From: Vulcanimicrobiota bacterium | GTDB taxonomy: Bacteria; Vulcanimicrobiota; Vulcanimicrobiia; Vulcanimicrobiales; Vulcanimicrobiaceae | DNA length: 64,000 nucleotides | NCBI GenBank assembly: GCA_963815165.1 | Contig: CAWFFL010000002.1 | Span: 289,023 to 353,022 of the forward strand | Direction: 5' to 3' | Shown: piece by piece, positions 1 through 64,000 of the stretch | Layout: each line of letters opens with the position of its first letter | Numbering within the stretch: the stretch's first letter is position 1 | Translations under genes and position numbers: made by a program | Notes under the pieces: generated by a model | What the model was told of the DNA's origin: nothing | What the model saw: only the letters and a program-made list of their open reading frames with translations | Database searches by the model: none

Positions 1-1
1 C

Positions 2-415
2 AAATCCGGTGCATTTCCATGTATGTCCACCATCTATAAACGCGAAGTCGAAATTCAGATCCAGTGCTTTTTCCCCTGCATTCGATCGCTGGTAAAGCAA
101 TTTGCCGAGCTCCCATTCGTATCCCCAATCGCAGAATCGCGCATCAATATATCGGTCCAGACCCAGCTGTCGTCCTAGCTCCTCGATATTCGGTTTTAGG
201 TTGCGAACGTGTGGTAAGTCCAGCGTTACGACGCTTCCGCCTCCTCTGCAATCGAGTGCAGCCGCGAGCACCAGTGAAGAACCTCCTTTAAAGAACCCCA
301 GCTCGATAATGCGCTGTGGTGAAGACTGAATGACGAAGTCGTACAAGGCGAGCGCCTTTTCACGTGAGAGCAACGTGAACTTACTTACTTTACTCCAGAC
401 ATCATCGAACGTCAT
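2..415 (-). CDS. class I SAM-dependent methyltransferase (N-terminal part only; runs off left edge)
   Basis: Absent from the ORF track because it is open at the window edge. My translation from ATG 415..413 is MTFDDVWSKVSKFTLLSREKALALYDFVIQSSPQRIIELGFFKGGSSLVLAAALDCRGG. The IIELG-x3-G-x-S stretch is Rossmann motif I of class I methyltransferases. The start overlaps the upstream stop as ATGA (412..415). Confidence 0.55.
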   Translation of the reverse strand, partial: MTFDDVWSKVSKFTLLSREKALALYDFVIQSSPQRIIELGFFKGGSSLVLAAALDCRGGGSVVTLDLPHVRNLKPNIEELGRQLGLDRYIDARFCDWGYEWELGKLLYQRSNAGEKALDLNFDFAFIDGGHTWKCTGF

Positions 416-1200
416 GATCGGTCGCTTTCGCGAGTGCTCTTGTGTTGTAGCCACCGACAACCGTCGTCGCTCAGAGATGCGATGTCGATGGGCCCACCGA
501 TCCGCCCTACGCACTCCGGCGCATTGATTGATTCGTCAAAACACTTCGTAATGAGCGCGATTGCGCTTGCGTCACCTGGCGTCGGCGTGAGAATCTTGCT
601 GGGCCCGACTTTCTTGCAGCCAAATAGGAAAAGCACCGGCTCCACGACTCGAGAATCGAACACGACATCAACGGCTGGAGGATGGAGTTCGCTTGAATAT
701 TGGCCTGAACTGTCCAGGCCCAGGGAGTGAGCAAGATCGATTCGGGTTATTCTCACTTTGCCGGCGCAATGACGCGTAACATGAATCAGCGATGCGAGCG
801 GTCTTGGATTCGAGGATCGCGCACCGAAATCGCTAGTTAGGTTACTGGCGAAGGCCGACCAAATAGGTAAGAGCCCCTGATATAGGGACTTCGCCAAGGC
901 ATAACCGTGCAAAGTGGGATTTCTCGCACCCAGCTTTGATGCAACATTTCCGGCAAACATCGCCAAGTCTAGAGGCGTATCGAACGTTTCGAGCGCCTGT
1001 CCCGTGCTTACAGAGCGAACGAACCGAACGTACCCGGAGAGCGCGCACAAGCTGTGGTCGTCTAACAAAATGAGTTTTTCAGCATGGTCCGTTGCCGTTC
1101 CAACGTCACTGAGTACGCGGCTGTCCACCGCGGCATAAAGTGCGCTCGGCGTGATAACCACCACTATCAGCGTCCCGCGCGCGCCCTGAATTGCGGCCAT
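412..1200 (-). CDS. proteasome beta-subunit/HslV-like Ntn hydrolase candidate
   Basis: 262-aa ORF. After a 9-aa propeptide ending in Gly (MAAIQGARG|T), the sequence TLIVVVITPSALYAAVDSRVLSDVGTATDHAEK places Thr1, Asp17 and Lys33 at the exact spacing of the proteasome-beta catalytic residues. Confidence 0.4.
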   Translation of the reverse strand: MAAIQGARGTLIVVVITPSALYAAVDSRVLSDVGTATDHAEKLILLDDHSLCALSGYVRFVRSVSTGQALETFDTPLDLAMFAGNVASKLGARNPTLHGYALAKSLYQGLLPIWSAFASNLTSDFGARSSNPRPLASLIHVTRHCAGKVRITRIDLAHSLGLDSSGQYSSELHPPAVDVVFDSRVVEPVLFLFGCKKVGPSKILTPTPGDASAIALITKCFDESINAPECVGRIGGPIDIASLSDDGCRWLQHKSTRESDRS

Positions 1201-1219
1201 CGACGTTACGCCACAGGCA

Positions 1220-1897
1220 CTACTGTCTGGGTCGGTAATAGGAAATTGTACCAGGTGTAGTCGTGGCGGTCCAGGGAATCTTGGCGGGTCCGCCGGTTGT
1301 GCCCATTTGATAACCTGTAGGGCGCCCCTGCGCGTCAGTGCCCGAGTAGACCCCCATGTGGCCGTGCTGCGACCCGGCAGTGGGAGAGGTTACGATTACG
1401 TCGCCCGGCTGTTGCTGACCGGCGGGAACTTTAACGAACTGCGGGTCGTTCCCGATGCTGGTAGTCGTAAAGTCATTTAGGCCCGAAAATCCTGCGTGAT
1501 CGAGTACGTCCATGACAAAGTGGTTGCAGTCGGAAAGCGCTCCACCATCGGATGCATCCGACCCAAGATTGTATTTGACGTTGCGCGCCTTGTAATCGGC
1601 CATCACCGTCGCGGCAGTCTGAGCTATAGCTTGCCCTGTCGCCGCGGTAACCGGATCCGCGGTCGTAGAGGCATCGTACTCCGTCGATCCCGCGAACGGA
1701 TGCAGGCGGACGTCGGCATTCGTAGTTCTCGAAATTAGCCTTTCTTCGAGGTCCATCGCACGAGTTAGATCGCATTGTCGCCGGACGGCAATCGCAGCTT
1801 GCCGAAAGCGCTGCGCAGCGCTATGTTCGCCGGCGTTGGTCATGCGGTCGGCGGCGCGCTCCAATCGACGCGCTATTGTCTCGATGATATGATCCAT
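1220..1897 (-). CDS. NlpC/P60 (papain-fold) cell-wall hydrolase-like protein with a ~75-aa helical N-terminal leader
   Basis: The Cys motif ALSDCNHFVMDVLDHAG and the His motif PGDVIVTSPTAGSQHGHMGVYSG match the NlpC/P60 pattern (DCS-x-x-V ... pGD-x-v ... H-v-G-i-Y). The N-terminus MDHIIETIARRLERAADRM..FAGSTEYD is shared with ORF 5594..6367. Confidence 0.6.
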   Translation of the reverse strand: MDHIIETIARRLERAADRMTNAGEHSAAQRFRQAAIAVRRQCDLTRAMDLEERLISRTTNADVRLHPFAGSTEYDASTTADPVTAATGQAIAQTAATVMADYKARNVKYNLGSDASDGGALSDCNHFVMDVLDHAGFSGLNDFTTTSIGNDPQFVKVPAGQQQPGDVIVTSPTAGSQHGHMGVYSGTDAQGRPTGYQMGTTGGPAKIPWTATTTPGTISYYRPRQ

Positions 1898-1928
1898 TCG
1901 CGTTCCTCACGTTTGCATGTATCGATAG

Positions 1929-2927
1929 TTACAGACCGCTTGTTCCAGTCGCGACTTGTTGTAAGGTTCGGTATGTGTCCTCACGCCTATGCTGGAAGTA
2001 TTCCAGTGCCCAAGTTCGGAAGTCCGTAGCGACATCGGTTAACTGCCAGCACTCGCGACTACGAGCCTCGAGATGACGATACGGGTCGAATCGCATAGCG
2101 ATGAGCTCTTGATTGCGCAGTGCGTAGCGTCGATTCGCCATGTCGCCGTGCCACAAGTGCAGGATCGTTCCAGGAATGAACCCTACTCGAGCTCGGACGC
2201 GGGGATATATGTGTTCGGCCCACGATTGAAAGTGAGTCAACATTGCGGTGTCGGTTCCAAAGGTGCGCGTTATACAATCCGATTCCCAATCGCCGCAAAA
2301 CGCGTGCGCCATTACGTGATCGCCGCTCCCGGAGATACAGGCATCATAGAGGCCTTCTTCAACGATCTCACGCCTCGCCGCCCAGCCAAAGCCGGTATGG
2401 CCATGTTCCGGGTACCTCCCGCGCAGCAAGCAGTTCGGAGACTCCAGATATATGGATGCAAAGCTTTTGTAGAGTTCGCCTATGCCCTCGAAAGTGTCGC
2501 GCTTTGGTGGTAGGCGAATCGCGAGCTCGAATGGTTGAACGACGATCGATTCACTGTTTAGCGCCTCGGAGACTCTTACCGCCCAATCTCGTTCCGCGAA
2601 AAGAAGGTCCGCATCTAGCCAAACGACTTTCTTAAAGCGCTTTGGCAGCTCGCCCACCAGGATATTCAATAAGCGCTCTTTTTGCCAAAGTACGTCGCGC
2701 GCGCTGATAACTTTTGCGTTCCAATCGCGAGGAAGCTCCGGAGACCGGCCGGCAAAAGTGCATTCTATGATGAACAGGTCCAACCCTGACTTGATAATTG
2801 GTTCCCGGAAGCGTGTAAATTTGGCGAGCTTCGATGCATAGCCGCTTGGATTGAAGTGGCAAGTGACGATTGCTAGATCATCCGCCGGGGCGTATTCTCC
2901 AGCCGGCTCAACGAAGGACGGAACCAT
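1929..2927 (-). CDS. putative GT-A fold glycosyltransferase (family not recognised)
   Basis: 332-aa ORF with a DxD-like VVWLDADLLF motif. It sits 3 nt downstream of the UDP-sugar genes in the same operon. Confidence 0.4.
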   Translation of the reverse strand: MVPSFVEPAGEYAPADDLAIVTCHFNPSGYASKLAKFTRFREPIIKSGLDLFIIECTFAGRSPELPRDWNAKVISARDVLWQKERLLNILVGELPKRFKKVVWLDADLLFAERDWAVRVSEALNSESIVVQPFELAIRLPPKRDTFEGIGELYKSFASIYLESPNCLLRGRYPEHGHTGFGWAARREIVEEGLYDACISGSGDHVMAHAFCGDWESDCITRTFGTDTAMLTHFQSWAEHIYPRVRARVGFIPGTILHLWHGDMANRRYALRNQELIAMRFDPYRHLEARSRECWQLTDVATDFRTWALEYFQHRREDTYRTLQQVATGTSGL

Positions 2928-2930
2928 CAG

Positions 2931-3953
2931 CTATCCGCGAGCCGTGACTGACTCATGTCGCCCGCCGGAACGCGACGTGCCGAACTTCGCCGCACCATCT
3001 TCCGAGCCGCGAAAGCTGCGAACGGTGGCGCGGAGGCCTTCCTCGAGCGTCACCGACGGTTCCCAACCGAGCACGGAGCGCGCAACGGAGATGTCAGGGC
3101 AGCGACGCCGCGGGTCTTCGGGCAGCCTTGGAAGCCAGCGTTGTTGAAACGGCACTCCGACCACTTCGCAAACAAGCCTTCCGATGTCGAGGATCGTACG
3201 CTCGTCAGGGTTGCCGAGGTTCAAGACCGCTCCCTTAGCACTCGGTGCATTCATCGCTCGCACGATGCCGCTCACGATGTCTGAGACATAACACAATGAG
3301 CGCGTGGAGTATCCATCGCCGTAAATCGTAAGGGGCTCGTTATGGAGCGCCTGCGTAACGAACGTTGGAACGACGCGGCCGTCGTCGGGTCGCATTCGAG
3401 GACCGTACGTGTTAAAGATCCGTAGTATTCGTACGTCGGCGTCCGACGTGTTGCTGAAGGCCTTCGCGAGAGCTTCGCCATAGCGCTTTCCTTCGTAATA
3501 CGAGGAGCGTGCGCCGACTGGGCTGAGTTGACCATTGTAGAACTCGCTTTGCGGGGATTCCGTGGGGTCGCCGTAGACTTCAGAGGTAGACGCAAAAACA
3601 AAGGCGGCGCCCGATTCACACGCGTACTTAATCGCATTGTCCGTCCCAATGCTGTTGGCTCGAAGCGTAGCTAGTTGGTGCTTGAGATAAAAGGATGGAC
3701 TCGCGGGCGATGCAAGGTGAATGACGTGCGTCGGGCGAGCATAAGTTTTGCCTATCGATTTAATTGCGTCCCACGGATCGGTGATGTCTGCCTGAAGGAA
3801 AGAAAATAGGGCGTGGTCCTGCAAGTGTGCGATGTTTCTTCGCGTCCCCGTAATGAAATTATCGACCCCAATGACCCTTGCATCCACCGCAAGCAGAGAG
3901 TCAACTAGATGAGAACCGATAAAGCCAGCCGCACCAAGCACAAGCACTCTCAC
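2931..3953 (-). CDS. UDP-glucuronate decarboxylase / NAD-dependent epimerase-dehydratase (extended SDR)
   Basis: MRVLVLGAAGFIGSHLVDSL provides the GxxGxxG motif, and SSYYEGKRYGEAL provides YxxxK in the Y-x-E-G-K-R context typical of UDP-xylose synthases. The start overlaps the ugd stop as GTGA (3950..3953). Confidence 0.8.
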   Translation of the reverse strand: MRVLVLGAAGFIGSHLVDSLLAVDARVIGVDNFITGTRRNIAHLQDHALFSFLQADITDPWDAIKSIGKTYARPTHVIHLASPASPSFYLKHQLATLRANSIGTDNAIKYACESGAAFVFASTSEVYGDPTESPQSEFYNGQLSPVGARSSYYEGKRYGEALAKAFSNTSDADVRILRIFNTYGPRMRPDDGRVVPTFVTQALHNEPLTIYGDGYSTRSLCYVSDIVSGIVRAMNAPSAKGAVLNLGNPDERTILDIGRLVCEVVGVPFQQRWLPRLPEDPRRRCPDISVARSVLGWEPSVTLEEGLRATVRSFRGSEDGAAKFGTSRSGGRHESVTARG

Positions 3954-5324
3954 GACGCCGATTCCACATGTTTTTCGTCGCTGCTAAACTCTGAACCGCG
4001 CCCAATCCCAACGAGGCGCAGCCCAGCGCGGGCGGCTTCGTTTCGATTCCAGACGCTTCGCGCGTCGACGAGTAGGCTACCGCTCATGAGTCGGCGGGCC
4101 TCCGCGAAATCGAGCTGTACGTATTCGGGCCACTCGGTCGCTAGGACGGTTGCGTGCGCGCCGGCGAGAGCATTCTGAAGACAAGGGACAAGCCTCACAT
4201 TCAATTCCTTAACTCGCGCGAGGCCGCGATCGCTTAGCGGAACCGGATTGTGAGCAACCACCGTAGCATTCGACCGAATGAGCTCGTTTGCCAGTTCAAT
4301 CGCAGGCGAACAGCGAGCGTCGCTGGTCTGCGGCTTGTATGAAAGGCCAAGAAGCGCGATTCGCTTGCCTGCAAGCCCATTGAGCTCGCTCGATAACAAT
4401 CGAGCGTACGCTCTTGGGCGATCTTCATTGATTTCGGAGACCGCAGACAAGAGGCGTAACTTCGTTTGGTGACCATGCGCGAGCGCAATCAAAGCGCGAA
4501 GGTCTTTTGGCAAACAGGAGCCGCCAAAGCCCAAGCCCGCTTGAAGAAACCCTGGACCGATTCGACGATCGCTTTCGAGACCGGATGCTATGTCCGCCAC
4601 GTCTACACCCAAGTCGGCACAGACGTCCGATATTTCGTTCATGAAGGAAATCTTCATTGCTAAGAAGGCGTTCGTAACGAGTTTGATAAGTTCGGCCGTG
4701 CGTGTGTCGGTCACCAGAAACGTGCTTTGGATTCCTTCATAAACGGCGCGCAATATTGCCGTGGAGGCGTCATCGCTGCTACCGATTATGATCCGGTCCG
4801 GGTTCATAAAATCGCGTATAGCCGAACCTTGTCGAAGAAATTCAGGATTCGCAAGAACGCCAGTCGGATATGCGCCTCCACTCGCCTCGCACAGTATGGA
4901 TGAAAGCAGATCGGCCGTTCCGATCGGAACCGTCGACTTGTTCACTACCGTTATCGGCCCGTCGGCTTCAGTTGCGATCAGTCGCGCCAGCTTCGCTAGA
5001 TGTTCGGTACTCAGCGAACCGTCGCTAAACGGCGTGCCGATCGCTACGAAAACTACACCGGCTTTGCGTACCGCCTCTGAAAGCGACGTCGTAAACCGAA
5101 GCCTTGATAAGGCAACGTTCCGCGAAATCAGCTCACATAAGCCCGGCTCGAAAAAGGGGACAACAGCGGCATTGAGGTTGCGAATTTCTGCTCAGATCGC
5201 TGTCGACGCATGTAACGTGATTACCGAGTTCAGCTAGGCAGGCGGCAGAAGTCAACCCAACGTGACCTGCGCCGATTACGGCAAGACGCCGCCTGCGGGC
5301 CTCACCGCAACGCAAGTGTTGCAT
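3950..5324 (-). CDS. ugd: UDP-glucose 6-dehydrogenase, reading frame broken by one extra base
   Basis: The N-terminal piece (5133..5324) reads LAVIGAGHVGLTSAACLAELGNHVTCVDSD. My translation of the next frame gives IRNLNAAVVPFFEPGLCELISRNV..GVVFVAIGTPF..VVNKSTVPIGT, which joins ORF 3950..4945. Removing one T from the TTT run at 5185..5187 (+ strand) restores VDSDLSRIRNLNAAVVPFFEPGL. Confidence 0.85.
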
Positions 5325-5397
5325 ACGTCCTCATAAACTCCACCGTACGAGCAATCATGAGTAAGTGGACAAGACGCGAGCCAGGATCGATGGTCCG

Positions 5398-5413
5398 GAC
5401 GCCCGCGGGCGTC
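5398..5413. promoter_or_regulatory. perfect 16-bp palindrome GACGCCCGCGGGCGTC in a divergent intergenic region
   Basis: Read directly from the sequence. It lies between ugd (start 5324, minus) and the leader-LAS gene (start 5594, plus). It could be an operator or a stem-loop; function unknown. Confidence 0.3.
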
Positions 5414-5593
5414 AGCAGATCACTGCCGAAGCAAGTTCGTTCGTTTGGTTCAACCAATCCTGGCGAGCGATAGCTTAATTTGGGCAAAAAACTCAAAAGC
5501 AAGCTGGCGGTTAATCGACCGCAAGGTAAAACCGGAAAACTAGCTCATCCGAGCTACACCCTAATCGCGCAGATATTTAAGTTGGAATAGAAC

Positions 5594-6367
5594 GTGGACG
5601 AGTCGATTAAACAAATTGCCGCCCGACTGGAAAGGGCTGCCGATCGCATGAAAAACTCGGGTGACCTAGACGGTGAGCTGAGACTGCGAGCGGCTGTAGA
5701 TACCGTCTTGGCGCGAGGTGATCTTGCGAAAGCTTTGCTGATGGAGGGCGATCTCCTGAAGAGCGATGCAGAAAGCAGAACAGCTCGCGTAGTCGCCTTT
5801 GCGGCCAGCACCGAGTACGATCCCGGGGCCGACGACGGCATTGACGATCCTGACGTATCGGGAACGGACCAATTGGTTACGGGCCCAAGCGGGCCGCCGG
5901 CGTACACCGTTAAAGTGAGCGTATCGATCGATTCAAACATCGCAGCAAATATTTTTCCAATCGCAGACAGTTATGCGAATTCCACAGGAGGCCAGCTGTT
6001 CAATGTCTCCGACGCGAATCGTACTGCGGATGATCAAGCAAGCGCAATGTATAACAACTATCAGAATGATACTGCACCCAGCTATAAGAACGTAGCGCTT
6101 GAACAACAGATTCACGACGCCTACACGCAGGGTGTCGACGACAAAGAATCACACGACGCAATAGTAAGCGATATGGCGAAAGTGATCCAAGACGCCATGG
6201 ATCAAGGAAACTATATATCGGATCACTTGACTGGCGATGCATTTGATGTAAGCAAGGTCGATGCACACGGGAATCCGATAAATCTATCCAAGCTTCAGGC
6301 GGCCGCGACCGCTCAAGGATACACCGTCTTGATCGAGGCCAATCACTACCATCTGCAGCCTAAATAA
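5594..6367 (+). CDS. LAS-family (VanY/M15-like) zinc peptidase-like protein with the shared N-terminal leader
   Basis: GTG start. The N-terminus MDESIKQIAARLERAADRM..FAASTEYD is the shared leader. The C-terminus carries SDHLTGDAFDV (SxHxxGxAxD, i.e. H-x6-D) and EANHYHL (H-x-H), the LAS/M15 metal-ligand signature. Confidence 0.6.
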   Translation: MDESIKQIAARLERAADRMKNSGDLDGELRLRAAVDTVLARGDLAKALLMEGDLLKSDAESRTARVVAFAASTEYDPGADDGIDDPDVSGTDQLVTGPSGPPAYTVKVSVSIDSNIAANIFPIADSYANSTGGQLFNVSDANRTADDQASAMYNNYQNDTAPSYKNVALEQQIHDAYTQGVDDKESHDAIVSDMAKVIQDAMDQGNYISDHLTGDAFDVSKVDAHGNPINLSKLQAAATAQGYTVLIEANHYHLQPK

Positions 6368-6569
6368 TCGCACGGTCTCGGTCTCGGTTTAGGTTTCGGC
6401 GGCATGCATAGTAGCCAAGTTAGCCAAACGAGCAGGCACTAGCTAGGGAAGGGCGAATGCTCCCTTGGCAGGGGCTACAGCCAAGGCGCGCTCGGCTTTC
6501 CTCACGCCGCGCGCATCGCGCGCCGACGCCAAACTTAAAAACCTTCTCTTCTCTCACGGAGGGTTACAC

Positions 6570-7004
6570 ATGAGTCTCCAGGCGCGACAGGATCTGGTAA
6601 ACAAACTCGTCTTTCAACGAGATTCAGAAAAGAGCGACCTGATGGATCCGAACATGACGCAAACGACTCTCATAGCGTTATTACTCGATCTCGTGAACAA
6701 GGGTCACCACATCGAAATCACCGCGATCCGTACCGATCACAGCGATGATTCCTCGCTTGGACTGCACTGTCACCACAATGGATACTGCGCGGACCTATGG
6801 CCGCTCGGCTCGACGGCGCCCGGAGACTATCTGGACGCAAGTAATCCGTACTTTCAACAATTCTTGCGAGACGCGGCCGCTAGTTCGTGGCTCTATCAAA
6901 TCGGCCTTGCCGGGTCAGCTTGGAATAGTTTAAATATTTCCGCGGCGGGCTCAACCGTTTTCCAGGACGACGGCGCGGATCACGTTCATCTAGGAGCAGA
7001 GTAG
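6570..7004 (+). CDS. small LAS/M15-like protein (no leader)
   Basis: I prefer ATG 6570, which has GGAGG 7 nt upstream, over the ORF-track start at 6465. HHNGYCAD gives H-x6-D and the C-terminal GADHVHLG gives H-x-H. Confidence 0.45.
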   Translation: MSLQARQDLVNKLVFQRDSEKSDLMDPNMTQTTLIALLLDLVNKGHHIEITAIRTDHSDDSSLGLHCHHNGYCADLWPLGSTAPGDYLDASNPYFQQFLRDAAASSWLYQIGLAGSAWNSLNISAAGSTVFQDDGADHVHLGAE

Positions 7005-7252
7005 GCAGACGAGAATTGACGCCCACGACGCACCCGAACATCTCGTTCTCGACGTGCAAGCCTGCGGTCAAGCTAAGGGAATCGGCTTGGGTGGACCATT
7101 CCAGGCCGTAGGCGCCGCATGCGAGGGATACAACGCCGCCAGCAAGCTGTTTCAGGACAACAAGAACGATCACATACACATACAGGTCGTCGGCTATTGA
7201 TCCTAGAGGCTGCTAAAAGAAGACCAGTTTCGACTACTAGCTGGACAATGCA

Positions 7253-8347
7253 GTGAAGCTCGTCGCGATAATCTGTCTTTCCTTTTTGGCTCTCCTTTCA
7301 GCGTCGACGCCTATACTGGCACAGCCGAGCCACGCTACTGTGGCTTCGGCTGATTGTGGCGTGAGCGTTAAGCGATCCGACTACTGCGCCGCCCAAATTG
7401 CAAATCTCCAGGCGCAAGCGGACTACTATAAGGCGCAAACTAGAAGTTCGACCTGGTTGCCACTCATTCAAACCTTTGCTGGTCTGTTTGGCGGCCTCGC
7501 AGGACTTGGCGCAGTGCTGGGCGTCTTTGTGGCTTGGCGTCAACTGAGTTCAACGATAAAGACCGCGAGAGAAAGCGCAGAAATCGCGTGGATACAGCTC
7601 CAATCTACTGTAAATACCGCCAAAGCGAGCGCCGAAATGCAAAAACGATCCGAGCAGAACTCGGAATTCTTCGCCACGTTGGAGCGCTTCGGCAACGAGA
7701 GTAACGCTACGTTACGAGCCGGCGCAGCCTACGTTCTGGAAATGATGGCGCTGGATCGGGATCGTTATGATCACATTCCACTTCAGGCTGTGATCGCGCA
7801 ACTTGTTACGAAGCTAGCGACGGAGAACGACGCGGCCGTCGTAGATGCGATAGTGAACGCCCTCCTAGCTATCGGCAAGGCATATCCGGAGGACGTTCGT
7901 CCAAACATCAGTGAGAAGTTCCGCCGCGATCGCCTTAAAGAGGTCATTGCCGGCTTTGCCGTCCTTGTCGCGTCGCGAATCCACTTCAGCGATGCAACGC
8001 ACCTTGAGGCAACGGACGTAGACCTGAAGCGAGCCGTGGACATTACCGGACTCGATTACGTCGAGCTCAGCGCTATTTCGCAGGGGGCAGGCTTCGTCCA
8101 GGCGGTCGCCGCAGCCAGAGAGATGTCGGCTTGGGAACAACTTACGCCGGCGGACATCGCGTATCGGCTAAGTCGCACCGCGCTCCGGTTGCTTGCGATG
8201 CGATACGTATCCGAGCGAATTCCAGGAGGCCTGCTCAGCTGCAGCAGCGGCTGGGGCACCAGTAACAGCGGTACGACGGAGAGCACCGATTCCAGCAGTA
8301 GTAGCTGGCAGAGCCGTGCGGCGTCGAGTAGCAGCAGTAGGGATTAA
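7253..8347 (+). CDS. secreted/membrane protein with HEAT-like helical repeats and a Ser-rich tail
   Basis: Signal peptide MKLVAIICLSFLALLSASTPILAQP. One TM segment, LIQTFAGLFGGLAGLGAVLGVFVAW. The C-terminus is TDSSSSSWQSRAASSSSSRD. Confidence 0.5.
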   Translation: MKLVAIICLSFLALLSASTPILAQPSHATVASADCGVSVKRSDYCAAQIANLQAQADYYKAQTRSSTWLPLIQTFAGLFGGLAGLGAVLGVFVAWRQLSSTIKTARESAEIAWIQLQSTVNTAKASAEMQKRSEQNSEFFATLERFGNESNATLRAGAAYVLEMMALDRDRYDHIPLQAVIAQLVTKLATENDAAVVDAIVNALLAIGKAYPEDVRPNISEKFRRDRLKEVIAGFAVLVASRIHFSDATHLEATDVDLKRAVDITGLDYVELSAISQGAGFVQAVAAAREMSAWEQLTPADIAYRLSRTALRLLAMRYVSERIPGGLLSCSSGWGTSNSGTTESTDSSSSSWQSRAASSSSSRD

Positions 8348-8416
8348 TCACTGTAGGGCCGACAAATCGGTGCGGTCCGAAGGTTCACACTCGCGACTGG
8401 CCGTCAGAGTTGGTAG

Positions 8417-8821
8417 TTAGTGGCCGCTTGCGTCGGAGGCAAGCGTAGTCGTCGCCGTTAGCACTCCTACAAGCGGCCCCGCTACGATCGCCGCTCCGAG
8501 CGACACGGCGTCACCGACAATCTTTATGATCGAATTGATTTTAGTCGCGTCTGCTTTCATTCGGTTCGCGGCGGCGTTTGCAGCGCCGGTGGCTGCTTTG
8601 ATCTTATTAAGATTGTCAGCAGTTGCCGCAAGCGCATTCAGAGCCGTTTGTATGGCAACCCCGTCAGAATATGTGACGAGGTCCGTATTATATTCGTTTA
8701 GCTTATCCGCCTGAGCGTCAGAAAGATTCAGAGCCGGATTGCCGATAATGTTTGCGACAACGAGCGAAAGATTAGTGAAATCTCGCGCGATATCGAGGGC
8801 CGTTGCATTGCCATTTGTCAT
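8417..8821 (-). CDS. hypothetical Ala-rich helical protein with a C-terminal hydrophobic segment
   Basis: 134-aa ORF that starts 2 nt after the stop of the upstream lipoprotein gene. The C-terminus contains GDAVSLGAAIVAGPLVGVLTA. Confidence 0.45.
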   Translation of the reverse strand: MTNGNATALDIARDFTNLSLVVANIIGNPALNLSDAQADKLNEYNTDLVTYSDGVAIQTALNALAATADNLNKIKAATGAANAAANRMKADATKINSIIKIVGDAVSLGAAIVAGPLVGVLTATTTLASDASGH

Positions 8822-8823
8822 GT

Positions 8824-10026
8824 CTATTTAACCGCTTTCCCTAGATCGACAAGATTCGTAATAATGGGTTCGCCCGTAGTCTGGAGAATCTTGACGTAGT
8901 CGGCGAATGAAGCATTGCTTCGCGAGGCATTATAAAGCTGTTCGTGCGTTCTCAGGATCATTGCCATTGCAGTACCGTAGTCAGCACTGCCTCGCAATTT
9001 GTCGTTGATGGAGGCCAAAGCCGTTTCTACGGCGCTCCTCGTCTTTGCTAACCGACGATCTATTGCCATTTCAGCGTTTCGCTCTTCAATGGAAGATATT
9101 GCATTCTCCCGTGTGAGGGCGGCCAAGGCTTCCCGTCGATCTGCAGCCGACAGGCCTTTCTGCGAGGCGACCGTTGACATTGCCTTCGAGGACGCGGCGA
9201 CCCTCATGCTCCACTCTCGGGCGAGCTCGTTTCGCGCGTTGAATTCGTGCCGTGCGTAGGTGTTGTACTCGCTGACGGTCTTACTGAACTCGTTCTGCAA
9301 CATTAGCGTGTAAGCTGCATCAACGCATTCGAGACTTTCAATGGTACCGGGCATTTGCGGATTAACGCTATTGAGAAAATCATTGATGGCCTTGGCACTG
9401 GCCTTTTGCTGAAAGTACGAAAAAATGGCGGTTGCCAGGCCCGATAATGCCTGGGTCGCAGCCGAGGAGACACCGGCGCTATTCAGGCCCGCGACTAGAG
9501 GCGACGGGTTCACTGCAGGCGTGTCCGCGACGTCGGCGAGATTTCCGAGGGCTTGACCGTAACCCAGGATTACTTGATTAGCTTGGTCCCAAGAGTCGCT
9601 GACCTTTCTTGCATCTCCGCAATCAACCGCTTTTTGTGGGGCTGATACTTGCGAGTTAGTCGGAGAAGCGGACGCAGCTGGCGCTACGGGTTCGGTGGGC
9701 GGCGAGAAAGTATACCCCGATTGCGGAGTGGCATTCTGGAATGAAAAGACGCTGAGCGGCTGCGGAGAAGTTGTGATCAGTGTCATTGTCTCTTGTGCAG
9801 TCACATTCGTTTCGAGGATACCTTGCGCGACGCGCTGCGTGCGTTCGCACGACGCCGAAAAATCGGCAGCCAGTGTCGAAAATGACTGCGCGCTTTGAGA
9901 CATTGTGCTCGCAAACTTCGAGATTGCGGAGAAGTCGGTCGGTGCAGCGCAGCTGGCGATCACGCTTACGGCCGCTACTGACAGAAACGCCGAGACGAGG
10001 AAGCGAGAACGAAGGGAAGAGTTCAT
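8824..10026 (-). CDS. hypothetical lipoprotein
   Basis: Signal peptide plus lipobox (LSVAAVSVIASC). AAGGAGG Shine-Dalgarno 9 nt upstream of ATG 10026. Confidence 0.55.
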   Translation of the reverse strand: MNSSLRSRFLVSAFLSVAAVSVIASCAAPTDFSAISKFASTMSQSAQSFSTLAADFSASCERTQRVAQGILETNVTAQETMTLITTSPQPLSVFSFQNATPQSGYTFSPPTEPVAPAASASPTNSQVSAPQKAVDCGDARKVSDSWDQANQVILGYGQALGNLADVADTPAVNPSPLVAGLNSAGVSSAATQALSGLATAIFSYFQQKASAKAINDFLNSVNPQMPGTIESLECVDAAYTLMLQNEFSKTVSEYNTYARHEFNARNELAREWSMRVAASSKAMSTVASQKGLSAADRREALAALTRENAISSIEERNAEMAIDRRLAKTRSAVETALASINDKLRGSADYGTAMAMILRTHEQLYNASRSNASFADYVKILQTTGEPIITNLVDLGKAVK

Positions 10027-10277
10027 TTGGAACCAGCCTCCTTGGGCGGTCCATATACGCTAGCGCCCGCCTGGTTCCTTTTCTCTGCCCCGCGACCTTG
10101 AGGCTCGCCCTGTGCGCTGCTAGACGAGAAGCTTAGGTCGCTCTCGTTGCCGGCCGTCTGTTTTGTTCAGATCGTAGAATTCGGCTCGGTCAGGGCGCGC
10201 CCGAGACCCACGCGTGAATGATGGATCGAATCGCCTCCCGTTCGGCTTGTTATGAGCGATCGCACAATCTCTTCCCC

Positions 10278-10544
10278 TTATAATTGGAGGCATCCGCTGC
10301 CGTCGATGAGCTCATGGATCTTTCCATTGATCATCGAGCACGTCAGGAAGAATGGCGAGTCGGTACAAGTTATTTCGAGCGTTTTGCCGGCGGCGTCGTA
10401 GCTCCGCTGAATCGTAATGCCGTTTGACGATTGAGTTCCCGAGTCGGAGTTGATCGGAAGCCCCGCATCGTTAGCTTTCGTCTTTAGACAAGCAAAGGCT
10501 GCCGGGGATACGTTAGAGAACGTTTGCGTTGCACATGCACCCAC
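10278..10544 (-). CDS. small Cys-rich protein, last gene after the DUF4157 array
   Basis: 88 aa with 6 Cys. GTG start with GGGAGG 7 nt upstream. It begins 77 nt downstream of the last DUF4157 gene on the same strand. Confidence 0.45.
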   Translation of the reverse strand: MGACATQTFSNVSPAAFACLKTKANDAGLPINSDSGTQSSNGITIQRSYDAAGKTLEITCTDSPFFLTCSMINGKIHELIDGSGCLQL

Positions 10545-10621
10545 GTTACGACCTCCCGTCGATGTGGAGATGGTTATGAGCTCGTTCTGCCCTTCGAGTC
10601 ATCGAAGAATGTGCTCGACAA

Positions 10622-11827
10622 TCAGTAGCTAAAAATGTACTGAGTCGACCAATACCACGCAATGGGCACGTCGTTTAGCGGCATTCCTTTCCCAAGCGGC
10701 TGATCTTTGATATCAATCACGGGTTTATCGGTCATAGGAACCCTAATCGCGCTTCCGACGTGGGCGACGTCCCATGCATAGAACTTAACCATTGCAGATC
10801 CGAGGCCCTTATCACAGCTTTGCGGTTTCGCCTGCCATGCGAGCCGGAAGCTGCCAAAGAGATAACCGCTTTGGTGCCCGAGCGCTCCCCAAGTCATCCA
10901 ATTCAAGGCGTCGTTGAAGAGCCACGCGGCGTTCTGGCCGAAGCTTAGCGAATTAAGATTGAAATCGTCGCGTGCCATAAGCGACGGCTTCTGAGCCTGT
11001 GAGTCTGGAGAATCTTGATTCTTGCAATACTGTTCGAGTGCACGGAGGATCTTTTCCCGAACTTGCGCCATATGCGGATGCCCTCGAAGCTCTTTCGTCC
11101 AAGCGTGGTCGGGACCGTAGACATGGGCTCGATCGCTCGTCCCAATGAGATCTCCTAGAGCGGTGCCGACGAGGAAGTCGCGCAGGACGTCTCGCGTTGC
11201 GTGATATGTAGTCTCTTGATCGTCGCCATCCTTTTTTGGTGCGGCGGTAGCAGCCTGTCGACGGATTACGCTTGGCGAGGCACCTTGCTGCAGAACGTGA
11301 ACCAACTCGTGCGCCAGTAATTCCCTACCGACTTCACTCGACGGAGCGTACGCACCCGCAGCGAAAACGACGTCGTTGCCGACCGTATAGGCGCCAGCGT
11401 TAATCGCTTTTGCGGAAGCAGCCGCCTCGGAATCCGCGTGCACGCGGATGTTGCTGAAGTCGTGGCCCAAGCGCGGCTCGAAAAACGCGCGTGCGTTGGC
11501 TGCGAGCGGCTCTCCCGGTGAACGAAGCGCCCTATGGACGGCAGGAGGTGCGCTGCCGGTATAGCCATCTCTTGAACCGATCGATTTGGTCTGGAGCGCA
11601 GCCTCTTCTTCGCAAGGCGCACATTTGCGTCGAATCTCCCTTGGCGCGCCGCCGATCGGAGGGGACGAACTCGGCATACGCACTATCTTAGCGGCCATTC
11701 GATCCGCCTCGAGTTCCGCCGGGTCGGAAATGGAACCAACGAGTAGCTTTCGCTGTATGGTCGGCGATAAACGCGCCGGATGTACCGAGGTCGGCGGCTC
11801 GGTCTTATCAACCTTCGAAGCAAACAT
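10622..11827 (-). CDS. DUF4157 (zincin-like) domain protein no. 4, unique C-terminal domain
   Basis: SDPAELEADRMA, FFEPRLGHDFSNIRVHADSEAAASAKAINAGAYTVGNDVVF and LLAHELVHVLQQ form the canonical DUF4157 signature. I prefer ATG 11827, 1 nt after the upstream stop, over the ORF-track start at 11881. Confidence 0.8.
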   Translation of the reverse strand: MFASKVDKTEPPTSVHPARLSPTIQRKLLVGSISDPAELEADRMAAKIVRMPSSSPPIGGAPREIRRKCAPCEEEAALQTKSIGSRDGYTGSAPPAVHRALRSPGEPLAANARAFFEPRLGHDFSNIRVHADSEAAASAKAINAGAYTVGNDVVFAAGAYAPSSEVGRELLAHELVHVLQQGASPSVIRRQAATAAPKKDGDDQETTYHATRDVLRDFLVGTALGDLIGTSDRAHVYGPDHAWTKELRGHPHMAQVREKILRALEQYCKNQDSPDSQAQKPSLMARDDFNLNSLSFGQNAAWLFNDALNWMTWGALGHQSGYLFGSFRLAWQAKPQSCDKGLGSAMVKFYAWDVAHVGSAIRVPMTDKPVIDIKDQPLGKGMPLNDVPIAWYWSTQYIFSY

Positions 11828-11828
11828 G

Positions 11829-13124
11829 TCAGGGCGGTGCAGCAGCCGCAGGCGGCGGCAAGTGCTCCGTGGGCGCGGCACCCTTCTGCATGTAGGCGAT
11901 GTACTCGGCTTGGGTCGCCTGATGCAGGTGGAAGACCAGCGCCTTACCGATCGCGACCCGATGCGCTAATGTCAAGAAGTCGAGCGTGCCGACGCCCAAC
12001 GCCTTCTTTGCCCACTCGAACGTGAGCGTGTCGAGGTACGTGTGCTCCCCCATCGTACGCCAGAAGCCCTTGAAGTTCAGGTCGTCGTTTATGTCTTTGA
12101 TCGCTTCGGCAGACATCGTTGCCTTGTGTTGCGCTAAGTAGCCCTCTACCGTGCCCTGCTCCATCTCCACCATGTCGAGGTCAAACTGCATCGCCTCGAT
12201 CTTGTCCTCGGTGCCGCCCTTGCGTGGGTCGGTGGGCTCTTTCTTCAAGTATTCCAACTTGTTGATAATCCGCATGTTTGCGGCAAACAAGATCTTGTTG
12301 ACATCGCTTAGGATGCGAATCGCTTCAGCGGAGTGCAGCGCCCAGCCGGCCGGAGCTTCTATCGCCCCGACGCCGTCCGCACTCGTCACTATTCCGGCCG
12401 CTCCAAAAAAGCGGACGTTTCCGATCGCGCCACCGGCTCTTTGTGTGAGCGCGTTTATTAGAAAATAATACTCACTGCGCTCAAAAATCGTCTTGTATTC
12501 GTCCGGATGATTAGCTTTAGTGTTATAGATCGCCGCGTCGTTGAACGTGTTCGGAATTTTAAAATACAGATCGCGCCGCCAGTTGGTAATGTCATCCTGG
12601 AGCCAGTCGCCGGGCGTGTGCGCCTTGTTGTACTCGCCCGGCGTGAGTGCCATGCGATCGATGCGTCCGGCGTGGCCGCGATTCTGCGCGACGTGCGCGA
12701 GCTCGTGCGCCATTACTTTGCGCATCGAAGCGTTTTGCGACGCCATGGTGCGGCGCCCCAAGAACACGTTCGTTCCCACGGTAACGGCGTGGGCATCCAA
12801 ACCGCGCGCGAGGTATGCTGCGTTTGCGTCGTCGAAGACGCGGACGCGGCCGAAATCAAAGTCTAAGCGGGATTCCAATTTCGCGCGCACGTCCGCGGTC
12901 AACGGCCGTCCGCCGGGTGTTCCCGCCGCCTTCCCTTCGAGTATTCGCTCGGATAGGTCGGGCGCAATCTTCTTCGCTATCGAGTCGGCAGCAGTCTCCC
13001 GCGACGAGTCGCTTCGCGCTTTTATAGCCGCCAAGTGGAGTGGCGAGGATCGAGGCAGACGCTCCCGCATCACCATCATTTCGTTAGCCGATCGCTGATT
13101 TGACCCTGCTGCACGCGCTCGCAA
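11829..13124 (-). CDS. DUF4157 domain protein no. 3, unique C-terminal domain
   Basis: LESRLDFDFGRVRVFDDANAAYLARGLDAHAVTVGTNVFL and VMAHELAHVAQN. The start is uncertain: TTG 13124 or the ATGs around 13075. Confidence 0.75.
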   Translation of the reverse strand: MRARAAGSNQRSANEMMVMRERLPRSSPLHLAAIKARSDSSRETAADSIAKKIAPDLSERILEGKAAGTPGGRPLTADVRAKLESRLDFDFGRVRVFDDANAAYLARGLDAHAVTVGTNVFLGRRTMASQNASMRKVMAHELAHVAQNRGHAGRIDRMALTPGEYNKAHTPGDWLQDDITNWRRDLYFKIPNTFNDAAIYNTKANHPDEYKTIFERSEYYFLINALTQRAGGAIGNVRFFGAAGIVTSADGVGAIEAPAGWALHSAEAIRILSDVNKILFAANMRIINKLEYLKKEPTDPRKGGTEDKIEAMQFDLDMVEMEQGTVEGYLAQHKATMSAEAIKDINDDLNFKGFWRTMGEHTYLDTLTFEWAKKALGVGTLDFLTLAHRVAIGKALVFHLHQATQAEYIAYMQKGAAPTEHLPPPAAAAPP

Positions 13125-13138
13125 ATGTCTTCATTTGA

Positions 13139-14560
13139 CTAAGGCATTTTTGCGAATGCGAGGCGCACGACCGTCCGCTGACCGATGCTCGTCATGTCGG
13201 TGAGATCTACCCCGTGGCGGACCGCCTCGGCTTGCGCGTGCGTTGTGACGCTGGCGCAGATTCTCCCGATGGCGGCAACGTCGTCGTCCGAAATCCATCC
13301 ACCCATTAGTGTTTTAATCGCCTGCAGTTTACTTGCCACAGAAAGCTTTCCGATATCGCTTAGAGAGTGCCCGTTTACCCAATCTCGAACTTGATCGTCA
13401 TCATTGACCCAGTATGGGCTCGGCTCATTTTCGGCCGCAACGTCCCTCACGTTCTTACTTTCCAGCGGCGCACCGGATTCGGCCATGATGTTCCCAGAGT
13501 AACCAGGGTCGACGGTGGTGCTGCGAGTGCCGCCGAACGTGCCTTTGATCTTGCTCATGATGCCTTCCGAGTAGCGGTCTTGCAGACCAATAATATGGCC
13601 GAACTCGTGCGCAGGCGTCCATGTGAAAGCGTCGGCTTCGCTGGCATTGAGCGTCATCGATCTTCCGCCGAGGCCCGGAGAGACGTGCGACGGACCGGCG
13701 ATTTTCTTAGCCTCGATCTGAGTTGCGTTTCCCGCTGGGGAACCGCTGCCACGATAGGTCACCGTTATGCTGCAGCTGACCGCATAGCCGTCGGGAAAAG
13801 TTCGCGTCCAGGTCGAGTTGATCGAGTTCTGTATTGAAGCCGCTCGGTCCGCATTGGCTTCCTCGCCGGAGAGCTCCATCGCGCCGGTGATGCTGACCGA
13901 TTTCTCGGTACGATCCACGTAAAGACCTGGAGATGGAGAAAACTTCGCTACGGGCAATCCGTCTCGCTGGATTACGCCTCTGGTGACTCCTCGCGCCTGC
14001 TGAACTACATGAGTCAACTCGTGTCCCAGCAGGCGTTGGCCTTCAGGCGTACCAGGCTGATACCGGCCGGCACCAAAGATGAGATCCGACCCGATCGTAT
14101 ATGCTTTTGCGTGCACTGAAGCCGCACTGGCCGCGGCCTCGGAATCCGCATGTACTCGTACGCGGCTAAAATCATGGCCTAAGCGCGACTCAAAGAAATC
14201 ACGTACGACTGGATCGAGCTGACCATCAACTGGGCCCGCGGCGGAAGACGTGGCGAGTCTCCTAGTCGTCATTTGATCCGCTACGCGATCGGCTTCACGC
14301 TCCAGTGGATCGTCGACTCGGCCAATCGGTGGATTGGCCTGCGCGCGCCGCGACGGCCTAGCGGGCGGTTCGCAGGGCGAGGCGTAAGGATGCGCTTTTT
14401 GAACGCTTAGACCGTAAGAGCCCACTTCGCGTCCCTTCCCATTTGAAACGTTGATGAGCGCAAGCTTACTAGATTTTCGTGCCCAACTGGCGTCGCCTTT
14501 GTGACAATTATCGTCACTTTGGGATTTCGATCTTGAAACGCTCGATGTATGTCTCAACAT
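13139..14560 (-). CDS. DUF4157 domain protein no. 2 with a second, snapalysin-like zincin motif
   Basis: DDPLEREADRVADQM, FFESRLGHDFSRVRVHADSEAAASAASVHAKAYTIGSDLIF and LLGHELTHVVQQ mark the DUF4157 domain. A downstream HEFGHIIGLQDRY gives HExxHxxGxxD. An alternative start is GTG 14425, which has a GGAAGGGA Shine-Dalgarno. Confidence 0.8.
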   Translation of the reverse strand: MLRHTSSVSRSKSQSDDNCHKGDASWARKSSKLALINVSNGKGREVGSYGLSVQKAHPYASPCEPPARPSRRAQANPPIGRVDDPLEREADRVADQMTTRRLATSSAAGPVDGQLDPVVRDFFESRLGHDFSRVRVHADSEAAASAASVHAKAYTIGSDLIFGAGRYQPGTPEGQRLLGHELTHVVQQARGVTRGVIQRDGLPVAKFSPSPGLYVDRTEKSVSITGAMELSGEEANADRAASIQNSINSTWTRTFPDGYAVSCSITVTYRGSGSPAGNATQIEAKKIAGPSHVSPGLGGRSMTLNASEADAFTWTPAHEFGHIIGLQDRYSEGIMSKIKGTFGGTRSTTVDPGYSGNIMAESGAPLESKNVRDVAAENEPSPYWVNDDDQVRDWVNGHSLSDIGKLSVASKLQAIKTLMGGWISDDDVAAIGRICASVTTHAQAEAVRHGVDLTDMTSIGQRTVVRLAFAKMP

Positions 14561-16460
14561 ACTTTCGAGCTTCCTCTCGATCCGCCGGCTCAGCGGGTTC
14601 GTGTCGAGTGCGCTGCATTATTTTTCTGATGGATTCCTCGTTTTGAGCACGATTTTGACGCGCTGCCATTCGTAGGTCGACCAACGGCTGACTCTCCCTA
14701 AATGAGACAAAACCTTTAAACTTCTGGCCGAGTATCCGCCGGAGACTTGTCAGAGTTGCCTGGTCTACGCCATCGGCAGCCAGTTCGCTCAAGCTGTCTT
14801 CCGTCACTTGGTAGACCCACGGATAATCGATTGCTGCACGAGCGAGGCGAACCTTGACGTCCTCCTCGAGCAGGTCAAAACCCAGTGGATGCGCACTGAA
14901 TCTATCTTCCCCCGGGGTCGCACCTTTAACGCTCTTAACGCCGTGCTCGTAAGTCCATGGCGCCTTCGCGTACGGGCTCGTATTTGCCCAAACGACTTTG
15001 GTGCCGACGGGAGCATTATGCCACGCTAGGTCGTCACTCGTTTCGATCCGGTCCCGCTCGAGCCCAGTTGTACCCTCAGCCCGCAACACAAGGCCTGCGA
15101 ATTTCTCGTTAAATGCTTGGGGGTTATCCTCCAGCGCAAGTCGCCAAGCACCCAAGAGCGCTATTTCCGGAAAAAGACGACAATCGCACGTCCATTTGTC
15201 AAGGTTGGCAAACAACAGGGCCACTGCATCAAACGGCGTGGCGGCTGTTGGCGAAAAAGCACCGATTCCGCGAAGCTTTTCCAGGTTCGTTTGGTTCGAT
15301 TTCCAGTTTGCCTCGTCAATCTTCATCTCGCCTGGTTGTGGAAACGAGCAGCCACCAGCGATTAGCAGCGGCTTGAGACGATCCAGCGTCGCCCTAAGCG
15401 CACGTTCCCACTTCAGCCTGAAGGCTTCGTCATTTAGGTGGCTTGCGACTTGAGGTGTGTTCACCGGCCGCATGATTCCCTTGCGAAGCGCATCCATGCC
15501 GCCCGTAAAGCGTCGTGCTGCAAATGCGTCGAATCTGACTAGTGCGGCCTTCCCAAAGGAATTGTAGAGTGCTTTTGGGTCAATTCCGCCAGAACCGAAG
15601 ATCGTTTGAAGATCGCTATTTTCGCAGCGTTCGAGTAAGTCTAGAATGTTTGTCTCGTCTCCCTCCGTAACAGTACCCGTCATCATCTCGCGTATAAGGA
15701 GGCTTTTCAGGCGAGCATCAAGATGAAAGTTGCGATCGCCAGTTTTCCACCGCGCTATGATGGCGCGCGCTTTATTATCACTATCATAGTGATTTTCAAT
15801 CGTACCGGTTTTCTCGCGGCCGGCAAGGTAGTCGGTAAGCTCTTGATCGGAAAATTTCCCCTCCCCGAACAAGCGCGAGAACGTCTCTCCTGGTCCCTTC
15901 GTAAATACATCTCCGATAACGCGAAAGGCGTCGAGGGCATCACGCTGGATAGCCGGCTTTCCCAGTCGACGAAGCGGTTCGCGGGCGCGTCCCTGGCCAA
16001 TCGCATGCGCGGTCGTTCGGGCTTCCCGCTCACACTCGTTCCAGGATGGAGAGTCGTCCACGTAGACCTCGTTTGTCGAGGCCTGACTTTGTTGGACGAC
16101 GTGCGTAAGCTCGTGCGCGATTAGCTCGCGGTTTGGCTTAGATGTGGACAAGCAGTGGGCCGAGCCAAGCGCGATATGCGTGCCCAGCGTCCACGCGCGC
16201 GCTCCAATGGCCCTTGCCGATGCAGCCGCTGAATCGTCCGTATGTATCCGAACCCGATCGAAACGATGACCGAGATGCTCCTCCATTTCCGCGCGAAGCG
16301 CCGGCTCCAGCGGAAGCCCGGACGAGTCGATCACAGCCTGGATAAGGCCGCCGGTTGCTCCACTCGGTGAAATGCTCGAAGTAGCCGACCTGGCTTTCGG
16401 AGGCCCAGCGCGCGCAGAGCGCTGCGCCGTACGCCCCACTGGCGTATAGCGCAAAGCCAC
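14514..16460 (-). CDS. DUF4157 domain protein no. 1 with a ~480-aa C-terminal domain of unknown function
   Basis: MEEHLGHRFDRVRIHTDDSAAASARAIGARAWTLGTHIAL and LIAHELTHVVQQ. The GTG start lies 4 nt after the stop of the last eCIS structural gene. Confidence 0.8.
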   Translation of the reverse strand: MALRYTPVGRTAQRSARAGPPKARSATSSISPSGATGGLIQAVIDSSGLPLEPALRAEMEEHLGHRFDRVRIHTDDSAAASARAIGARAWTLGTHIALGSAHCLSTSKPNRELIAHELTHVVQQSQASTNEVYVDDSPSWNECEREARTTAHAIGQGRAREPLRRLGKPAIQRDALDAFRVIGDVFTKGPGETFSRLFGEGKFSDQELTDYLAGREKTGTIENHYDSDNKARAIIARWKTGDRNFHLDARLKSLLIREMMTGTVTEGDETNILDLLERCENSDLQTIFGSGGIDPKALYNSFGKAALVRFDAFAARRFTGGMDALRKGIMRPVNTPQVASHLNDEAFRLKWERALRATLDRLKPLLIAGGCSFPQPGEMKIDEANWKSNQTNLEKLRGIGAFSPTAATPFDAVALLFANLDKWTCDCRLFPEIALLGAWRLALEDNPQAFNEKFAGLVLRAEGTTGLERDRIETSDDLAWHNAPVGTKVVWANTSPYAKAPWTYEHGVKSVKGATPGEDRFSAHPLGFDLLEEDVKVRLARAAIDYPWVYQVTEDSLSELAADGVDQATLTSLRRILGQKFKGFVSFRESQPLVDLRMAARQNRAQNEESIRKIMQRTRHEPAEPADREEARKYVETYIERFKIEIPK

Positions 16461-16464
16461 ACTC

Positions 16465-18883
16465 TTACCGTCGTTTCCGCCTGCGGTGGGGCGGCTGTTT
16501 AGGTTTCGTCTCCGGCTGCGAAGTTGACGACGACGAGGTTTCCGGTCGCGCTTGTTGCGGCGCTGCCTCCGGCGGTTGTGGTGGTGCTTCCCTGGGTGGT
16601 TGCGACGGTGCTGCCTCAGGAGCTTGCGGCGTTTCCACGGCTTGGTGAGTGAGAAGGGTGGGGTTCACCTGCTGCGTGATGATATGCGTGTTGTCTATGC
16701 CAGTGGGCGGAACGAAGACTCTAAAGGGATTTATCGTGAAAGATGCGGCAGCGCTGGAACCGCCGTACAAAGCAGTGACTTGAACGGTGATCGCGGTCAC
16801 AAGCGTGCCGCTTGTCGGAATCGCGAACTGCGCCGCAAGAGCGCCCGCGGGAACGGTGACCGATGGCGGCACGTGCGCGACATTGGCCGCAGTCGTTGCT
16901 GACGCTAGCGCCACGACTGCGCCTCCCGGGGGTGCGGGCACGTTAAGCGTGGCGGTCGCATTCACCGTTCCTCCAACCGTGACCGATGCCGGCGCGATGC
17001 TCAGACTCTGTATGGTCGGAGGAAATTGGCGGTGGAATCAACCAGAACCACATCTCGAAGTCGTCGGCACGCTCATTGTTTCCGCTCGGAAGCACGACGT
17101 CGGTGCTTGCGGATCCGGGCGTTCCGTACGATGCTCCGTCGAGGCGCACCGTTGGATTGCCGGCAGCCCAGATGTATCGACCGCGAAGTCGCATGCGCGC
17201 CAGCACCGGTGGCAGCGTTTGACCTGCCGCAAGGGACTTTGCGATCAATGCGAAGAGCGGCCCCGGGGCGGGCGATTCCGTCAGTTCCCATACTTGCGTT
17301 GGCTGCCAAGCTATGACGTTGCTGGAAACGCTGACTTGAGCGTTGAGGCTCACCGGCTGCGTTCCGAAAAACGGCGCCTGACCGCTAGGAGCCGCCGGCC
17401 ACACGTCGGTGCCAAGCGGATACGGCAGCCACAGCACGACTTCGCACGTGGCGCTCGCGCCCCCCGTTGCGGAACTCAACGATAGCGGATCGAGCGGCTG
17501 ATCGCACGTGATGGCAATTCCGTTGGCGAGTTGACTGGGAAGAACGGCCGAATCGTTTGCGAGCTCGACCTGTCCGTCGACGAGCGTTACTGCCGTAATA
17601 TGAATCGCTTCTACCGCGGCTGCGCCTAGTTCCGAGAGCGTCGGAAAAGCAGGGCGACAGACGTCGACGAGCGTCCAGTTGGTGCCGTCAAAATTCAGAA
17701 CGGCGAGTTGGCAGAAGTCATGGCTAACGCCGGAAGGACCTTGAAAGCTCGGATTGTTGGAACCATCGAGTGGCCAAAGAACTCCGATTCCCGTGCGCGC
17801 CGGGATCTGCCAGAAGTCGCCATTGTGAAGCGTGCCTAGCGGCGCGGCAACTTCGATTTGTACGCCGTTTTCGAGATCGACCCAAGAGCCCGCCGTGATT
17901 GACACCGCACCGGGAGAGTCCCATCGCCGCACGATCGGATTGAGCGGAAAATTACTAAAAACGATCGTCGAGGTCGAGTTATCGACGGTGATCGTCGTGC
18001 CTGCGATGCTCGAAATCTGCGCGAGGATCCCCGGCACGCCATTGAGGATGTGGGAATCGTCGGTAACTTCGACCCAATCGCCTATGTTGAAGCCGAGCGC
18101 GCTGTCATTACCAAGCCCCTCAACCGTTAACTGGTTCCCGTTGAGCGCAAGCCAGCGCGTTGCAACCGATCCATTCTCGCGCGACCAGACGATTGAAGGT
18201 ACGGTAGCGTCGTGCACCTCGACACGGTACAAGTGATTCTCGAGACTGGTATAGCCGGCGGTCGGTGCTATGACGCACGGGCTGCCGCTCGCGGGTGCCG
18301 GCTCCGCCTGCGCGGCGAGCTGAGCAGAGCTGGAAGCGATGAACTGCGTCCATGTCGGATCGCTTGCATCGCAGCCAAACGTCGAAGAGACCGGGAGCAG
18401 CTTCACCTGCCAAATCGTTCGCGTTCGAGCGCAGGTGTCGGGGCCTCCCAGTGCGGGTTCGAGGAGAGAGTTGTCCTCCACCGCCGTGACGCTTCGCTCC
18501 CATGCGTCGAGGTATGCGAGATATCTGCCGGAAGGCGTCGCCGTGCCGTTTGTCCCTAAATTCGAAATCGCATAGCCCGGCAGTTCGGCTTGTGCCGTAA
18601 TCTGCAGCCCATCAACGTCGTTCTCGCAAATCACGCCGTTGACGTACATCCGGCCCGCCGAGATTACCGGCACGTTGTTGTTGATCGTAATCCCGAATCC
18701 AGCGTTATCTTTCGGCGCGCCGCTGGCACCGACGACATCAATAGTCTCCGTAGCGACTCGTCGCCGAGCGATGTCGACTTGCTCGTTCCAATCAGCGTCG
18801 AGCGCGACTCGCCCCTGCTGGCTGCGAACGCTGCTAAACCGCTTGGCTGGATCGAACGTCGAACGAGAAATGTCGGCTGCCAT
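16465..18883 (-). CDS. DUF6519-like eCIS distal protein with a C-terminal Ig-like domain and a Pro-rich basic tail (frame broken once)
   Basis: The N-terminus FDPAKRFSSVRSQQGRVALDADWNEQ matches the motif I associate with DUF6519. ORFs 16943..18883 and 16465..16965 join if one A of the AAA run at 17023..17025 is removed, giving ..FWLIPPPIPPTIQSLSIAPASVTVGGTVNATATL.. Confidence 0.6.
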
Positions 18884-18893
18884 TAGGAACTCC

Positions 18894-21095
18894 TTAGGTT
18901 ACGTAGAATGCGCCGGCCGATAGACCGAAGCGAAGATATTCGTCGATACCGATGCCCAAATTCGTAATGCGTTGCGGCTGTTTGAGGAACCAGAACGCTC
19001 CCATTTCGGCGCCGTCCTCTGCTCCGGTCCGCAACGATGCAGAGCTTCGCATCGAAAGCTGCGCGAACCCGGGTTGCCCGAACGCAACGCTGGTAAACTG
19101 AAGTACCGCCGTCGGATCGCTGTCGGTGACGCAGCGGTAACGTCGCGGCGTCGCGGACGCGTTCGGAAGATACGAGTAGCGAATACAACCGGTCTGCTTA
19201 CGCGCGGCAGAGACGACACCCGTGAAGATTGCATCCGATGCCTGGAGCGAACGTACCGTCGTCGTGCCGAATACCGTGATTCCGGAAGCGGTTACATCGG
19301 CGCTGGGTGCCGTGATTGCCGCAGCCGTTGCAAGCGCTGTGCCTCCACTCGAAACGATCGAATCCGTTGCATTGAGCGTTCGCGATAGATTGTCGGCGGG
19401 AAGAACGAGCGGACCGCAGACGATGCGCGTGAGCGTGATTGCGATTCCTTCATTTTCACGGCCGGCGTCGCCGCCGGAGGCGATGGTGAGGCCGCCGGAC
19501 GTCGGCGCGATCGTCGTATGCGAAAGATTCAGTGCTCCGAGCGCGCCTGCCGTCACAGTCAGCGATCCGTCCAGCCAGACGCCGTTCATTCCAAATCCGC
19601 CAGGCGGAAGGCCGGCGGCGCCCGGCGTTCCCACCACTTCAATTGTGCCGCGGATCGTCGGGCGAAGGCCGGCCGGCTCCAGCGCACGTGGGTTGGGTTG
19701 GGTTGCGCTGCTCGCATTGGGCCACGCCGCCGCGATAACGACGAGACCACAACCGGCTGGAATCTTTACCGCCGCGGTGCCGGTGATCTGCTCGACGTAC
19801 GTCGCACTGTCCACGATCGCAATGACGCCGAGCGCACTCGGTTTTCCGTTCCAATCCGCTACTGCCGCGGCCAGCGAGTTATAGACTCGTCCGGGAACAG
19901 CCGTTTCGGTGGCGCTGACGGCAACCTGCCAGGTGACCGCGGGATTTCCGGTCGACGGATCGACGAGCATCGATTCGACCGAATCGCTGCGGTCGTACGG
20001 GCCGCCGCCTAGGTCACCCGAGAATCCATACGCGTACGAAACCTCGACCGAACCTGTTGGTGCGCCGGCCGGAAAGACGAGCCGTCCCAGAACGGGATCG
20101 AGCGTTGCAGTGATGGGCAGCGAGACCGTCGATCCGTCGCTCGATTTCACGTACGTACGTGTCGTTGCAACGGAGCGCCACGTTCCGCTTCCGGCCGGAA
20201 CGTCACTGAGATCGCAGACGCTCAGCTCCAATGGCGATACCGGCTTTCCCGCCACTTGAACGCTCACGACCGGCTCGGTCTCGTTGAAATAATCGAATGC
20301 GGGCGGATTGCCGTCCACATTCGCCTGCCGTGCGGCTTCGAGCTCGAGGTAGAGCGGGAGCCGGCGCAGATAACCGGGTGCATCCGTTTCCAGGGTCCGA
20401 TGCATTTGCGAGTCGTGCGTACGCGCGATATTCGTCAGCGGCGCGTCGAAGCCGAACGGGTTGAACGTGAAGCGCCCGTCTGCCGCCGCGGCCGCGGCAT
20501 GTGGCGCGGCGTTCTCGACAGGATAACTCTGCAAGCGCCAGAGGAAAACGCCGACACCCGGAATATTATAGCGCCCTTGCGAAGCCGCGACCGAACGCAC
20601 GTCGACGGTGCGCGGAGCGTTTTCGAATGGTCCCTCGAGCAGCTGAAGCGACGCTGCGTCACGAACGTTTGCGGTTGCGAGAGTATCGGGCCGAAGATGA
20701 TTGAGGTACTGCGTTGCAGCGAGCAGTCGATAGAACTCGACCGCGCTGGCGGACCAACCGGTGACGTCGGCAGCCAACTGCTCGACCATCGCCGCCGTTC
20801 CCTTTTGCCGCCGATATGCGAGCGCGTGGGCGACGTAGGCGCGCGGCGAAAGCGTTGCGGGCGTCACCGGGCTGAGCGACCTGACGCCTAAGAGATCGGC
20901 GATATACGGAACTACCCAATCGGCACACGTCTCGATGAACCAGTTCTCGTACAATCCGTCCATATCGACGCTGATCGCATCGAGCTCCGATTCGATGACG
21001 GCAAGCAATGCGCGCAAGGGCTCGCCCAGCGCGAAATCGCGAGTGCGATAGATCGACGGCAAGAACTGATAGAGTTTTTCGGAGGCAAGACTCAT
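18894..21095 (-). CDS. gpI-like baseplate/tail-fibre protein with a probable beta-helical C-terminal half
   Basis: LYQFLPSIYRTRD..LLAVIESELDAISVDMDGLYENWFIETCADWVVPYIADLLGV resembles the P2 gpI-type N-domain. The C-terminal half is Gly/Thr/Ala-rich with short periodic strands. The start overlaps the upstream stop as ATGA (21092..21095). Confidence 0.6.
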   Translation of the reverse strand: MSLASEKLYQFLPSIYRTRDFALGEPLRALLAVIESELDAISVDMDGLYENWFIETCADWVVPYIADLLGVRSLSPVTPATLSPRAYVAHALAYRRQKGTAAMVEQLAADVTGWSASAVEFYRLLAATQYLNHLRPDTLATANVRDAASLQLLEGPFENAPRTVDVRSVAASQGRYNIPGVGVFLWRLQSYPVENAAPHAAAAAADGRFTFNPFGFDAPLTNIARTHDSQMHRTLETDAPGYLRRLPLYLELEAARQANVDGNPPAFDYFNETEPVVSVQVAGKPVSPLELSVCDLSDVPAGSGTWRSVATTRTYVKSSDGSTVSLPITATLDPVLGRLVFPAGAPTGSVEVSYAYGFSGDLGGGPYDRSDSVESMLVDPSTGNPAVTWQVAVSATETAVPGRVYNSLAAAVADWNGKPSALGVIAIVDSATYVEQITGTAAVKIPAGCGLVVIAAAWPNASSATQPNPRALEPAGLRPTIRGTIEVVGTPGAAGLPPGGFGMNGVWLDGSLTVTAGALGALNLSHTTIAPTSGGLTIASGGDAGRENEGIAITLTRIVCGPLVLPADNLSRTLNATDSIVSSGGTALATAAAITAPSADVTASGITVFGTTTVRSLQASDAIFTGVVSAARKQTGCIRYSYLPNASATPRRYRCVTDSDPTAVLQFTSVAFGQPGFAQLSMRSSASLRTGAEDGAEMGAFWFLKQPQRITNLGIGIDEYLRFGLSAGAFYVT

Positions 21096-24013
21096 GGCGA
21101 CATCTCAGTCACGGTGATGCCGGCGGGGTTGATGTAGAGCAGTTGCGCCGCGACGATCCCGCTCGCCCCGACCGTCACGCCGGCCGACTGGAGAACCGTC
21201 GGCGGCTCCGTCGAAGCGCTCGGCGGAGGATCCGTACTGATATAGAGCTGCGAGACGTCGCTCGCTATTACGCCCGGCACCGCCGCGATTGCCGCGACGA
21301 TTTCTGCCGTAGAGACCGGTTGTCCGAACGCTCGCTGCTGCCATCCGAATCGCGACAATAGCGCCGGACCAATTGCCGAAAGAACGTCCTGAGCAACGAA
21401 TGCGGGATCCGGCAAAACGGAGACCGTCACGCTAAAGAGCGTGGGCAAGAACGATCCGACGAGGAACGTCTGCGCCGGATCGCCGGCGTTAGCAATCGCC
21501 GCGTTCAGACTAAGGTATAAGGCCGATGTCGGATCGATCGGCGACCCGTCAGCAGCAGCGACGGTGAGATAGACGATTTGTTTGTGTCCGGACCAAAGCG
21601 CCACTGCCTGCGCCTTCCCGACCCCAGCGAACGTTGTCGCAAAGTTCTCATAATCTTCGATCGAAACGATCCGATCGAGCGTCAAAACCGTCAGCGGTGC
21701 GTTCTGCCGCGCGTCGGCAAGGCTTTGAGGATCCGCGGCGCCGCTCGCGGCCACGGAGTTCGTGACGCTTCGAACCCCAACAGGGATCGTTTGCAAGAGC
21801 GTAATGGTACCGGCAGCGACGTTACCGGGAAGGCCGATTCCGGTCCGGTAGACCGCCTTGACGTTCTGCGTGCCGCTGGGAAGACGCGCACCGACGACGC
21901 CGTCGCCGGCCTCTACCGTCGTCGTGCCATCATCCTCGCGGCGGACGACGAACGACCGATCCGCCGGTCCAAGACCGTAGAGCGTCGGCACCTCGGACCA
22001 CACCAGGCCGTTGACCTGCACCGAAAGCGTGCTCTGCGCACCGTCGGCGTTTGACGCGGCTACATACGTTAATGGAGGTCGCTTGAGAGTGAACGTTTGA
22101 TTCGGCGTTGCGGAGTTTCCACTACCAAGGACTTCGTTCACCGTTTCACCGTTGGTCGACGAAACGGTGTTCGCGTTGATCGTCATCGTCGCGCGTGTAT
22201 ACGTGTTGACGAGCTGGTTTTGGAAGAGCAGTGTCGTGTAATCACCGCTATGCACGATGTCGCTCAGTAAGGCGACCTCCGCCGCAGGGACTCCCGCGGG
22301 ATCGGACTGCGTTCCGGTTATCGCAACGGGTTGGCCCGACTGCAGCCCCAGAACCAGCGAGTCGAGCATCACCTGCGAAGGATGGTCGTCGATGTCGTCA
22401 GCGATCGGAATGTCGGCGGGTGTCATCGGAAGACTTCCGACGAAGGCCGTCGTCGTCCGGAATCCGAGCGCGGGAAGAGTCGATATGTCACTCACACCGT
22501 CGAGCTCTTTCAGTTCGAGTGACGTGACGCGGCCGCTCATTGCAAAGTCTGCGACGGAACGATCGCGTGCGATACTGATGGCGTAGACGGAGACTGCACC
22601 GGTCGTCTCATCCTCGAGGACGGCCCACCCGCCGCCGACGGCCTCGGGAACGGATCGTTCCAGGTATACCGTCGCCGGAGGTGTTGTGCCCGACGCGGCA
22701 ATCGCACCGTACGGGTCTCCCAAGAGCTTCGTTCCGGACGAGTCGTGCCAGATATCCGGCGGATTCGTATCCCAGTCGATACCCTTAAGTCCGGTTTGCT
22801 GCGAGGACGAAAGCATCGCGACCTGCTGTGCATTTGCGCCGAAAAACGCGACCCGCGTCCGCAACGTGAATATGCCTTGATTTATCGTGACTCTCGGCAG
22901 CGGCGGAAATCTGGAAGCGATGATGTACCTGCGCGGGCTGACCCGGTATCGGGCCAACACTGCCTGAACCACTTCCTCCGACACGACGCTGGTCGAGAGT
23001 TGACTTCGGACGGATGAGAGGCTATCGGTGAAGGTAGTGCCGGCGAAGGGGGTCCTCTCCTCGAAGAACGTCTTACCTACGTCGAAGTATGGATCGATAC
23101 GGTAGATCGGCTTGAACTTCGGCGTAATGGGCTGAGGGGCGAGATTTACAGCAGTCGTACCGGCAACGGAATCCTCCGTAACCGCGTACACGAACTCGAC
23201 GACGGCTTGAATGCCGGCGCTGGATGAAACTCCAACGAAAAGCATCCGGTCGCCGCTGCGGATGTTCAGCGAGGTTCCGGCTAAAAAAATCTGATCGGCG
23301 GGCCGCGCGCTGATAGAAGATAGCGTTCCATCGACGACGGTTGTATCGAAGAGCGGATAAATGTTGGCGAAGTCCGACGGGTCGATGCTGAAGGCGTCCG
23401 ACGTCGAGTAACTCGTCGTCAATCCCAGTGAAATTAGCTCCCAGGAGCCGTTGACGTGATAGAGCGCGAGATCTTGGGGCTGGGTCTGCCTGGGCTGCAC
23501 CCCGTTCCATGCGGCCTGCGCCGAGATGTCGTTCGAAGTCTCGAACATCTGCGGCAGCGCACCCTGAGGCGGCACACTCTGGACTTTTGTGCCGGCGGGA
23601 ATCGTCACGCCTCCGTTGTTGGCAACGTGATCTTGGACCGTGAACGATAGATACGCGCTCGCCGCGACCCCTGGTGCGAGTTCGTAGCCGATTGCGCGCG
23701 CCAGGGCGAGCACCGACCGGCGCTCGGTGGCCGTCCGCAAGAATCCCTCGTTGGCGATGCGCTCTTGATAAAATGTCAGGACATCCGCCAGCGTAGCGGC
23801 CGCGTCGATGAGCGCGATGGCCGGGTCGTTGGACCCACGCGTCGTTAGCGCGGCGAGGGGACGTGTTCCCGCGTTCGGCCCGTCGGCGATTTCTTGGCAG
23901 TGAATGCGGTCGAGCATCTGCACCAGGAACGAAGAGTACGTTCCAAGCCGATATGAGAGCGCCGGAAGCCCCGGAGCGTTGACTGGCGCAGGCTCGGCCG
24001 GAACGCCGTTCAC
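21092..24013 (-). CDS. large baseplate wedge protein (Afp12-like, gpJ-like core)
   Basis: 973 aa. SIEDYENFATTFAGVGKAQAVALWSGHKQIVYLTVAA is a Baseplate_J-type motif. The start overlaps the upstream stop as GTGA. Confidence 0.7.
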   Translation of the reverse strand: MNGVPAEPAPVNAPGLPALSYRLGTYSSFLVQMLDRIHCQEIADGPNAGTRPLAALTTRGSNDPAIALIDAAATLADVLTFYQERIANEGFLRTATERRSVLALARAIGYELAPGVAASAYLSFTVQDHVANNGGVTIPAGTKVQSVPPQGALPQMFETSNDISAQAAWNGVQPRQTQPQDLALYHVNGSWELISLGLTTSYSTSDAFSIDPSDFANIYPLFDTTVVDGTLSSISARPADQIFLAGTSLNIRSGDRMLFVGVSSSAGIQAVVEFVYAVTEDSVAGTTAVNLAPQPITPKFKPIYRIDPYFDVGKTFFEERTPFAGTTFTDSLSSVRSQLSTSVVSEEVVQAVLARYRVSPRRYIIASRFPPLPRVTINQGIFTLRTRVAFFGANAQQVAMLSSSQQTGLKGIDWDTNPPDIWHDSSGTKLLGDPYGAIAASGTTPPATVYLERSVPEAVGGGWAVLEDETTGAVSVYAISIARDRSVADFAMSGRVTSLELKELDGVSDISTLPALGFRTTTAFVGSLPMTPADIPIADDIDDHPSQVMLDSLVLGLQSGQPVAITGTQSDPAGVPAAEVALLSDIVHSGDYTTLLFQNQLVNTYTRATMTINANTVSSTNGETVNEVLGSGNSATPNQTFTLKRPPLTYVAASNADGAQSTLSVQVNGLVWSEVPTLYGLGPADRSFVVRREDDGTTTVEAGDGVVGARLPSGTQNVKAVYRTGIGLPGNVAAGTITLLQTIPVGVRSVTNSVAASGAADPQSLADARQNAPLTVLTLDRIVSIEDYENFATTFAGVGKAQAVALWSGHKQIVYLTVAAADGSPIDPTSALYLSLNAAIANAGDPAQTFLVGSFLPTLFSVTVSVLPDPAFVAQDVLSAIGPALLSRFGWQQRAFGQPVSTAEIVAAIAAVPGVIASDVSQLYISTDPPPSASTEPPTVLQSAGVTVGASGIVAAQLLYINPAGITVTEMSP

Positions 24014-26454
24014 TCGGCCGTCTCCATAATGAAGTCGATCACTCCGTTCTCGGGCGCGTTGGGATCGTTATCGAGGCGCGCGATCTCGAGCGGCGCCATC
24101 GTAATCTTTCCGGCTGCCGTCTCTCCGCGTGGTGCGCGCCCGTATCGCAGAAAATGATTTGCCGACGATGTAACGTCGTTCGTGTCGATCCAAAGGACAC
24201 CCGGAACCGCCATCGCCGTTGCGATGATTTGACTCAAGTAGACCGAATCACCGAATCCGAAGTTGTCGGGGTAGAAAAAACCGCGCTGGCCGTTGGGCAA
24301 AATGCGGTTGCTAAAGGTATCGAGCAGCGCCAGACGCACGGCGGATGGGTCGTAGCCCGGCTCGACGCAAATGCTAAAGACCATGTCGAGCGGCACGTAG
24401 GCCGGGGCCTCGATTTCGACGTCGTAACCGGCGAGCCGAAAGCCTTCGAGATATTCTCGGATCGCAGCTTTGAAGTTCACATCGACCGGAAGACCTGCCA
24501 TACGCTCCACGCTGACGAAGACCGTGTACCACGAGCCCGTCCACCGCACGGTTCCGCGCGCCTGAAGCACGCCGGGAAAGCCTTGTGCGACCGTGGCGTA
24601 ATCGGCCGGAGTGACCGCGCGCTGCTGCGTTCGGAAGGCTTGCGGAGCGTATGCGCGCACCTGATCGAGCGTTTCGGGATCCGTTCCTCCCGAAGCCGGA
24701 AGCGGATTGCGAATGTGTGCGACCCCTGCAACAGGAGCGATTGCGGCGACGATTGCTTCTGCACCGACGTTTCCCATCGAACCGTTGCCGACGCGATATC
24801 GCGCGACAAGGCCACTCGCGGGGGGAGCACCTAGAGTGCCGTCGCCAAAGCGCAGCGTTGCGGTTCCGTCGTCTTCGGTCTCGACGACGAAATCGCGCGC
24901 GTTGGGCCCGCTCTCGAGCAGCGTCGGCTGCGCGGACCATGCGCCGGTCGGCCCGGTCAATCGAACCTGCGGCAGCGCTGCTCGCGGATCCGCGAGCGCG
25001 GCCGAAGCGGCGGGTTGCGTCAGCGCGAGGCCTGCGTCATAGGGTACCGCAAACGTGATGCCCGTCTGCGCCAGTATGGGACGATACGGAGTTCCCAGCA
25101 TAACGGTCGCCGGCGATAACGGCTCAGCAAGTTGCGTGAGGCCCTGGTCGGCGAGCACGACGTTTCCGCGTGCAACGGTTACATTTGGAACGGGAGCGCC
25201 GCTCTGCGGATCGAGGATCGAAAGGCAGAGCGTAAAGGGCAGTGCATCGCCGGCGGCCCAGGCGATATTAACGACCGGAGTGCCATCGACCGGATCGGTT
25301 GTGGATGATATGGACGTTAAACGAACGGCGCAGCGATGCGACGGATCGGCGTCGGCCGCCACACCGGTCGCGGGACCGAGGACTTCTTCAAATATCAAGA
25401 CGTCGCCGGGAACGAGCTTGAGCGTATTGCCGGGATTCGCCAGCGTCGCGCTGGTGGAGCCCTGCGGCAGACAGCACGCCTCGTCACTCCAGGTGTAGAA
25501 CATCATCGTGTCGTGTGCGGCGTGTAACGTCACGTCGTCCATCGTCTCGAACGCGACGGGCGTGCTGCCGGGGGCCAAAAGCGCAAATCCGGGCGCACCG
25601 GGAATTGGACCCTTGAGCGTTACGCCCTCCGCGGCGCCGCTACCGTCAAGCGAAAAGCAAACCCACGCGCGCGCGTTGCAACCGTCGTGCATCGGATAGT
25701 CGAGCAGGCGGGCATGCCGCCGGACCGAGATGCGGCGTCGCGCCGTTCCGAGGTATGCCTCGGTGGCAACCGCGTCCTGATAGTAACTCAGCCGATCGGC
25801 GTAATAGGCAATCGTTTCGACGAGCGCGACTCCAACATCCGGAATATCGCTCGCCGGCCACTGCGGCATCGTCACGCTCATGCGATCGAGCATGAGTTGC
25901 CGAAAGCTTTCGTAATCTTTGGCCAGGTAATCGATCTGCGGCGATGGGCCTTGCGGTTGCGTCGGGGGCTGCGTCGTCGCACAATCGAAATCGCTTGGAC
26001 AATCGACCTTGAACGAAAATCTCACCGCGCTCGACATCGGGTCGAAGGCGAGCGGCGGCGCCGACGTCGGAGGCGGCGGCCCCGTCAAGGTCAGCGTGTA
26101 CGTGGAGAAATCGCCCGTGGCGCTGGTCCGAACGACGAGAACGTTCGGCGCGTCGGAGAGCGTCTTGACGTAGGTATCGAGCGCGGCTTCGACGCCGGCA
26201 GGTGCCGTTGCCGAAGCCTGGTAGGCCCAGACGACGTTGATTCCCGTAATCCGAACCCCGCCCGAGATCGTCGCATTGGCCACGCCGAGCCCCGACGCCG
26301 TTTGCAGCAAATGCACGAGCAGCGTTTGTTGCGGCGGCGTACCGGCGGGTGCGCCGCTGTCCAATACTTCCAGATAGTCGATCCCATTGAGATGCGTGTT
26401 TTCGAGCACCGCGTCGCGACGCTTGGGTATCGTACAAACGTATTGCGTCGTCAT
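24010..26454 (-). CDS. baseplate J / gp6-like wedge protein (Afp11-like)
   Basis: 814 aa. VTPADYATVAQGFPGVLQARGTVRWTGSWYTVFVSVE is a Baseplate_J-type motif. It sits immediately after the gp25 gene. Confidence 0.75.
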   Translation of the reverse strand: MTTQYVCTIPKRRDAVLENTHLNGIDYLEVLDSGAPAGTPPQQTLLVHLLQTASGLGVANATISGGVRITGINVVWAYQASATAPAGVEAALDTYVKTLSDAPNVLVVRTSATGDFSTYTLTLTGPPPPTSAPPLAFDPMSSAVRFSFKVDCPSDFDCATTQPPTQPQGPSPQIDYLAKDYESFRQLMLDRMSVTMPQWPASDIPDVGVALVETIAYYADRLSYYQDAVATEAYLGTARRRISVRRHARLLDYPMHDGCNARAWVCFSLDGSGAAEGVTLKGPIPGAPGFALLAPGSTPVAFETMDDVTLHAAHDTMMFYTWSDEACCLPQGSTSATLANPGNTLKLVPGDVLIFEEVLGPATGVAADADPSHRCAVRLTSISSTTDPVDGTPVVNIAWAAGDALPFTLCLSILDPQSGAPVPNVTVARGNVVLADQGLTQLAEPLSPATVMLGTPYRPILAQTGITFAVPYDAGLALTQPAASAALADPRAALPQVRLTGPTGAWSAQPTLLESGPNARDFVVETEDDGTATLRFGDGTLGAPPASGLVARYRVGNGSMGNVGAEAIVAAIAPVAGVAHIRNPLPASGGTDPETLDQVRAYAPQAFRTQQRAVTPADYATVAQGFPGVLQARGTVRWTGSWYTVFVSVERMAGLPVDVNFKAAIREYLEGFRLAGYDVEIEAPAYVPLDMVFSICVEPGYDPSAVRLALLDTFSNRILPNGQRGFFYPDNFGFGDSVYLSQIIATAMAVPGVLWIDTNDVTSSANHFLRYGRAPRGETAAGKITMAPLEIARLDNDPNAPENGVIDFIMETAE

Positions 26455-26455
26455 G

Positions 26456-26815
26456 TTAGATACCGCGCGTGAACTGCGCCGTCACCGAACCCGGCGCGTT
26501 CTTGTTTGAATATTGAACCCAGACCGAGAGGGTCGATCCTTCGATCGCAATCTCGACACCCTCGACGCGAATGACCGTGCCGACCCATTGCTGGAGCGCT
26601 CCTTGAACGGCGAACTGCAATGCCGATGCCAACTCGACGCTATTGGGCGCAAAGACGAGCTGCATCAATCCACTGCCGAAAGTCGGCCGATTTATGCGCT
26701 CGCCCGGCGACGTGAAGAGCAACTGCTCGATCATGTCGCGTACGTGCTGATCGTCTGTCGCGGTCGCCGTGCGTCCGGTACGATCGATCGCGAAAGGATA
26801 GGCGATCTGGCTCAC
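26456..26815 (-). CDS. GPW/gp25-like baseplate protein (Afp9-like)
   Basis: VSQIAYPFAIDRTGRTATATDDQHVRDMIEQLLFTSPGERINRPTFGSGL is typical of gp25. I set the start at GTG 26815, which overlaps the PAAR stop as GTGA. The longer ORF-track start at 27091 would run through the PAAR gene. Confidence 0.8.
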   Translation of the reverse strand: MSQIAYPFAIDRTGRTATATDDQHVRDMIEQLLFTSPGERINRPTFGSGLMQLVFAPNSVELASALQFAVQGALQQWVGTVIRVEGVEIAIEGSTLSVWVQYSNKNAPGSVTAQFTRGI

Positions 26816-27129
26816 GTCGCGACGACCCTCGGCTGAACCGTGATGGGCAAGAGCGGCGTGCCGGTCGGAACGCAGGTAGCGACGCCGGTCGCGATGCAGA
26901 ACGGACCGCCGGCCGCCATCACGCGCACGCTTCCCACTGTCCACTGCGCCGTCGCGCATGGTCCTCCGGCATTGGGCGGGAATGGACAAGCGGCGACCGC
27001 GTACTGGCTGGAGATCAACACGGCGGGCTGACCGCTGAGCATGACGCGCGGATACGGTACGATCGGCTGAGCCATCCCACCGTGCACGCACTGTACCACG
27101 GCCCCGACGTGGAGCATCGGTCCCGGCAT
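26812..27129 (-). CDS. PAAR-like spike-tip protein (Afp10-like)
   Basis: 105 aa, Gly/Pro/Cys-rich (VQCVHGG, ACPFPPNAGGPCA, PFCIATGVATCVPTG). It lies between the spike and gp25 genes and overlaps the spike stop as TAATG. Confidence 0.6.
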   Translation of the reverse strand: MPGPMLHVGAVVQCVHGGMAQPIVPYPRVMLSGQPAVLISSQYAVAACPFPPNAGGPCATAQWTVGSVRVMAAGGPFCIATGVATCVPTGTPLLPITVQPRVVAT

Positions 27130-27641
27130 TACGTGATCACCAGCGCGCCCGCGTTGACCGTCACGGTCGGTCCGACCATGATGATACTGGCACCCTTGCC
27201 GTTTTGAATGTAAATTCCGGTATCGTTCACGATGAGCGAAGCACCCGTCGTGCTCTTGAGCATGATGCCGCCGGTCGGTCCCGGCACGTCACTGATCAGT
27301 ATGCCATTTTGGAGAACCGTTTGCAGCGCAATCGAGGGAATGGGCGGAGGCGCGATCCGCGTTAGCACCGGGACGTCGGCTTCGCCCATGAAGCAACCCA
27401 TCCAGACCGGATAATCCGGATCACCCTGTTCGAACATGACGAAGACTCCGGCATCGATCGGTGGGACGGCGATGACACCGGTCTGCAAACCGGCCATCGG
27501 AAAGCACGGCATCGCCCAACTCGTGGGAATCACCCCCGAGACGTCCGTGACCGTAACCATGAGCCGCCCGAGGAACATTGGATCGACGTTGTTGAGAACG
27601 GTTCCGCGATAGATGCCCTCATATTTCTTTGCGACGCTCAT
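27129..27641 (-). CDS. gpV/VgrG-like spike protein (Afp8-like)
   Basis: MSVAKKYEGIYRGTVLNNVDPMFLGRLMVTVTDVSG..FEQGDPDYPVWMGCF fits the gp5/gpV OB-fold pattern. The start at ATG 27641 overlaps the gpD stop as ATGA. Confidence 0.75.
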   Translation of the reverse strand: MSVAKKYEGIYRGTVLNNVDPMFLGRLMVTVTDVSGVIPTSWAMPCFPMAGLQTGVIAVPPIDAGVFVMFEQGDPDYPVWMGCFMGEADVPVLTRIAPPPIPSIALQTVLQNGILISDVPGPTGGIMLKSTTGASLIVNDTGIYIQNGKGASIIMVGPTVTVNAGALVIT

Positions 27642-28762
27642 GTGGGTACGCTCGAAACCGTTGATAGCAAACCGTTGCGGGTCAGCGTGAAATCCTGTTT
27701 GTGCTCGCCGCGCTTTATGTGATGCGTGACGCTTTGGACGTAGTGAAGGCCGTCGAACGCCGGCCCCGCGCCGCGCACGCCCACGAGCTCCCCGCAATGT
27801 AAGAGCCGTCCGTAGCGCGTTACGTCAAGCGTGCCCGTTCCCGTTACGGCATCGGCGCTGCGCGCGGCTTTAGCCAATCCGATCAGCACGGCGGCGATCG
27901 GCGAATCCTTGGCGGTTTCGTCGATCGTGTCGAGATGCGTCGGGATCGGCGGAATCGCGCCGAGCGGCGGATTGAGCGGCGTTATGTCGGGAATCGGTAT
28001 AGGAATCGGTATCTTGGTCGTCGGTTCCTGAATGTAGACGATCGGGAAGCCCTTTTTGCGGTTGTTGAACCGAAAACTCAGCGACTCGACGTTGGTTTCG
28101 AAGTCCATATTGATGTTGAGCGCAGGCTGGGCCGGCGTCAACTTATTATCGGGTCCCCAGTACGCTACGCTTTGGCCGGGCATCGGACCGGGCCTCACGT
28201 AAAAGACGTAGCCTACGTCGTCGGCAAGTTTTCGCAGGTACGAGAGATCCGTTCCCTGATGACGAGGAATGCGGTCGGTCGGAATCGGCACGTCGATCAT
28301 TATGCTCGGAATGACGACCGGCGTAATTCCGAGGAAGATGTACTTCGCGAGGATGATCGCGACGCGCGCTTCCGCTGGCATCGCCGGGTACGGCAACCCG
28401 TCGAAGGGGATGAGATCCATTACCGACGTGAGATCGTCGCCCGTGACGGTTAACGTAGCAAAACCGTCCTTACCGCTGCTGATCTCCTGGTTGGTGATCA
28501 TCCCGTCCATCAGCACTTCGGCGCTGCCGTTGAGCGTCGCGACGAGCACGACGCGCATGATTGGCAGCGATGCGCCGCCTGATAAAAGGAAGATGGTCTG
28601 GAGCGGGGAGTCTACGGAGAGCTCAAACGTCAGCTGGAAGCCACTTCGATCGGCGGCCGAGCGCGTGACTTGGACGCTTTGCAAGGCGTCGATCACGTCG
28701 CTCGAGACCGCCATCGGCTCGACCGGCCCGATCATCAGATTCAGCTGCGTCCCGCTAAGCAC
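27638..28762 (-). CDS. phage late control gene D-like baseplate hub (Afp7-like)
   Basis: 374 aa. The C-terminus HYVQSVTHHIKRGEHKQDFTLTRNGL is typical of gpD-family hubs, and the gene sits directly before the spike gene. Confidence 0.7.
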   Translation of the reverse strand: MLSGTQLNLMIGPVEPMAVSSDVIDALQSVQVTRSAADRSGFQLTFELSVDSPLQTIFLLSGGASLPIMRVVLVATLNGSAEVLMDGMITNQEISSGKDGFATLTVTGDDLTSVMDLIPFDGLPYPAMPAEARVAIILAKYIFLGITPVVIPSIMIDVPIPTDRIPRHQGTDLSYLRKLADDVGYVFYVRPGPMPGQSVAYWGPDNKLTPAQPALNINMDFETNVESLSFRFNNRKKGFPIVYIQEPTTKIPIPIPIPDITPLNPPLGAIPPIPTHLDTIDETAKDSPIAAVLIGLAKAARSADAVTGTGTLDVTRYGRLLHCGELVGVRGAGPAFDGLHYVQSVTHHIKRGEHKQDFTLTRNGLLSTVSSVPT

Positions 28763-29124
28763 TTTTCGTTCCCGGAACGCCGAGGGGAAGCGGAATGACG
28801 AGCGCGCGTCCGATCGTTTCGGTCAGCTCGTCGGGGCGCATGACGTTGTTGGCGTCGCAGAGCTGCCAAAATTGTTCGGGATCGCCGATCGTCTGTGCGG
28901 CAATCGTGTCGTCACGATCGCCCTGCATGACGACGTAGGTCTGCGCCACGGAGTACGCCGACGCCTGTGGAATGAATCGCCGAGTAACGTATGTGACGAT
29001 CGTACCATCGGCGAGCGTCATCGTTGCAGTCGCAATTGTGATAGTAGCGACTGGACGGCGAGAAGAGCGGCACTTGCCCCGCCACACCGAAGAGCGCTTG
29101 GAGCGCTCGCATCGGATCCGTCAT
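28755..29124 (-). CDS. LysM/gpX-like protein (frame broken once)
   Basis: The start ATG 29124 overlaps the upstream stop as ATGA. MTDPMRALQALFGVAGQVPLFSPSSRYY is in one frame. TIATATMTLADGTIVTYVTRRFIPQ..YVVMQGDRDDTIAAQTIGDPEQFWQLCDANNV (LysM-like) is in the next frame. The break is near 29036..29046. Confidence 0.6.
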
Positions 29125-29780
29125 GGGATCCCTCCAATTCCCAACGTGCCGATTCCCGCAGATTGCACGAGCTGCGCGAGCTGCTCTTTCTGTTTTTGAT
29201 AAATCAGGAAGATGCCGGTGCCTTTGTGATCGAAGGGCAAGTCGTTCATGCTGAGCACCCGCAATCCGAGGCTGACCTTGGCTCGGATCGGATTCAAGGT
29301 CGTGTCGAACGCCTCTTCGGTGATACTGAAGTCGGTAATGCGAACGGGGACGACGCGGTTCTTGCTCCAGACGAAGAGCGTTAGCGGTCCTTGAACCGGA
29401 ATGATCTCGAGCGCGCCGCTGTTCGAGAGATCGTTGGTTGCAATCAACTGCGCGGCCGTAGGACTGACCATCATCTCCAACACCGCGAGCTGCGGGAATA
29501 TGCCGGCATTGACGGCGCTCGGGTATTGGCCTGGCGAAGCCAGTTGATCGGTCGCGTCGATCTCGGCTTCCAGCTTGAGCGTCTCGACGGCCGGCCCTTT
29601 GAGGCGCAGCGCCTCCGACCGATTCCCCGCATCCGGCGTCACGGTTTGCGCCTGAAGCGTTCGGCTGAGCGAATCGGGGTTGTATTGGAGCGCGACGATG
29701 CGCTCCAACATGCCCGTATCCGGATCGAGCAGTACGATACCGCCTTTGACGAGGCGAGGTGAACCGGGAAAACTGCTCAT
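29121..29780 (-). CDS. second tube-family protein / tube initiator (Afp5-like)
   Basis: LVKGGIVLLDPDTGMLERIVALQYNPDSLSRTL matches the CIS tube-protein N-terminal pattern. The gene sits between the ATPase block and the LysM/gpD genes. Confidence 0.6.
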   Translation of the reverse strand: MSSFPGSPRLVKGGIVLLDPDTGMLERIVALQYNPDSLSRTLQAQTVTPDAGNRSEALRLKGPAVETLKLEAEIDATDQLASPGQYPSAVNAGIFPQLAVLEMMVSPTAAQLIATNDLSNSGALEIIPVQGPLTLFVWSKNRVVPVRITDFSITEEAFDTTLNPIRAKVSLGLRVLSMNDLPFDHKGTGIFLIYQKQKEQLAQLVQSAGIGTLGIGGIP

Positions 29781-30046
29781 CGTCGCCTGCCGCTCGGCGC
29801 CGTCACCGCCGAACGGATCGCACGCGCGGCGGCGCCTGCGACGGCGCCCGATCGCGCCTTCGGAATTGCACGAACGATGCCGGCATCGACGTGCTCGACG
29901 GTACGCGCGGCCGGCCGTTCGATGCCGGAGCCAAACACGTCCATTAGTTGAGCGCGGATTGCATCGCCGATATCGCGCGCGTCGTTCCGCTCCAACCCGT
30001 GCACGACGAGCCGGTCGATGTGGATTTCCACGCGTGCGGGCCTCAC
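29777..30046 (-). CDS. small conserved eCIS-associated hypothetical protein
   Basis: I set the start at GTG 30046, which overlaps the AAA+ stop as GTGA. The product begins VRPARVEIHIDRLVVHGLERNDARDIGDAI. Confidence 0.4.
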   Translation of the reverse strand: MRPARVEIHIDRLVVHGLERNDARDIGDAIRAQLMDVFGSGIERPAARTVEHVDAGIVRAIPKARSGAVAGAAARAIRSAVTAPSGRRR

Positions 30047-31834
30047 GACCAACCCGCCAGTTCCGCCGCGCTCAGCGGACGCTCGAGTTTTTCGCACTCG
30101 GCGCGCGCTGCGCGGAGCAAGTGCTCCATGCGCACGGGAGCGTCGCCGGCAGCCGCGCGAAACGCCGCGTCGAGCGCAATATTGCGGATGCTTCCGCCCG
30201 ACACGTTCAACTGCGCGAGCCTGGCGGAGTCGACGCGTTCTAACGGGAGCTCAGCTGGAAAGATACGGTTCCATATTTGCTGCCGCCCGAACGCGTCGGG
30301 AAACGGAAAGTCGACGTGAAAGCGTATGCGCCGGACGAAAGCCTGATCCAACGCCTGCTTGAAGTTGGTGGCGAGGATTGCCGCACCGCGATACTCCTCC
30401 ATTCGCGTGAGCAGATATCCGATCTCGATGTTCGCGTAACGGTCGTGGCTATCGCGAACTTCGGAGCGCTTCCCAAAGAGCGCGTCGGCCTCATCGAAGA
30501 AGAGCACTAACGAGGAGCCATCCGCCGCGTCGAAGACGCGCGCTAAGTTCTTTTCCGTCTCCCCGATATATTTGTCGACGACTTGACTCAGGTCGATGCG
30601 ATAGAGATCCAAACCGAGTTCGTTTGCGACGACTTCGGCGGCTAACGTCTTACCGGTTCCCGGCGGCCCCTGCAAAGAGTGCGGCGATTCCGAGTCCCCG
30701 CGAGCCGCGCCGAGCAAAACCCCACTGCTCGTAGACGCGGTCCCGATAGCGCATCTGATCGCAGAAGCGCCTTAGCATGGCGAGCTGGCGTTCCGGCAAG
30801 ACGAGGTCGTTCCAACCCACGCTCGCTTCGATCCGCTGGGCGAGCCCTCCGAGTCGCGAGCGCGAGCGATCGCGTATACTTGGGCGCGACGCGGCGTTTT
30901 CCGCGATAGCGCCTTTGGGAATGTCAATCGTCGAGAATCCGTCGACGGCAAAGGCGCGTTCGGAAGTCGAAACGACGACCGGCGCGGCCAAGGCGGCCAA
31001 CTGCGAAAGAATTCGCTCGCGTGCGCCACGCTCTAGCGCGCGGTCGTCTTCCACGAACAACGCTAAACCCATGAGAAGCGCCTCACGCTCGAACAACGTC
31101 GCGAGCGCGTGGAGCTCCGACGCGGCCGCCGGCAGCCGCGCGGCCGAGATCGTCATCATCCCCAGTCCGGAACCACGGCATGCCGCCGCAGCAGCGCCGC
31201 GAGCGACGTCTGCATCTGCTCCGCAGAGCACGATTTTCAACCCGCCAAAGCCGTTCGTGACGCTCAATTTTTGAACGACCGCGGACGCGATCTCGTCGTA
31301 CGATGGGTCGCGTAAAGCCGGCGACTGCCGCTCGTCGACGTACGGCAGCACTCGCTCGTCGATCGTTCGGACGCCGGTCAGCTCGTGTAAAATACGCTCG
31401 TCGATGCGAAGCGGGCTTGTCGAAATCGAGTCGCCGCAAAGCGTGAGGAGGCGCCAGCGACGCAGCGGCGCGGTCGGCGACAGCGCGCTCCAGTGCGCGG
31501 CATCGAGGACGGCGAGCGCAAGGCCAAAGGTCGGATAGGGCATCGCGGCGTCGCCGTGGGCCCTCGCACACGCACCGGCGAAGCGCGCATCCAACTCCAT
31601 CCCCGCGCACAGAAGAACGACGTCGCGCTCGAACGGCGAAAGTCCGAACGTCCCGACGAGATTTGCCAGCGTAACGGGAAGCTGCGCGGGCAGCCCCGGG
31701 CGCGCATTCCCGGTCGGAACGGCGTCGCAGACTTTCGGTTCTGCATGGAGCTCGAGCGCGAAGCGGATTGTCGCCAAAGACTCGACGAGCGCGCGCTGGT
31801 TCTCCTCGACCCATGAAACCGTTGCGTCGATCAC
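30043..31834 (-). CDS. eCIS AAA+ ATPase (Afp15-like), frame broken once inside the Walker A region
   Basis: GPPGTGKTLAAEVVANELGLDLYRIDLSQVVDKYIGETEKNL and LVLFFDEADALFGKR are Walker A and Walker B. ORFs 30650..31834 and 30043..30717 join if the CCCC run at 30667..30670 is read as CCC, giving GIAALFAGPPGTGKT. Confidence 0.85.
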
Positions 31835-33025
31835 GGCACGGTAACCGTTGGCCCGGCGAATGCTCCGGTCGAATCGACCGTGAGCGTGCTCTCGGCTCCG
31901 TCGATTTGCACTCGCATGAGGTAGTTTCCGGCAACGACCCCGGCGAGATCGAACGAGAGCGTCGTTGTGTTGGCGACAACGACTCCGCCGTCGATGTTAT
32001 AGGCAGCCGGCGGAGATCCGGTCGTGGCGTTGAGCAATAGCGACGCCCGCTGTCCGCTTAGCACGGTCGGCGAGACGTTGATGCTTGCGGCTGAGGCAGA
32101 TACCGTAGCGAGTGTCGCCGTCGGCTGCACGACAAAAGCGGCGACGTTCGATTCGAAGCCGGGATGCGCAATCGGCGGCGTTCCCATCGGCAGCGAGAAG
32201 ACGGCTTGTAAACCGTGCACTCCGGCAGCGACGCCGGCTGGGAGCGGCACCGTGAGTTGCGTTGGCGTTGCAGTGGCCGGTGCGTACTGTACGCCGTCGA
32301 TCGAAACCGCGGCGAGGTCTCCCTGAAGATTGTTGCCTGAGACGAGTAGCGTGCTGCCGGCGACAATTTGGCGATCCGTCCGGCGTCGCAACCTGTGTGA
32401 CGATCGGATTGACGAACGGGATGGCGTAGAGATTGGCCACGAGCACCGGCAGCGCTTGCCTTGGAGTGTCGCTCGTTTCGAGGAGCACGACCGAAGCTTG
32501 ATAGACGATCGAGAGAACGTATGGAGTCTGCAAGAAGACCGACCAGAGTTTTGAGATCTCTTCGACGTTCATGACGGTCTGCGTGAAGTGCACCAGTTCG
32601 CTCTGACCCGCGAGATCGCCGAGGGGCGAGAAGGTCGTGAACGGCGCGGCGGTTTCGGTGGTCGTCAGGTCCTGGCGCGCGAGCGCCGGCCGTGCGTGCA
32701 GCGCGCTGACTACGCAGCCGAGCAGACGTTCCGGCTCGTAGGTCGTCTCGTCGCCGTAGAACGTAAAAAGGTAATGCAGATCGACGGCTGCCTGCGGACG
32801 CAGGCTCAACGTTCCATCGCTCCGCCGTAGCGGCAGGTCGTCGTTGCGCAACGCGGCATTCGGCGTGACCTGAAAGAGAAAGATGTTGACCCCGGGCGGT
32901 CGAGTCGTTACCGTGCCGTCGGGTCTTCCCACGGCAGCCGTAGCGCCTGGGATATTTGCAATTGCCGCATTGACGATGCGAACGAGCGTCGCAGTTACCG
33001 AGGCAACCGCCGTCGTGCTGCTCAT
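31831..33025 (-). CDS. DUF4255 (Pvc16/Afp16-like) tail cap protein with a C-terminal Ig-like (IPT-type) extension, frame broken once
   Basis: VASVTATLVRIVNAAI..VNIFLFQVTPNAALRNDDLP..AVDLHYLFTFYG is the DUF4255 pattern. It joins ORF 31831..32391 (QIVAGSTLLVSGNNLQGDLAAVSIDGVQY..) across a break near 32366..32385. Confidence 0.75.
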
Positions 33026-33777
33026 GAGCGATTTTCGCCGCGCAAGTACGCTTCAAGCGTCAACCGTGGCCGGCGCGGCGGCGCGCTGGGCATCGGCGGC
33101 GGTGCGGGTGGCGTTATAGCACGAACGTCGACGCGGCCGATCGTGACTTGGACGACGGGGCCGCCCGCGTAAGTGCTTTCGCTACTCGACGCCGCCACCG
33201 AATAGCGATCGCCATGCGTCCGTGTTGCATTCTCTCGCGATTGAGCTGCGAGAGATTCGGCTTCGTCGGCGTCTTGACGCCGGTCTCGACTCGCTGACAA
33301 GATTGCCGGTGGTTCGGAAAAAATTGGCGTTGGCTCAGATCGCGGCTGCACGGCTACGCCGGCAATTGGAGACGACGAGCGATCCGCGACTGCAAAGGGC
33401 GGTCGCACGCTCATCGGCGCGCGCTCGTTCCTCTGCTCCGCGAGCGCCTCGTGGAACCGTTGCTCGAGCGTAACCGGACTCTTGCGTTCCTCGACCTCGC
33501 GCGAGAACGGCGTTGAATGAACGATTCTCTCGGGTGTCGCCTCTATCGGATTCGAACGCGGCAACGCGCCTTCCGCGCGGCTAAGGTGTTTGCCGTCTGG
33601 GTTGTTCTGCGACGTCATCATCGCAACGTCGGTTGCACCGGTCTCCACGAGCGGCGATTCGATAAACAACGGGGCCGGCTCGAGTGCGCCACCGAAGACC
33701 GGACGCAAAATCGGACGCACGACCCCTACGCTTCCGATTGACTTCTGCGCGAGGCGCGTCAGTGCGTCGCCGGTCAT
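33022..33777 (-). CDS. tape-measure-like tail length determinant (Afp14-like)
   Basis: 251 aa, low-complexity and disordered. The C-terminus VVQVTIGRVDVRAITPPAPPP...LTLEAYLRG matches the conserved IGRIEVRA-type end seen in eCIS tape-measure proteins. ATGA overlaps on both sides. Confidence 0.5.
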   Translation of the reverse strand: MTGDALTRLAQKSIGSVGVVRPILRPVFGGALEPAPLFIESPLVETGATDVAMMTSQNNPDGKHLSRAEGALPRSNPIEATPERIVHSTPFSREVEERKSPVTLEQRFHEALAEQRNERAPMSVRPPFAVADRSSSPIAGVAVQPRSEPTPIFSEPPAILSASRDRRQDADEAESLAAQSRENATRTHGDRYSVAASSSESTYAGGPVVQVTIGRVDVRAITPPAPPPMPSAPPRRPRLTLEAYLRGENRS

Positions 33778-34490
33778 GGGATGAGTTCGAGATAGGCGGT
33801 ACGTCGCAGGGGCGACATTGCAAGGATGTCACGCTCGGTCCACCCATATGTGTATGCCAGCGCATGGACCTCGCGCAGTATCCGATGGCGCAATCCGACG
33901 AGTTCATGCCAGAAGAACGTTGCCGGATCGAAGGGCAGAGAAAAGTGCTCGCCGCAGGCGTCGCAGCGGATCGTGACTTCCGAATCAGATAACGGATCGC
34001 GCTCCGCAACTTCGTGCGCGAGCGCTTGCGCTATTTCGTCGATTTCGTTCGGCCCGCCATCGCGCTGCGCGACGTCGCCTCCCATGCAGCGCCGCGCGAT
34101 TTCGCGTCGTGCGATGTGCTCGTCGGTGAGACGCGAGATGGCCCGCACGTCGCCCGCGGTAGGCAGCCGGCAGGGCGTACGCGCCGTGCCGGCTTCAAAC
34201 ATTGCGAACTCGTCGATGCGCGGTACGCTCGCGGCGGGAGCTACAAATACAAACTCGAGCCGCTGCGCGCACGAGGGGCACTCGGCCCAGCCCTCGTACG
34301 TCGACCCGAGCGTCGCCTCGCGCAGCGCGAGCACCAACGCGTCACGCGCCCCAACCGGGAGCGCGTCGATTTCATCGTCGTGCAGCTCCGGAGCGGCCAC
34401 GCCGGCCAAAGCAGATGCGCGTTCCGCAGGCGTGGCATGCGCACCACTTTCGCAAAGCGCGAGAAGTGCGGCGGCGCTGAGGGCTCGCAT
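33774..34490 (-). CDS. conserved eCIS accessory protein (putative assembly chaperone, two CxxC pairs)
   Basis: 238 aa with CPSC and CDAC motifs (zinc-ribbon-like). The C-terminus reads YGWTERDILAMSPLRRTAYLELI. The gene lies between the tube and tape-measure genes. Confidence 0.4.
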   Translation of the reverse strand: MRALSAAALLALCESGAHATPAERASALAGVAAPELHDDEIDALPVGARDALVLALREATLGSTYEGWAECPSCAQRLEFVFVAPAASVPRIDEFAMFEAGTARTPCRLPTAGDVRAISRLTDEHIARREIARRCMGGDVAQRDGGPNEIDEIAQALAHEVAERDPLSDSEVTIRCDACGEHFSLPFDPATFFWHELVGLRHRILREVHALAYTYGWTERDILAMSPLRRTAYLELIP

Positions 34491-34496
34491 GTCGGC

Positions 34497-35027
34497 CTAG
34501 CCGGTCGCCGCGGGCAGCGACGGCTCTGCCGGTTCCTTCACGCTTCCGTCGCGGATCCAGCCCTCGTTCTCCAACTTGATGTGCTGGATTGCGACGGCGG
34601 CGGTTCCGTTTGCATCGAGATCGGGTAACGCCACGTATTCCGAGACCCAGCACCGATAAACGTTATAGACGAGTACGAGCTGACCGGCTTCGTTGAAGAC
34701 GTGAATCTGGATGTCTCGACGGAAGTCTTTCAGCGACGATTCGGCGCCGGGTCCTCCGGCATAACGCCAAACCTTGCTCGCCCACGCCTCGAACTCCGAG
34801 TCTTGGGTGACGCCTCGCTCGAGCGTGATTGCGTCGTACTCGGTGCGTCCCGGCGACTTGCGGCTGGTGCTATGATCTCCGCCCTCGCGATGCTTCACTA
34901 CGTCGGTCGTTCGCTTGAGCGTGCTGACTTTGCTAATGCCTGCGACGTACTTGCCGTCCCATTTCACTCTAAACTTGAAATTCTTGTACGGATCGAAGCG
35001 CGTCGTGTTGACGGAAAACTGAGCCAT
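34497..35027 (-). CDS. tail tube protein (T4 gp19 / Afp1-like)
   Basis: FDPYKNFKFRVKWDGKYVAGISKVSTLKRTTDVVKHREGGD..RTEYDAITLERGVTQD..YRCWVSEY is the hallmark of the conserved phage tail-region tube family. Confidence 0.9.
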   Translation of the reverse strand: MAQFSVNTTRFDPYKNFKFRVKWDGKYVAGISKVSTLKRTTDVVKHREGGDHSTSRKSPGRTEYDAITLERGVTQDSEFEAWASKVWRYAGGPGAESSLKDFRRDIQIHVFNEAGQLVLVYNVYRCWVSEYVALPDLDANGTAAVAIQHIKLENEGWIRDGSVKEPAEPSLPAATG

Positions 35028-35039
35028 TGAATCTCTCCT

Positions 35040-36595
<1,556 letters not shown>

Positions 36596-36599
36596 CCTG

Positions 36600-36890
36600 T
36601 CACCTCAAAGGCGTTGCCGGCGAGTCGGCGCCGTACCGTTCGATGCCAAGTTTGAGAAGCGCCGCCAGCGAGTAAAAGCCGGCGTCGCCCTGGAAATACG
36701 CGACGCTCTTCGAGGTGGGCTCCTCAATCGTGCCGCGAACGAGATCTCCCCGTTCGTTCCAAAACGTCAATACGAATAGCGCTTCTCGCGCGGTCAATCG
36801 TTCGCGATCGTCGGCGGGGCGAGCGACGATTCTCAGCGAGCCGGCATCGGTCGGCTCGACGCTCACCATCAGGGACATTTTTCCGTCCAT
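36600..36890 (-). CDS. small hypothetical protein, first gene of the eCIS operon
   Basis: 96 aa. AGGGAG Shine-Dalgarno upstream of ATG 36890. The gene ends 4 nt before the sheath start. Confidence 0.45.
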   Translation of the reverse strand: MDGKMSLMVSVEPTDAGSLRIVARPADDRERLTAREALFVLTFWNERGDLVRGTIEEPTSKSVAYFQGDAGFYSLAALLKLGIERYGADSPATPLR

Positions 36891-37060
36891 GGCGCTCCCT
36901 GATCGTACAGGCGCCTCATCCGTGCGCGTTCTCTCGGGCCTCCGCGGCGCCTCAGCCGGCGCTCTATCGCCGCTCTCTCGGCGAGCGATTGACTGCCCTG
37001 TTGTCGTGTGCTACCATCGCGAGACCTCAGACATCCGAAAAGCTCGCGTTCGGTTGGGAG
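36891..37060. promoter_or_regulatory. divergent promoter region between the eCIS operon and the SARP regulator, with an 11-bp-phased direct repeat
   Basis: GGCGCTCT (36958..36965) and GCCGCTCT (36969..36976) repeat with an 11-bp offset (CGCTCT at 36960 and 36971). No -10/-35 elements are assigned. Confidence 0.3.
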
Positions 37061-37933
37061 ATGATGGAACGCGTTGTACTTCTTCCCCTGATCGACGAGT
37101 TGATGACGCTCGTTCGCATCGACCGCCAAAACCGTGGCCATGTCGCCGAGATCATTGACTCGATCGCGCGCGCAGCAACCGACTCGAAACCGGCATCCGA
37201 GCAGACTGCGCTGCACGTCCGCTTGCTCGGTCAGTTTAGTCTTCGCGGGGGCGCCATCTGGCTCGATGGCCCACGTCTACGCACCGCCCGACAGTTCATC
37301 GCCTACCTCATCCTTCATCGGCGATCGGTAACGTCGAGGCAAACGCTTACGGAGCTCTTCTGGCCGGGCAGCGACGCCGACGGCTTGACTCACCGTCTGC
37401 ATCTGGCGGTGAGCTCGGCGCGCTGCGTGCTGCGCGCGGCGCTGGGGGGTGAGGATCCGATTCTTTGCATCAACGGCGGCTACGGGTGGCGGCCGACGGT
37501 TCGGGTCGAATCCGATGTCGAGGCATTCTTGAATCGAGAGCGCAGCGACGACGAAGGAGTGCTGCGCGAAGCGATGTCCCTCTATCGCGGGGAGTTTCTG
37601 ACGGGCGAAGATGCCGACTGGGTGCAGCCGCTACGCGTGCGCTGTTCGAGCGCTTATTCCTCAATCATCGAGCGTCTTGGCCGCGCCGCTTACGGTGCCG
37701 GCCGCTTCAGCGAGTCGCTCGCAATCGGACTCGAGCTGGTTTCACTCGATCTCGGATATGAAGGAGCGACGCGCCTGGTGATGCGCTCGTTCGCCGCGCT
37801 GGGTCATCCGCTTGCGGCGCAGCGCGAATACGACAAGCTCGATCGTTTCCTCAAACGAAGGCTCAATGCCGAACCGACAGTCGAGACGCGAACGCTACTG
37901 CAGGAGATCCTAAGGCTGCAACCCCAGGGGTGA
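36989..37933 (+). CDS. SARP/AfsR-type transcriptional activator (OmpR-like winged helix + BTAD)
   Basis: VRLLGQFSLRGGAIWLDGPRLRTARQFIAYLILHRRSVTSRQTLTELFWPGSD is the DNA-binding part. EAMSLYRGEFLTGEDADWVQPLR..REYDKLDRFLKRRLNAEPTVETRTLLQEI is the BTAD part. The start is uncertain; the ATGs at 37061/37064 are possible. Confidence 0.75.
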   Translation: MTALLSCATIARPQTSEKLAFGWEMMERVVLLPLIDELMTLVRIDRQNRGHVAEIIDSIARAATDSKPASEQTALHVRLLGQFSLRGGAIWLDGPRLRTARQFIAYLILHRRSVTSRQTLTELFWPGSDADGLTHRLHLAVSSARCVLRAALGGEDPILCINGGYGWRPTVRVESDVEAFLNRERSDDEGVLREAMSLYRGEFLTGEDADWVQPLRVRCSSAYSSIIERLGRAAYGAGRFSESLAIGLELVSLDLGYEGATRLVMRSFAALGHPLAAQREYDKLDRFLKRRLNAEPTVETRTLLQEILRLQPQG

Positions 37934-38841
37934 GAGCGTGGCCCGGCCGCGACCCCGGAGTGGCGCGAGCGAGATACGACGCGAAACCGTCACCACCCGG
38001 CACGCATCGAGGTGTGGCGTTAATCGGGTGGATGGAGCGGGAACAAGCGCTGCGATTCTTACTAGAGGACTGTGTCTGGGATACGCCGATGAGCGAAAGA
38101 GCGGCAGAGACCTTATGGCGTCCCTATCGCGCTCGCGCGGAAACGCTACCGCCGCGCGGTGCCCAGGCCGCCCAGTCGATTGCGCTGACGCCGGCGGAAT
38201 ACGAGCACAGCCAACGGTTCCTCGCCTTTCTCATCGGGCTCGGTCGCACACCGATCGAGGTCGTGAAGGTCGACCCCTTGCAACTCGTTGCGATACAGTA
38301 CCAGGTGGCCGTCGACCTCGCGGAAATCTATCGCGCTCCGTCGGCAACCGACGACGGCTGGATGGAGCAGGCTTTGCCGACAGAGATCAACCACCCAAAC
38401 CTCGAGGTCACCGTTACTCAGCGCCAGTTCGATACCGACATCGACATCAATCTTCCACATGCCGAATTTGTATTCGGGTTAAACGACCAAGGCGCGTTCC
38501 AACCCATTCAGAGTTTCGGCCACGTCGCTGCGATACGAATGCGGGACAGGCTCGTGCTCTTGAAAGGCTACCACCGGCTCTACGCCCGCATATCCGGGGA
38601 GAGCGCCCTGCGAAAACGCCCGACGATTTTGGGTATCGAACCCGAATCGCTCGGCCAGATGGTCGATCGCGAGAAAAAAGGAACCGCGAACGAACGACAT
38701 GGCCTGACCTTCCTTGGCCAACGCCCCGCGCTCATGGCAGACTTCTTCACGCCGGGCCACTATCTGAACGTATACCTCCGCAAGAAACGCTACCGCTTGC
38801 AGGTCCGAGCCACTTGGCAAGCGCTCAACGAAGAGTCTTGA
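37930..38841 (+). CDS. hypothetical protein
   Basis: 303-aa ORF with normal amino-acid composition, whereas the overlapping frame 37938..38855 is Arg-rich shadow. The start is either GTG 37930 (GTGA overlap with the SARP stop) or ATG 38032. Confidence 0.45.
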   Translation: MRAWPGRDPGVARARYDAKPSPPGTHRGVALIGWMEREQALRFLLEDCVWDTPMSERAAETLWRPYRARAETLPPRGAQAAQSIALTPAEYEHSQRFLAFLIGLGRTPIEVVKVDPLQLVAIQYQVAVDLAEIYRAPSATDDGWMEQALPTEINHPNLEVTVTQRQFDTDIDINLPHAEFVFGLNDQGAFQPIQSFGHVAAIRMRDRLVLLKGYHRLYARISGESALRKRPTILGIEPESLGQMVDREKKGTANERHGLTFLGQRPALMADFFTPGHYLNVYLRKKRYRLQVRATWQALNEES

Positions 38842-38851
38842 AACAAACCCG

Positions 38852-40771
38852 ATGAGGCAATACCAACGCTCGCCGATCGATTTGATTTGGATTTCCGATA
38901 GCCCGGAGACTCCATCGGGTTTTGGTAACGTTACGCGCTTCGTTTGTGAGGGACTCGCTCGGCGCGGGTATCGCGTCAATATTTTAGGTTGGCAGACGAC
39001 CCAAACACACGAGTGGAATGGGTGCCGGGTCCATTCGGTGGGCGTTCATCCGTTTGGGTTCGACGCACTCTATTCATTGCTATCACGAGTGCGGCCGCAG
39101 ATCGTAGCGGCGCTGGGCGATATTTGGTGGTTACCGTACTTCTCGGCCCCGCACATTCGTCGTCAGATGGAAATGCTCGACGCGCCCTGGCTGCTCTACT
39201 TTCCGGTCGACGGGAACAAATCGGACGAGCAGCTGCCGCAAGGCTGGCTCGAGTTGCTCGCGGAGGTCGACATTCCCGTCGCGATGAGCCGGTACGGACA
39301 AAGAATCGTGCAGAACGCCGGCATGCGTTGTGATTACATTCCGCACGGCGTCGATCTGAATATCTTTTCGCCGCCGGCGGACCGTGAGGCAGCTAAAGCG
39401 CGCATCGATGCTTCGGGCAAATTCGTCGTGCTTTCGGATTGCCGCAACCAGCCCAGAAAGATGATCCCGAGGCTGCTCGACGTCTTTGCAGCGTTTTCCA
39501 GGCATCGTCCCGATGCGCTTCTTCATCTTCATACCGATCCGGAAGATCCTTTCACGGCAACGCCCGTGTACTCGTACGCGGTGCGCGAAGACGTGAAACA
39601 CCTGGCATTGCAGCAATCCGTTCGCTTCAGTCCAACGTTTTCGGTGCTGCCCGGGCGAGGTCTGCCTCTCGAAAAGCTTGCATCCTATTATCAAGGTGCC
39701 GACGTTTTTCTCTTGGCATCGACCGGCGAAGGCTTTGGTCTGCCGACGCTGCAGGCGTCCGCGGCGGGTGCGGTTCCAATGGCAGGCGATTACAGTGCAA
39801 GCCGCGAGCTCGTGGAGGGACACGGTGAAGCGATCAAAATCACGGCATGGACCGAGAACGAGTTCGGAATCCGCGGTGGATTGATTGACGTCGACGACGC
39901 CGTCGAAAAATTGGCGCGATTGTACGACCAGCGCGATCTGCTTGCAGAGCGTTCGTTGCGATCCCGCGAGTTCGCTCGAGCGTACGGGTGGGAAACGGTC
40001 GTCGATCAGTGGGACGCGTTGTTGCGCGGCGTTGCGAGCCGCCGGCAGCGAATCGGACGAGTCACGCCGACCAAAAGCCAATCGGACGCGGAGGGTCTTT
40101 CCGCGTTGCGCGTTTTCGTGCCGGAAGGGGTGTCGGTCAAAGTCGACTTTGCCGAGCGCAACTATGGACGATTGGAATCTTCACTTCTCGCCGATCGGAG
40201 CGGGCGCTTGTCCGACGTCAAGATTCCGACGGTTCCCCGAGCGAGCACGACCGAGTCGGTCAAGGTCATCCGCGCGTTCGGCTACGTCGGCGTGGGAGGC
40301 GCAGAGAAACTCTTCGGGCGGCTGCAAGCAATCTTTCCGGTTCTCTCCGGATGGCGTGTCGAGTCGCAAAGCACGATGCAACGATCGGCCGACGATCTCG
40401 AGACGCTGCTATGGAGCCGGTTCGAGGACGCCCGGCTCCACGTAGCGCAGAGCGTCCTCTTACTCAACTTCGGCGGCGCATTTGCGACCGGTCTTTTGTG
40501 GGACGCGGCCTTTTTCGGAGTGCCGTGCGTCGGTGACGCAAGCGAAGTCCAGCGCCGGCTCTGGCCGCACCTTTGCGCGGCGAGTTGTGACGAAGCGGTC
40601 TGCCTGGCCCGGCGCGTGCTGACCGATGCCGCCTTTGCGGAATCCGCGGTAAAGGCCGCTCGCGACCTGGTCCCGCCCGAGGAACGGAGGGACGAAAAGG
40701 AGGTTGCGGCTTGGCTTCGCCGTCTTTCCGCGGCTAGAATGTCGGAAGCGCCATCCGTGACGGAGGCTTAG
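38852..40771 (+). CDS. GT-B fold glycosyltransferase (GT4-like) with a long C-terminal extension
   Basis: FLLASTGEGFGLPTLQASAAGAVPMAGDYSASRELVEGHGEAI is the E-x7-E region of retaining GT4 enzymes. Confidence 0.7.
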   Translation: MRQYQRSPIDLIWISDSPETPSGFGNVTRFVCEGLARRGYRVNILGWQTTQTHEWNGCRVHSVGVHPFGFDALYSLLSRVRPQIVAALGDIWWLPYFSAPHIRRQMEMLDAPWLLYFPVDGNKSDEQLPQGWLELLAEVDIPVAMSRYGQRIVQNAGMRCDYIPHGVDLNIFSPPADREAAKARIDASGKFVVLSDCRNQPRKMIPRLLDVFAAFSRHRPDALLHLHTDPEDPFTATPVYSYAVREDVKHLALQQSVRFSPTFSVLPGRGLPLEKLASYYQGADVFLLASTGEGFGLPTLQASAAGAVPMAGDYSASRELVEGHGEAIKITAWTENEFGIRGGLIDVDDAVEKLARLYDQRDLLAERSLRSREFARAYGWETVVDQWDALLRGVASRRQRIGRVTPTKSQSDAEGLSALRVFVPEGVSVKVDFAERNYGRLESSLLADRSGRLSDVKIPTVPRASTTESVKVIRAFGYVGVGGAEKLFGRLQAIFPVLSGWRVESQSTMQRSADDLETLLWSRFEDARLHVAQSVLLLNFGGAFATGLLWDAAFFGVPCVGDASEVQRRLWPHLCAASCDEAVCLARRVLTDAAFAESAVKAARDLVPPEERRDEKEVAAWLRRLSAARMSEAPSVTEA

Positions 40772-40775
40772 CGCA

Positions 40776-41108
40776 GTGGGCCTAAACATGTACATCATTA
40801 CCTTTAAGGGTGGCTTCAACCAGGGTGCCTCGCGCGAGATTCAGCGCTACGTCAGACAGCTCGGCGGCTTCATCTTAATGGTTACGCCCAACGGACCCAT
40901 CGTCGCCGTCGACGACGGTCACGCGCCGGCGATCGGACGTCACCCGATGGTCGAGTTCGTCGGCGGCATTACGTTCAATCCGCGCGGCGTCGCGTCAAAG
41001 GAACTGCAGCGCATCTTCGTCGAAAACCTAAGCAAGCAACGGCCCATATCTGAGGACCGCGAGCAGAGCGGCTCTAATGAAGAAGTCCCGCCAAAGGAGA
41101 AGCCATGA
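40776..41108 (+). CDS. small hypothetical protein preceding the paralogue triplet
   Basis: 110 aa. GTG start with GGAGG 8 nt upstream. The stop overlaps the next start. Confidence 0.4.
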   Translation: MGLNMYIITFKGGFNQGASREIQRYVRQLGGFILMVTPNGPIVAVDDGHAPAIGRHPMVEFVGGITFNPRGVASKELQRIFVENLSKQRPISEDREQSGSNEEVPPKEKP

Positions 41109-41719
41109 GTGTAGGACAGGAACTTCTCGACGTCCCGTTCCCCGCAATGATCTCCAGCATGGCCATGGCGATCGCCAAAGGGCAGACCGCATTGGACATG
41201 AACTCGCTCAACACGTTAAAGATCTTGGCGCACACGGAGTTTGACTGGCTGCCGGAAGTCACGGAGACCTTGTATCCGAAGCCGATCACGATCAGGGGCG
41301 GCAATCAGCTCCAAGGCGCGAATCCGCAGGTCGGCACAACCGTAACCGGCGTAGCCGTCGACGTCGAAGTACCGAACTTCACGAAACTGACGCTCTTGCA
41401 AGCGGGCTTCAATCCGACTTTCTATCAATTCGTAAACTCGACGATCGAAGTCAAAATGTCGATCTCGAGCACGACCTCGTCGGAAAGCTCCTTGAGCGTC
41501 AGTGTCGGAGTAACGGCTTCGGCTAACTTCTGCTTCGGCTCCGCGACCGTTAGCTCGCACGTCAACTACAAGACGGCGAATAAGTATAGCTACTCGGTGA
41601 CGGGTTCGAGCACGCTTTCCACGACTCTGAACCCCGTACCGCCGCCGACACGGGTGCAACCGCGGTTCATTCTGGTCGACGCAACGAATCCCGCGCATGT
41701 AGTCATTTCCCAGTCGTAG
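41105..41719 (+). CDS. paralogue 1 of a three-member tandem family (unknown function)
   Basis: AAGGAGAAG Shine-Dalgarno. Shares with paralogue 2 the motifs F-x-x-MI-x-S-x-A-x-x-IA-x-GQ-x-ALD, LPEVTETL, LQAG-x-x-PTFYQF and P-x-PPPTR-x-QP. Confidence 0.55.
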   Translation: MSVGQELLDVPFPAMISSMAMAIAKGQTALDMNSLNTLKILAHTEFDWLPEVTETLYPKPITIRGGNQLQGANPQVGTTVTGVAVDVEVPNFTKLTLLQAGFNPTFYQFVNSTIEVKMSISSTTSSESSLSVSVGVTASANFCFGSATVSSHVNYKTANKYSYSVTGSSTLSTTLNPVPPPTRVQPRFILVDATNPAHVVISQS

Positions 41720-41725
41720 GCCGGC

Positions 41726-42295
41726 GTGGACATCGGAAGCGAGCTTCAGGAGGTCGATTTTGGCGATCTGATCCGAAGTGTCGCCCAAGGCATCGCCGAC
41801 GGCCAACGCGCCCTCGATCTCACCTCCGTCAATACGCTTCAGATACTGGCGAACACGCCGGTTAGCCTCATTCCCGAGGTTACCGAGACGCTCACGCCTG
41901 CGCCATTCCAGGTGAACGTTCCGGATCAGCCGCCGGTTTGGGTTACGGGCGTGCGGGTTTCCGGCAATGCCTCGGAACCGGTTCCGATGAGCGCGCTGCA
42001 AGCCGGGCTGATTCCAACGTTTTATCAATTCACCGAAGCCACGATCAACATGCGCCTCTCCATTCAACTGCGCGAGACGACGGAAACGGATAGCGACGGA
42101 TCATCGCAAAGGTCGGTTTCAATGTTCGCCTCGCACGTCAACTTTCGTTCCAAGAACACCTATTCGTTCAGTCTCAACGCCGCCTCGACCGTGAACGTAA
42201 CCATCAAACCGATCCCGCCGCCCACCCGGCTTCAACCTTCGGTTATCACCGTAAACGCGCTGGGTGCAACTCCAACCGTCGCCTTCAATCCATGA
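41726..42295 (+). CDS. paralogue 2 of the tandem family
   Basis: MDIGSELQEVDFGDLIRSVAQGIADGQRALDLTSVNTLQILANT..IPEVTETL..LQAGLIPTFYQF..IKPIPPPTRLQP aligns colinearly with paralogue 1. Confidence 0.55.
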   Translation: MDIGSELQEVDFGDLIRSVAQGIADGQRALDLTSVNTLQILANTPVSLIPEVTETLTPAPFQVNVPDQPPVWVTGVRVSGNASEPVPMSALQAGLIPTFYQFTEATINMRLSIQLRETTETDSDGSSQRSVSMFASHVNFRSKNTYSFSLNAASTVNVTIKPIPPPTRLQPSVITVNALGATPTVAFNP

Positions 42296-43017
42296 CCGCT
42301 CCCGCGAACGATCCGATCGCCGAAGCGGTAGAGACTTTTTCTGCGCCGCTAGAGGACCTTATCGTTGCGCTCGGGCAAGGCCTCGCGCAAGCACAGCAGT
42401 CTTTGGATCAAAACTCGATTCGTTCGCAAGAAGCGATCGACGCGGATCCCGTCCTTTCGCAATACGGCCTGCAGGCGACGTGGTACCAGTTCCCTCAAGT
42501 CACGCTGCAGCTGAAGATGTCGCTCAGCGTCGCTCAACAGCAAGGGCCGGGGCAAACTGCTCCGCCCAGCTCGAGCAGCTCGACGACGAACTCCACGTCG
42601 AGCGCGTTGCCGACGAGATTTCCCGTGCGACTCATCGCTCAACCGCTTAGCGCATCTTTTCAAACCAACTTCAACTACGACGCCGACGCGGCGAGCGAAA
42701 TCAACGTCGTCATCGCACCGGTACCCCCACCGAAGCCGAACAACGCCGTATCGTCTCCACCGAGCATGACGCCCGCGCAGGTCCAGGCTGCGGCGCTCGC
42801 CAGCTCCGCGAAGTTCGTTACGACCACCGCAAGCGGTGTGACGTCACCGGCGGGAAGCGATGCGCAGGGAGACACGTTGCGGTTCGTCGTGAACTACAAC
42901 GCCGCCGCCGCGACATGGTACGTGTTGCAGTACGCGCCGGCGAACAGCGCCGTCGCCCCCATCGTCGTCGCAGTAGACGATGCCACCGGGGCGGTTCGAA
43001 TAATTAGCGGCTCGTAA
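42292..43017 (+). CDS. paralogue 3 (divergent) of the tandem family
   Basis: ATGA overlap with paralogue 2. LEDLIVALGQGLAQAQQSLDQNSI, GLQATWYQFPQVTLQLKMSLS and VIAPVPPPK keep the family motifs. It contains an inserted Ser/Thr-rich loop and a longer C-terminus. Confidence 0.5.
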   Translation: MTAPANDPIAEAVETFSAPLEDLIVALGQGLAQAQQSLDQNSIRSQEAIDADPVLSQYGLQATWYQFPQVTLQLKMSLSVAQQQGPGQTAPPSSSSSTTNSTSSALPTRFPVRLIAQPLSASFQTNFNYDADAASEINVVIAPVPPPKPNNAVSSPPSMTPAQVQAAALASSAKFVTTTASGVTSPAGSDAQGDTLRFVVNYNAAAATWYVLQYAPANSAVAPIVVAVDDATGAVRIISGS

Positions 43018-43121
43018 AGGAGCGGCTACGCCCGCGCGTAAGCACGAAACGGGCGGGTGACTCCCCAATAGGGAGAGGCACTTGCCCACCTGATCAAATT
43101 CCGCTAACCGCTAAGCAACGC

Positions 43122-43553
43122 CTAAGCAACGCCGTCTGAGCCGCCTGAGCATCGCTTTGCGGCGGCGCTTACCGAGCTATCCACGGCGTACCAGAGGGCG
43201 GCAAAGATGGCCAGTTCGGCTGCAAAACTCCCAACTTGGAATAAAATCGCCGTGAGGGCAACGGACGCGGTCAACGTGCAGCATCGCCGCAGAAAGTTTG
43301 GGCGATCGAAAATCCGCGCACTTAACTCACCCACCGTGAGGCTCCGGCCGACAACGGCGTCCAGGACGAGCCAAAATATAAAGAAGCCGGCGAACTCCAA
43401 CAAGAAACTCTCCGGAATCAGCCGTCGCGCAGCCAACTCTTCGTAAACGCTGGAAGCCGCCACGACGCTGATCCCCATCGTAATCACGTACAAGCCGGCC
43501 CGAGTAAGGGGGGAGGAGCGAATGTCCGACGTCATCGTGTTTCCTCCGGTCAA
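43122..43553 (-). CDS. small integral membrane protein (about 4 TM segments)
   Basis: 143 aa with hydrophobic stretches such as LYVITMGISVVAASSVY, FLLEFAGFFIFWLVLDAVV, CCTLTASVALTAILFQV and FAAELAIFAALWYAV. Confidence 0.5.
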   Translation of the reverse strand: MTGGNTMTSDIRSSPLTRAGLYVITMGISVVAASSVYEELAARRLIPESFLLEFAGFFIFWLVLDAVVGRSLTVGELSARIFDRPNFLRRCCTLTASVALTAILFQVGSFAAELAIFAALWYAVDSSVSAAAKRCSGGSDGVA

Positions 43554-43610
43554 AGCTACTGCATGTCTTCGTATCTCGTACGTTATTTGTGCCGCCTTTG
43601 CGATTCCTCT

Positions 43611-45341
43611 TCAGCCGGGAAGTGCCGGCGCAAGTTGCGCTTTTGTGGGAAGGGTCGCGGCGCGTCGGACGACGAGGCCCCACTTCGTCGGCGTGAAGTC
43701 ATCGCCGGCGGCGTTGACGACGAGCGGAGGTTCCGAGTCCCATCCTGCCGCGATCCAGCCGATACCCAGGCGCGAAAGCGTCTGCGCAGTCAGTTCGCTC
43801 GAACGATCCATCGCCGACGTGCTGAAGCTTTCCCAGTACGTCGCGACGACGGGATACGACGAGGCGAGCGTCGTCAAACCCGCGGACTCTTCAGTTGGCA
43901 CTTGCTGTCCTTGCCCTATCCGAATCGTGTAGACGATATTAGGCGCCGGATCGCCGGTCGAGAACAGAATAGGAAGCGCGGAGACGTTGGGAGCTGCGGT
44001 TCCATTTCCGACGAAGAGCAGAGCGGACGGATCGACCGTACGAATCCACCCGATGAGAATCTGCATCGCCTGTAACCAGTCACCGCTTGCAGGCATCGGC
44101 GTGGAGAGCACTTCGAATAATACACTGGCCGCGCGCAGATACCGTTGCGCAACGATTTGCCATGCAAAGAAAATGTCGGAGTCGATCGCCGAGCTCGTTA
44201 CGTCGGGCGTGGAAGGGGGTTGCATCGAGAGAAGCGCGTAGATGCCGCGTTTAGCGAGCCGTCCGATCAGATCGTCGAGCGATGCGAAGAAGCCTTGGGC
44301 ATCAGCCGACTCGGCCACCGAAACGATGGTCGCGGGCGCAATCGGCAGACGCACGACGTTGACGCGCCAGAGCTTTGCGATTGTCGCGATCGCCGTGTCA
44401 CTAAGCGCGTCGACGCCATTAACGGTCAGGCCTCGAAAACTCACGGCGAAGCCGTTTTCGTCTACGACGAAAGCCCCGTTAGTTTGCAATCGGGAGAGTT
44501 CCCCGACGCGCCCTGGTTTTGTTGCGCGCCGTGCGGCGGTTATTCCTGAAGGCGGTGCGGCACCAGTCTGGGGTGCCTTTGCAGACGCGGCGGGCGCCGC
44601 CGGTTTGCTCGGCGTGCGCGAGGCCTTCGGCGCCGCCGGCGCCTCTGGTACGATACGCGGCGATCGCGCTCTCTGGGCCGGCGCTTCTTTTTTGCGCGGA
44701 CTGGGTTTCGGTTTCGTGGGGTCGGGAGATGCACGTCGCCTCTGCGAGCGCACTGCTGCTCGACGCTCGACCAATGCCGCCTCGCGAAGCCGCACGATTC
44801 GCGCTTCGGCGTCCAGGCGCGTCGAGAGCTCCTCTGCCGGCCGCCGCGCGCGAACCTGTTGTTCGGGCGCATCGACTCTGGGAACGGCCTCGCTGGTGTC
44901 GGGCTTTTCGGGAAGGCTCGGCGGCTCAACGTGCGCAAGGCGACGCTGCAATCGTTCTGCCGCTCGACGCTGCGCCAATGTTGCCTCGCGAAGCCGCTCG
45001 ATCCGCGCTTCGGCGTGCTGACGGGCCGACCGCTCTTCATCCCAAACGGACGACGACGCTTCGCCGCGTGGCTCATCGGGGCTGCTAGGCGGATCGACGC
45101 GCGTAAGGCGCCGCTCTAATCGTTGGGCCGCGCGACGCTCGGCATCGGTAGCTGCGCGCGTCTCTGCTAGTAGTGCATCTGACCTACGTTGCGCGTCTAG
45201 CTCTTCGGCCTGACGGGCCCGCATCTGCTCCGAGCGCAGCGCGAGTCGCACGTTCGCTTGTCGTTGGGCTTCACACTCCTCCTCTTGGCGACGCGCGAGC
45301 AGAGCCTTTACTCGATCGCGAAGCGGCTGCTCGCCGATCAC
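43611..45341 (-). CDS. coiled-coil repeat protein with a C-terminal GH5-like (beta/alpha)8 domain lacking the NEP acid/base motif
   Basis: The N-terminus has three repeats of the RRAA-x-RL-x-RRL-x-x-V-x-PPS-x-P type. The C-terminus follows the GH5 order: FRGLTVNG, VNVVRLPI, GIYALLSM, VLFEVLSTP (where NEP is expected), VYTIRIG and VVATYWESF. The start overlaps the upstream stop as GTGA. Confidence 0.45.
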   Translation of the reverse strand: MIGEQPLRDRVKALLARRQEEECEAQRQANVRLALRSEQMRARQAEELDAQRRSDALLAETRAATDAERRAAQRLERRLTRVDPPSSPDEPRGEASSSVWDEERSARQHAEARIERLREATLAQRRAAERLQRRLAHVEPPSLPEKPDTSEAVPRVDAPEQQVRARRPAEELSTRLDAEARIVRLREAALVERRAAVRSQRRRASPDPTKPKPSPRKKEAPAQRARSPRIVPEAPAAPKASRTPSKPAAPAASAKAPQTGAAPPSGITAARRATKPGRVGELSRLQTNGAFVVDENGFAVSFRGLTVNGVDALSDTAIATIAKLWRVNVVRLPIAPATIVSVAESADAQGFFASLDDLIGRLAKRGIYALLSMQPPSTPDVTSSAIDSDIFFAWQIVAQRYLRAASVLFEVLSTPMPASGDWLQAMQILIGWIRTVDPSALLFVGNGTAAPNVSALPILFSTGDPAPNIVYTIRIGQGQQVPTEESAGLTTLASSYPVVATYWESFSTSAMDRSSELTAQTLSRLGIGWIAAGWDSEPPLVVNAAGDDFTPTKWGLVVRRAATLPTKAQLAPALPG

Positions 45342-46186
45342 GGAACGACCGCCTGCGCGAGCCTAGTCGTTGCATCGAGCGCTCCGGCCAATGCATAGAC
45401 GTCTCCGGCGGCGTGGTCGGAAGCTGCTGAAAGTGCCGCGGTCTGTGCCGATAGTACTTTCACCGCGGCTTCATAGGTTTGCGCGATGCCGTTGCCCATC
45501 GATTGGACCAAGGCGGCGGCGAGCGTCGTTTCGAACCCGGCAATCGCCGAGCTTTCTTGAATCAGATAAGGAAACGTCCACGACGATACCGCGGCGAGCG
45601 CGTTCGTGGCTTCGGTGACGACCTGAGCGGCGGACGGGTACGCTGCAAAGAATGAATTTGAAAAGACGGCTTGTTTGGCACTCATCACGCTGTAAAGGTT
45701 TGGCGGGGCGGAGCTGCCGGCAGCAGGCGAGACTTTTGCAAGCGCAAACGAGAGGGTCGCCGTTGCCGTCGGCGCGCCAAGCTCCGGCTGGTAGAGCCGC
45801 AACCCAACCGATGTCGAGCCGTCGGGCGAAGAGCCCAAGGTCAAATAGGTTTGCAGCGTAGCACTCAATTCGGAGATCGTTCGATCGGGCATCGTCGCCT
45901 CGCTGACAGCCGCCGCGAGCCCCAGAGCGCGGACGAACGCATCGAGCGTTACGTCGGGGCTCACCTGTTGCGCCTGCTCAGTAGCGAGCTGCGCGTTGGC
46001 TTGGAGTTGCGCAACCGCATAACGTGATATCTGAAGGTTTTGAGCGGCCATGGACGGGACGATCGCGTTCAAACTCGTGACCGTCGCCTGCAGCGTCGCA
46101 ACCGTCGCTTCGGCGCTCTGCGCCCGCAAGGAGAGAGCCGCGTAGGCGGACCGAGCTTCATCGAGGTTAGCGGCGAATAGTTCCAT
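45338..46186 (-). CDS. Ala-rich helical hypothetical protein
   Basis: 282-aa ORF, first gene of the minus-strand trio 46186->43122. It is translationally coupled to the next gene. Confidence 0.45.
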   Translation of the reverse strand: MELFAANLDEARSAYAALSLRAQSAEATVATLQATVTSLNAIVPSMAAQNLQISRYAVAQLQANAQLATEQAQQVSPDVTLDAFVRALGLAAAVSEATMPDRTISELSATLQTYLTLGSSPDGSTSVGLRLYQPELGAPTATATLSFALAKVSPAAGSSAPPNLYSVMSAKQAVFSNSFFAAYPSAAQVVTEATNALAAVSSWTFPYLIQESSAIAGFETTLAAALVQSMGNGIAQTYEAAVKVLSAQTAALSAASDHAAGDVYALAGALDATTRLAQAVVP

Positions 46187-46352
46187 ACTCTCCGGTCTTA
46201 GTTACGCGAAAAGAGCCCTCGCGGCCAAAAAGGCTTAAACGGCATTCAAGAGTGTGCCTGCCGGCGAGAAGGATGCCAGGGTACCGCCTCGCCGATTAGC
46301 GAAAAGGCACACCCCCGTTCACCGGCCTGGTCAGGCCGACTTTTAGGAGGAT

Positions 46353-49300
46353 ATGCCCGTGGCCGAAGAGTTCAGCCACCTCGTAACCGGTGACGTCGTG
46401 TTCCGGTTATTTCCCACGATCGCTTCGCTCGCTCCGACGAGTGCCACCGCGGGAGATCCGGCGTTCACGCTGACGGTGAACGGAAGCGGTTTCACCGCCG
46501 GCTGCACGGTTCAGTGGAACGGGTCGCCGCGGACGACGACGTTCGTTACATCCACGCAAGTAACGGCGGCGATCACCGCTGCGGATATTCAAAACCAGGG
46601 AACGGCCACGGTCACGGTCGTCAACGCCACGCCGGCCGGGACGTCCGCCGGCGTCAGCTTTGCCGTCATTCCCAGCATCGCTAACATCCTCAGTGTGCTC
46701 GGCAGCATTGCAACGATGACGGCGGATCAATTCGCGGCGCAGCAGAGCGCGCTCGACAACGCCGTGACCAACTTGCAGAGTTACTTGACGAACCAATCCG
46801 CCAGCATTAACAACCTCAACGCACAGCTAAGTGCCGCAAATAACCAAGTAGCAAGCCTTAGCTCGCAAAATGCCTCGCTCAACCAGCAGGTCCAGCAGCA
46901 AGGCACGCAGATCACGCAGCTGCAATCGCAGATCGCCGTCGCCGGCAATCAAACGGCGTCGCCTTTGGAGATCGCGCAATCGCTAAAGGGCGTCGTCGAC
47001 CAAATCCAGCAAACGGCTGCGAACACTGCCGGCATGCAAACCACACTCACCAATCTCAACGTTCAAATGAAGACGCTCGTGAATGTGGCGCGCGACTCGC
47101 AGACTGGAGAAGCGACCGCGCAGCTGGTTTTTCCAGACCCCAAAGCGCTGCCCGACCCCGCATCGTTATCTACGGTTTCTCTTTCGTTTGGCGCGATACC
47201 GAACATCCATGCCGCGGTCTCGAGCGGAGCGGGATCGCCAAGCGGTTCGCAGGCAGCAAATACACCGGCTCCCGCGCAACGCAGCGCACCGGGCATACCG
47301 ACTCCGCAGATGGCACCGGCGCCTCCGCGCGGCGGCCCTCCTCCGGAGGAACGCGAACCATTCGACGATCCCTCGGGGCGTCGCCATTGGTTCCGCCGTA
47401 GTCGCGTAATGCGCAACGGTTTGCTTCCCGCCGGGCTAATCGGACGTGAGTCCGTCAAGAAAAGAAAGCTAGAGCACGAGCTTCGCCGGCAACGGCGCAT
47501 GGAAAGGGAGGCGATTGAGAAGCCGGCGGCGCCTCAGGCACCGCAGCCTGCAGCGGCGCAAGCGTTTCGGCCTCAACCGGCTCCCGCGGCGGCTTTTCCA
47601 CCCGCACCACCGGGGGGATCAGGCACCACGAACTGGTCGTTGCTCGGTCCCGACCGCGTCGCCGGCGGCGCCGGCGGCGCGCAGCTCGTCGTCGTCAGCG
47701 GTCGAATCACTTCGCTTGCCGTTGGTCCCGGCGGATCCCGAATTTACGCCGGCGCGGCAAATGGCGGACTCTGGTATTCGGGTGACGGCGGCGCTACCTG
47801 GACGCCGTTAGATCAATATGCCACCATGTCGCCGACGGAAACGACGACCCTCGAAGCCGACTCGCTGAGCGTCGGCGCGATTGCCGTGCAGTTTGGAGCG
47901 GCAGCGTCGAGCAGCTCCGACTCGAGCTCGAGTTCGTCGGATTCAAGTTCGGCGGCAACTGGTGGGGTGGGGGCTTTCGCCGACACCATCTACGTCGGCA
48001 CGGGCGAGGCAAACGGTAACCTCGATGCATACTACGGGATCGGCATCAAACGTTCCACCGACGGCGGCCTGACGTTTTCGGTAGAGGCTACGAATCTCGC
48101 TACGAGTGAAGTCTACCGCATCGTCGTGGATCCGGTAGATCCCACCATCGTATTTGCCGCAACGACGAGCGGAATCTATCGCCGGCCGGCAGGCCCCGAT
48201 TTCAGTTCGTGGACCAAGGTCGCGGATCCAGACAGCAGCATCCCGGGGAGCTCGATCGTAGACCTGGTCGTCGCCGGGTCGGGCGCAACGCGAACGTACT
48301 ATGCGGCAACCGTCAATCAGGTCTTTACGAGCAGCGATATCGTTACGAAACCCGATGGCAGCGCGACATGGACTGCGGTCAGCGGCATCGCGAATCCCAG
48401 CTCGGATCCCGTCAATAATGCGCTGCGAAAGTCGCTAGCGGTCGGCGAGAGCGACACGTCGGTCGTATACTGCTTGGTGCAGGGTCAGGCGGGACCAAAC
48501 CAGGCCGATTTCACGCTCTTCCGTCTCGACAGCACGACGGGTGGCGCGTTCAAACCCGTTACGATTCCGTCGAGCGTTTCGCTCTTCAGCGGCTTCGGCT
48601 GGTACGACATCGTCGTTGCCGCCGATCCGGGCAATGCCAACACGGTGTACCTAATCGGGAGCTTGACGTGGGATAGCACCGGGTGGGCGCTGGCAATTTA
48701 TAAAGGAACGTTGGCTCCGGGCTCCGGCACATTTGCGTTCACCGGCGGCGGCCCGAACTGGATTGGGACGGGAGTTCATCCGGACGGCCACACACTGGCG
48801 TTCGCAACGAACGCGGACGGTACGCATGACGGAAGCAGCGTTTGGATCGGATGCGACGGCGGCGTCTTCCAGTCGGGCTCGAGCGGCGCCGCTGGAAGCT
48901 TTTCGGCCAAGAATGCCGGCCTGAGCATCACACAAATCACTTATTTCTCGGTGCGAGCCGATTCGGCGGACGAGCTCTATGCGGGTTGTCAAGACAACGG
49001 TACGCTTCACTACGTCGCATCAAATACACCGCCCTGGAGTCAGTCGGGAGGCGGAGATGGCGGCGGCGTTGCGATCAATCCCGACAATTCCGCCCAGGTA
49101 ATCCGGCAGTACATTCACGGATCGCTCGAGGTGACTGCCGACGGCACAACCTGGGGCGGCGCCGGATTCCCGCTTACGAACGTCGATTGGTCGACGATGA
49201 CGCCGCAGCAACTCAACGCGTATCCGGAATACAATGCCGCTCCGTTCTATGGGCCGCTGCGCGCGCAACTCTCCGGCTCGAAGTCACTCGTCATCTTTGG

Positions 49301-50867
49301 AACGACCCGGCTTTGGTTCCGATCGGATTGGAACGACCCGTGGGTCACACTTCCGACGAAGACAAACCCGTACTCGGCGTCGCCGGCGAACTTAACGCAA
49401 GACGTTCTCGACTCGACGGCCGGCGCGAACATCACTGCGCTCGCTTTTGGCTCACCGTCGATGATCCTCGCCGCGACGAGCGGCGGCGGCACAAACGGCA
49501 AGGTTTGGCGGTTCGACCAACAGGCCGACGGAAGCTGGACGAACACGCAGGTCTCGGCGATCATCAACGTTCCCGCGCCCCCGCTCGTCTTTATCACCGC
49601 GCTTGTCGTCGAAGACGCGGGCCGCGGCAGCTTCTATGCAGCGCTCGGAAGCTCCGGGGGGGAGCACATCCTTTATTTCGACGGGACACAATGGCACAGT
49701 GCAGGCTTAGCCGCAACGACCCTGGACGTTCCGGCTCACGCGCTCGTAATCCATCCCGCCGATGCAAATACATTGTTTATCGGTACGGACATCGGTGTAT
49801 TCAAAGGCGTCAAGAGTTCTGCCGCATCTTCCAGCTCCAGCTCGAGCTCGGATTCGAGTTCCGATTCCAGCTCCGCCGGCGGTACCTCGAGCCTGGCGTG
49901 GACGTGGACCCCATTTTCCGACGGACTCCCCGAAGCGGCCGTTCAGGATCTCGCCATACAGCCGACCGCGCAAAAACTGCGAGCCGCAACCCATGGTAGA
50001 GGCGTTTGGGAAATTCCTATTGACTGGCCGAGCAGCAGCTCGTCGGACTCGAGTTCGTCAGATTCCAGCTCGTCGGATTCGAGTTCGTCAGACTCCAGCT
50101 CGTCGGACTCGAGTTCGTCAGATTCCAGCTCGTCGGATTCGAGTTCGTCAGACTCCAGCTCGTCGGATTCGAGTTCGTCAGACTCCAGCTCATCGGATTC
50201 GAGTTCGTCGGACTCCAGCTCGTCGGATTCTTCAGACTCGAGTTCGTCCGACTCTTCTGACTCGAGTTCGTCGGACTCTTCCGACTCGTCGGATTCGAGT
50301 TCCGACTCTTCAGACTCGAGTTCATCCGACTCTTCTGACTCGAGTTCATCCGACTCTTCTGACTCGAGTTCGTCGGACTCTTCCGACTCGTCGGATTCGA
50401 GTTCCGACTCTTCAGACTCGAGTTCATCCGACTCTTCAGACTCGAGTTCGTCCGATTCTTCTGACTCGAGTTCGTCCGACTCTTCTGACTCGAGTTCGTC
50501 CGATTCTTCTGACTCGAGTTCCGACTCTTCTGACTCGTCGGATTCGAGTTCCGACTCTTCGGACTCGAGTTCATCCGACTCTTCTGACTCGAGTTCGTCG
50601 GACTCTTCCGACTCGTCGGATTCGAGTTCCGACTCTTCAGACTCGAGTTCATCCGACTCTTCAGACTCGAGTTCGTCCGATTCTTCTGACTCGAGTTCCG
50701 ACTCTTCTGACTCGTCGGATTCGAGTTCGGATTCTTCGGACTCGTCAGATTCAAGCTCGTCAGACTCGAGCGACTCGAGCTCCGATGGCTCCAGCGTTCC
50801 GCCGCGAGCTCAACCGCCGCCGGCAACGCCGAAAAAGTCGGGCTGGCTATCGTGGCTTCGACGCTGA
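46353..50867 (+). CDS. giant surface protein: IPT/TIG domain + Q/N/S-rich coiled coil + Pro-rich linker + BNR/Asp-box beta-propeller + Ser-Asp repeat tail
   Basis: AGGAGG Shine-Dalgarno. [35 protein letters not shown] is IPT-like. [41 protein letters not shown] is coiled coil. The Asp-box motifs are [16 protein letters not shown] and DGSATW. About 254 aa of SD repeats follow, and the protein ends in the basic [11 protein letters not shown]. Confidence 0.8.
50031..50792 (+). repeat. coding tandem repeats (Ser-Asp tract), hierarchical 15/18/30-nt units
   Basis: First block: a 30-nt unit agctcgtcggaYtcgagttcgtcagaYtcc, about 6 copies. After that come interleaved gactcttcYgactcgagttcRtcc units, with higher-order blocks of more than 100 nt recurring almost identically. 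Confidence 0.9.
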
Positions 50868-50873
50868 GTCTCG

Positions 50874-51887
50874 ATGAGCCCAGAAGTATGGGTTGCCGGC
50901 TTTCCTTCATATTACGGCGGCGCGGATACCGAGCTCGATCACCTCATCGATCTCTTTCGGCAATTCGACGTGACCGTCACGCTCGTTCCGATGTTTGGTT
51001 GCGGCGAACGGATGAAACAGACGGTGCTGGAGCGGGGTTGCGCGATCGTTCCGTACCGCGACGACGTGTTCCACGAAAAGACGGTGGTCAGTTTTTGCAA
51101 CGGTCAGTTTCTCTCGAGATTGCCGTCGATCATGAAGGCTGGACCACCCGCCAAAGTGATTTGGTTCAACTGCATGACCTATATGTTCGACGCGGAGCGC
51201 ACGGCGCACGCAAATGGGTGGATCGACTATTTTGGGTTCGTGAGCGAGTACCAAGAGCAACGCCTGGCAGCGGAGATTACCAAAATCGGGCCGTATCGAA
51301 CCTTTTCTTACAAGCCGTTCTTCAATTTCAACCGCATCGAATGGGCGTACCGCGAGTTCGGCGACACGTACCGCCTGGGGAGAATATCCAGGGACGACGC
51401 TAATAAGTTTGCCGCGGACACCTGGAGAATCTTCGATCGCGTGTTGGTGCCCCCGCACCTCAAGAAGAAAGTCTTCATTCTCGGCTACGGCGTCAATGCG
51501 GCCCGGAAGATCGGCGCTCCTCCGGCAGGACTCGACTGGCTGACATGGAGCGGCGGCGCGATCCCCGCAAGCCAATTCTACTCGACGATCGATACGATGA
51601 TTCACAAGACGGGCGGATCGCGCGAATCTTATTGCCGAGTCTTGATCGAGGCATACGCGCACGGCGTCGTTCCGATCGTGGAAAACGGATATGCTTTCCC
51701 CGAGCTCGTCCGTCACTGGGAGACCGGTTTTATGACTTCAGATTCGGACGAGATGAGCTATTATGCGAGCTACCTCGCAATGAACCCGATCGAACATCGG
51801 CGCATCGCTGAGAACGGAAGACGACACCTCGAGGAGGTGCTCGTCGCGCCCGAGCGGTGCTGGGCCGCCTGGCAACAGATACTCTAA
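50874..51887 (+). CDS. GT-B fold glycosyltransferase (GT4/GT1-like)
   Basis: Starts 6 nt after the stop of the SD-repeat protein. HKTGGSRESYCRVLIEAYAHGVVPIVENGYAFPELVRHWETGF is an E-x7-E-type C-terminal motif. Confidence 0.55.
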   Translation: MSPEVWVAGFPSYYGGADTELDHLIDLFRQFDVTVTLVPMFGCGERMKQTVLERGCAIVPYRDDVFHEKTVVSFCNGQFLSRLPSIMKAGPPAKVIWFNCMTYMFDAERTAHANGWIDYFGFVSEYQEQRLAAEITKIGPYRTFSYKPFFNFNRIEWAYREFGDTYRLGRISRDDANKFAADTWRIFDRVLVPPHLKKKVFILGYGVNAARKIGAPPAGLDWLTWSGGAIPASQFYSTIDTMIHKTGGSRESYCRVLIEAYAHGVVPIVENGYAFPELVRHWETGFMTSDSDEMSYYASYLAMNPIEHRRIAENGRRHLEEVLVAPERCWAAWQQIL

Positions 51888-52735
51888 CTTGAACGCAACG
51901 TCGTTGGAATCGATTCCATCGAAAAAGTGACGGCGCGTGGATCGAAGCGCAGGCTGACGTCATCGCGGAAGAGCAGCGAGTCGGGAGCCCATAAGAAGGG
52001 ACAGTTCAGACATCGATGCACTTCATCCGTTTCGCCGACGTATATATCGTGATTCTCTCGACAGAGGTTCGACCGGCGTTCGACATCCCAGGGAACGCGC
52101 TCGGTCGGGTGCCATGCAAATGGCGGCTCGTGAACGAAGATTCTGCCTCCGGTGCCCGAGCGCTTTGCGAGTCTTCGGCCGAGATCTTGATCTTCGCCGC
52201 CGTGGCGACCGCTGAAGAGCATGTCGAAGCCGCCGATATCGAGCAGAAGGTTACGCTCCGATCCAAAGAGGCCGGCGTACGAGCTTCGAAACGTGTGCCA
52301 GCTATTCGGCGGAAGTTCGCGGGCTTTCCCCGCCTCGGCCGGCAGGCCGATCAGTTCCTCGACCGACCATTTCGAAAAATCGATATACCGGTAGTGACCC
52401 CAAAAGAACTGATCCCGGTCAAAGCGCTCGAGGCAGGCGGCGATCAAATTTACCGGCGCCAATTGGTCGTCATCGAACGTAACGATGTGCGAACAATCGG
52501 AAGCCCAGATGCCGATGTTCCGGCGCAGCGCAACATCCATCGAACCAACTGCATATGCGGCGCTGGCAAAGCGTAGCAACCGAACGTCGAGGCCGTAGGT
52601 CTGAACCTCGCTTGCGCTAAGGTCATTACTCACGAGCGTGATGACATCCGGCCGGATCGTGTTTGCGCTGAAGCTATAGAGTAGTCCGTCGAGTGCGCGA
52701 CGTCGCGCCACGGGCACCACGACGTCGATACGCAT
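51884..52735 (-). CDS. GT-A fold (GT2-like) glycosyltransferase
   Basis: MRIDVVVPVARRRALDGLLYSFSANTIRPDVITLVSND and the HIVTFDDDQLAP DxD motif. Convergent with the previous gene, with a 4-nt overlap. Confidence 0.5.
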   Translation of the reverse strand: MRIDVVVPVARRRALDGLLYSFSANTIRPDVITLVSNDLSASEVQTYGLDVRLLRFASAAYAVGSMDVALRRNIGIWASDCSHIVTFDDDQLAPVNLIAACLERFDRDQFFWGHYRYIDFSKWSVEELIGLPAEAGKARELPPNSWHTFRSSYAGLFGSERNLLLDIGGFDMLFSGRHGGEDQDLGRRLAKRSGTGGRIFVHEPPFAWHPTERVPWDVERRSNLCRENHDIYVGETDEVHRCLNCPFLWAPDSLLFRDDVSLRFDPRAVTFSMESIPTTLRSS

Positions 52736-52762
52736 TCAGTAACGGTTGGGGCCAGGCCGTTC

Positions 52763-53191
52763 CTATATGCCGAAGTGACTCCGGAACGCGCTCGCGGCCA
52801 TTTCTCCCGATGCTTCGACGACTTTGCCGACGATGGGATTCACGAAAAGCGTCGTCACTGCGCCGAGCATCGAAGGAAGGTGCTTGACGAACCAATTCCT
52901 GACTTCTTCCATTCGCCCAACCTTCGGTTCGCTTAATAGCGCCGTCTCCAGCGCAGCCACCTGACTGAGAGCGGCGGCGCGTTGCGCGGGGGGCGCCTCG
53001 CTCGCGACGCGGTCGCGCAGCGCCGCAATGGCGTCGGAAAGAGTGCGAACGTCTTGTGGCGACAGCGTTGTGGTTGCGCCGGTCTTTGCATTCACGATAA
53101 CGCGATTCTGATCGCCGGCCCAGAGCGCGCCGTAATTGCCGCCGCCTACGTTGATCGAGACTCCACTGCCGCGCTTCTCGGGCTGCTGCAT
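52763..53191 (-). CDS. small helical protein sharing an N-terminal beta-strand motif with the STAND NTPase
   Basis: GVSINVGGGNYGALWAGDQNRVIVN in this protein aligns with AVDISVAGDNLGAIVVGDHNTVVIN in ORF 53209..55821. It lies 17 nt downstream of that gene. Confidence 0.45.
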   Translation of the reverse strand: MQQPEKRGSGVSINVGGGNYGALWAGDQNRVIVNAKTGATTTLSPQDVRTLSDAIAALRDRVASEAPPAQRAAALSQVAALETALLSEPKVGRMEEVRNWFVKHLPSMLGAVTTLFVNPIVGKVVEASGEMAASAFRSHFGI

Positions 53192-53208
53192 GAAACGCTC
53201 CTTACTAT

Positions 53209-55821
53209 CTATCGATTGGGTGGATTCGCGGACTGATTTCTTGGGCGCCGCACTGGAGTAGCACTCGGCAGCGGGCGCGTATAGACCGAATGAGGCTGCG
53301 GATACGTTGAGCGTGGTTCGGAGTAGAGGGGCCGTTGCGGCGAATACGGCGTCGTTGCGCGCGAATACGGCGTCGTTGCGTGCGAATAGCTAGACGGCGA
53401 GTTGAACGCGCCAGGGATGTCCGTCACGGGGTAATGCGTTTTTTGCGTCGAGACCGGATACGACCCGCGGTAGATCGAGCTTCCGCCTTGTTTCATCGTT
53501 TGACCCGGCGAGGTCGCTGAGGACGTGCACGACGGTCGCGGTGTGGAACGGACGACTATATAGGCAACTCCCGTGGTTTTTGGGCGGCATCCGCCGTTTG
53601 CAACGCCGCTTTGTGATCCTTGGCTACCCGAAGTCGACCCTTGGCTACCCGAAGTCGACCCTTGGCTGCCCGAAGTCTGCCCTTGGCTACCGGCTTGTGA
53701 CCCGTTGCTGCCCGAACCGCATTTCGACTTGGTTGCGACGTATTCGTAATTGCAATTCCCAAGTCTCGTCGGCGCCGACGTCGGTGCCGATGACGGCGCG
53801 GCGCTCCGCGGTACGTATGGTATAGAGCTCCGCGGGGTGTACGGTACAGAACTTCCCGGTATATACGGCGCAGAACTTGGCGTCTCGTTCGCCGGAGGTC
53901 GCGTCGGCGTCGTTACCGGCGACATCGATCGCGTCGTCGACGGTGGCGTCGATTCGGTCGCGACGGACGACGCTTGCGTCGAGCCCGACGCCGGAGCAGC
54001 CGCAGCAACCTTTACGACGACCGATTGCGTAAGCGGAATCCCAAGCGGACCGCGGGCATCGATTCGATACGTCGTGGTGTGGTCAGGGTGTACGACGACG
54101 CAGCCGTGCGCGGCGGCACTTCCGTTGATACGCACGTTCGTGACGCTTGAAGCATGGTAGCACAGTTTCGTCGACTCTCCCCGGGCAATTCGCGAGTGCG
54201 CTGCTTTCAGGGAAACAGATGGATGTGCCGAGACCCACGCCCCAATCATTCCGACCGCTCCGAGCGCGGCCACGATCGCGGCGCCGACCGCGATCTTGCC
54301 TACCAATCCCCACTTGCTCGCGGCAGCTTCGATGTGCGAGGGTTCTTCCGGTAAACCGGAGTTGAGCGCAAGCACGTTGAGGTTATGCTGCGTGACCGCG
54401 AGAGCATTCGGATCGCCCAAAGAAGCGCGGATATGAGCGGCGGCCTCCAATGCACTACGAGCAGCGACGAAGTTCCCGATAGCGAGCGCGCTCGAGCCGA
54501 TCTGATGGAGTGCCCACGCCTCACCGGCTACGTCGTGTCCGCCCTTCGCCGCGCTCAGCGCGTGCCCGAGCATTTCGTCCCACCGACCCCAGCGACCGCT
54601 CAGCGCAACGGCGTCGCCGGCTCGATGCGCGAGCGCGGCGACATGGGCGAATTTTCCGGAAAGGACGGCGTGCTTCATCGCGCCGGCTATCGCGTCGGAA
54701 TGCGCGACCAAAACGTCCGATTGGGAATGCGCGGCGATCTGCAAGAACGCCTGGGCTGCCGCCTCGGCAGGGAGCAAACCGAGAAACGACATCGCTAACG
54801 CCGCGGCGATTCCCCCGCGCACGCGACTCCGCTTTCCGTCGAATCCGACGAGTCGGCGATCTTGCAAGCCTCCCAGCGCTGCGGCTGCCTCGGTGCCGGC
54901 GATGGCGCCGACTTCGGATGTTTCCAACGGCGCGCAACCGACGGCAGCGAACGCGGCGAGCGCGGCCCGATCCCGGTCCGATAATTTGCCGGCGATCAAA
55001 CCTTTTAGCCACTCTTGCGACGATTCTGCTCCTCGAACTCCGTCGGCCAGTTCTCCGAGCTGCACGCCGTACACGCGAACGTGGGCGGCGGCTAATATGA
55101 TATCGAGCGGATTACCGTCCAACGCCGCACAGATCGCGCGCGCCGCCATCACTTCGGATTCGTCGATGGGGTGCTGTAACTCGCGCGCCATCAGTTCGAG
55201 CGCATCGTGCGATTGCAGTCCGCCGAGCGTCACGGCGCTGCCCTCGCCCAGCAAGACTCGCTGAGGTCCCGAGACGGCAAATGTGGCCGTCGCGGCGAGA
55301 TTGAGCAGACGATCGAACTGCGCGGCAGGCGCGAGGTAGCCGTCGAGCAAGACGAGCGCAGACGTGCGGGCCAAGAAACGACGAACCTGCGTTTCATCCG
55401 GCTTGAACGGGCGATCCGTCTCAAAGAACGCTTCGAATAATTCTTGCAGCAGATCGCCGGTGCTCGCACTCGCAGCGTCGAGATAGACGACGCCGTCGGC
55501 AAAACTCGTCCGGATCGCTTCGTCACCGCAGACGTAGCGCAAGATCGCCGTTTTACCGATTCCGGGGGGGCCGGAGACGTCAATCGACTGCGGCGGCACG
55601 GCAGCGAGAGCGCCGCGTAAGCCTCCGGATTCCTCGCGGCGGTCGACCAGATCGGGGAAAGGCCGGGGGCCCAACATTGCGCCGTCTTTGCGCCGCGTCG
55701 TTTGCACGGGCTGCGCGGGCAAGACTACGGCGCCGGCGGGCTGGTTGATGACGACCGTGTTGTGATCGCCGACCACTATCGCGCCAAGATTATCACCTGC
55801 AACGGAGATATCGACTGCCAC
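53209..55821 (-). CDS. transmembrane NB-ARC/STAND P-loop NTPase with TPR-like helical domain, one TM helix, an Ig-like domain and an S/T/P-rich tail
   Basis: Walker A is VSGPPGIGKTAIL, Walker B is ALVLLDGY, and GNPLDIIL is the GxP motif. The TM segment is LVGKIAVGAAIVAALGAVGMIGAWV. The tail contains GSQGSTSGSQGSTSGSQGSQSG and SxPYxP repeats. Confidence 0.7.
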   Translation of the reverse strand: MAVDISVAGDNLGAIVVGDHNTVVINQPAGAVVLPAQPVQTTRRKDGAMLGPRPFPDLVDRREESGGLRGALAAVPPQSIDVSGPPGIGKTAILRYVCGDEAIRTSFADGVVYLDAASASTGDLLQELFEAFFETDRPFKPDETQVRRFLARTSALVLLDGYLAPAAQFDRLLNLAATATFAVSGPQRVLLGEGSAVTLGGLQSHDALELMARELQHPIDESEVMAARAICAALDGNPLDIILAAAHVRVYGVQLGELADGVRGAESSQEWLKGLIAGKLSDRDRAALAAFAAVGCAPLETSEVGAIAGTEAAAALGGLQDRRLVGFDGKRSRVRGGIAAALAMSFLGLLPAEAAAQAFLQIAAHSQSDVLVAHSDAIAGAMKHAVLSGKFAHVAALAHRAGDAVALSGRWGRWDEMLGHALSAAKGGHDVAGEAWALHQIGSSALAIGNFVAARSALEAAAHIRASLGDPNALAVTQHNLNVLALNSGLPEEPSHIEAAASKWGLVGKIAVGAAIVAALGAVGMIGAWVSAHPSVSLKAAHSRIARGESTKLCYHASSVTNVRINGSAAAHGCVVVHPDHTTTYRIDARGPLGIPLTQSVVVKVAAAAPASGSTQASSVATESTPPSTTRSMSPVTTPTRPPANETPSSAPYIPGSSVPYTPRSSIPYVPRSAAPSSAPTSAPTRLGNCNYEYVATKSKCGSGSNGSQAGSQGQTSGSQGSTSGSQGSTSGSQGSQSGVANGGCRPKTTGVAYIVVRSTPRPSCTSSATSPGQTMKQGGSSIYRGSYPVSTQKTHYPVTDIPGAFNSPSSYSHATTPYSRATTPYSPQRPLYSEPRSTYPQPHSVYTRPLPSATPVRRPRNQSANPPNR
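53619..53692 (-). repeat. 21-bp coding tandem repeat, about 3.5 copies
   Basis: cttggctacccgaagtcgacc occurs at 53619..53639 and 53640..53660 (identical copies). A copy with 2 mismatches is at 53661..53681, followed by a partial copy. It encodes GSQGSTS on the minus strand. Confidence 0.85.
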
Positions 55822-55916
55822 GGGCCTCCAGTGAGCGCCGGACCTCTACGGCGCGCGGACCGAGCGCTTCTTGCTAGTGTAGCACAGCGAGCGGTCCACA
55901 GCGATGGGCGGCCTCT

Positions 55917-56975
55917 TCATACCGAAAACGGCTGGGGAGTCTTTCCGTCGGCCAAGCCAAGGGCGAACGCGTAATTGATGAGGGCCTGATTGGAGAAATC
56001 GAGGACCGAGACGGGCAGCGGCGCTTGCGGCCGCACGTAATAGAGCGGGATTTGCCGCTTGCCCGCAAGACGCTGTTGTATTTCCGGCGAGGTTGTCGAG
56101 CTCTCCAGGAGCGTGTTCGTGAATGCCGCCAACTTACAGTCATCTTGAAGTATCTTTTGCTGCATCACATCGTAACAGGCATACGCAACGTCGACGAGGT
56201 TTCGCGGAGGCGGCGAGGATCCACCACCTCCGGCCGGCTCCAAGAAAATCACGGTCACCTCGTCGGCGCCCGCGGCGATCGCCATCGAGATCGGCGTGTT
56301 GTTAGCGACTCCACCGTCGACGAAGAGCGACGGAGTCACCGCACCCAGGTTCATCTGCACCGGGGTAAACGCACCGGGGATCGCGGCCGAAGCTTGGAGG
56401 ACATCGACATAGTTGAGCTGCGTTAGCGCTTGCGTCGGTATTGCAACCTTGGCCGGAAACTGCTGCAAGAATGGCGACGCTTGCCCGACGAAGGCGTAAA
56501 ACGCCGTCGCGGTTCGCGTCGTAATATTCGTAGCCGAAACGATCAGCGTGCTCTCGAGCGCGTTGTAATTGGCGTACTGCTTGAGGAGCGCGGCGATCGG
56601 TGCTTCATCGAACGCCCCGAGCAGCGAAAAGAGCGCCTGTTTCGAACCGATTTGCATCCAGAGGAGCGTCAACTGAGGAATATGACTGAGCTTAGCGACG
56701 GCCGGCAGGGTCTGCCAATCCGAAAATGCGTTCAGAAACGCTTCCACATGCTTGACCGTCGGCAGCGGTTGTATCACGTTGCGCGCGGCGATGTTCTTCC
56801 ACGTATCCTCCAGCGCCGCAAGATCGTGCTGCGCCGCGAACGCGCCGTTGATCGCTCCGACCGACGTGCCTACGACGATATCGAAGGGCTGTTTTTGACA
56901 AAGCGAAGTGATCGCGCCCGCCTCATAGGCGCCTTTGGCACCGCCGCCGCTGAGGACGAGGGCGCGCACGCTCAC
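55917..56975 (-). CDS. patatin-like phospholipase
   Basis: ALVLSGGGAKGAYEAGA is the oxyanion G-G-G-x-K/R-G motif, VVGTSVGAINGA is the GxSxG nucleophile, and VDGGVANNTP is the catalytic DGG motif. The start overlaps the upstream stop as GTGA. Confidence 0.85.
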   Translation of the reverse strand: MSVRALVLSGGGAKGAYEAGAITSLCQKQPFDIVVGTSVGAINGAFAAQHDLAALEDTWKNIAARNVIQPLPTVKHVEAFLNAFSDWQTLPAVAKLSHIPQLTLLWMQIGSKQALFSLLGAFDEAPIAALLKQYANYNALESTLIVSATNITTRTATAFYAFVGQASPFLQQFPAKVAIPTQALTQLNYVDVLQASAAIPGAFTPVQMNLGAVTPSLFVDGGVANNTPISMAIAAGADEVTVIFLEPAGGGGSSPPPRNLVDVAYACYDVMQQKILQDDCKLAAFTNTLLESSTTSPEIQQRLAGKRQIPLYYVRPQAPLPVSVLDFSNQALINYAFALGLADGKTPQPFSV

Positions 56976-58072
56976 GTTCCGCTGCTCGCCGGAGGCTTCG
57001 GGCCAGTGGCCCTTACGTTAATGATAGTTCCCAACAGTTGGAACCAGAAGGGTGCGCCCAGCATAATGGCAACGGCAGTGATGACGAGGCCAAGCAGCTT
57101 TAGCCAAGCGTTGCCTTGATCCGATTTGACGTTTTCCTTGAAAGCGTCCCAGCGTGGCTTAGTCCAGCCTATCGGCAGCTGTGTGAATACAGATTCATCG
57201 ATTCGGCATAGCGCTGGGCTGACGCTGTTGTCGGGTACGAAGCCGACGTCGCACGTACAGGGTGATGTCGTACACTTACTCGTCAACAACATGGAGGTGG
57301 CCGTGAGCGAGGACGTGGGATTTTGCTTGTTGTCTTCGTAAAACGCTTGCGTGGCAGCCGCAACGCTGTTTGCCAAAGTGGAATCCGCCTGAAGCGACCG
57401 AATGATTTGGACGGTATCCACATTAAGAAAGAACGCTATGATAAAACCGATGTAGACGAGGATGATCTGAACGTTTCGTTTATACCAGCCGCTGACCCGA
57501 TCCATTTGGCTGTCGTACCATGAAGCAAGCGCGGCAGAGAAACGCTGATAATCCCCTTGTGCGTCTTTCCAAATTGGGAGAAGAATGTCATAGAGCGGCT
57601 TGTACGGATTGCCTGGGCTGCTGATGACGTTGAGCGCCGCTACCACGTCCGAAGATGATATGCCGAGTGCCGCCATCGCAGAAGCGCCTGGACTCTTATT
57701 TTGCAGCAGGTCGAGAATCACCACCGCAAAGTGCTCGGCGCTCACATAGGGCGGGTTCTTCGTAACCGCTGAGGTAGTGGGTGGAATGGTCGCATCTTTG
57801 GAAACGCTCACGCGAGAGTATTTTAGACCAAAGAGTAGACGTAACTTAGCCCAAAAATTTTGGGCGACCGGTTCTCCTAGTGCTAAGATGAGGGGGTGCC
57901 CGAAGAAATCAGCCGTGGCGGCGTCACCGATCATCGAGCGAACGCCGGCGATAAGCGTCTTCGATCGCAACTGCAAGAATGTAGCGATCTGCTCGTTCAG
58001 CCACGAGGCTGCAAGCGCAAAGGCGATGTACACGCCGATGAGACCGATTATAGTGGTCAGAAGCGCCGTCAT
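56972..58072 (-). CDS. integral membrane protein (about 3 TM segments) coupled to the patatin gene
   Basis: I set the start at ATG 58072 (GGAGGA Shine-Dalgarno, product MTALLTTIIGLIGVYIAFALAASWL). The ORF-track extension to 58657 is antisense to the lysozyme gene. Confidence 0.55.
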   Translation of the reverse strand: MTALLTTIIGLIGVYIAFALAASWLNEQIATFLQLRSKTLIAGVRSMIGDAATADFFGHPLILALGEPVAQNFWAKLRLLFGLKYSRVSVSKDATIPPTTSAVTKNPPYVSAEHFAVVILDLLQNKSPGASAMAALGISSSDVVAALNVISSPGNPYKPLYDILLPIWKDAQGDYQRFSAALASWYDSQMDRVSGWYKRNVQIILVYIGFIIAFFLNVDTVQIIRSLQADSTLANSVAAATQAFYEDNKQNPTSSLTATSMLLTSKCTTSPCTCDVGFVPDNSVSPALCRIDESVFTQLPIGWTKPRWDAFKENVKSDQGNAWLKLLGLVITAVAIMLGAPFWFQLLGTIINVRATGPKPPASSGT

Positions 58073-58207
58073 GAAGGCTTCCTCCGTAGCACAAACCAGC
58101 GTCGCCTTTTTCTTTTTTGAGTCCCGCAAGCGACCATCCTGCAAGCAGCCGCTAAGTCGCGGCTTTGCGCTACCGGCCAGCCGGCCGATGTTCATGGGAG
58201 GGAAAGT

Positions 58208-58783
58208 ATGAACGAGCAACAGTGGGAAGTCGAGGTGCAGCAGCGCCTTATTATCAACGAAGGGCGCTCGGCGACAGCGTACAACGATTCGGCTTCGCCG
58301 CCGAATCCGACGATCGGAATCGGATTCAATTTGAATCGATCGGACGCGCGGGAGGCCTTGGCGAGCGTCGGAGCCGACTACGACGCCGTGAGGTCGGGCA
58401 GTCCTCTCACGGATCAGCAGATCGCGGCACTCTTTGCATACGCGCTTGCGCCGGTCGTCGATCAGGCACGCGCATCGCTGCAACCGTTCCACTTCGATTC
58501 TATGAGCGATGCCCGCCGCTTCGTCATATGCGACCTCATCTTCAACCTCGGGGATGATGGCTGGCTGACTTTCACGCAGAGCCGTAGTCTCATCGACCAG
58601 GCTTGCCATGCCATGCGGTCGGGACAGAACGACGCTGCACATGCGCTCTTCGCCCAAGCCGCAGTCGCAATGGCGGACTCATTGTGGTACTCGCAAGTCG
58701 GCAATCGCGCAAAACGCGACTGCGCAATGATGAAATCGTCGGTTTGGTGCGACCCCAATGGGGACGGCTCCGACGTCGCCTGA
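58208..58783 (+). CDS. GH24 (T4-type) lysozyme
   Basis: LIINEGRSATAYNDSASPPNPTIGIGFNL matches the T4 lysozyme E-G-x5-Y-x-D...T-I-G-I-G catalytic region. GGGAGGGA Shine-Dalgarno upstream. Confidence 0.75.
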   Translation: MNEQQWEVEVQQRLIINEGRSATAYNDSASPPNPTIGIGFNLNRSDAREALASVGADYDAVRSGSPLTDQQIAALFAYALAPVVDQARASLQPFHFDSMSDARRFVICDLIFNLGDDGWLTFTQSRSLIDQACHAMRSGQNDAAHALFAQAAVAMADSLWYSQVGNRAKRDCAMMKSSVWCDPNGDGSDVA

Positions 58784-58786
58784 GTT

Positions 58787-60350
58787 CTAGGCCTTTTTCG
58801 ACTGCGGTGCCAAGAGCAACGATAAATCCCCTCGTTGCGCGACTTCGGCAATTAGCGCGGCCCGGTTTTTGACTCCGTACGTTCTAAATACGGCCTTGAG
58901 GTGATTGCGGATCGTATGCTGGCTCAAACCCAGTTCGCTCGCAATTTCTGCCGTCGTCATTTTCTGGCATAGCAGCGAGAAGACTCGATGCTGCATCGGC
59001 GGCAATTTCACCGACGGCTTATCGCGCTCGGCGCAATCGTTACGAAGGTCTCGAGCCAACCAGGATGCAGGAAACATCTCCAGTTTGTCCTCGGCTAAGT
59101 GGCGCCAGCGGTCCTTCTTCGTAACTTGCCACAACCGCATCGCTGTGCGGGCAGCACGCCAATCGTACCCGATGCGATCGAAGATTACCCAAGCTCGACG
59201 GAAGGCCTCTTCAGCACCGGCGTTGCGCGCCGCGAGCTTGACGACGCCCTCCGTATATGCCGTGTAGGCGTCCATGCGGTGGTCGAAAGCAATGAGGTGC
59301 AATGGGGAGCGAACCTTATCGAGACCTTTATAACGAGCCAGATAGTATCGAGAGCGCTCGGCATCAATTCGGGCGGTTGCGCGCGCCAATAACAGCAACG
59401 CCATCCGTTCTTCGCCCAGCAAGGCGTTCCAGTCAATGCCTTCGGCTAGTGACTCCGCCTTAGCAATCTCATCGCGCGCCCAGTTTTGCTCGTCGACTAT
59501 CCCGGCGAAATACGCGCGGTCCAGCAAGAGAATAACCGCGAAGACGTCGCTGGTTATGCTGCGTTCGGCAGCACGCAGGTAGCGGAAGCATCCCAGCATG
59601 TCGCCGCGCAACGCGCAGGACCACCCGACCGCCTTGAAAGCCTGAAAATGCTGCGTTTCGAAGTCGAGTGGCCATTCGATCGGCTGATCGATCTCGTTAC
59701 GTGCCATGGCTGCCGCTTCATCAAACGCCAGCTCGCGGCCAAGGAGTGCCAGATTCTGAACTGCGTGGAACCATTCTTCCAAATGCTGCTCGCGGCGCTT
59801 ACCGATCAGATGTATCGCGTTCATCAGACTTTGCGCTGGATTCGCGATAGCGTTCTTCGTGGCAATAGATAAATGAACGCAACATTTCACCGGAGATCTT
59901 GGCCCGTTGGGATTTGTCGCCAGCCACTTCGCCGGCAAACGTCCAGGCATCTTCGAGTCGGCCTTCGAGCATCGAGCGCCGGGCGAGATGGTACGCCAAT
60001 TGTGCGCGATCCGCCGGCGCCTTGAGGAGGCGGCGAGCTAATCCGAAGTGATGATCGGCGCGCTCGAAGTCACGCATGCGCGCGTACCCTACACCCAGAA
60101 GCATCTCCCATTCTCCACGATGCTTGAGAGCATTGGAGCGAGGCGGACGCCGGACCAAGAATGCCACGGCCTTGTTCTCGTCGCGCTTGAGGAGTATGCG
60201 CGCACGCATCAGATCGTCTTCGTAGGACGCGGCTTCGCCGTCTTCGACCGCTCTGTCGTAAATCTCGCCGGCGGCGGTGAACTCGGCTCGGCTAAAATGG
60301 CCTCGCATCTCCTCACGCCAGTCGCTGGTCGTGAGTTGCTTCTTTCGCAT
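58787..60350 (-). CDS. LuxR-family regulator (TPR-like N-domain + C-terminal HTH), frame broken once
   Basis: MQHRVFSLLCQKMTTAEIASELGLSQHTIRNHLKAVFRTYGVKNRAAL is the LuxR/GerE HTH. ORFs 59799..60350 and 58787..59950 join if one A of the AAA run at 59871..59873 is removed. Confidence 0.75.
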
Positions 60351-60411
60351 AGCCGATATGATTAGGCGGCGGCGGGGTTACGCCCCGCCGCCGCACGTGA
60401 CTCCGTCCGAA

Positions 60412-60594
60412 TTAGCCCGGCATCGTGCCGCCGCCGTCGCCGCCTTGCTGACCTCCGGCCGCCCCGGAGCCTCCGCCGCCATCGGCCGGAGTCACGCTCG
60501 AGCTTCCACCGGACAAATGCGAGAATCCCGACCCTCCGGGAGTACCCATGAGGAGGCTCAGCATCATCGCCACAGCGTGAAGAAATAGGAACAT
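60412..60594 (-). CDS. possible small Gly-rich secreted peptide
   Basis: 60 aa with a hydrophobic N-terminus (MFLFLHAVAMMLSLLMG) followed by a Gly/Ser-rich region. GGAAAGGA lies 9 nt upstream of the ATG. A short ORF like this in GC-rich DNA could be spurious. Confidence 0.25.
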   Translation of the reverse strand: MFLFLHAVAMMLSLLMGTPGGSGFSHLSGGSSSVTPADGGGGSGAAGGQQGGDGGGTMPG

Positions 60595-60656
60595 AGGGGG
60601 TTGTCCTTTCCGCCGTACAAGAAACGGCAGTTTGCCTAATCGGCTAGCCCAAGCGG

Positions 60657-62246
60657 CTAGCCTATTGGCATTATCGGACTGCAGGCAGTGAGGTCAAGGG
60701 GTCGCGAGGACGCCGCGCCGCCGGCGGCGTTTGCTACGCCGCCGCTTAGGAAGCCGAACGGCGCGGCACGCTGGAGGGCAGCGTCGGGAAGGGACGCCAG
60801 ACACGGCAGCGCGCGCATCGGGATCGAGCGTCGAGCCCACTTATACATCGCGTATTCGTTATCCGGGTTTCGGTTGAGCGTCACGCGCACGTACGTAAAT
60901 TGATTCGGCTGAATCAGACGATTGATATCCACCGAAGGCCGATAGATCGTCGGCCGGTATTCGATATACTGGCTATCGCTCACGGCTTCGATATAGATCG
61001 CGTGATGGCGTTGGCCGTCGGGACCGACACCACTTCGGATAGTTGAGGTAAAAGGAGTAGGATCCGACCGCGACGTCATTATGGATCGGCGAGTTGCCGA
61101 GGATCGCATCCGAGGAGTTCAGCGACGCGTCAATAACCTGCTGACGCATCGCCGCCTCAGCGGGAGTCTCGGCGGGCGGTGGAACGTAATCGCCGCTTGA
61201 CGGCCGGGAAGGCGGTAAGGTGATGTCTGTGCGGGTCGCCTTCGAATCTCTTGCTCGTCCCAAAATGCGATCATGCAATCGTCGATCGGACGGCCCGCCT
61301 GATCTCTTCAAGCCAAAAACCACTGTGGAATTCGCATCCTCCGGTTGACCAGTCGCCCAGGCACGTTCTGAGCCATCCACAGTTGCGCAAGTGCGTCGTA
61401 ACTGGGCGTCGGAAGTCTGCAGCGCCGTCAACAGCGCCGTGAAGGCCGGGTCGGCGGCATCGGTCGCGTGCAGTATCCCGGTATCGCTGTCGAAGTGAGA
61501 GTACCCGTGCAGAATCAGATGCGGAACGCGCCGGCTAAGGACGCGGGGCGTTACGAGCGGCGGATCGACGTCGGGATTGGCCTCCAAGAACGTGTAGTTC
61601 AAGTTTGCTCCGCTGATGCGTACCGTATTGTCGCTTCCGCTCTCGCAGGTCGCCCAGAATAGATTCATCGCCTTATCGTTGCCGATGAAGTCGCCGCCAA
61701 GACTAAATGCAAGCATCTGACGATAGAGCGGATACTTGGCGTCGTTCCAAGCGGTGAGCCATTCATCGTTGAGGCGCCAGAGAAAGTCGCTGCCGTATTC
61801 CAGATCGGTCGAGAACGCCTTTGCCCACGGAAAGCACGTGCTTGAAGAGCAGCTTCTGCAGATAGCCGATCGGCGTTTTTCCGATTTCGGCAAGACTCGA
61901 GCCATGATTTGCGCCGGCCATGGTCACGATGCGTTGCGGCAGCACGGCCCGCATCCGGCGTTGCCGCCGCCGCGCGCCGATTCAAAATCCATCGACGAAC
62001 GACCAATGCGCCGGTCGAGTGACAAACGAACGCGGCAGCGCGAACGTCGAAACCGGTCGCTTCAAGGTCGGCGACGCGCATCTCGAGTGCGCCGGCAAGA
62101 TCGTCGATCCTTACAAAATCATCGAGCGAGTCGAACGCCGACAAGACGATCGTATCGAAGCCGGCTGCATTCAAGAGCTCGGGAATATGCTGGTACGCCC
62201 CGAGCGAAGTCTCGCTGTATCCGTGAACGAGGACGACGGAAGGCAT
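60657..62246 (-). CDS. alpha/beta-hydrolase (lipase/esterase-like) protein with a large C-terminal region, frame broken three times
   Basis: MPSVVLVHGYSETSLGAYQHI..AAAFVCHSTGALVVRRWI contains the GxSxG-type nucleophile elbow, followed by RIVTMAGANHGSSLAEIG. Pieces of ORFs 61665..62492, 61763..61954, 60973..61905 and 60657..61109 join in order. Confidence 0.6.
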
Positions 62247-62263
62247 CGTCTTGGGTCCTTTCT

Positions 62264-63985
62264 TTACGCTGAGAGCATAACGTCGGCGGCCTTCTCGGCA
62301 ATCATGTACGTGGCGCTCGCAATAAAAAATCCGGGTATGCGCGGAAAGACCGATGCGTCGACGACCCGCAAGCCGCTCGACGCCGTGAACTCGGAAGTCG
62401 CCACTTAGCACGCCGCCCTCGCCCGCTGTCGCCGATCGGGCAGGTGCAGGAAGCGTGATGCCCCCATGCGTTCGCTCGGATGAAGTCGCCAAGTTTTTCG
62501 TCGGTGTCGTACTCCGGCCCGGGCAGCTCTTCTTCGATCACCCCGTCGTCGCGCAACGGCCTGCCAAGGCCGCGCACGTGCTTGACGCCTTCGACCATCG
62601 CCGCAAGATCCGCGTCGCCCCCTTCCTCGAAATAGTTGAAATTGATATCGGGAGAGATCGCGAGGATCGCAAGAGCGCAGTCGAACGGTTCCGGTGCGGT
62701 TGCGCGTGTGGGCCTTTAACACCACCCACGTCATGTAGTCGAGTTTCTGCGTCAGATCGCGCGAGAAGCCTGGGTAATAGCCGTGAAAATCGGCAAGCAG
62801 CAACATGCAGAACAAATCGGGGACTTTGCCGGCGACGGAGGAACAACGCGCAAGTGCGAGCGCGGCTCCGTTGGTCGTGTAGACGCCGCACGGATCCCGG
62901 CCGCTCCACTCCCGTATATTGCGGGTCGTCCGGCGAGAAGGTTGCTCCGCGAAAGAACGGCCAAGGACGCTTCAGCCGATTGACGACACCAATCTCGTAG
63001 CGATCCTGCAAATTGCTCGCCGACGCCGTCCAATGGAACGCGTACGTCTATTCCCATCGTGCGCAGGTGATCCGGCGGCCCGATCCCCGAGAGCATCAAC
63101 AACTGCGGCGTGTTGAATGCACCGCCGGCGAGCACTACGTCGCGTCGGGCTCTGACGCTTTGTCGTTTCTCCGCCGCAAAGGTACTCGACTCCGACCGCG
63201 CGGGCACCCTCAAAAAGCACGCGGGTCGCCAAAGCGTCGAGCTCGATTCTCAATTTTTCGCCGGCTCGACGCTGAACCTGTCGCAGTCGTTCACGCGCGC
63301 CGATACGCCGGTGGCGCGCCGTGGTCAGTGGGACGGATCGAACCCCAGTCGAGTTCTGTGCAACCAATCGCCAATCGTTCGCATCCACTCCCGCCTGCGC
63401 AATCCATCGCAGCGTCCGGATTTTGGCCGGGTCCTCCGCGTACTCCAGCGCGATCTCCCTCCAGAGCGGCTCGAATACGTCCAACGAGTCGAGCAGTGAG
63501 AGCCGCGGCAGCTCCGTGCGGAGCCAGCCGCGAAAACCGTGCCGGGACGGATTGATTCCGAAGATGCTCAAGAAGCGCTCGAGCGGACGGTACGAGCACT
63601 TCTCCAGCCGCTCGAAGTAGCGCCGCATCCGCTTCGCCGACCACGACTCGTCGCACGTTAGTTTGGCGATTGCTTCCCAATCCTCGTCGTGCGGATAGAC
63701 GAAGATCATGGCGTTGTGCGCAGTGCAGCCGCCCAACGTGCGGGCGCGCGGGTAGAGCACGTTGGCGTCGCGACCGCGATAGTGGCTGACGTAGTAATCC
63801 CACTTTACCCCGTCGTTCTCGCACTCGAGCGCGTGAAACGCCGGCACGTCGTAATCGCAGGGAACGACGTCACGCGGATCGCCGCCGGCTTCGAGCACGA
63901 TGACGCTCGCACCCCGTTCCGCCAAACGTGCGGCGACCGTTCCGCCTCCGGCTCCGGAGCCGACGACGACGTAATCGAACTCCAC
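62264..63985 (-). CDS. GMC-family FAD oxidoreductase (choline dehydrogenase-like), frame broken at least six times
   Basis: [51 protein letters not shown] is the N-terminal FAD motif. [21 protein letters not shown] is the mid-protein motif. My translation of the last frame gives [34 protein letters not shown], with the stop at 62264. Confidence 0.75.
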
Positions 63986-64000
63986 GTTATTCGAAAACTT

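Follow-up and report, generated by a model that had tools for sequence, protein, structure and literature searches.

Four tandem DUF4157 proteins with different C-terminal domains, a probable cargo module beside an Afp/PVC-type eCIS operon in a Vulcanimicrobiota bacterium

Gene content of the locus

The window analyzed here, i.e., the whole stretch of 64,000 nt from contig CAWFFL010000002.1, harbors a complete Afp/PVC-type eCIS operon. Directly 3' of its tail-fibre gene lie four consecutive minus-strand ORFs (D1 to D4), which match PF13699 (DUF4157, now “eCIS_core”) in Pfam with E-values of 1e-22 to 1e-32. The genes of the region are as follows, with the components of the operon assigned by Pfam:

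36989..37933, plus strand: BTAD-domain regulator, divergently transcribed (PF03704, E 5e-13)
18894..36595, minus strand: eCIS structural operon with sheath (frameshifted), gp19 tube, Pvc16_N cap, WHD + AAA ATPase, CIS_tube, VgrG OB domain, gp25, two Baseplate_J and a P2_I-like gene
30043-31834, minus strand: the WHD + AAA ATPase, frameshifted in Walker A
16465..18883, minus strand: tail-fibre gene (DUF6519, the eBAP5 baseplate-attachment domain; PF20129, E 2e-53), split near 17025 by a +1 frameshift
14514..16460, minus strand: D1, 648 aa (PF13699, E 9.8e-27)
13139..14560, minus strand: D2, 473 aa (PF13699, E 7.7e-32)
11829..13124, minus strand: D3, 431 aa as longest ORF (PF13699, E 7.7e-22)
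10622..11881, minus strand: D4, 419 aa as longest ORF (PF13699, E 2.1e-30)
10278..10544, minus strand: S88, 88 aa, small and soluble, linked to the array by position only
8417..10026, minus strand: two genes downstream of S88, one for a predicted lipoprotein of 400 aa, the other for a C-terminally membrane-anchored protein of 134 aa (hydropathy)

A first-pass annotation had described four tandem DUF4157 ORFs attached to an eCIS operon. Both parts of this description hold, as a full eCIS operon precedes the array and D1 to D4 reach 93, 110, 78 and 105 bits, far above the PF13699 gathering cut-off of 22 bits. BTAD regulators have been reported adjoining eCIS operons (Geller 2021, PMC8213781), and the eBAP5 assignment of DUF6519 is taken from PMC12923769. 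The tight spacing of the array was likewise confirmed. The upstream stop is 4 nt away from the GTG start of D1, D1 and D2 overlap by 47 nt with D2 starting at ATG, D2 and D3 are separated by 14 nt (counted to the longest D3 ORF), and the D3 stop lies 1 nt from ATG 11827, the probable start of D4. The 4 nt had been given as the distance to the last structural gene. ORF 16465-16965, however, is no separate gene but the frameshifted C-terminal, receptor-binding end of the DUF6519 tail fibre. Compared to the 782-aa orthologue from a related locus (L001), the gene stays in frame -1 down to 17027 and continues in frame -2 from 17022, with an extra T in ATTTCC. Further frame changes were found in the ATPase, with an extra G within the GPPGTGKT Walker A near 30665, and in the sheath, between ~36281 and 35960 in comparison to single-ORF homologues.

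The HExxH motif is intact in all four array proteins, which also share the motif [FLM]-E-x-x-L-x-x-x-F-x-x-[VI]-R-[VI]-[HF]. The motif [DS]-P-x-E-x-E-A-D-R, which had been ascribed to all four as well, is confined to D2 (DPLEREADR) and D4 (DPAELEADR); in D3 there is just a loose ETAAD and in D1 nothing comparable. The DUF4157 cores are the only BLASTP matches between the members (31-45% protein identity). As had been claimed, each protein has a different C-terminus. These regions are mutually unrelated by BLASTP and by hhalign of the C-terminal profiles, in which the sole signal was a weak helical motif in D1 and D2. Their length is ~214-518 aa and not 250-480 aa, as the annotation had it. An array of four is also less unusual than was implied, since comparator loci carry arrays of 2-5 DUF4157 genes, one of them with five in a row.

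C-terminal domains of the array proteins

The domain organization of the four proteins, all encoded on the minus strand, is as follows:

D1, aa 1-49, nt 16314-16460: N-terminal region, basic and disorder-prone
D1, aa 50-127, nt 16080-16313: DUF4157/eCIS_core zincin domain (HELTH)
D1, ~aa 177-367: helical repeat domain
D1, ~aa 370-550, nt 14811-15353: Tgl-like transglutaminase-fold domain with invariant Cys425/Cys427 and Glu505-His506
D1, after the Tgl-like domain: helical/beta tail
D2, aa 1-114: N-terminal region with DPLEREADR
D2, aa 115-191, nt 13988-14218: DUF4157
D2, aa 202-376, nt 13433-13957: snapalysin-like metzincin module (H318-E319-x-x-H322-x-x-G325-x-x-D328, Met359)
D2, aa 385-473, nt 13142-13408: C-terminal helical module of ~90 aa
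D3, aa 74-151, nt 12672-12905: DUF4157
D3, aa 159-431, nt 11832-12650: all-alpha C-terminal domain
D4, N-terminal region: contains DPAELEADR
D4, aa 125-201, nt 11279-11509: DUF4157, followed by a linker
D4, aa 271-419, nt 10625-11071: conserved aromatic-rich module of ~149 aa

For D1, 16 homologues were found in 5.8e9 proteins, 13 of which contain PF13699. Its AF2 model (pLDDT 87, pTM 0.81) matched the Bacillus/Geobacillus spore-coat transglutaminase Tgl in a Foldseek search of the PDB (7c9j and 4p8i; probability 1.00, E 1e-4, TMt 0.67 and 0.58, over ~205-230 columns). D1 and Tgl can be aligned at the catalytic Cys and Glu and at an A-H-x-x-G motif, with hhalign placing D426-C427 onto Tgl E115-C116 and E505 onto E187. 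Identity to Tgl is only 17-19%, without a Pfam or HMMER sequence match, and no Pfam transglutaminase family gave a scoring match. In contrast to Tgl, the D1 domain is part of a larger DUF4157 protein of 648 aa and carries an invariant His right after the Glu (Glu505-His506, in YEHG). D1 may therefore rely on a Cys-His pair and function as protease or deamidase. According to the model, D1 is a predicted Tgl-like transglutaminase-fold Cys enzyme, which would work either as cross-linker/deamidase or as protease. A papain- or transglutaminase-like Cys...His arrangement had been suggested for it. The Tgl match bears out the Cys enzyme, but the His of LAWHNAPVG is no conserved residue, as the family has W-K for consensus at this site.

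D2 has 297 representative homologues. Within the family, the H, E, H and D of the zinc site are invariant and G, Y and M nearly so. The family profile matches snapalysin (1c7k/1kuh/4hx3) with an E-value of 7e-6; PF13699 occurs in 28 of 54 members and a Peptidase_M7 match in 5. In 75 of 91 HMM matches, the C-terminal module of ~90 aa forms the very end of the protein, and 7 of 10 sampled carriers contain PF13699. Judged by its sequence, the D2 head is a putative minimal snapalysin-like zinc endopeptidase, followed by this conserved helical trailer. Snapalysin (MEROPS M7), the small neutral protease of Streptomyces, shares with D2 the HExxHxxGxxD zinc site, in which Asp is the third ligand, as well as the downstream Met and a small catalytic module. 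It differs from D2 in being a secreted, Sec-dependent enzyme, whereas D2 is fused to DUF4157 and the helical module, and the lone D2 sequence reaches 15.9 bits against the Pfam M7 gathering score of 25.

D3 probably starts at ATG 13070, which gives 413 aa, the length of its orthologue in L001 (80% identical, alignment beginning at aa 19). Ten homologues were found. The AF2 model (pLDDT 85, pTM 0.84) has 14 helices, and the D3 head is thus a confidently modelled, predicted all-alpha fold. Foldseek returned no solved relative (best E 2.5 in PDB, 1.6 in BFVD), and the D3 profile had no match among PDB sequences. The D4 module is very rare, with only three matches among 5.8e9 proteins. The first is an identical protein encoded by a 488,778-bp NCBI/ENA contig, and the others are standalone modules, one of which lies downstream of a DUF6519 tail-fibre gene.

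Variation of the array between related loci

L001 keeps the operon, with 79% and 65% identity for the last two structural genes. In place of D1 and D2 it has a single, unrelated DUF4157 protein of 991 aa, and D4 is missing. D1, D2 and D4 having no counterpart in L001, the array grows and changes by whole-gene gain and loss. GC3 is 0.73 in D3, 0.58-0.61 in D1, D2 and D4, and 0.67-0.76 in the structural genes. Because it is conserved in L001 and has operon-like codon usage, D3 appears to be the resident array member. Among related loci the same head types recur in different combinations, and for every head type most homologues are either DUF4157 fusions or encoded within eCIS loci.

The small ORF S88 had been described as a 6-Cys ORF with a strong Shine-Dalgarno sequence. 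It is a real ORF with conserved orthologues and GGGAGG 8 nt before its GTG, but contains five Cys, four of them invariant; its N-terminus MGACATQTFS is strictly conserved. No match was found in the family search, and hydropathy revealed no hydrophobic segment. An orthologue with 75% identity lies directly after the D3 orthologue in L001. Of the three detectable homologues, two (L015, L016) lie among esterase, LuxR/GAF and BlaI/BlaR1 genes, with neither DUF4157 nor eCIS genes within 6 kb.

Interpretation as cargo and comparison with known systems

The region is probably the cargo (effector) module of the Afp/PVC-type eCIS, consisting of four DUF4157 proteins with different effector heads. This reading, put forward in the first-pass annotation, builds on domain content, fold matches, conservation of catalytic motifs and comparative gene content. 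It fits the published definition of eCIS-associated toxins (EATs) and the Cgo-type cargo of AlgoCIS, and related loci vary the head combinations. DUF4157 proteins make up 51% of predicted eCIS toxins (Danov 2024, PMC11297309). Since the layout of DUF4157 with variable heads is well documented (Geller 2021; Danov 2024; Xu 2022), the locus adds members and not a new kind of system.

The N-terminal regions of D1 to D4 contain 64-70% disorder-promoting residues and 0-2.6% aromatics at a net charge of +5 to +9, compared to 47-53%, 6-11% and 0 to -8 in the C-terminal regions. Such a composition was described as signature of eCIS signal/loading sequences (Danov 2024), and a Sec signal or TM segment was found in none of the four. 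The basic, aromatic-poor and disorder-prone N-terminal stretch would serve as loading signal and might be recognized by the AAA+ ATPase of the operon, by analogy with AlgoCIS Cgo1/Cgo2. The cargo would then be threaded into the inner-tube lumen, and contraction of the sheath would expel it into the target cell. Loading, delivery and toxicity of D1 to D4 are what we infer from this. Sequence similarity between the N-termini is restricted to D2 and D4, so there is no common system-specific signal.

In AlgoCIS of Algoriphagus machipongonensis, DUF4157 proteins were experimentally shown to be tube-lumen cargo (Xu 2022, PMC8894135). Loading there does not require DUF4157 (PROCIS preprint 10.64898/2026.05.27.728243), and its presence is therefore no proof of a loading role. 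Like the array, Cgo1 and Cgo2 are more than one cargo encoded with the eCIS cluster, and both consist of a disordered N-terminal region, DUF4157 and a differing C-terminal domain, which in Cgo1 is a predicted metalloprotease as in D2 (PMC8894135; 10.64898/2026.05.27.728243). The array differs in having four members instead of two and in its Tgl-like, snapalysin-like and two orphan heads, the likeness to Cgo1/Cgo2 being one of architecture. The N-termini of Cgo1 and Cgo2 resemble each other, whereas in the array only those of D2 and D4 do.

EATs also share with the array the N-terminal DUF4157, mostly unannotated C-terminal domains, a nearby BTAD regulator and the lack of obvious immunity genes (Geller 2021, PMC8213781; Danov 2024, PMC11297309). 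No immunity gene is interleaved with D1 to D4, which would be odd for antibacterial toxins, but many validated EATs likewise have no obvious one (Geller 2021). The validated toxin EAT14 (DUF4157 + LysM + transglutaminase-like; Danov 2024) is a precedent for D1 as a DUF4157-fused transglutaminase-fold Cys enzyme. Its domain is of the Transglut_prok/microbial TGase type (PDB 5m6q), while that of D1 matches the spore-coat Tgl type, and D1 has no LysM but a long helical domain before the catalytic domain. In Halogeometricum borinquense one CIS exports five DUF4157 proteins, which are CIS-dependent secreted toxins and in part encoded in or next to the cluster (PMC11566945). Toxic members have a neutralizing partner gene directly downstream there; in the array none is interleaved, and S88, the sole small ORF downstream, fails the co-occurrence test.

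Alternative explanations

Unless they stem from errors of the assembly, the frameshifts in the sheath, in Walker A of the loading ATPase and in the tail fibre may disable the machine. The island could be decaying or silent, with the DUF4157 genes as relics or serving another CIS elsewhere in the genome. Three essential genes are affected, and the GC3 of D1, D2 and D4 is below that of the operon. We consider this unlikely, as the two shifts resolved to the nucleotide, in ATPase and tail fibre, each consist of one base inserted into a short homopolymer, as is typical of long-read consensus errors, and another public assembly from this population (L002, 98.7% identity) is full of indels. Compared to homologues, the four cargo ORFs are complete over their whole length, and the other operon ORFs are uninterrupted with their family matches kept. 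It is very unlikely that the DUF4157 proteins are accessory particle parts, i.e., adaptors, chaperones or processing proteases which tether or mature other effectors, instead of injected toxins. A small Streptomyces DUF4157 protein does bind the spike complex and tether a DUF4157-less effector, DUF4157 was proposed to act as chaperone, either in cis or in trans (Danov 2024, PMC11297309), and the HExxH of every array protein is intact. However, that adaptor was described as a small DUF4157-domain protein, whereas each array protein has a large distinct C-terminal domain, two of them with enzyme-type catalytic motifs, and no DUF4157-less effector candidate except the 88-aa ORF adjoins.

Regarding the origin of the array, the cores had been thought similar enough at nucleotide level to allow recombinational shuffling. 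A polymorphic-toxin magazine diversifying by homologous recombination in the DUF4157-coding segments, like Rhs/CDI orphan-tip arrays, would agree with the conserved N-terminal domain and variable heads, with head combinations that differ between genomes and with N-terminal and core regions that are GC-richer than the C-terminal region in D1 and D4. The cores, however, share no more than 31-45% protein identity. At the DNA level, the best stretches reach 74% over 78 nt and 89% over 27 nt, with longest exact runs of 9-14 nt, and thus do not go beyond what the protein motifs dictate. RecA-type recombination is commonly considered to require ~20-30 bp, and with 14 nt as the longest exact match shuffling is not supported. 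As truncated orphan heads are also absent and L001 differs by whole genes, this origin is extremely unlikely. Whether the end of the array is a toxin-immunity pair, with S88 as cognate immunity protein or inhibitor of D4 or of D3, appears doubtful. S88, a soluble and cytoplasmic protein, is encoded on the same strand immediately downstream with a strong Shine-Dalgarno sequence. It is also conserved beside the L001 orthologue of D3, and downstream immunity partners are documented for Halogeometricum DUF4157 toxins (PMC11566945). But L001 carries S88 without D4, no S88 homologue is found near the D3 homologues of L003-L006, and the homologues away from eCIS loci leave the proposed immunity role unsupported. 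S88 and the two downstream membrane-protein genes are syntenic in both genomes, so S88 may be part of the flank instead of the array. This downstream pair, for which the family search found no match, has the same order in L001, with 26% and 35% identity.

Gene array downstream of the eCIS operon

For an array of four DUF4157 genes (D1 to D4), we determined domains, folds and motifs as well as the turnover of genes. Each of the four consists of an N-terminal region, a DUF4157 core and its own C-terminal head. The array is part of a single long gene string on the minus strand (10.2-36.6 kb) and begins on the same strand 4 nt past the tail-fibre ORF of an operon for an extracellular contractile injection system (eCIS).

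Features of the eCIS operon and the DUF4157 array in the window
36989-37933, divergent from the eCIS operon: BTAD regulator (Pfam match)
36595 down to 16465, minus strand: complete Afp/PVC-type eCIS operon (Pfam), with sheath, gp19-type tube, Pvc16_N cap, winged-helix and AAA ATPase, CIS_tube, VgrG OB-fold spike, gp25, two Baseplate_J proteins, a P2_I-like protein and a DUF6519 protein
14514-16460, minus strand: D1, PF13699 (DUF4157, now eCIS_core)
13139-14560, minus strand: D2, PF13699
13142-13408, minus strand: C-terminal helical module of D2 of about 90 aa (aa 385-473), unannotated and separable
11829-13124, minus strand: D3, PF13699
10622-11881, minus strand: D4, PF13699
10278-10544, minus strand: S88, small ORF of 88 aa

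The four ORFs match PF13699 with 78-110 bits (gathering score 22) and E values of 1e-22 to 1e-32. The central observation of the first-pass annotation, four DUF4157 ORFs following the eCIS operon, thus holds and goes well beyond what chance would produce. PF13699 was not matched by any further ORF of the window. The HExxH zincin motif is kept in D1 to D4 (HELTH, HELTH, HELAH and HELVH), and the DUF4157 part of the D1-family profile shows a weak match to the M48 protease BepA around this motif (E 0.009). Some details of the annotation had to be revised. The DPxExEADR motif, attributed to all four proteins, occurs only in D2 and D4, while D3 contains a loose ETAAD and D1 has none; the D1 family overall has a short N-terminus without it. 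ORF 16465-16965, regarded as the last structural gene, is actually the C-terminal end of the tail-fibre gene. DUF6519, encoded by this gene, is known from eCIS tail fibres as the baseplate-attachment domain eBAP5 (PMC12923769).

The likely true start codons of D3 and D4 are ATG 13070 and ATG 11827, the former because the orthologue of D3 aligns from residue 19 (length 413 aa). A public record identical to D4 (P0027, 358 aa, on a 488,778-bp NCBI/ENA contig) has its start placed at Met62. With this start, DPAELEADR is lost along with the larger part of the putative loading region; the start of D4 was probably mis-called there. A promoter and terminator scan within the array gave results at chance level, and neither Rfam families nor tRNAs were detected in the window.

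Relation to known eCIS cargo

[quoted passage not shown] In AlgoCIS, two DUF4157 proteins fill the tube lumen and exit upon contraction (PMC8894135); their loading requires the disordered N-terminal region, with DUF4157 being dispensable (preprint 10.64898/2026.05.27.728243). For a haloarchaeal CIS, export of five DUF4157 proteins was reported (PMC11566945). By definition, eCIS-associated toxins and Cgo-type cargo are encoded in an eCIS operon or at its 3' end, at most 10 genes from a core gene, and the array lies in such a position.

The N-terminal regions of D1 to D4 contain, by a composition proxy only, 64-70% disorder-promoting residues and 0-2.6% aromatics at a net charge of +5 to +9. The heads differ in composition from these disorder-rich, basic and aromatic-poor regions. 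Similarity between N-terminal regions was found for D2 and D4 only (z 6.8), with the remaining pairs at shuffle level, and a loading motif common to all four was rejected.

D1 to D4 fit the published frame of AlgoCIS-type DUF4157 cargo. From this frame and the N-terminal composition we interpret the array as a set of four cargoes, loaded either together or as alternatives, and we infer their loading, delivery and toxicity. The AAA+ ATPase of the operon would thread the proteins into the tube, and they would be delivered to the target when the sheath contracts, where D1 and D2 might act enzymatically on target-cell proteins. The first-pass annotation was right in its main interpretation of the array as an eCIS cargo module, yet the arrangement is a textbook case which has already been described.

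eCIS particles are being engineered for programmable protein delivery, and new toxins can be found among their natural cargo. The locus offers four intact and compact DUF4157 cargo candidates in one operon. It leaves the current picture of eCIS biology unchanged; what makes it valuable are its particular heads and a small unannotated C-terminal module.

D1 carries a Tgl-like head

Sixteen homologues of the C-terminal 518 aa of D1 were found among 5.8 billion clustered proteins, 13 of them fused to DUF4157. An AF2 model built on the homologue alignment (pLDDT 87, pTM 0.81) was compared with the PDB using Foldseek. The only significant matches were 7c9j and 4p8i (probability 1.00; E 1e-4 and 2e-4; target TM 0.67 and 0.58), the spore-coat transglutaminases Tgl of Geobacillus and Bacillus, whereas the next match had an E value above 1. 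According to this model, the head of D1 is Tgl-like and adopts the NlpC/P60-like Tgl fold.

By hhalign, Asp426-Cys427 of D1 align to Glu115-Cys116 of Tgl, and Glu505 to Glu187. The Tgl sequence used for this comparison agrees with all five residue numbers in the published Tgl study. Cys425, Cys427, Glu505 and His506 are invariant across the 16 members of the D1 family. In Tgl, Cys116 together with Glu187 (or Glu115) are the catalytic residues (PMC6490927). The invariant His following Glu505 makes Cys-His chemistry, as in a protease or a deamidase, as plausible for D1 as cross-linking. The suggestion of a papain- or transglutaminase-like arrangement in D1 thus held for the DKWTCDC motif, which contains the aligned, invariant Cys427, and failed for the proposed His, which is not conserved.

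The Pfam transglutaminase families gave no match to the D1 head even at E ≤ 10, and Tgl was not recovered from the PDB by phmmer with D1 or by hmmsearch with the D1-family profile. Therefore, D1 was classed as Tgl-like in fold and not as a family member. A validated precedent for a DUF4157 protein with a transglutaminase-like domain is EAT14 (PMC11297309). Its domain is of a different type, so that the Tgl-type head of D1 is unlike that of the one validated transglutaminase-like EAT. Among the D1 homologues in the search results, the one with a species name, from Streptomyces roseifaciens (L018, JBHTSM010000070.1, 9001-10989), is an orphan, with no eCIS gene within 9 kb on either side.

D2 combines a snapalysin-like region with a recurring C-terminal module

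The family to which the C-terminal 273 aa of D2 belong is larger, as 297 representatives were found at E ≤ 1e-3. In an alignment of 54 sequences, the family shows the HExxHxxGxx[HD] zinc-binding consensus in the form HEFGHxxGxxD, with H318, E319, H322 and D328 invariant and G325 nearly so. A Tyr and Met359, located in GNIMA 31 residues past D328, are also nearly invariant; Met359 is a candidate for the Met-turn that metzincins have downstream of the zinc site. Snapalysin (chains 1c7k, 1kuh and 4hx3) is matched by the family profile at E 7e-6, Peptidase_M7 is matched by 5 of the 54 members at E ≤ 1e-3, and 28 of the 54 contain PF13699. Since D2 by itself reaches 15.9 bits against Pfam M7 and stays below the gathering score of 25, its middle module is best called snapalysin-like, which makes D2 a candidate for a minimal snapalysin-like protease. 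When the isolated heads were searched against Pfam at E ≤ 10, nothing was found beyond weak M7/M10 matches for D2.

The helical module at the C-terminus of D2 has the consensus W...L...K..I.TLM.GWIS..D..A. A search with an HMM of the module detected it in 88 fetched proteins, and 75 of the 91 matches are located at the extreme C-terminus. Among ten carriers sampled, seven were DUF4157 proteins without a further Pfam domain, and the module recurs at the C-terminal end of many DUF4157 proteins with differing middle regions. It could help to explain what eCIS cargo share besides the N-terminal signal. Up to three copies per protein occur (P0095). A helical region of D1 resembles the module weakly (hhalign E 0.004). 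As the D1 family is missed by the module's HMMER profile, the resemblance was kept as a lead only.

Heads of D3 and D4

For the C-terminal 273 aa of D3, ten homologues were identified. The AF2 model of the head is all-alpha (pLDDT 85, pTM 0.84) and found no structural match in the PDB (best E 2.5) or BFVD (best E 1.6); the sequence profile had no PDB match either. A pore-forming or membrane toxin is unsupported, as D3 has no 19-aa window with a hydropathy ≥ 1.6. The head of D4 has three matches in the whole database, which are D4 itself and two standalone modules of about 150 aa. One standalone module is located downstream of a DUF6519 tail-fibre gene. The standalone D4-type module P0028 (JGI 3300047160) has at its end ...DDPLELEADRV..., a motif that DUF4157 proteins typically carry at the N-terminus. 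This looks like read-through into a DUF4157 gene or a former fusion upstream of one.

A phmmer search of full-length D1 to D4 against the PDB gave nothing meaningful, and neither the heads nor S88 nor the two genes downstream had a useful match in NCBIfam, PHROGs or PADLOC. The heads of D3 and D4 are without detected structural or functional relatives. They might be injected toxins with folds and mechanisms absent from solved structures, with the D2 module acting as a second cargo-specific domain for particle association, release or refolding in the target and not for toxicity. We regard this combined proposal as rather doubtful.

Turnover of the putative cargo genes around D3

In BLASTP comparisons among D1 to D4, similarity is confined to the DUF4157 cores (31-45% identity). 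A locus on a metagenome contig of a related organism (L001), whose final two structural genes share 79% and 65% identity with those of the window, was used as the main comparator. Its tail-fibre gene is followed by an unrelated DUF4157 protein of 991 aa, an orthologue of D3 (80%) and, directly after it, an orthologue of S88 (75%). Distant versions of the window's two downstream membrane-protein genes are found further on. D1, D2 and D4 have no counterpart in L001, and DNA homology in this stretch is limited to D3, S88 and one flanking gene. The GC content at third codon positions (GC3) is 0.73 for D3 and 0.67-0.76 for the structural genes (16943-36595), compared to 0.58-0.61 for D1, D2, D4 and S88. 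The heads of D1 and D4 lie 7-11 GC points below the N-terminal region and core of these proteins. As D3 is kept in L001 and has an operon-like GC3, it looks like the resident cargo, and D1, D2 and D4 like later additions. The comparison of the two loci represents a small natural experiment, in which whole cargo genes come and go around a resident member.

Similar runs were observed elsewhere. In L003 and L004 a D3-type protein stands behind a different DUF4157 protein. A D2 orthologue lies within a run of three in L007, and a metagenomic eCIS operon (L017, 7383-16872) carries five successive DUF4157 genes between the ATPase and tube-initiator genes, the second of which is a D1 homologue. An array of four members is thus nothing unusual. 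Interleaved in the run of L017 are three small ORFs (88, 159 and 145 aa), which may be immunity genes.

It had been suggested that the conserved cores allow recombinational shuffling. The best DNA matches between D1 to D4 extend over 78 nt (74% identity) and 27 nt (89%), with maximal exact runs of 9-14 nt; a longest exact match of 14 nt speaks against this idea. A recombining array of the Rhs/CDI type was rejected, as near-identical DNA is absent from the conserved segments.

Role of S88 and integrity of the operon

S88 is a real, conserved and soluble protein with a good ribosome-binding site. It contains five Cys, four of them invariant, instead of the six originally counted. The family is tiny, with only three homologues detected, a strictly conserved N-terminus (MGACATQTFS) and the four invariant Cys. 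Its members are located at 10278-10544 in the window, at 11291-11560 in L001, at 6001-6264 in L015 and at 2080-2334 in L016. S88 had been proposed as a possible inhibitor or immunity factor closing the array. Such a role should tie it to D4 or D3; however, S88 stands directly after the D3 orthologue in L001, where D4 is absent, and it occurs without D4 and without D3 in L015 and L016. Conversely, no S88 homologue was found beside the D3 homologues in L003-L006. The neighbours in L015 and L016 are esterase, LuxR/GAF and BlaI/BlaR1 genes, and DUF4157 or eCIS genes are missing within 6 kb. This lack of co-occurrence argues against a specific immunity role, and we consider it improbable that S88 is an immunity protein.

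Another question is whether the machine is functional. Compared to single-ORF homologues, three structural genes are frameshifted: sheath, ATPase and tail fibre. For the tail fibre, the alignment with the 782-aa orthologue of L001 keeps one frame down to 17027 and continues in a different frame from 17022, because of an extra T in ATTTCC. In the ATPase, an extra G in GGGG at about 30665 breaks the Walker A motif GPPGTGKT, and the frame of the sheath gene shifts between 35960 and 36281. These frameshifts may really inactivate the machine, in which case the locus would be decaying. However, the ATPase and tail-fibre shifts, which were resolved to the nucleotide, are single-base insertions in short homopolymers, and indels are abundant in another publicly available assembly of this population (L002, 98.7% identity). 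Assembly error caused by long-read homopolymer errors is thus the simpler reading.

The C-terminal receptor-binding part of the tail fibre (16465-17022, compared to 5850-6384 in L001) shares about 38% identity, in contrast to 65% for the N-terminal eBAP5 part. This divergence fits a diversification of target specificity between close relatives. In the window, the tail fibre ends in a strongly basic, Pro/Ala/Gln-rich tail.

Downstream of S88 (8417-10026), a predicted lipoprotein of 400 aa with a lipobox-like IASC and a helical protein of 134 aa with a C-terminal membrane anchor are encoded. They have no family match, and their gene order is kept in L001 though identity is just 26-35%. Elsewhere in the window, glycosyltransferases are encoded at 38852-40771 and 50874-51887, and a protein of 1504 aa without Pfam match at 46353-50867. 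The region 55917-59950 encodes a patatin-like phospholipase beside two large proteins without family match and a LuxR/GerE-type regulator.
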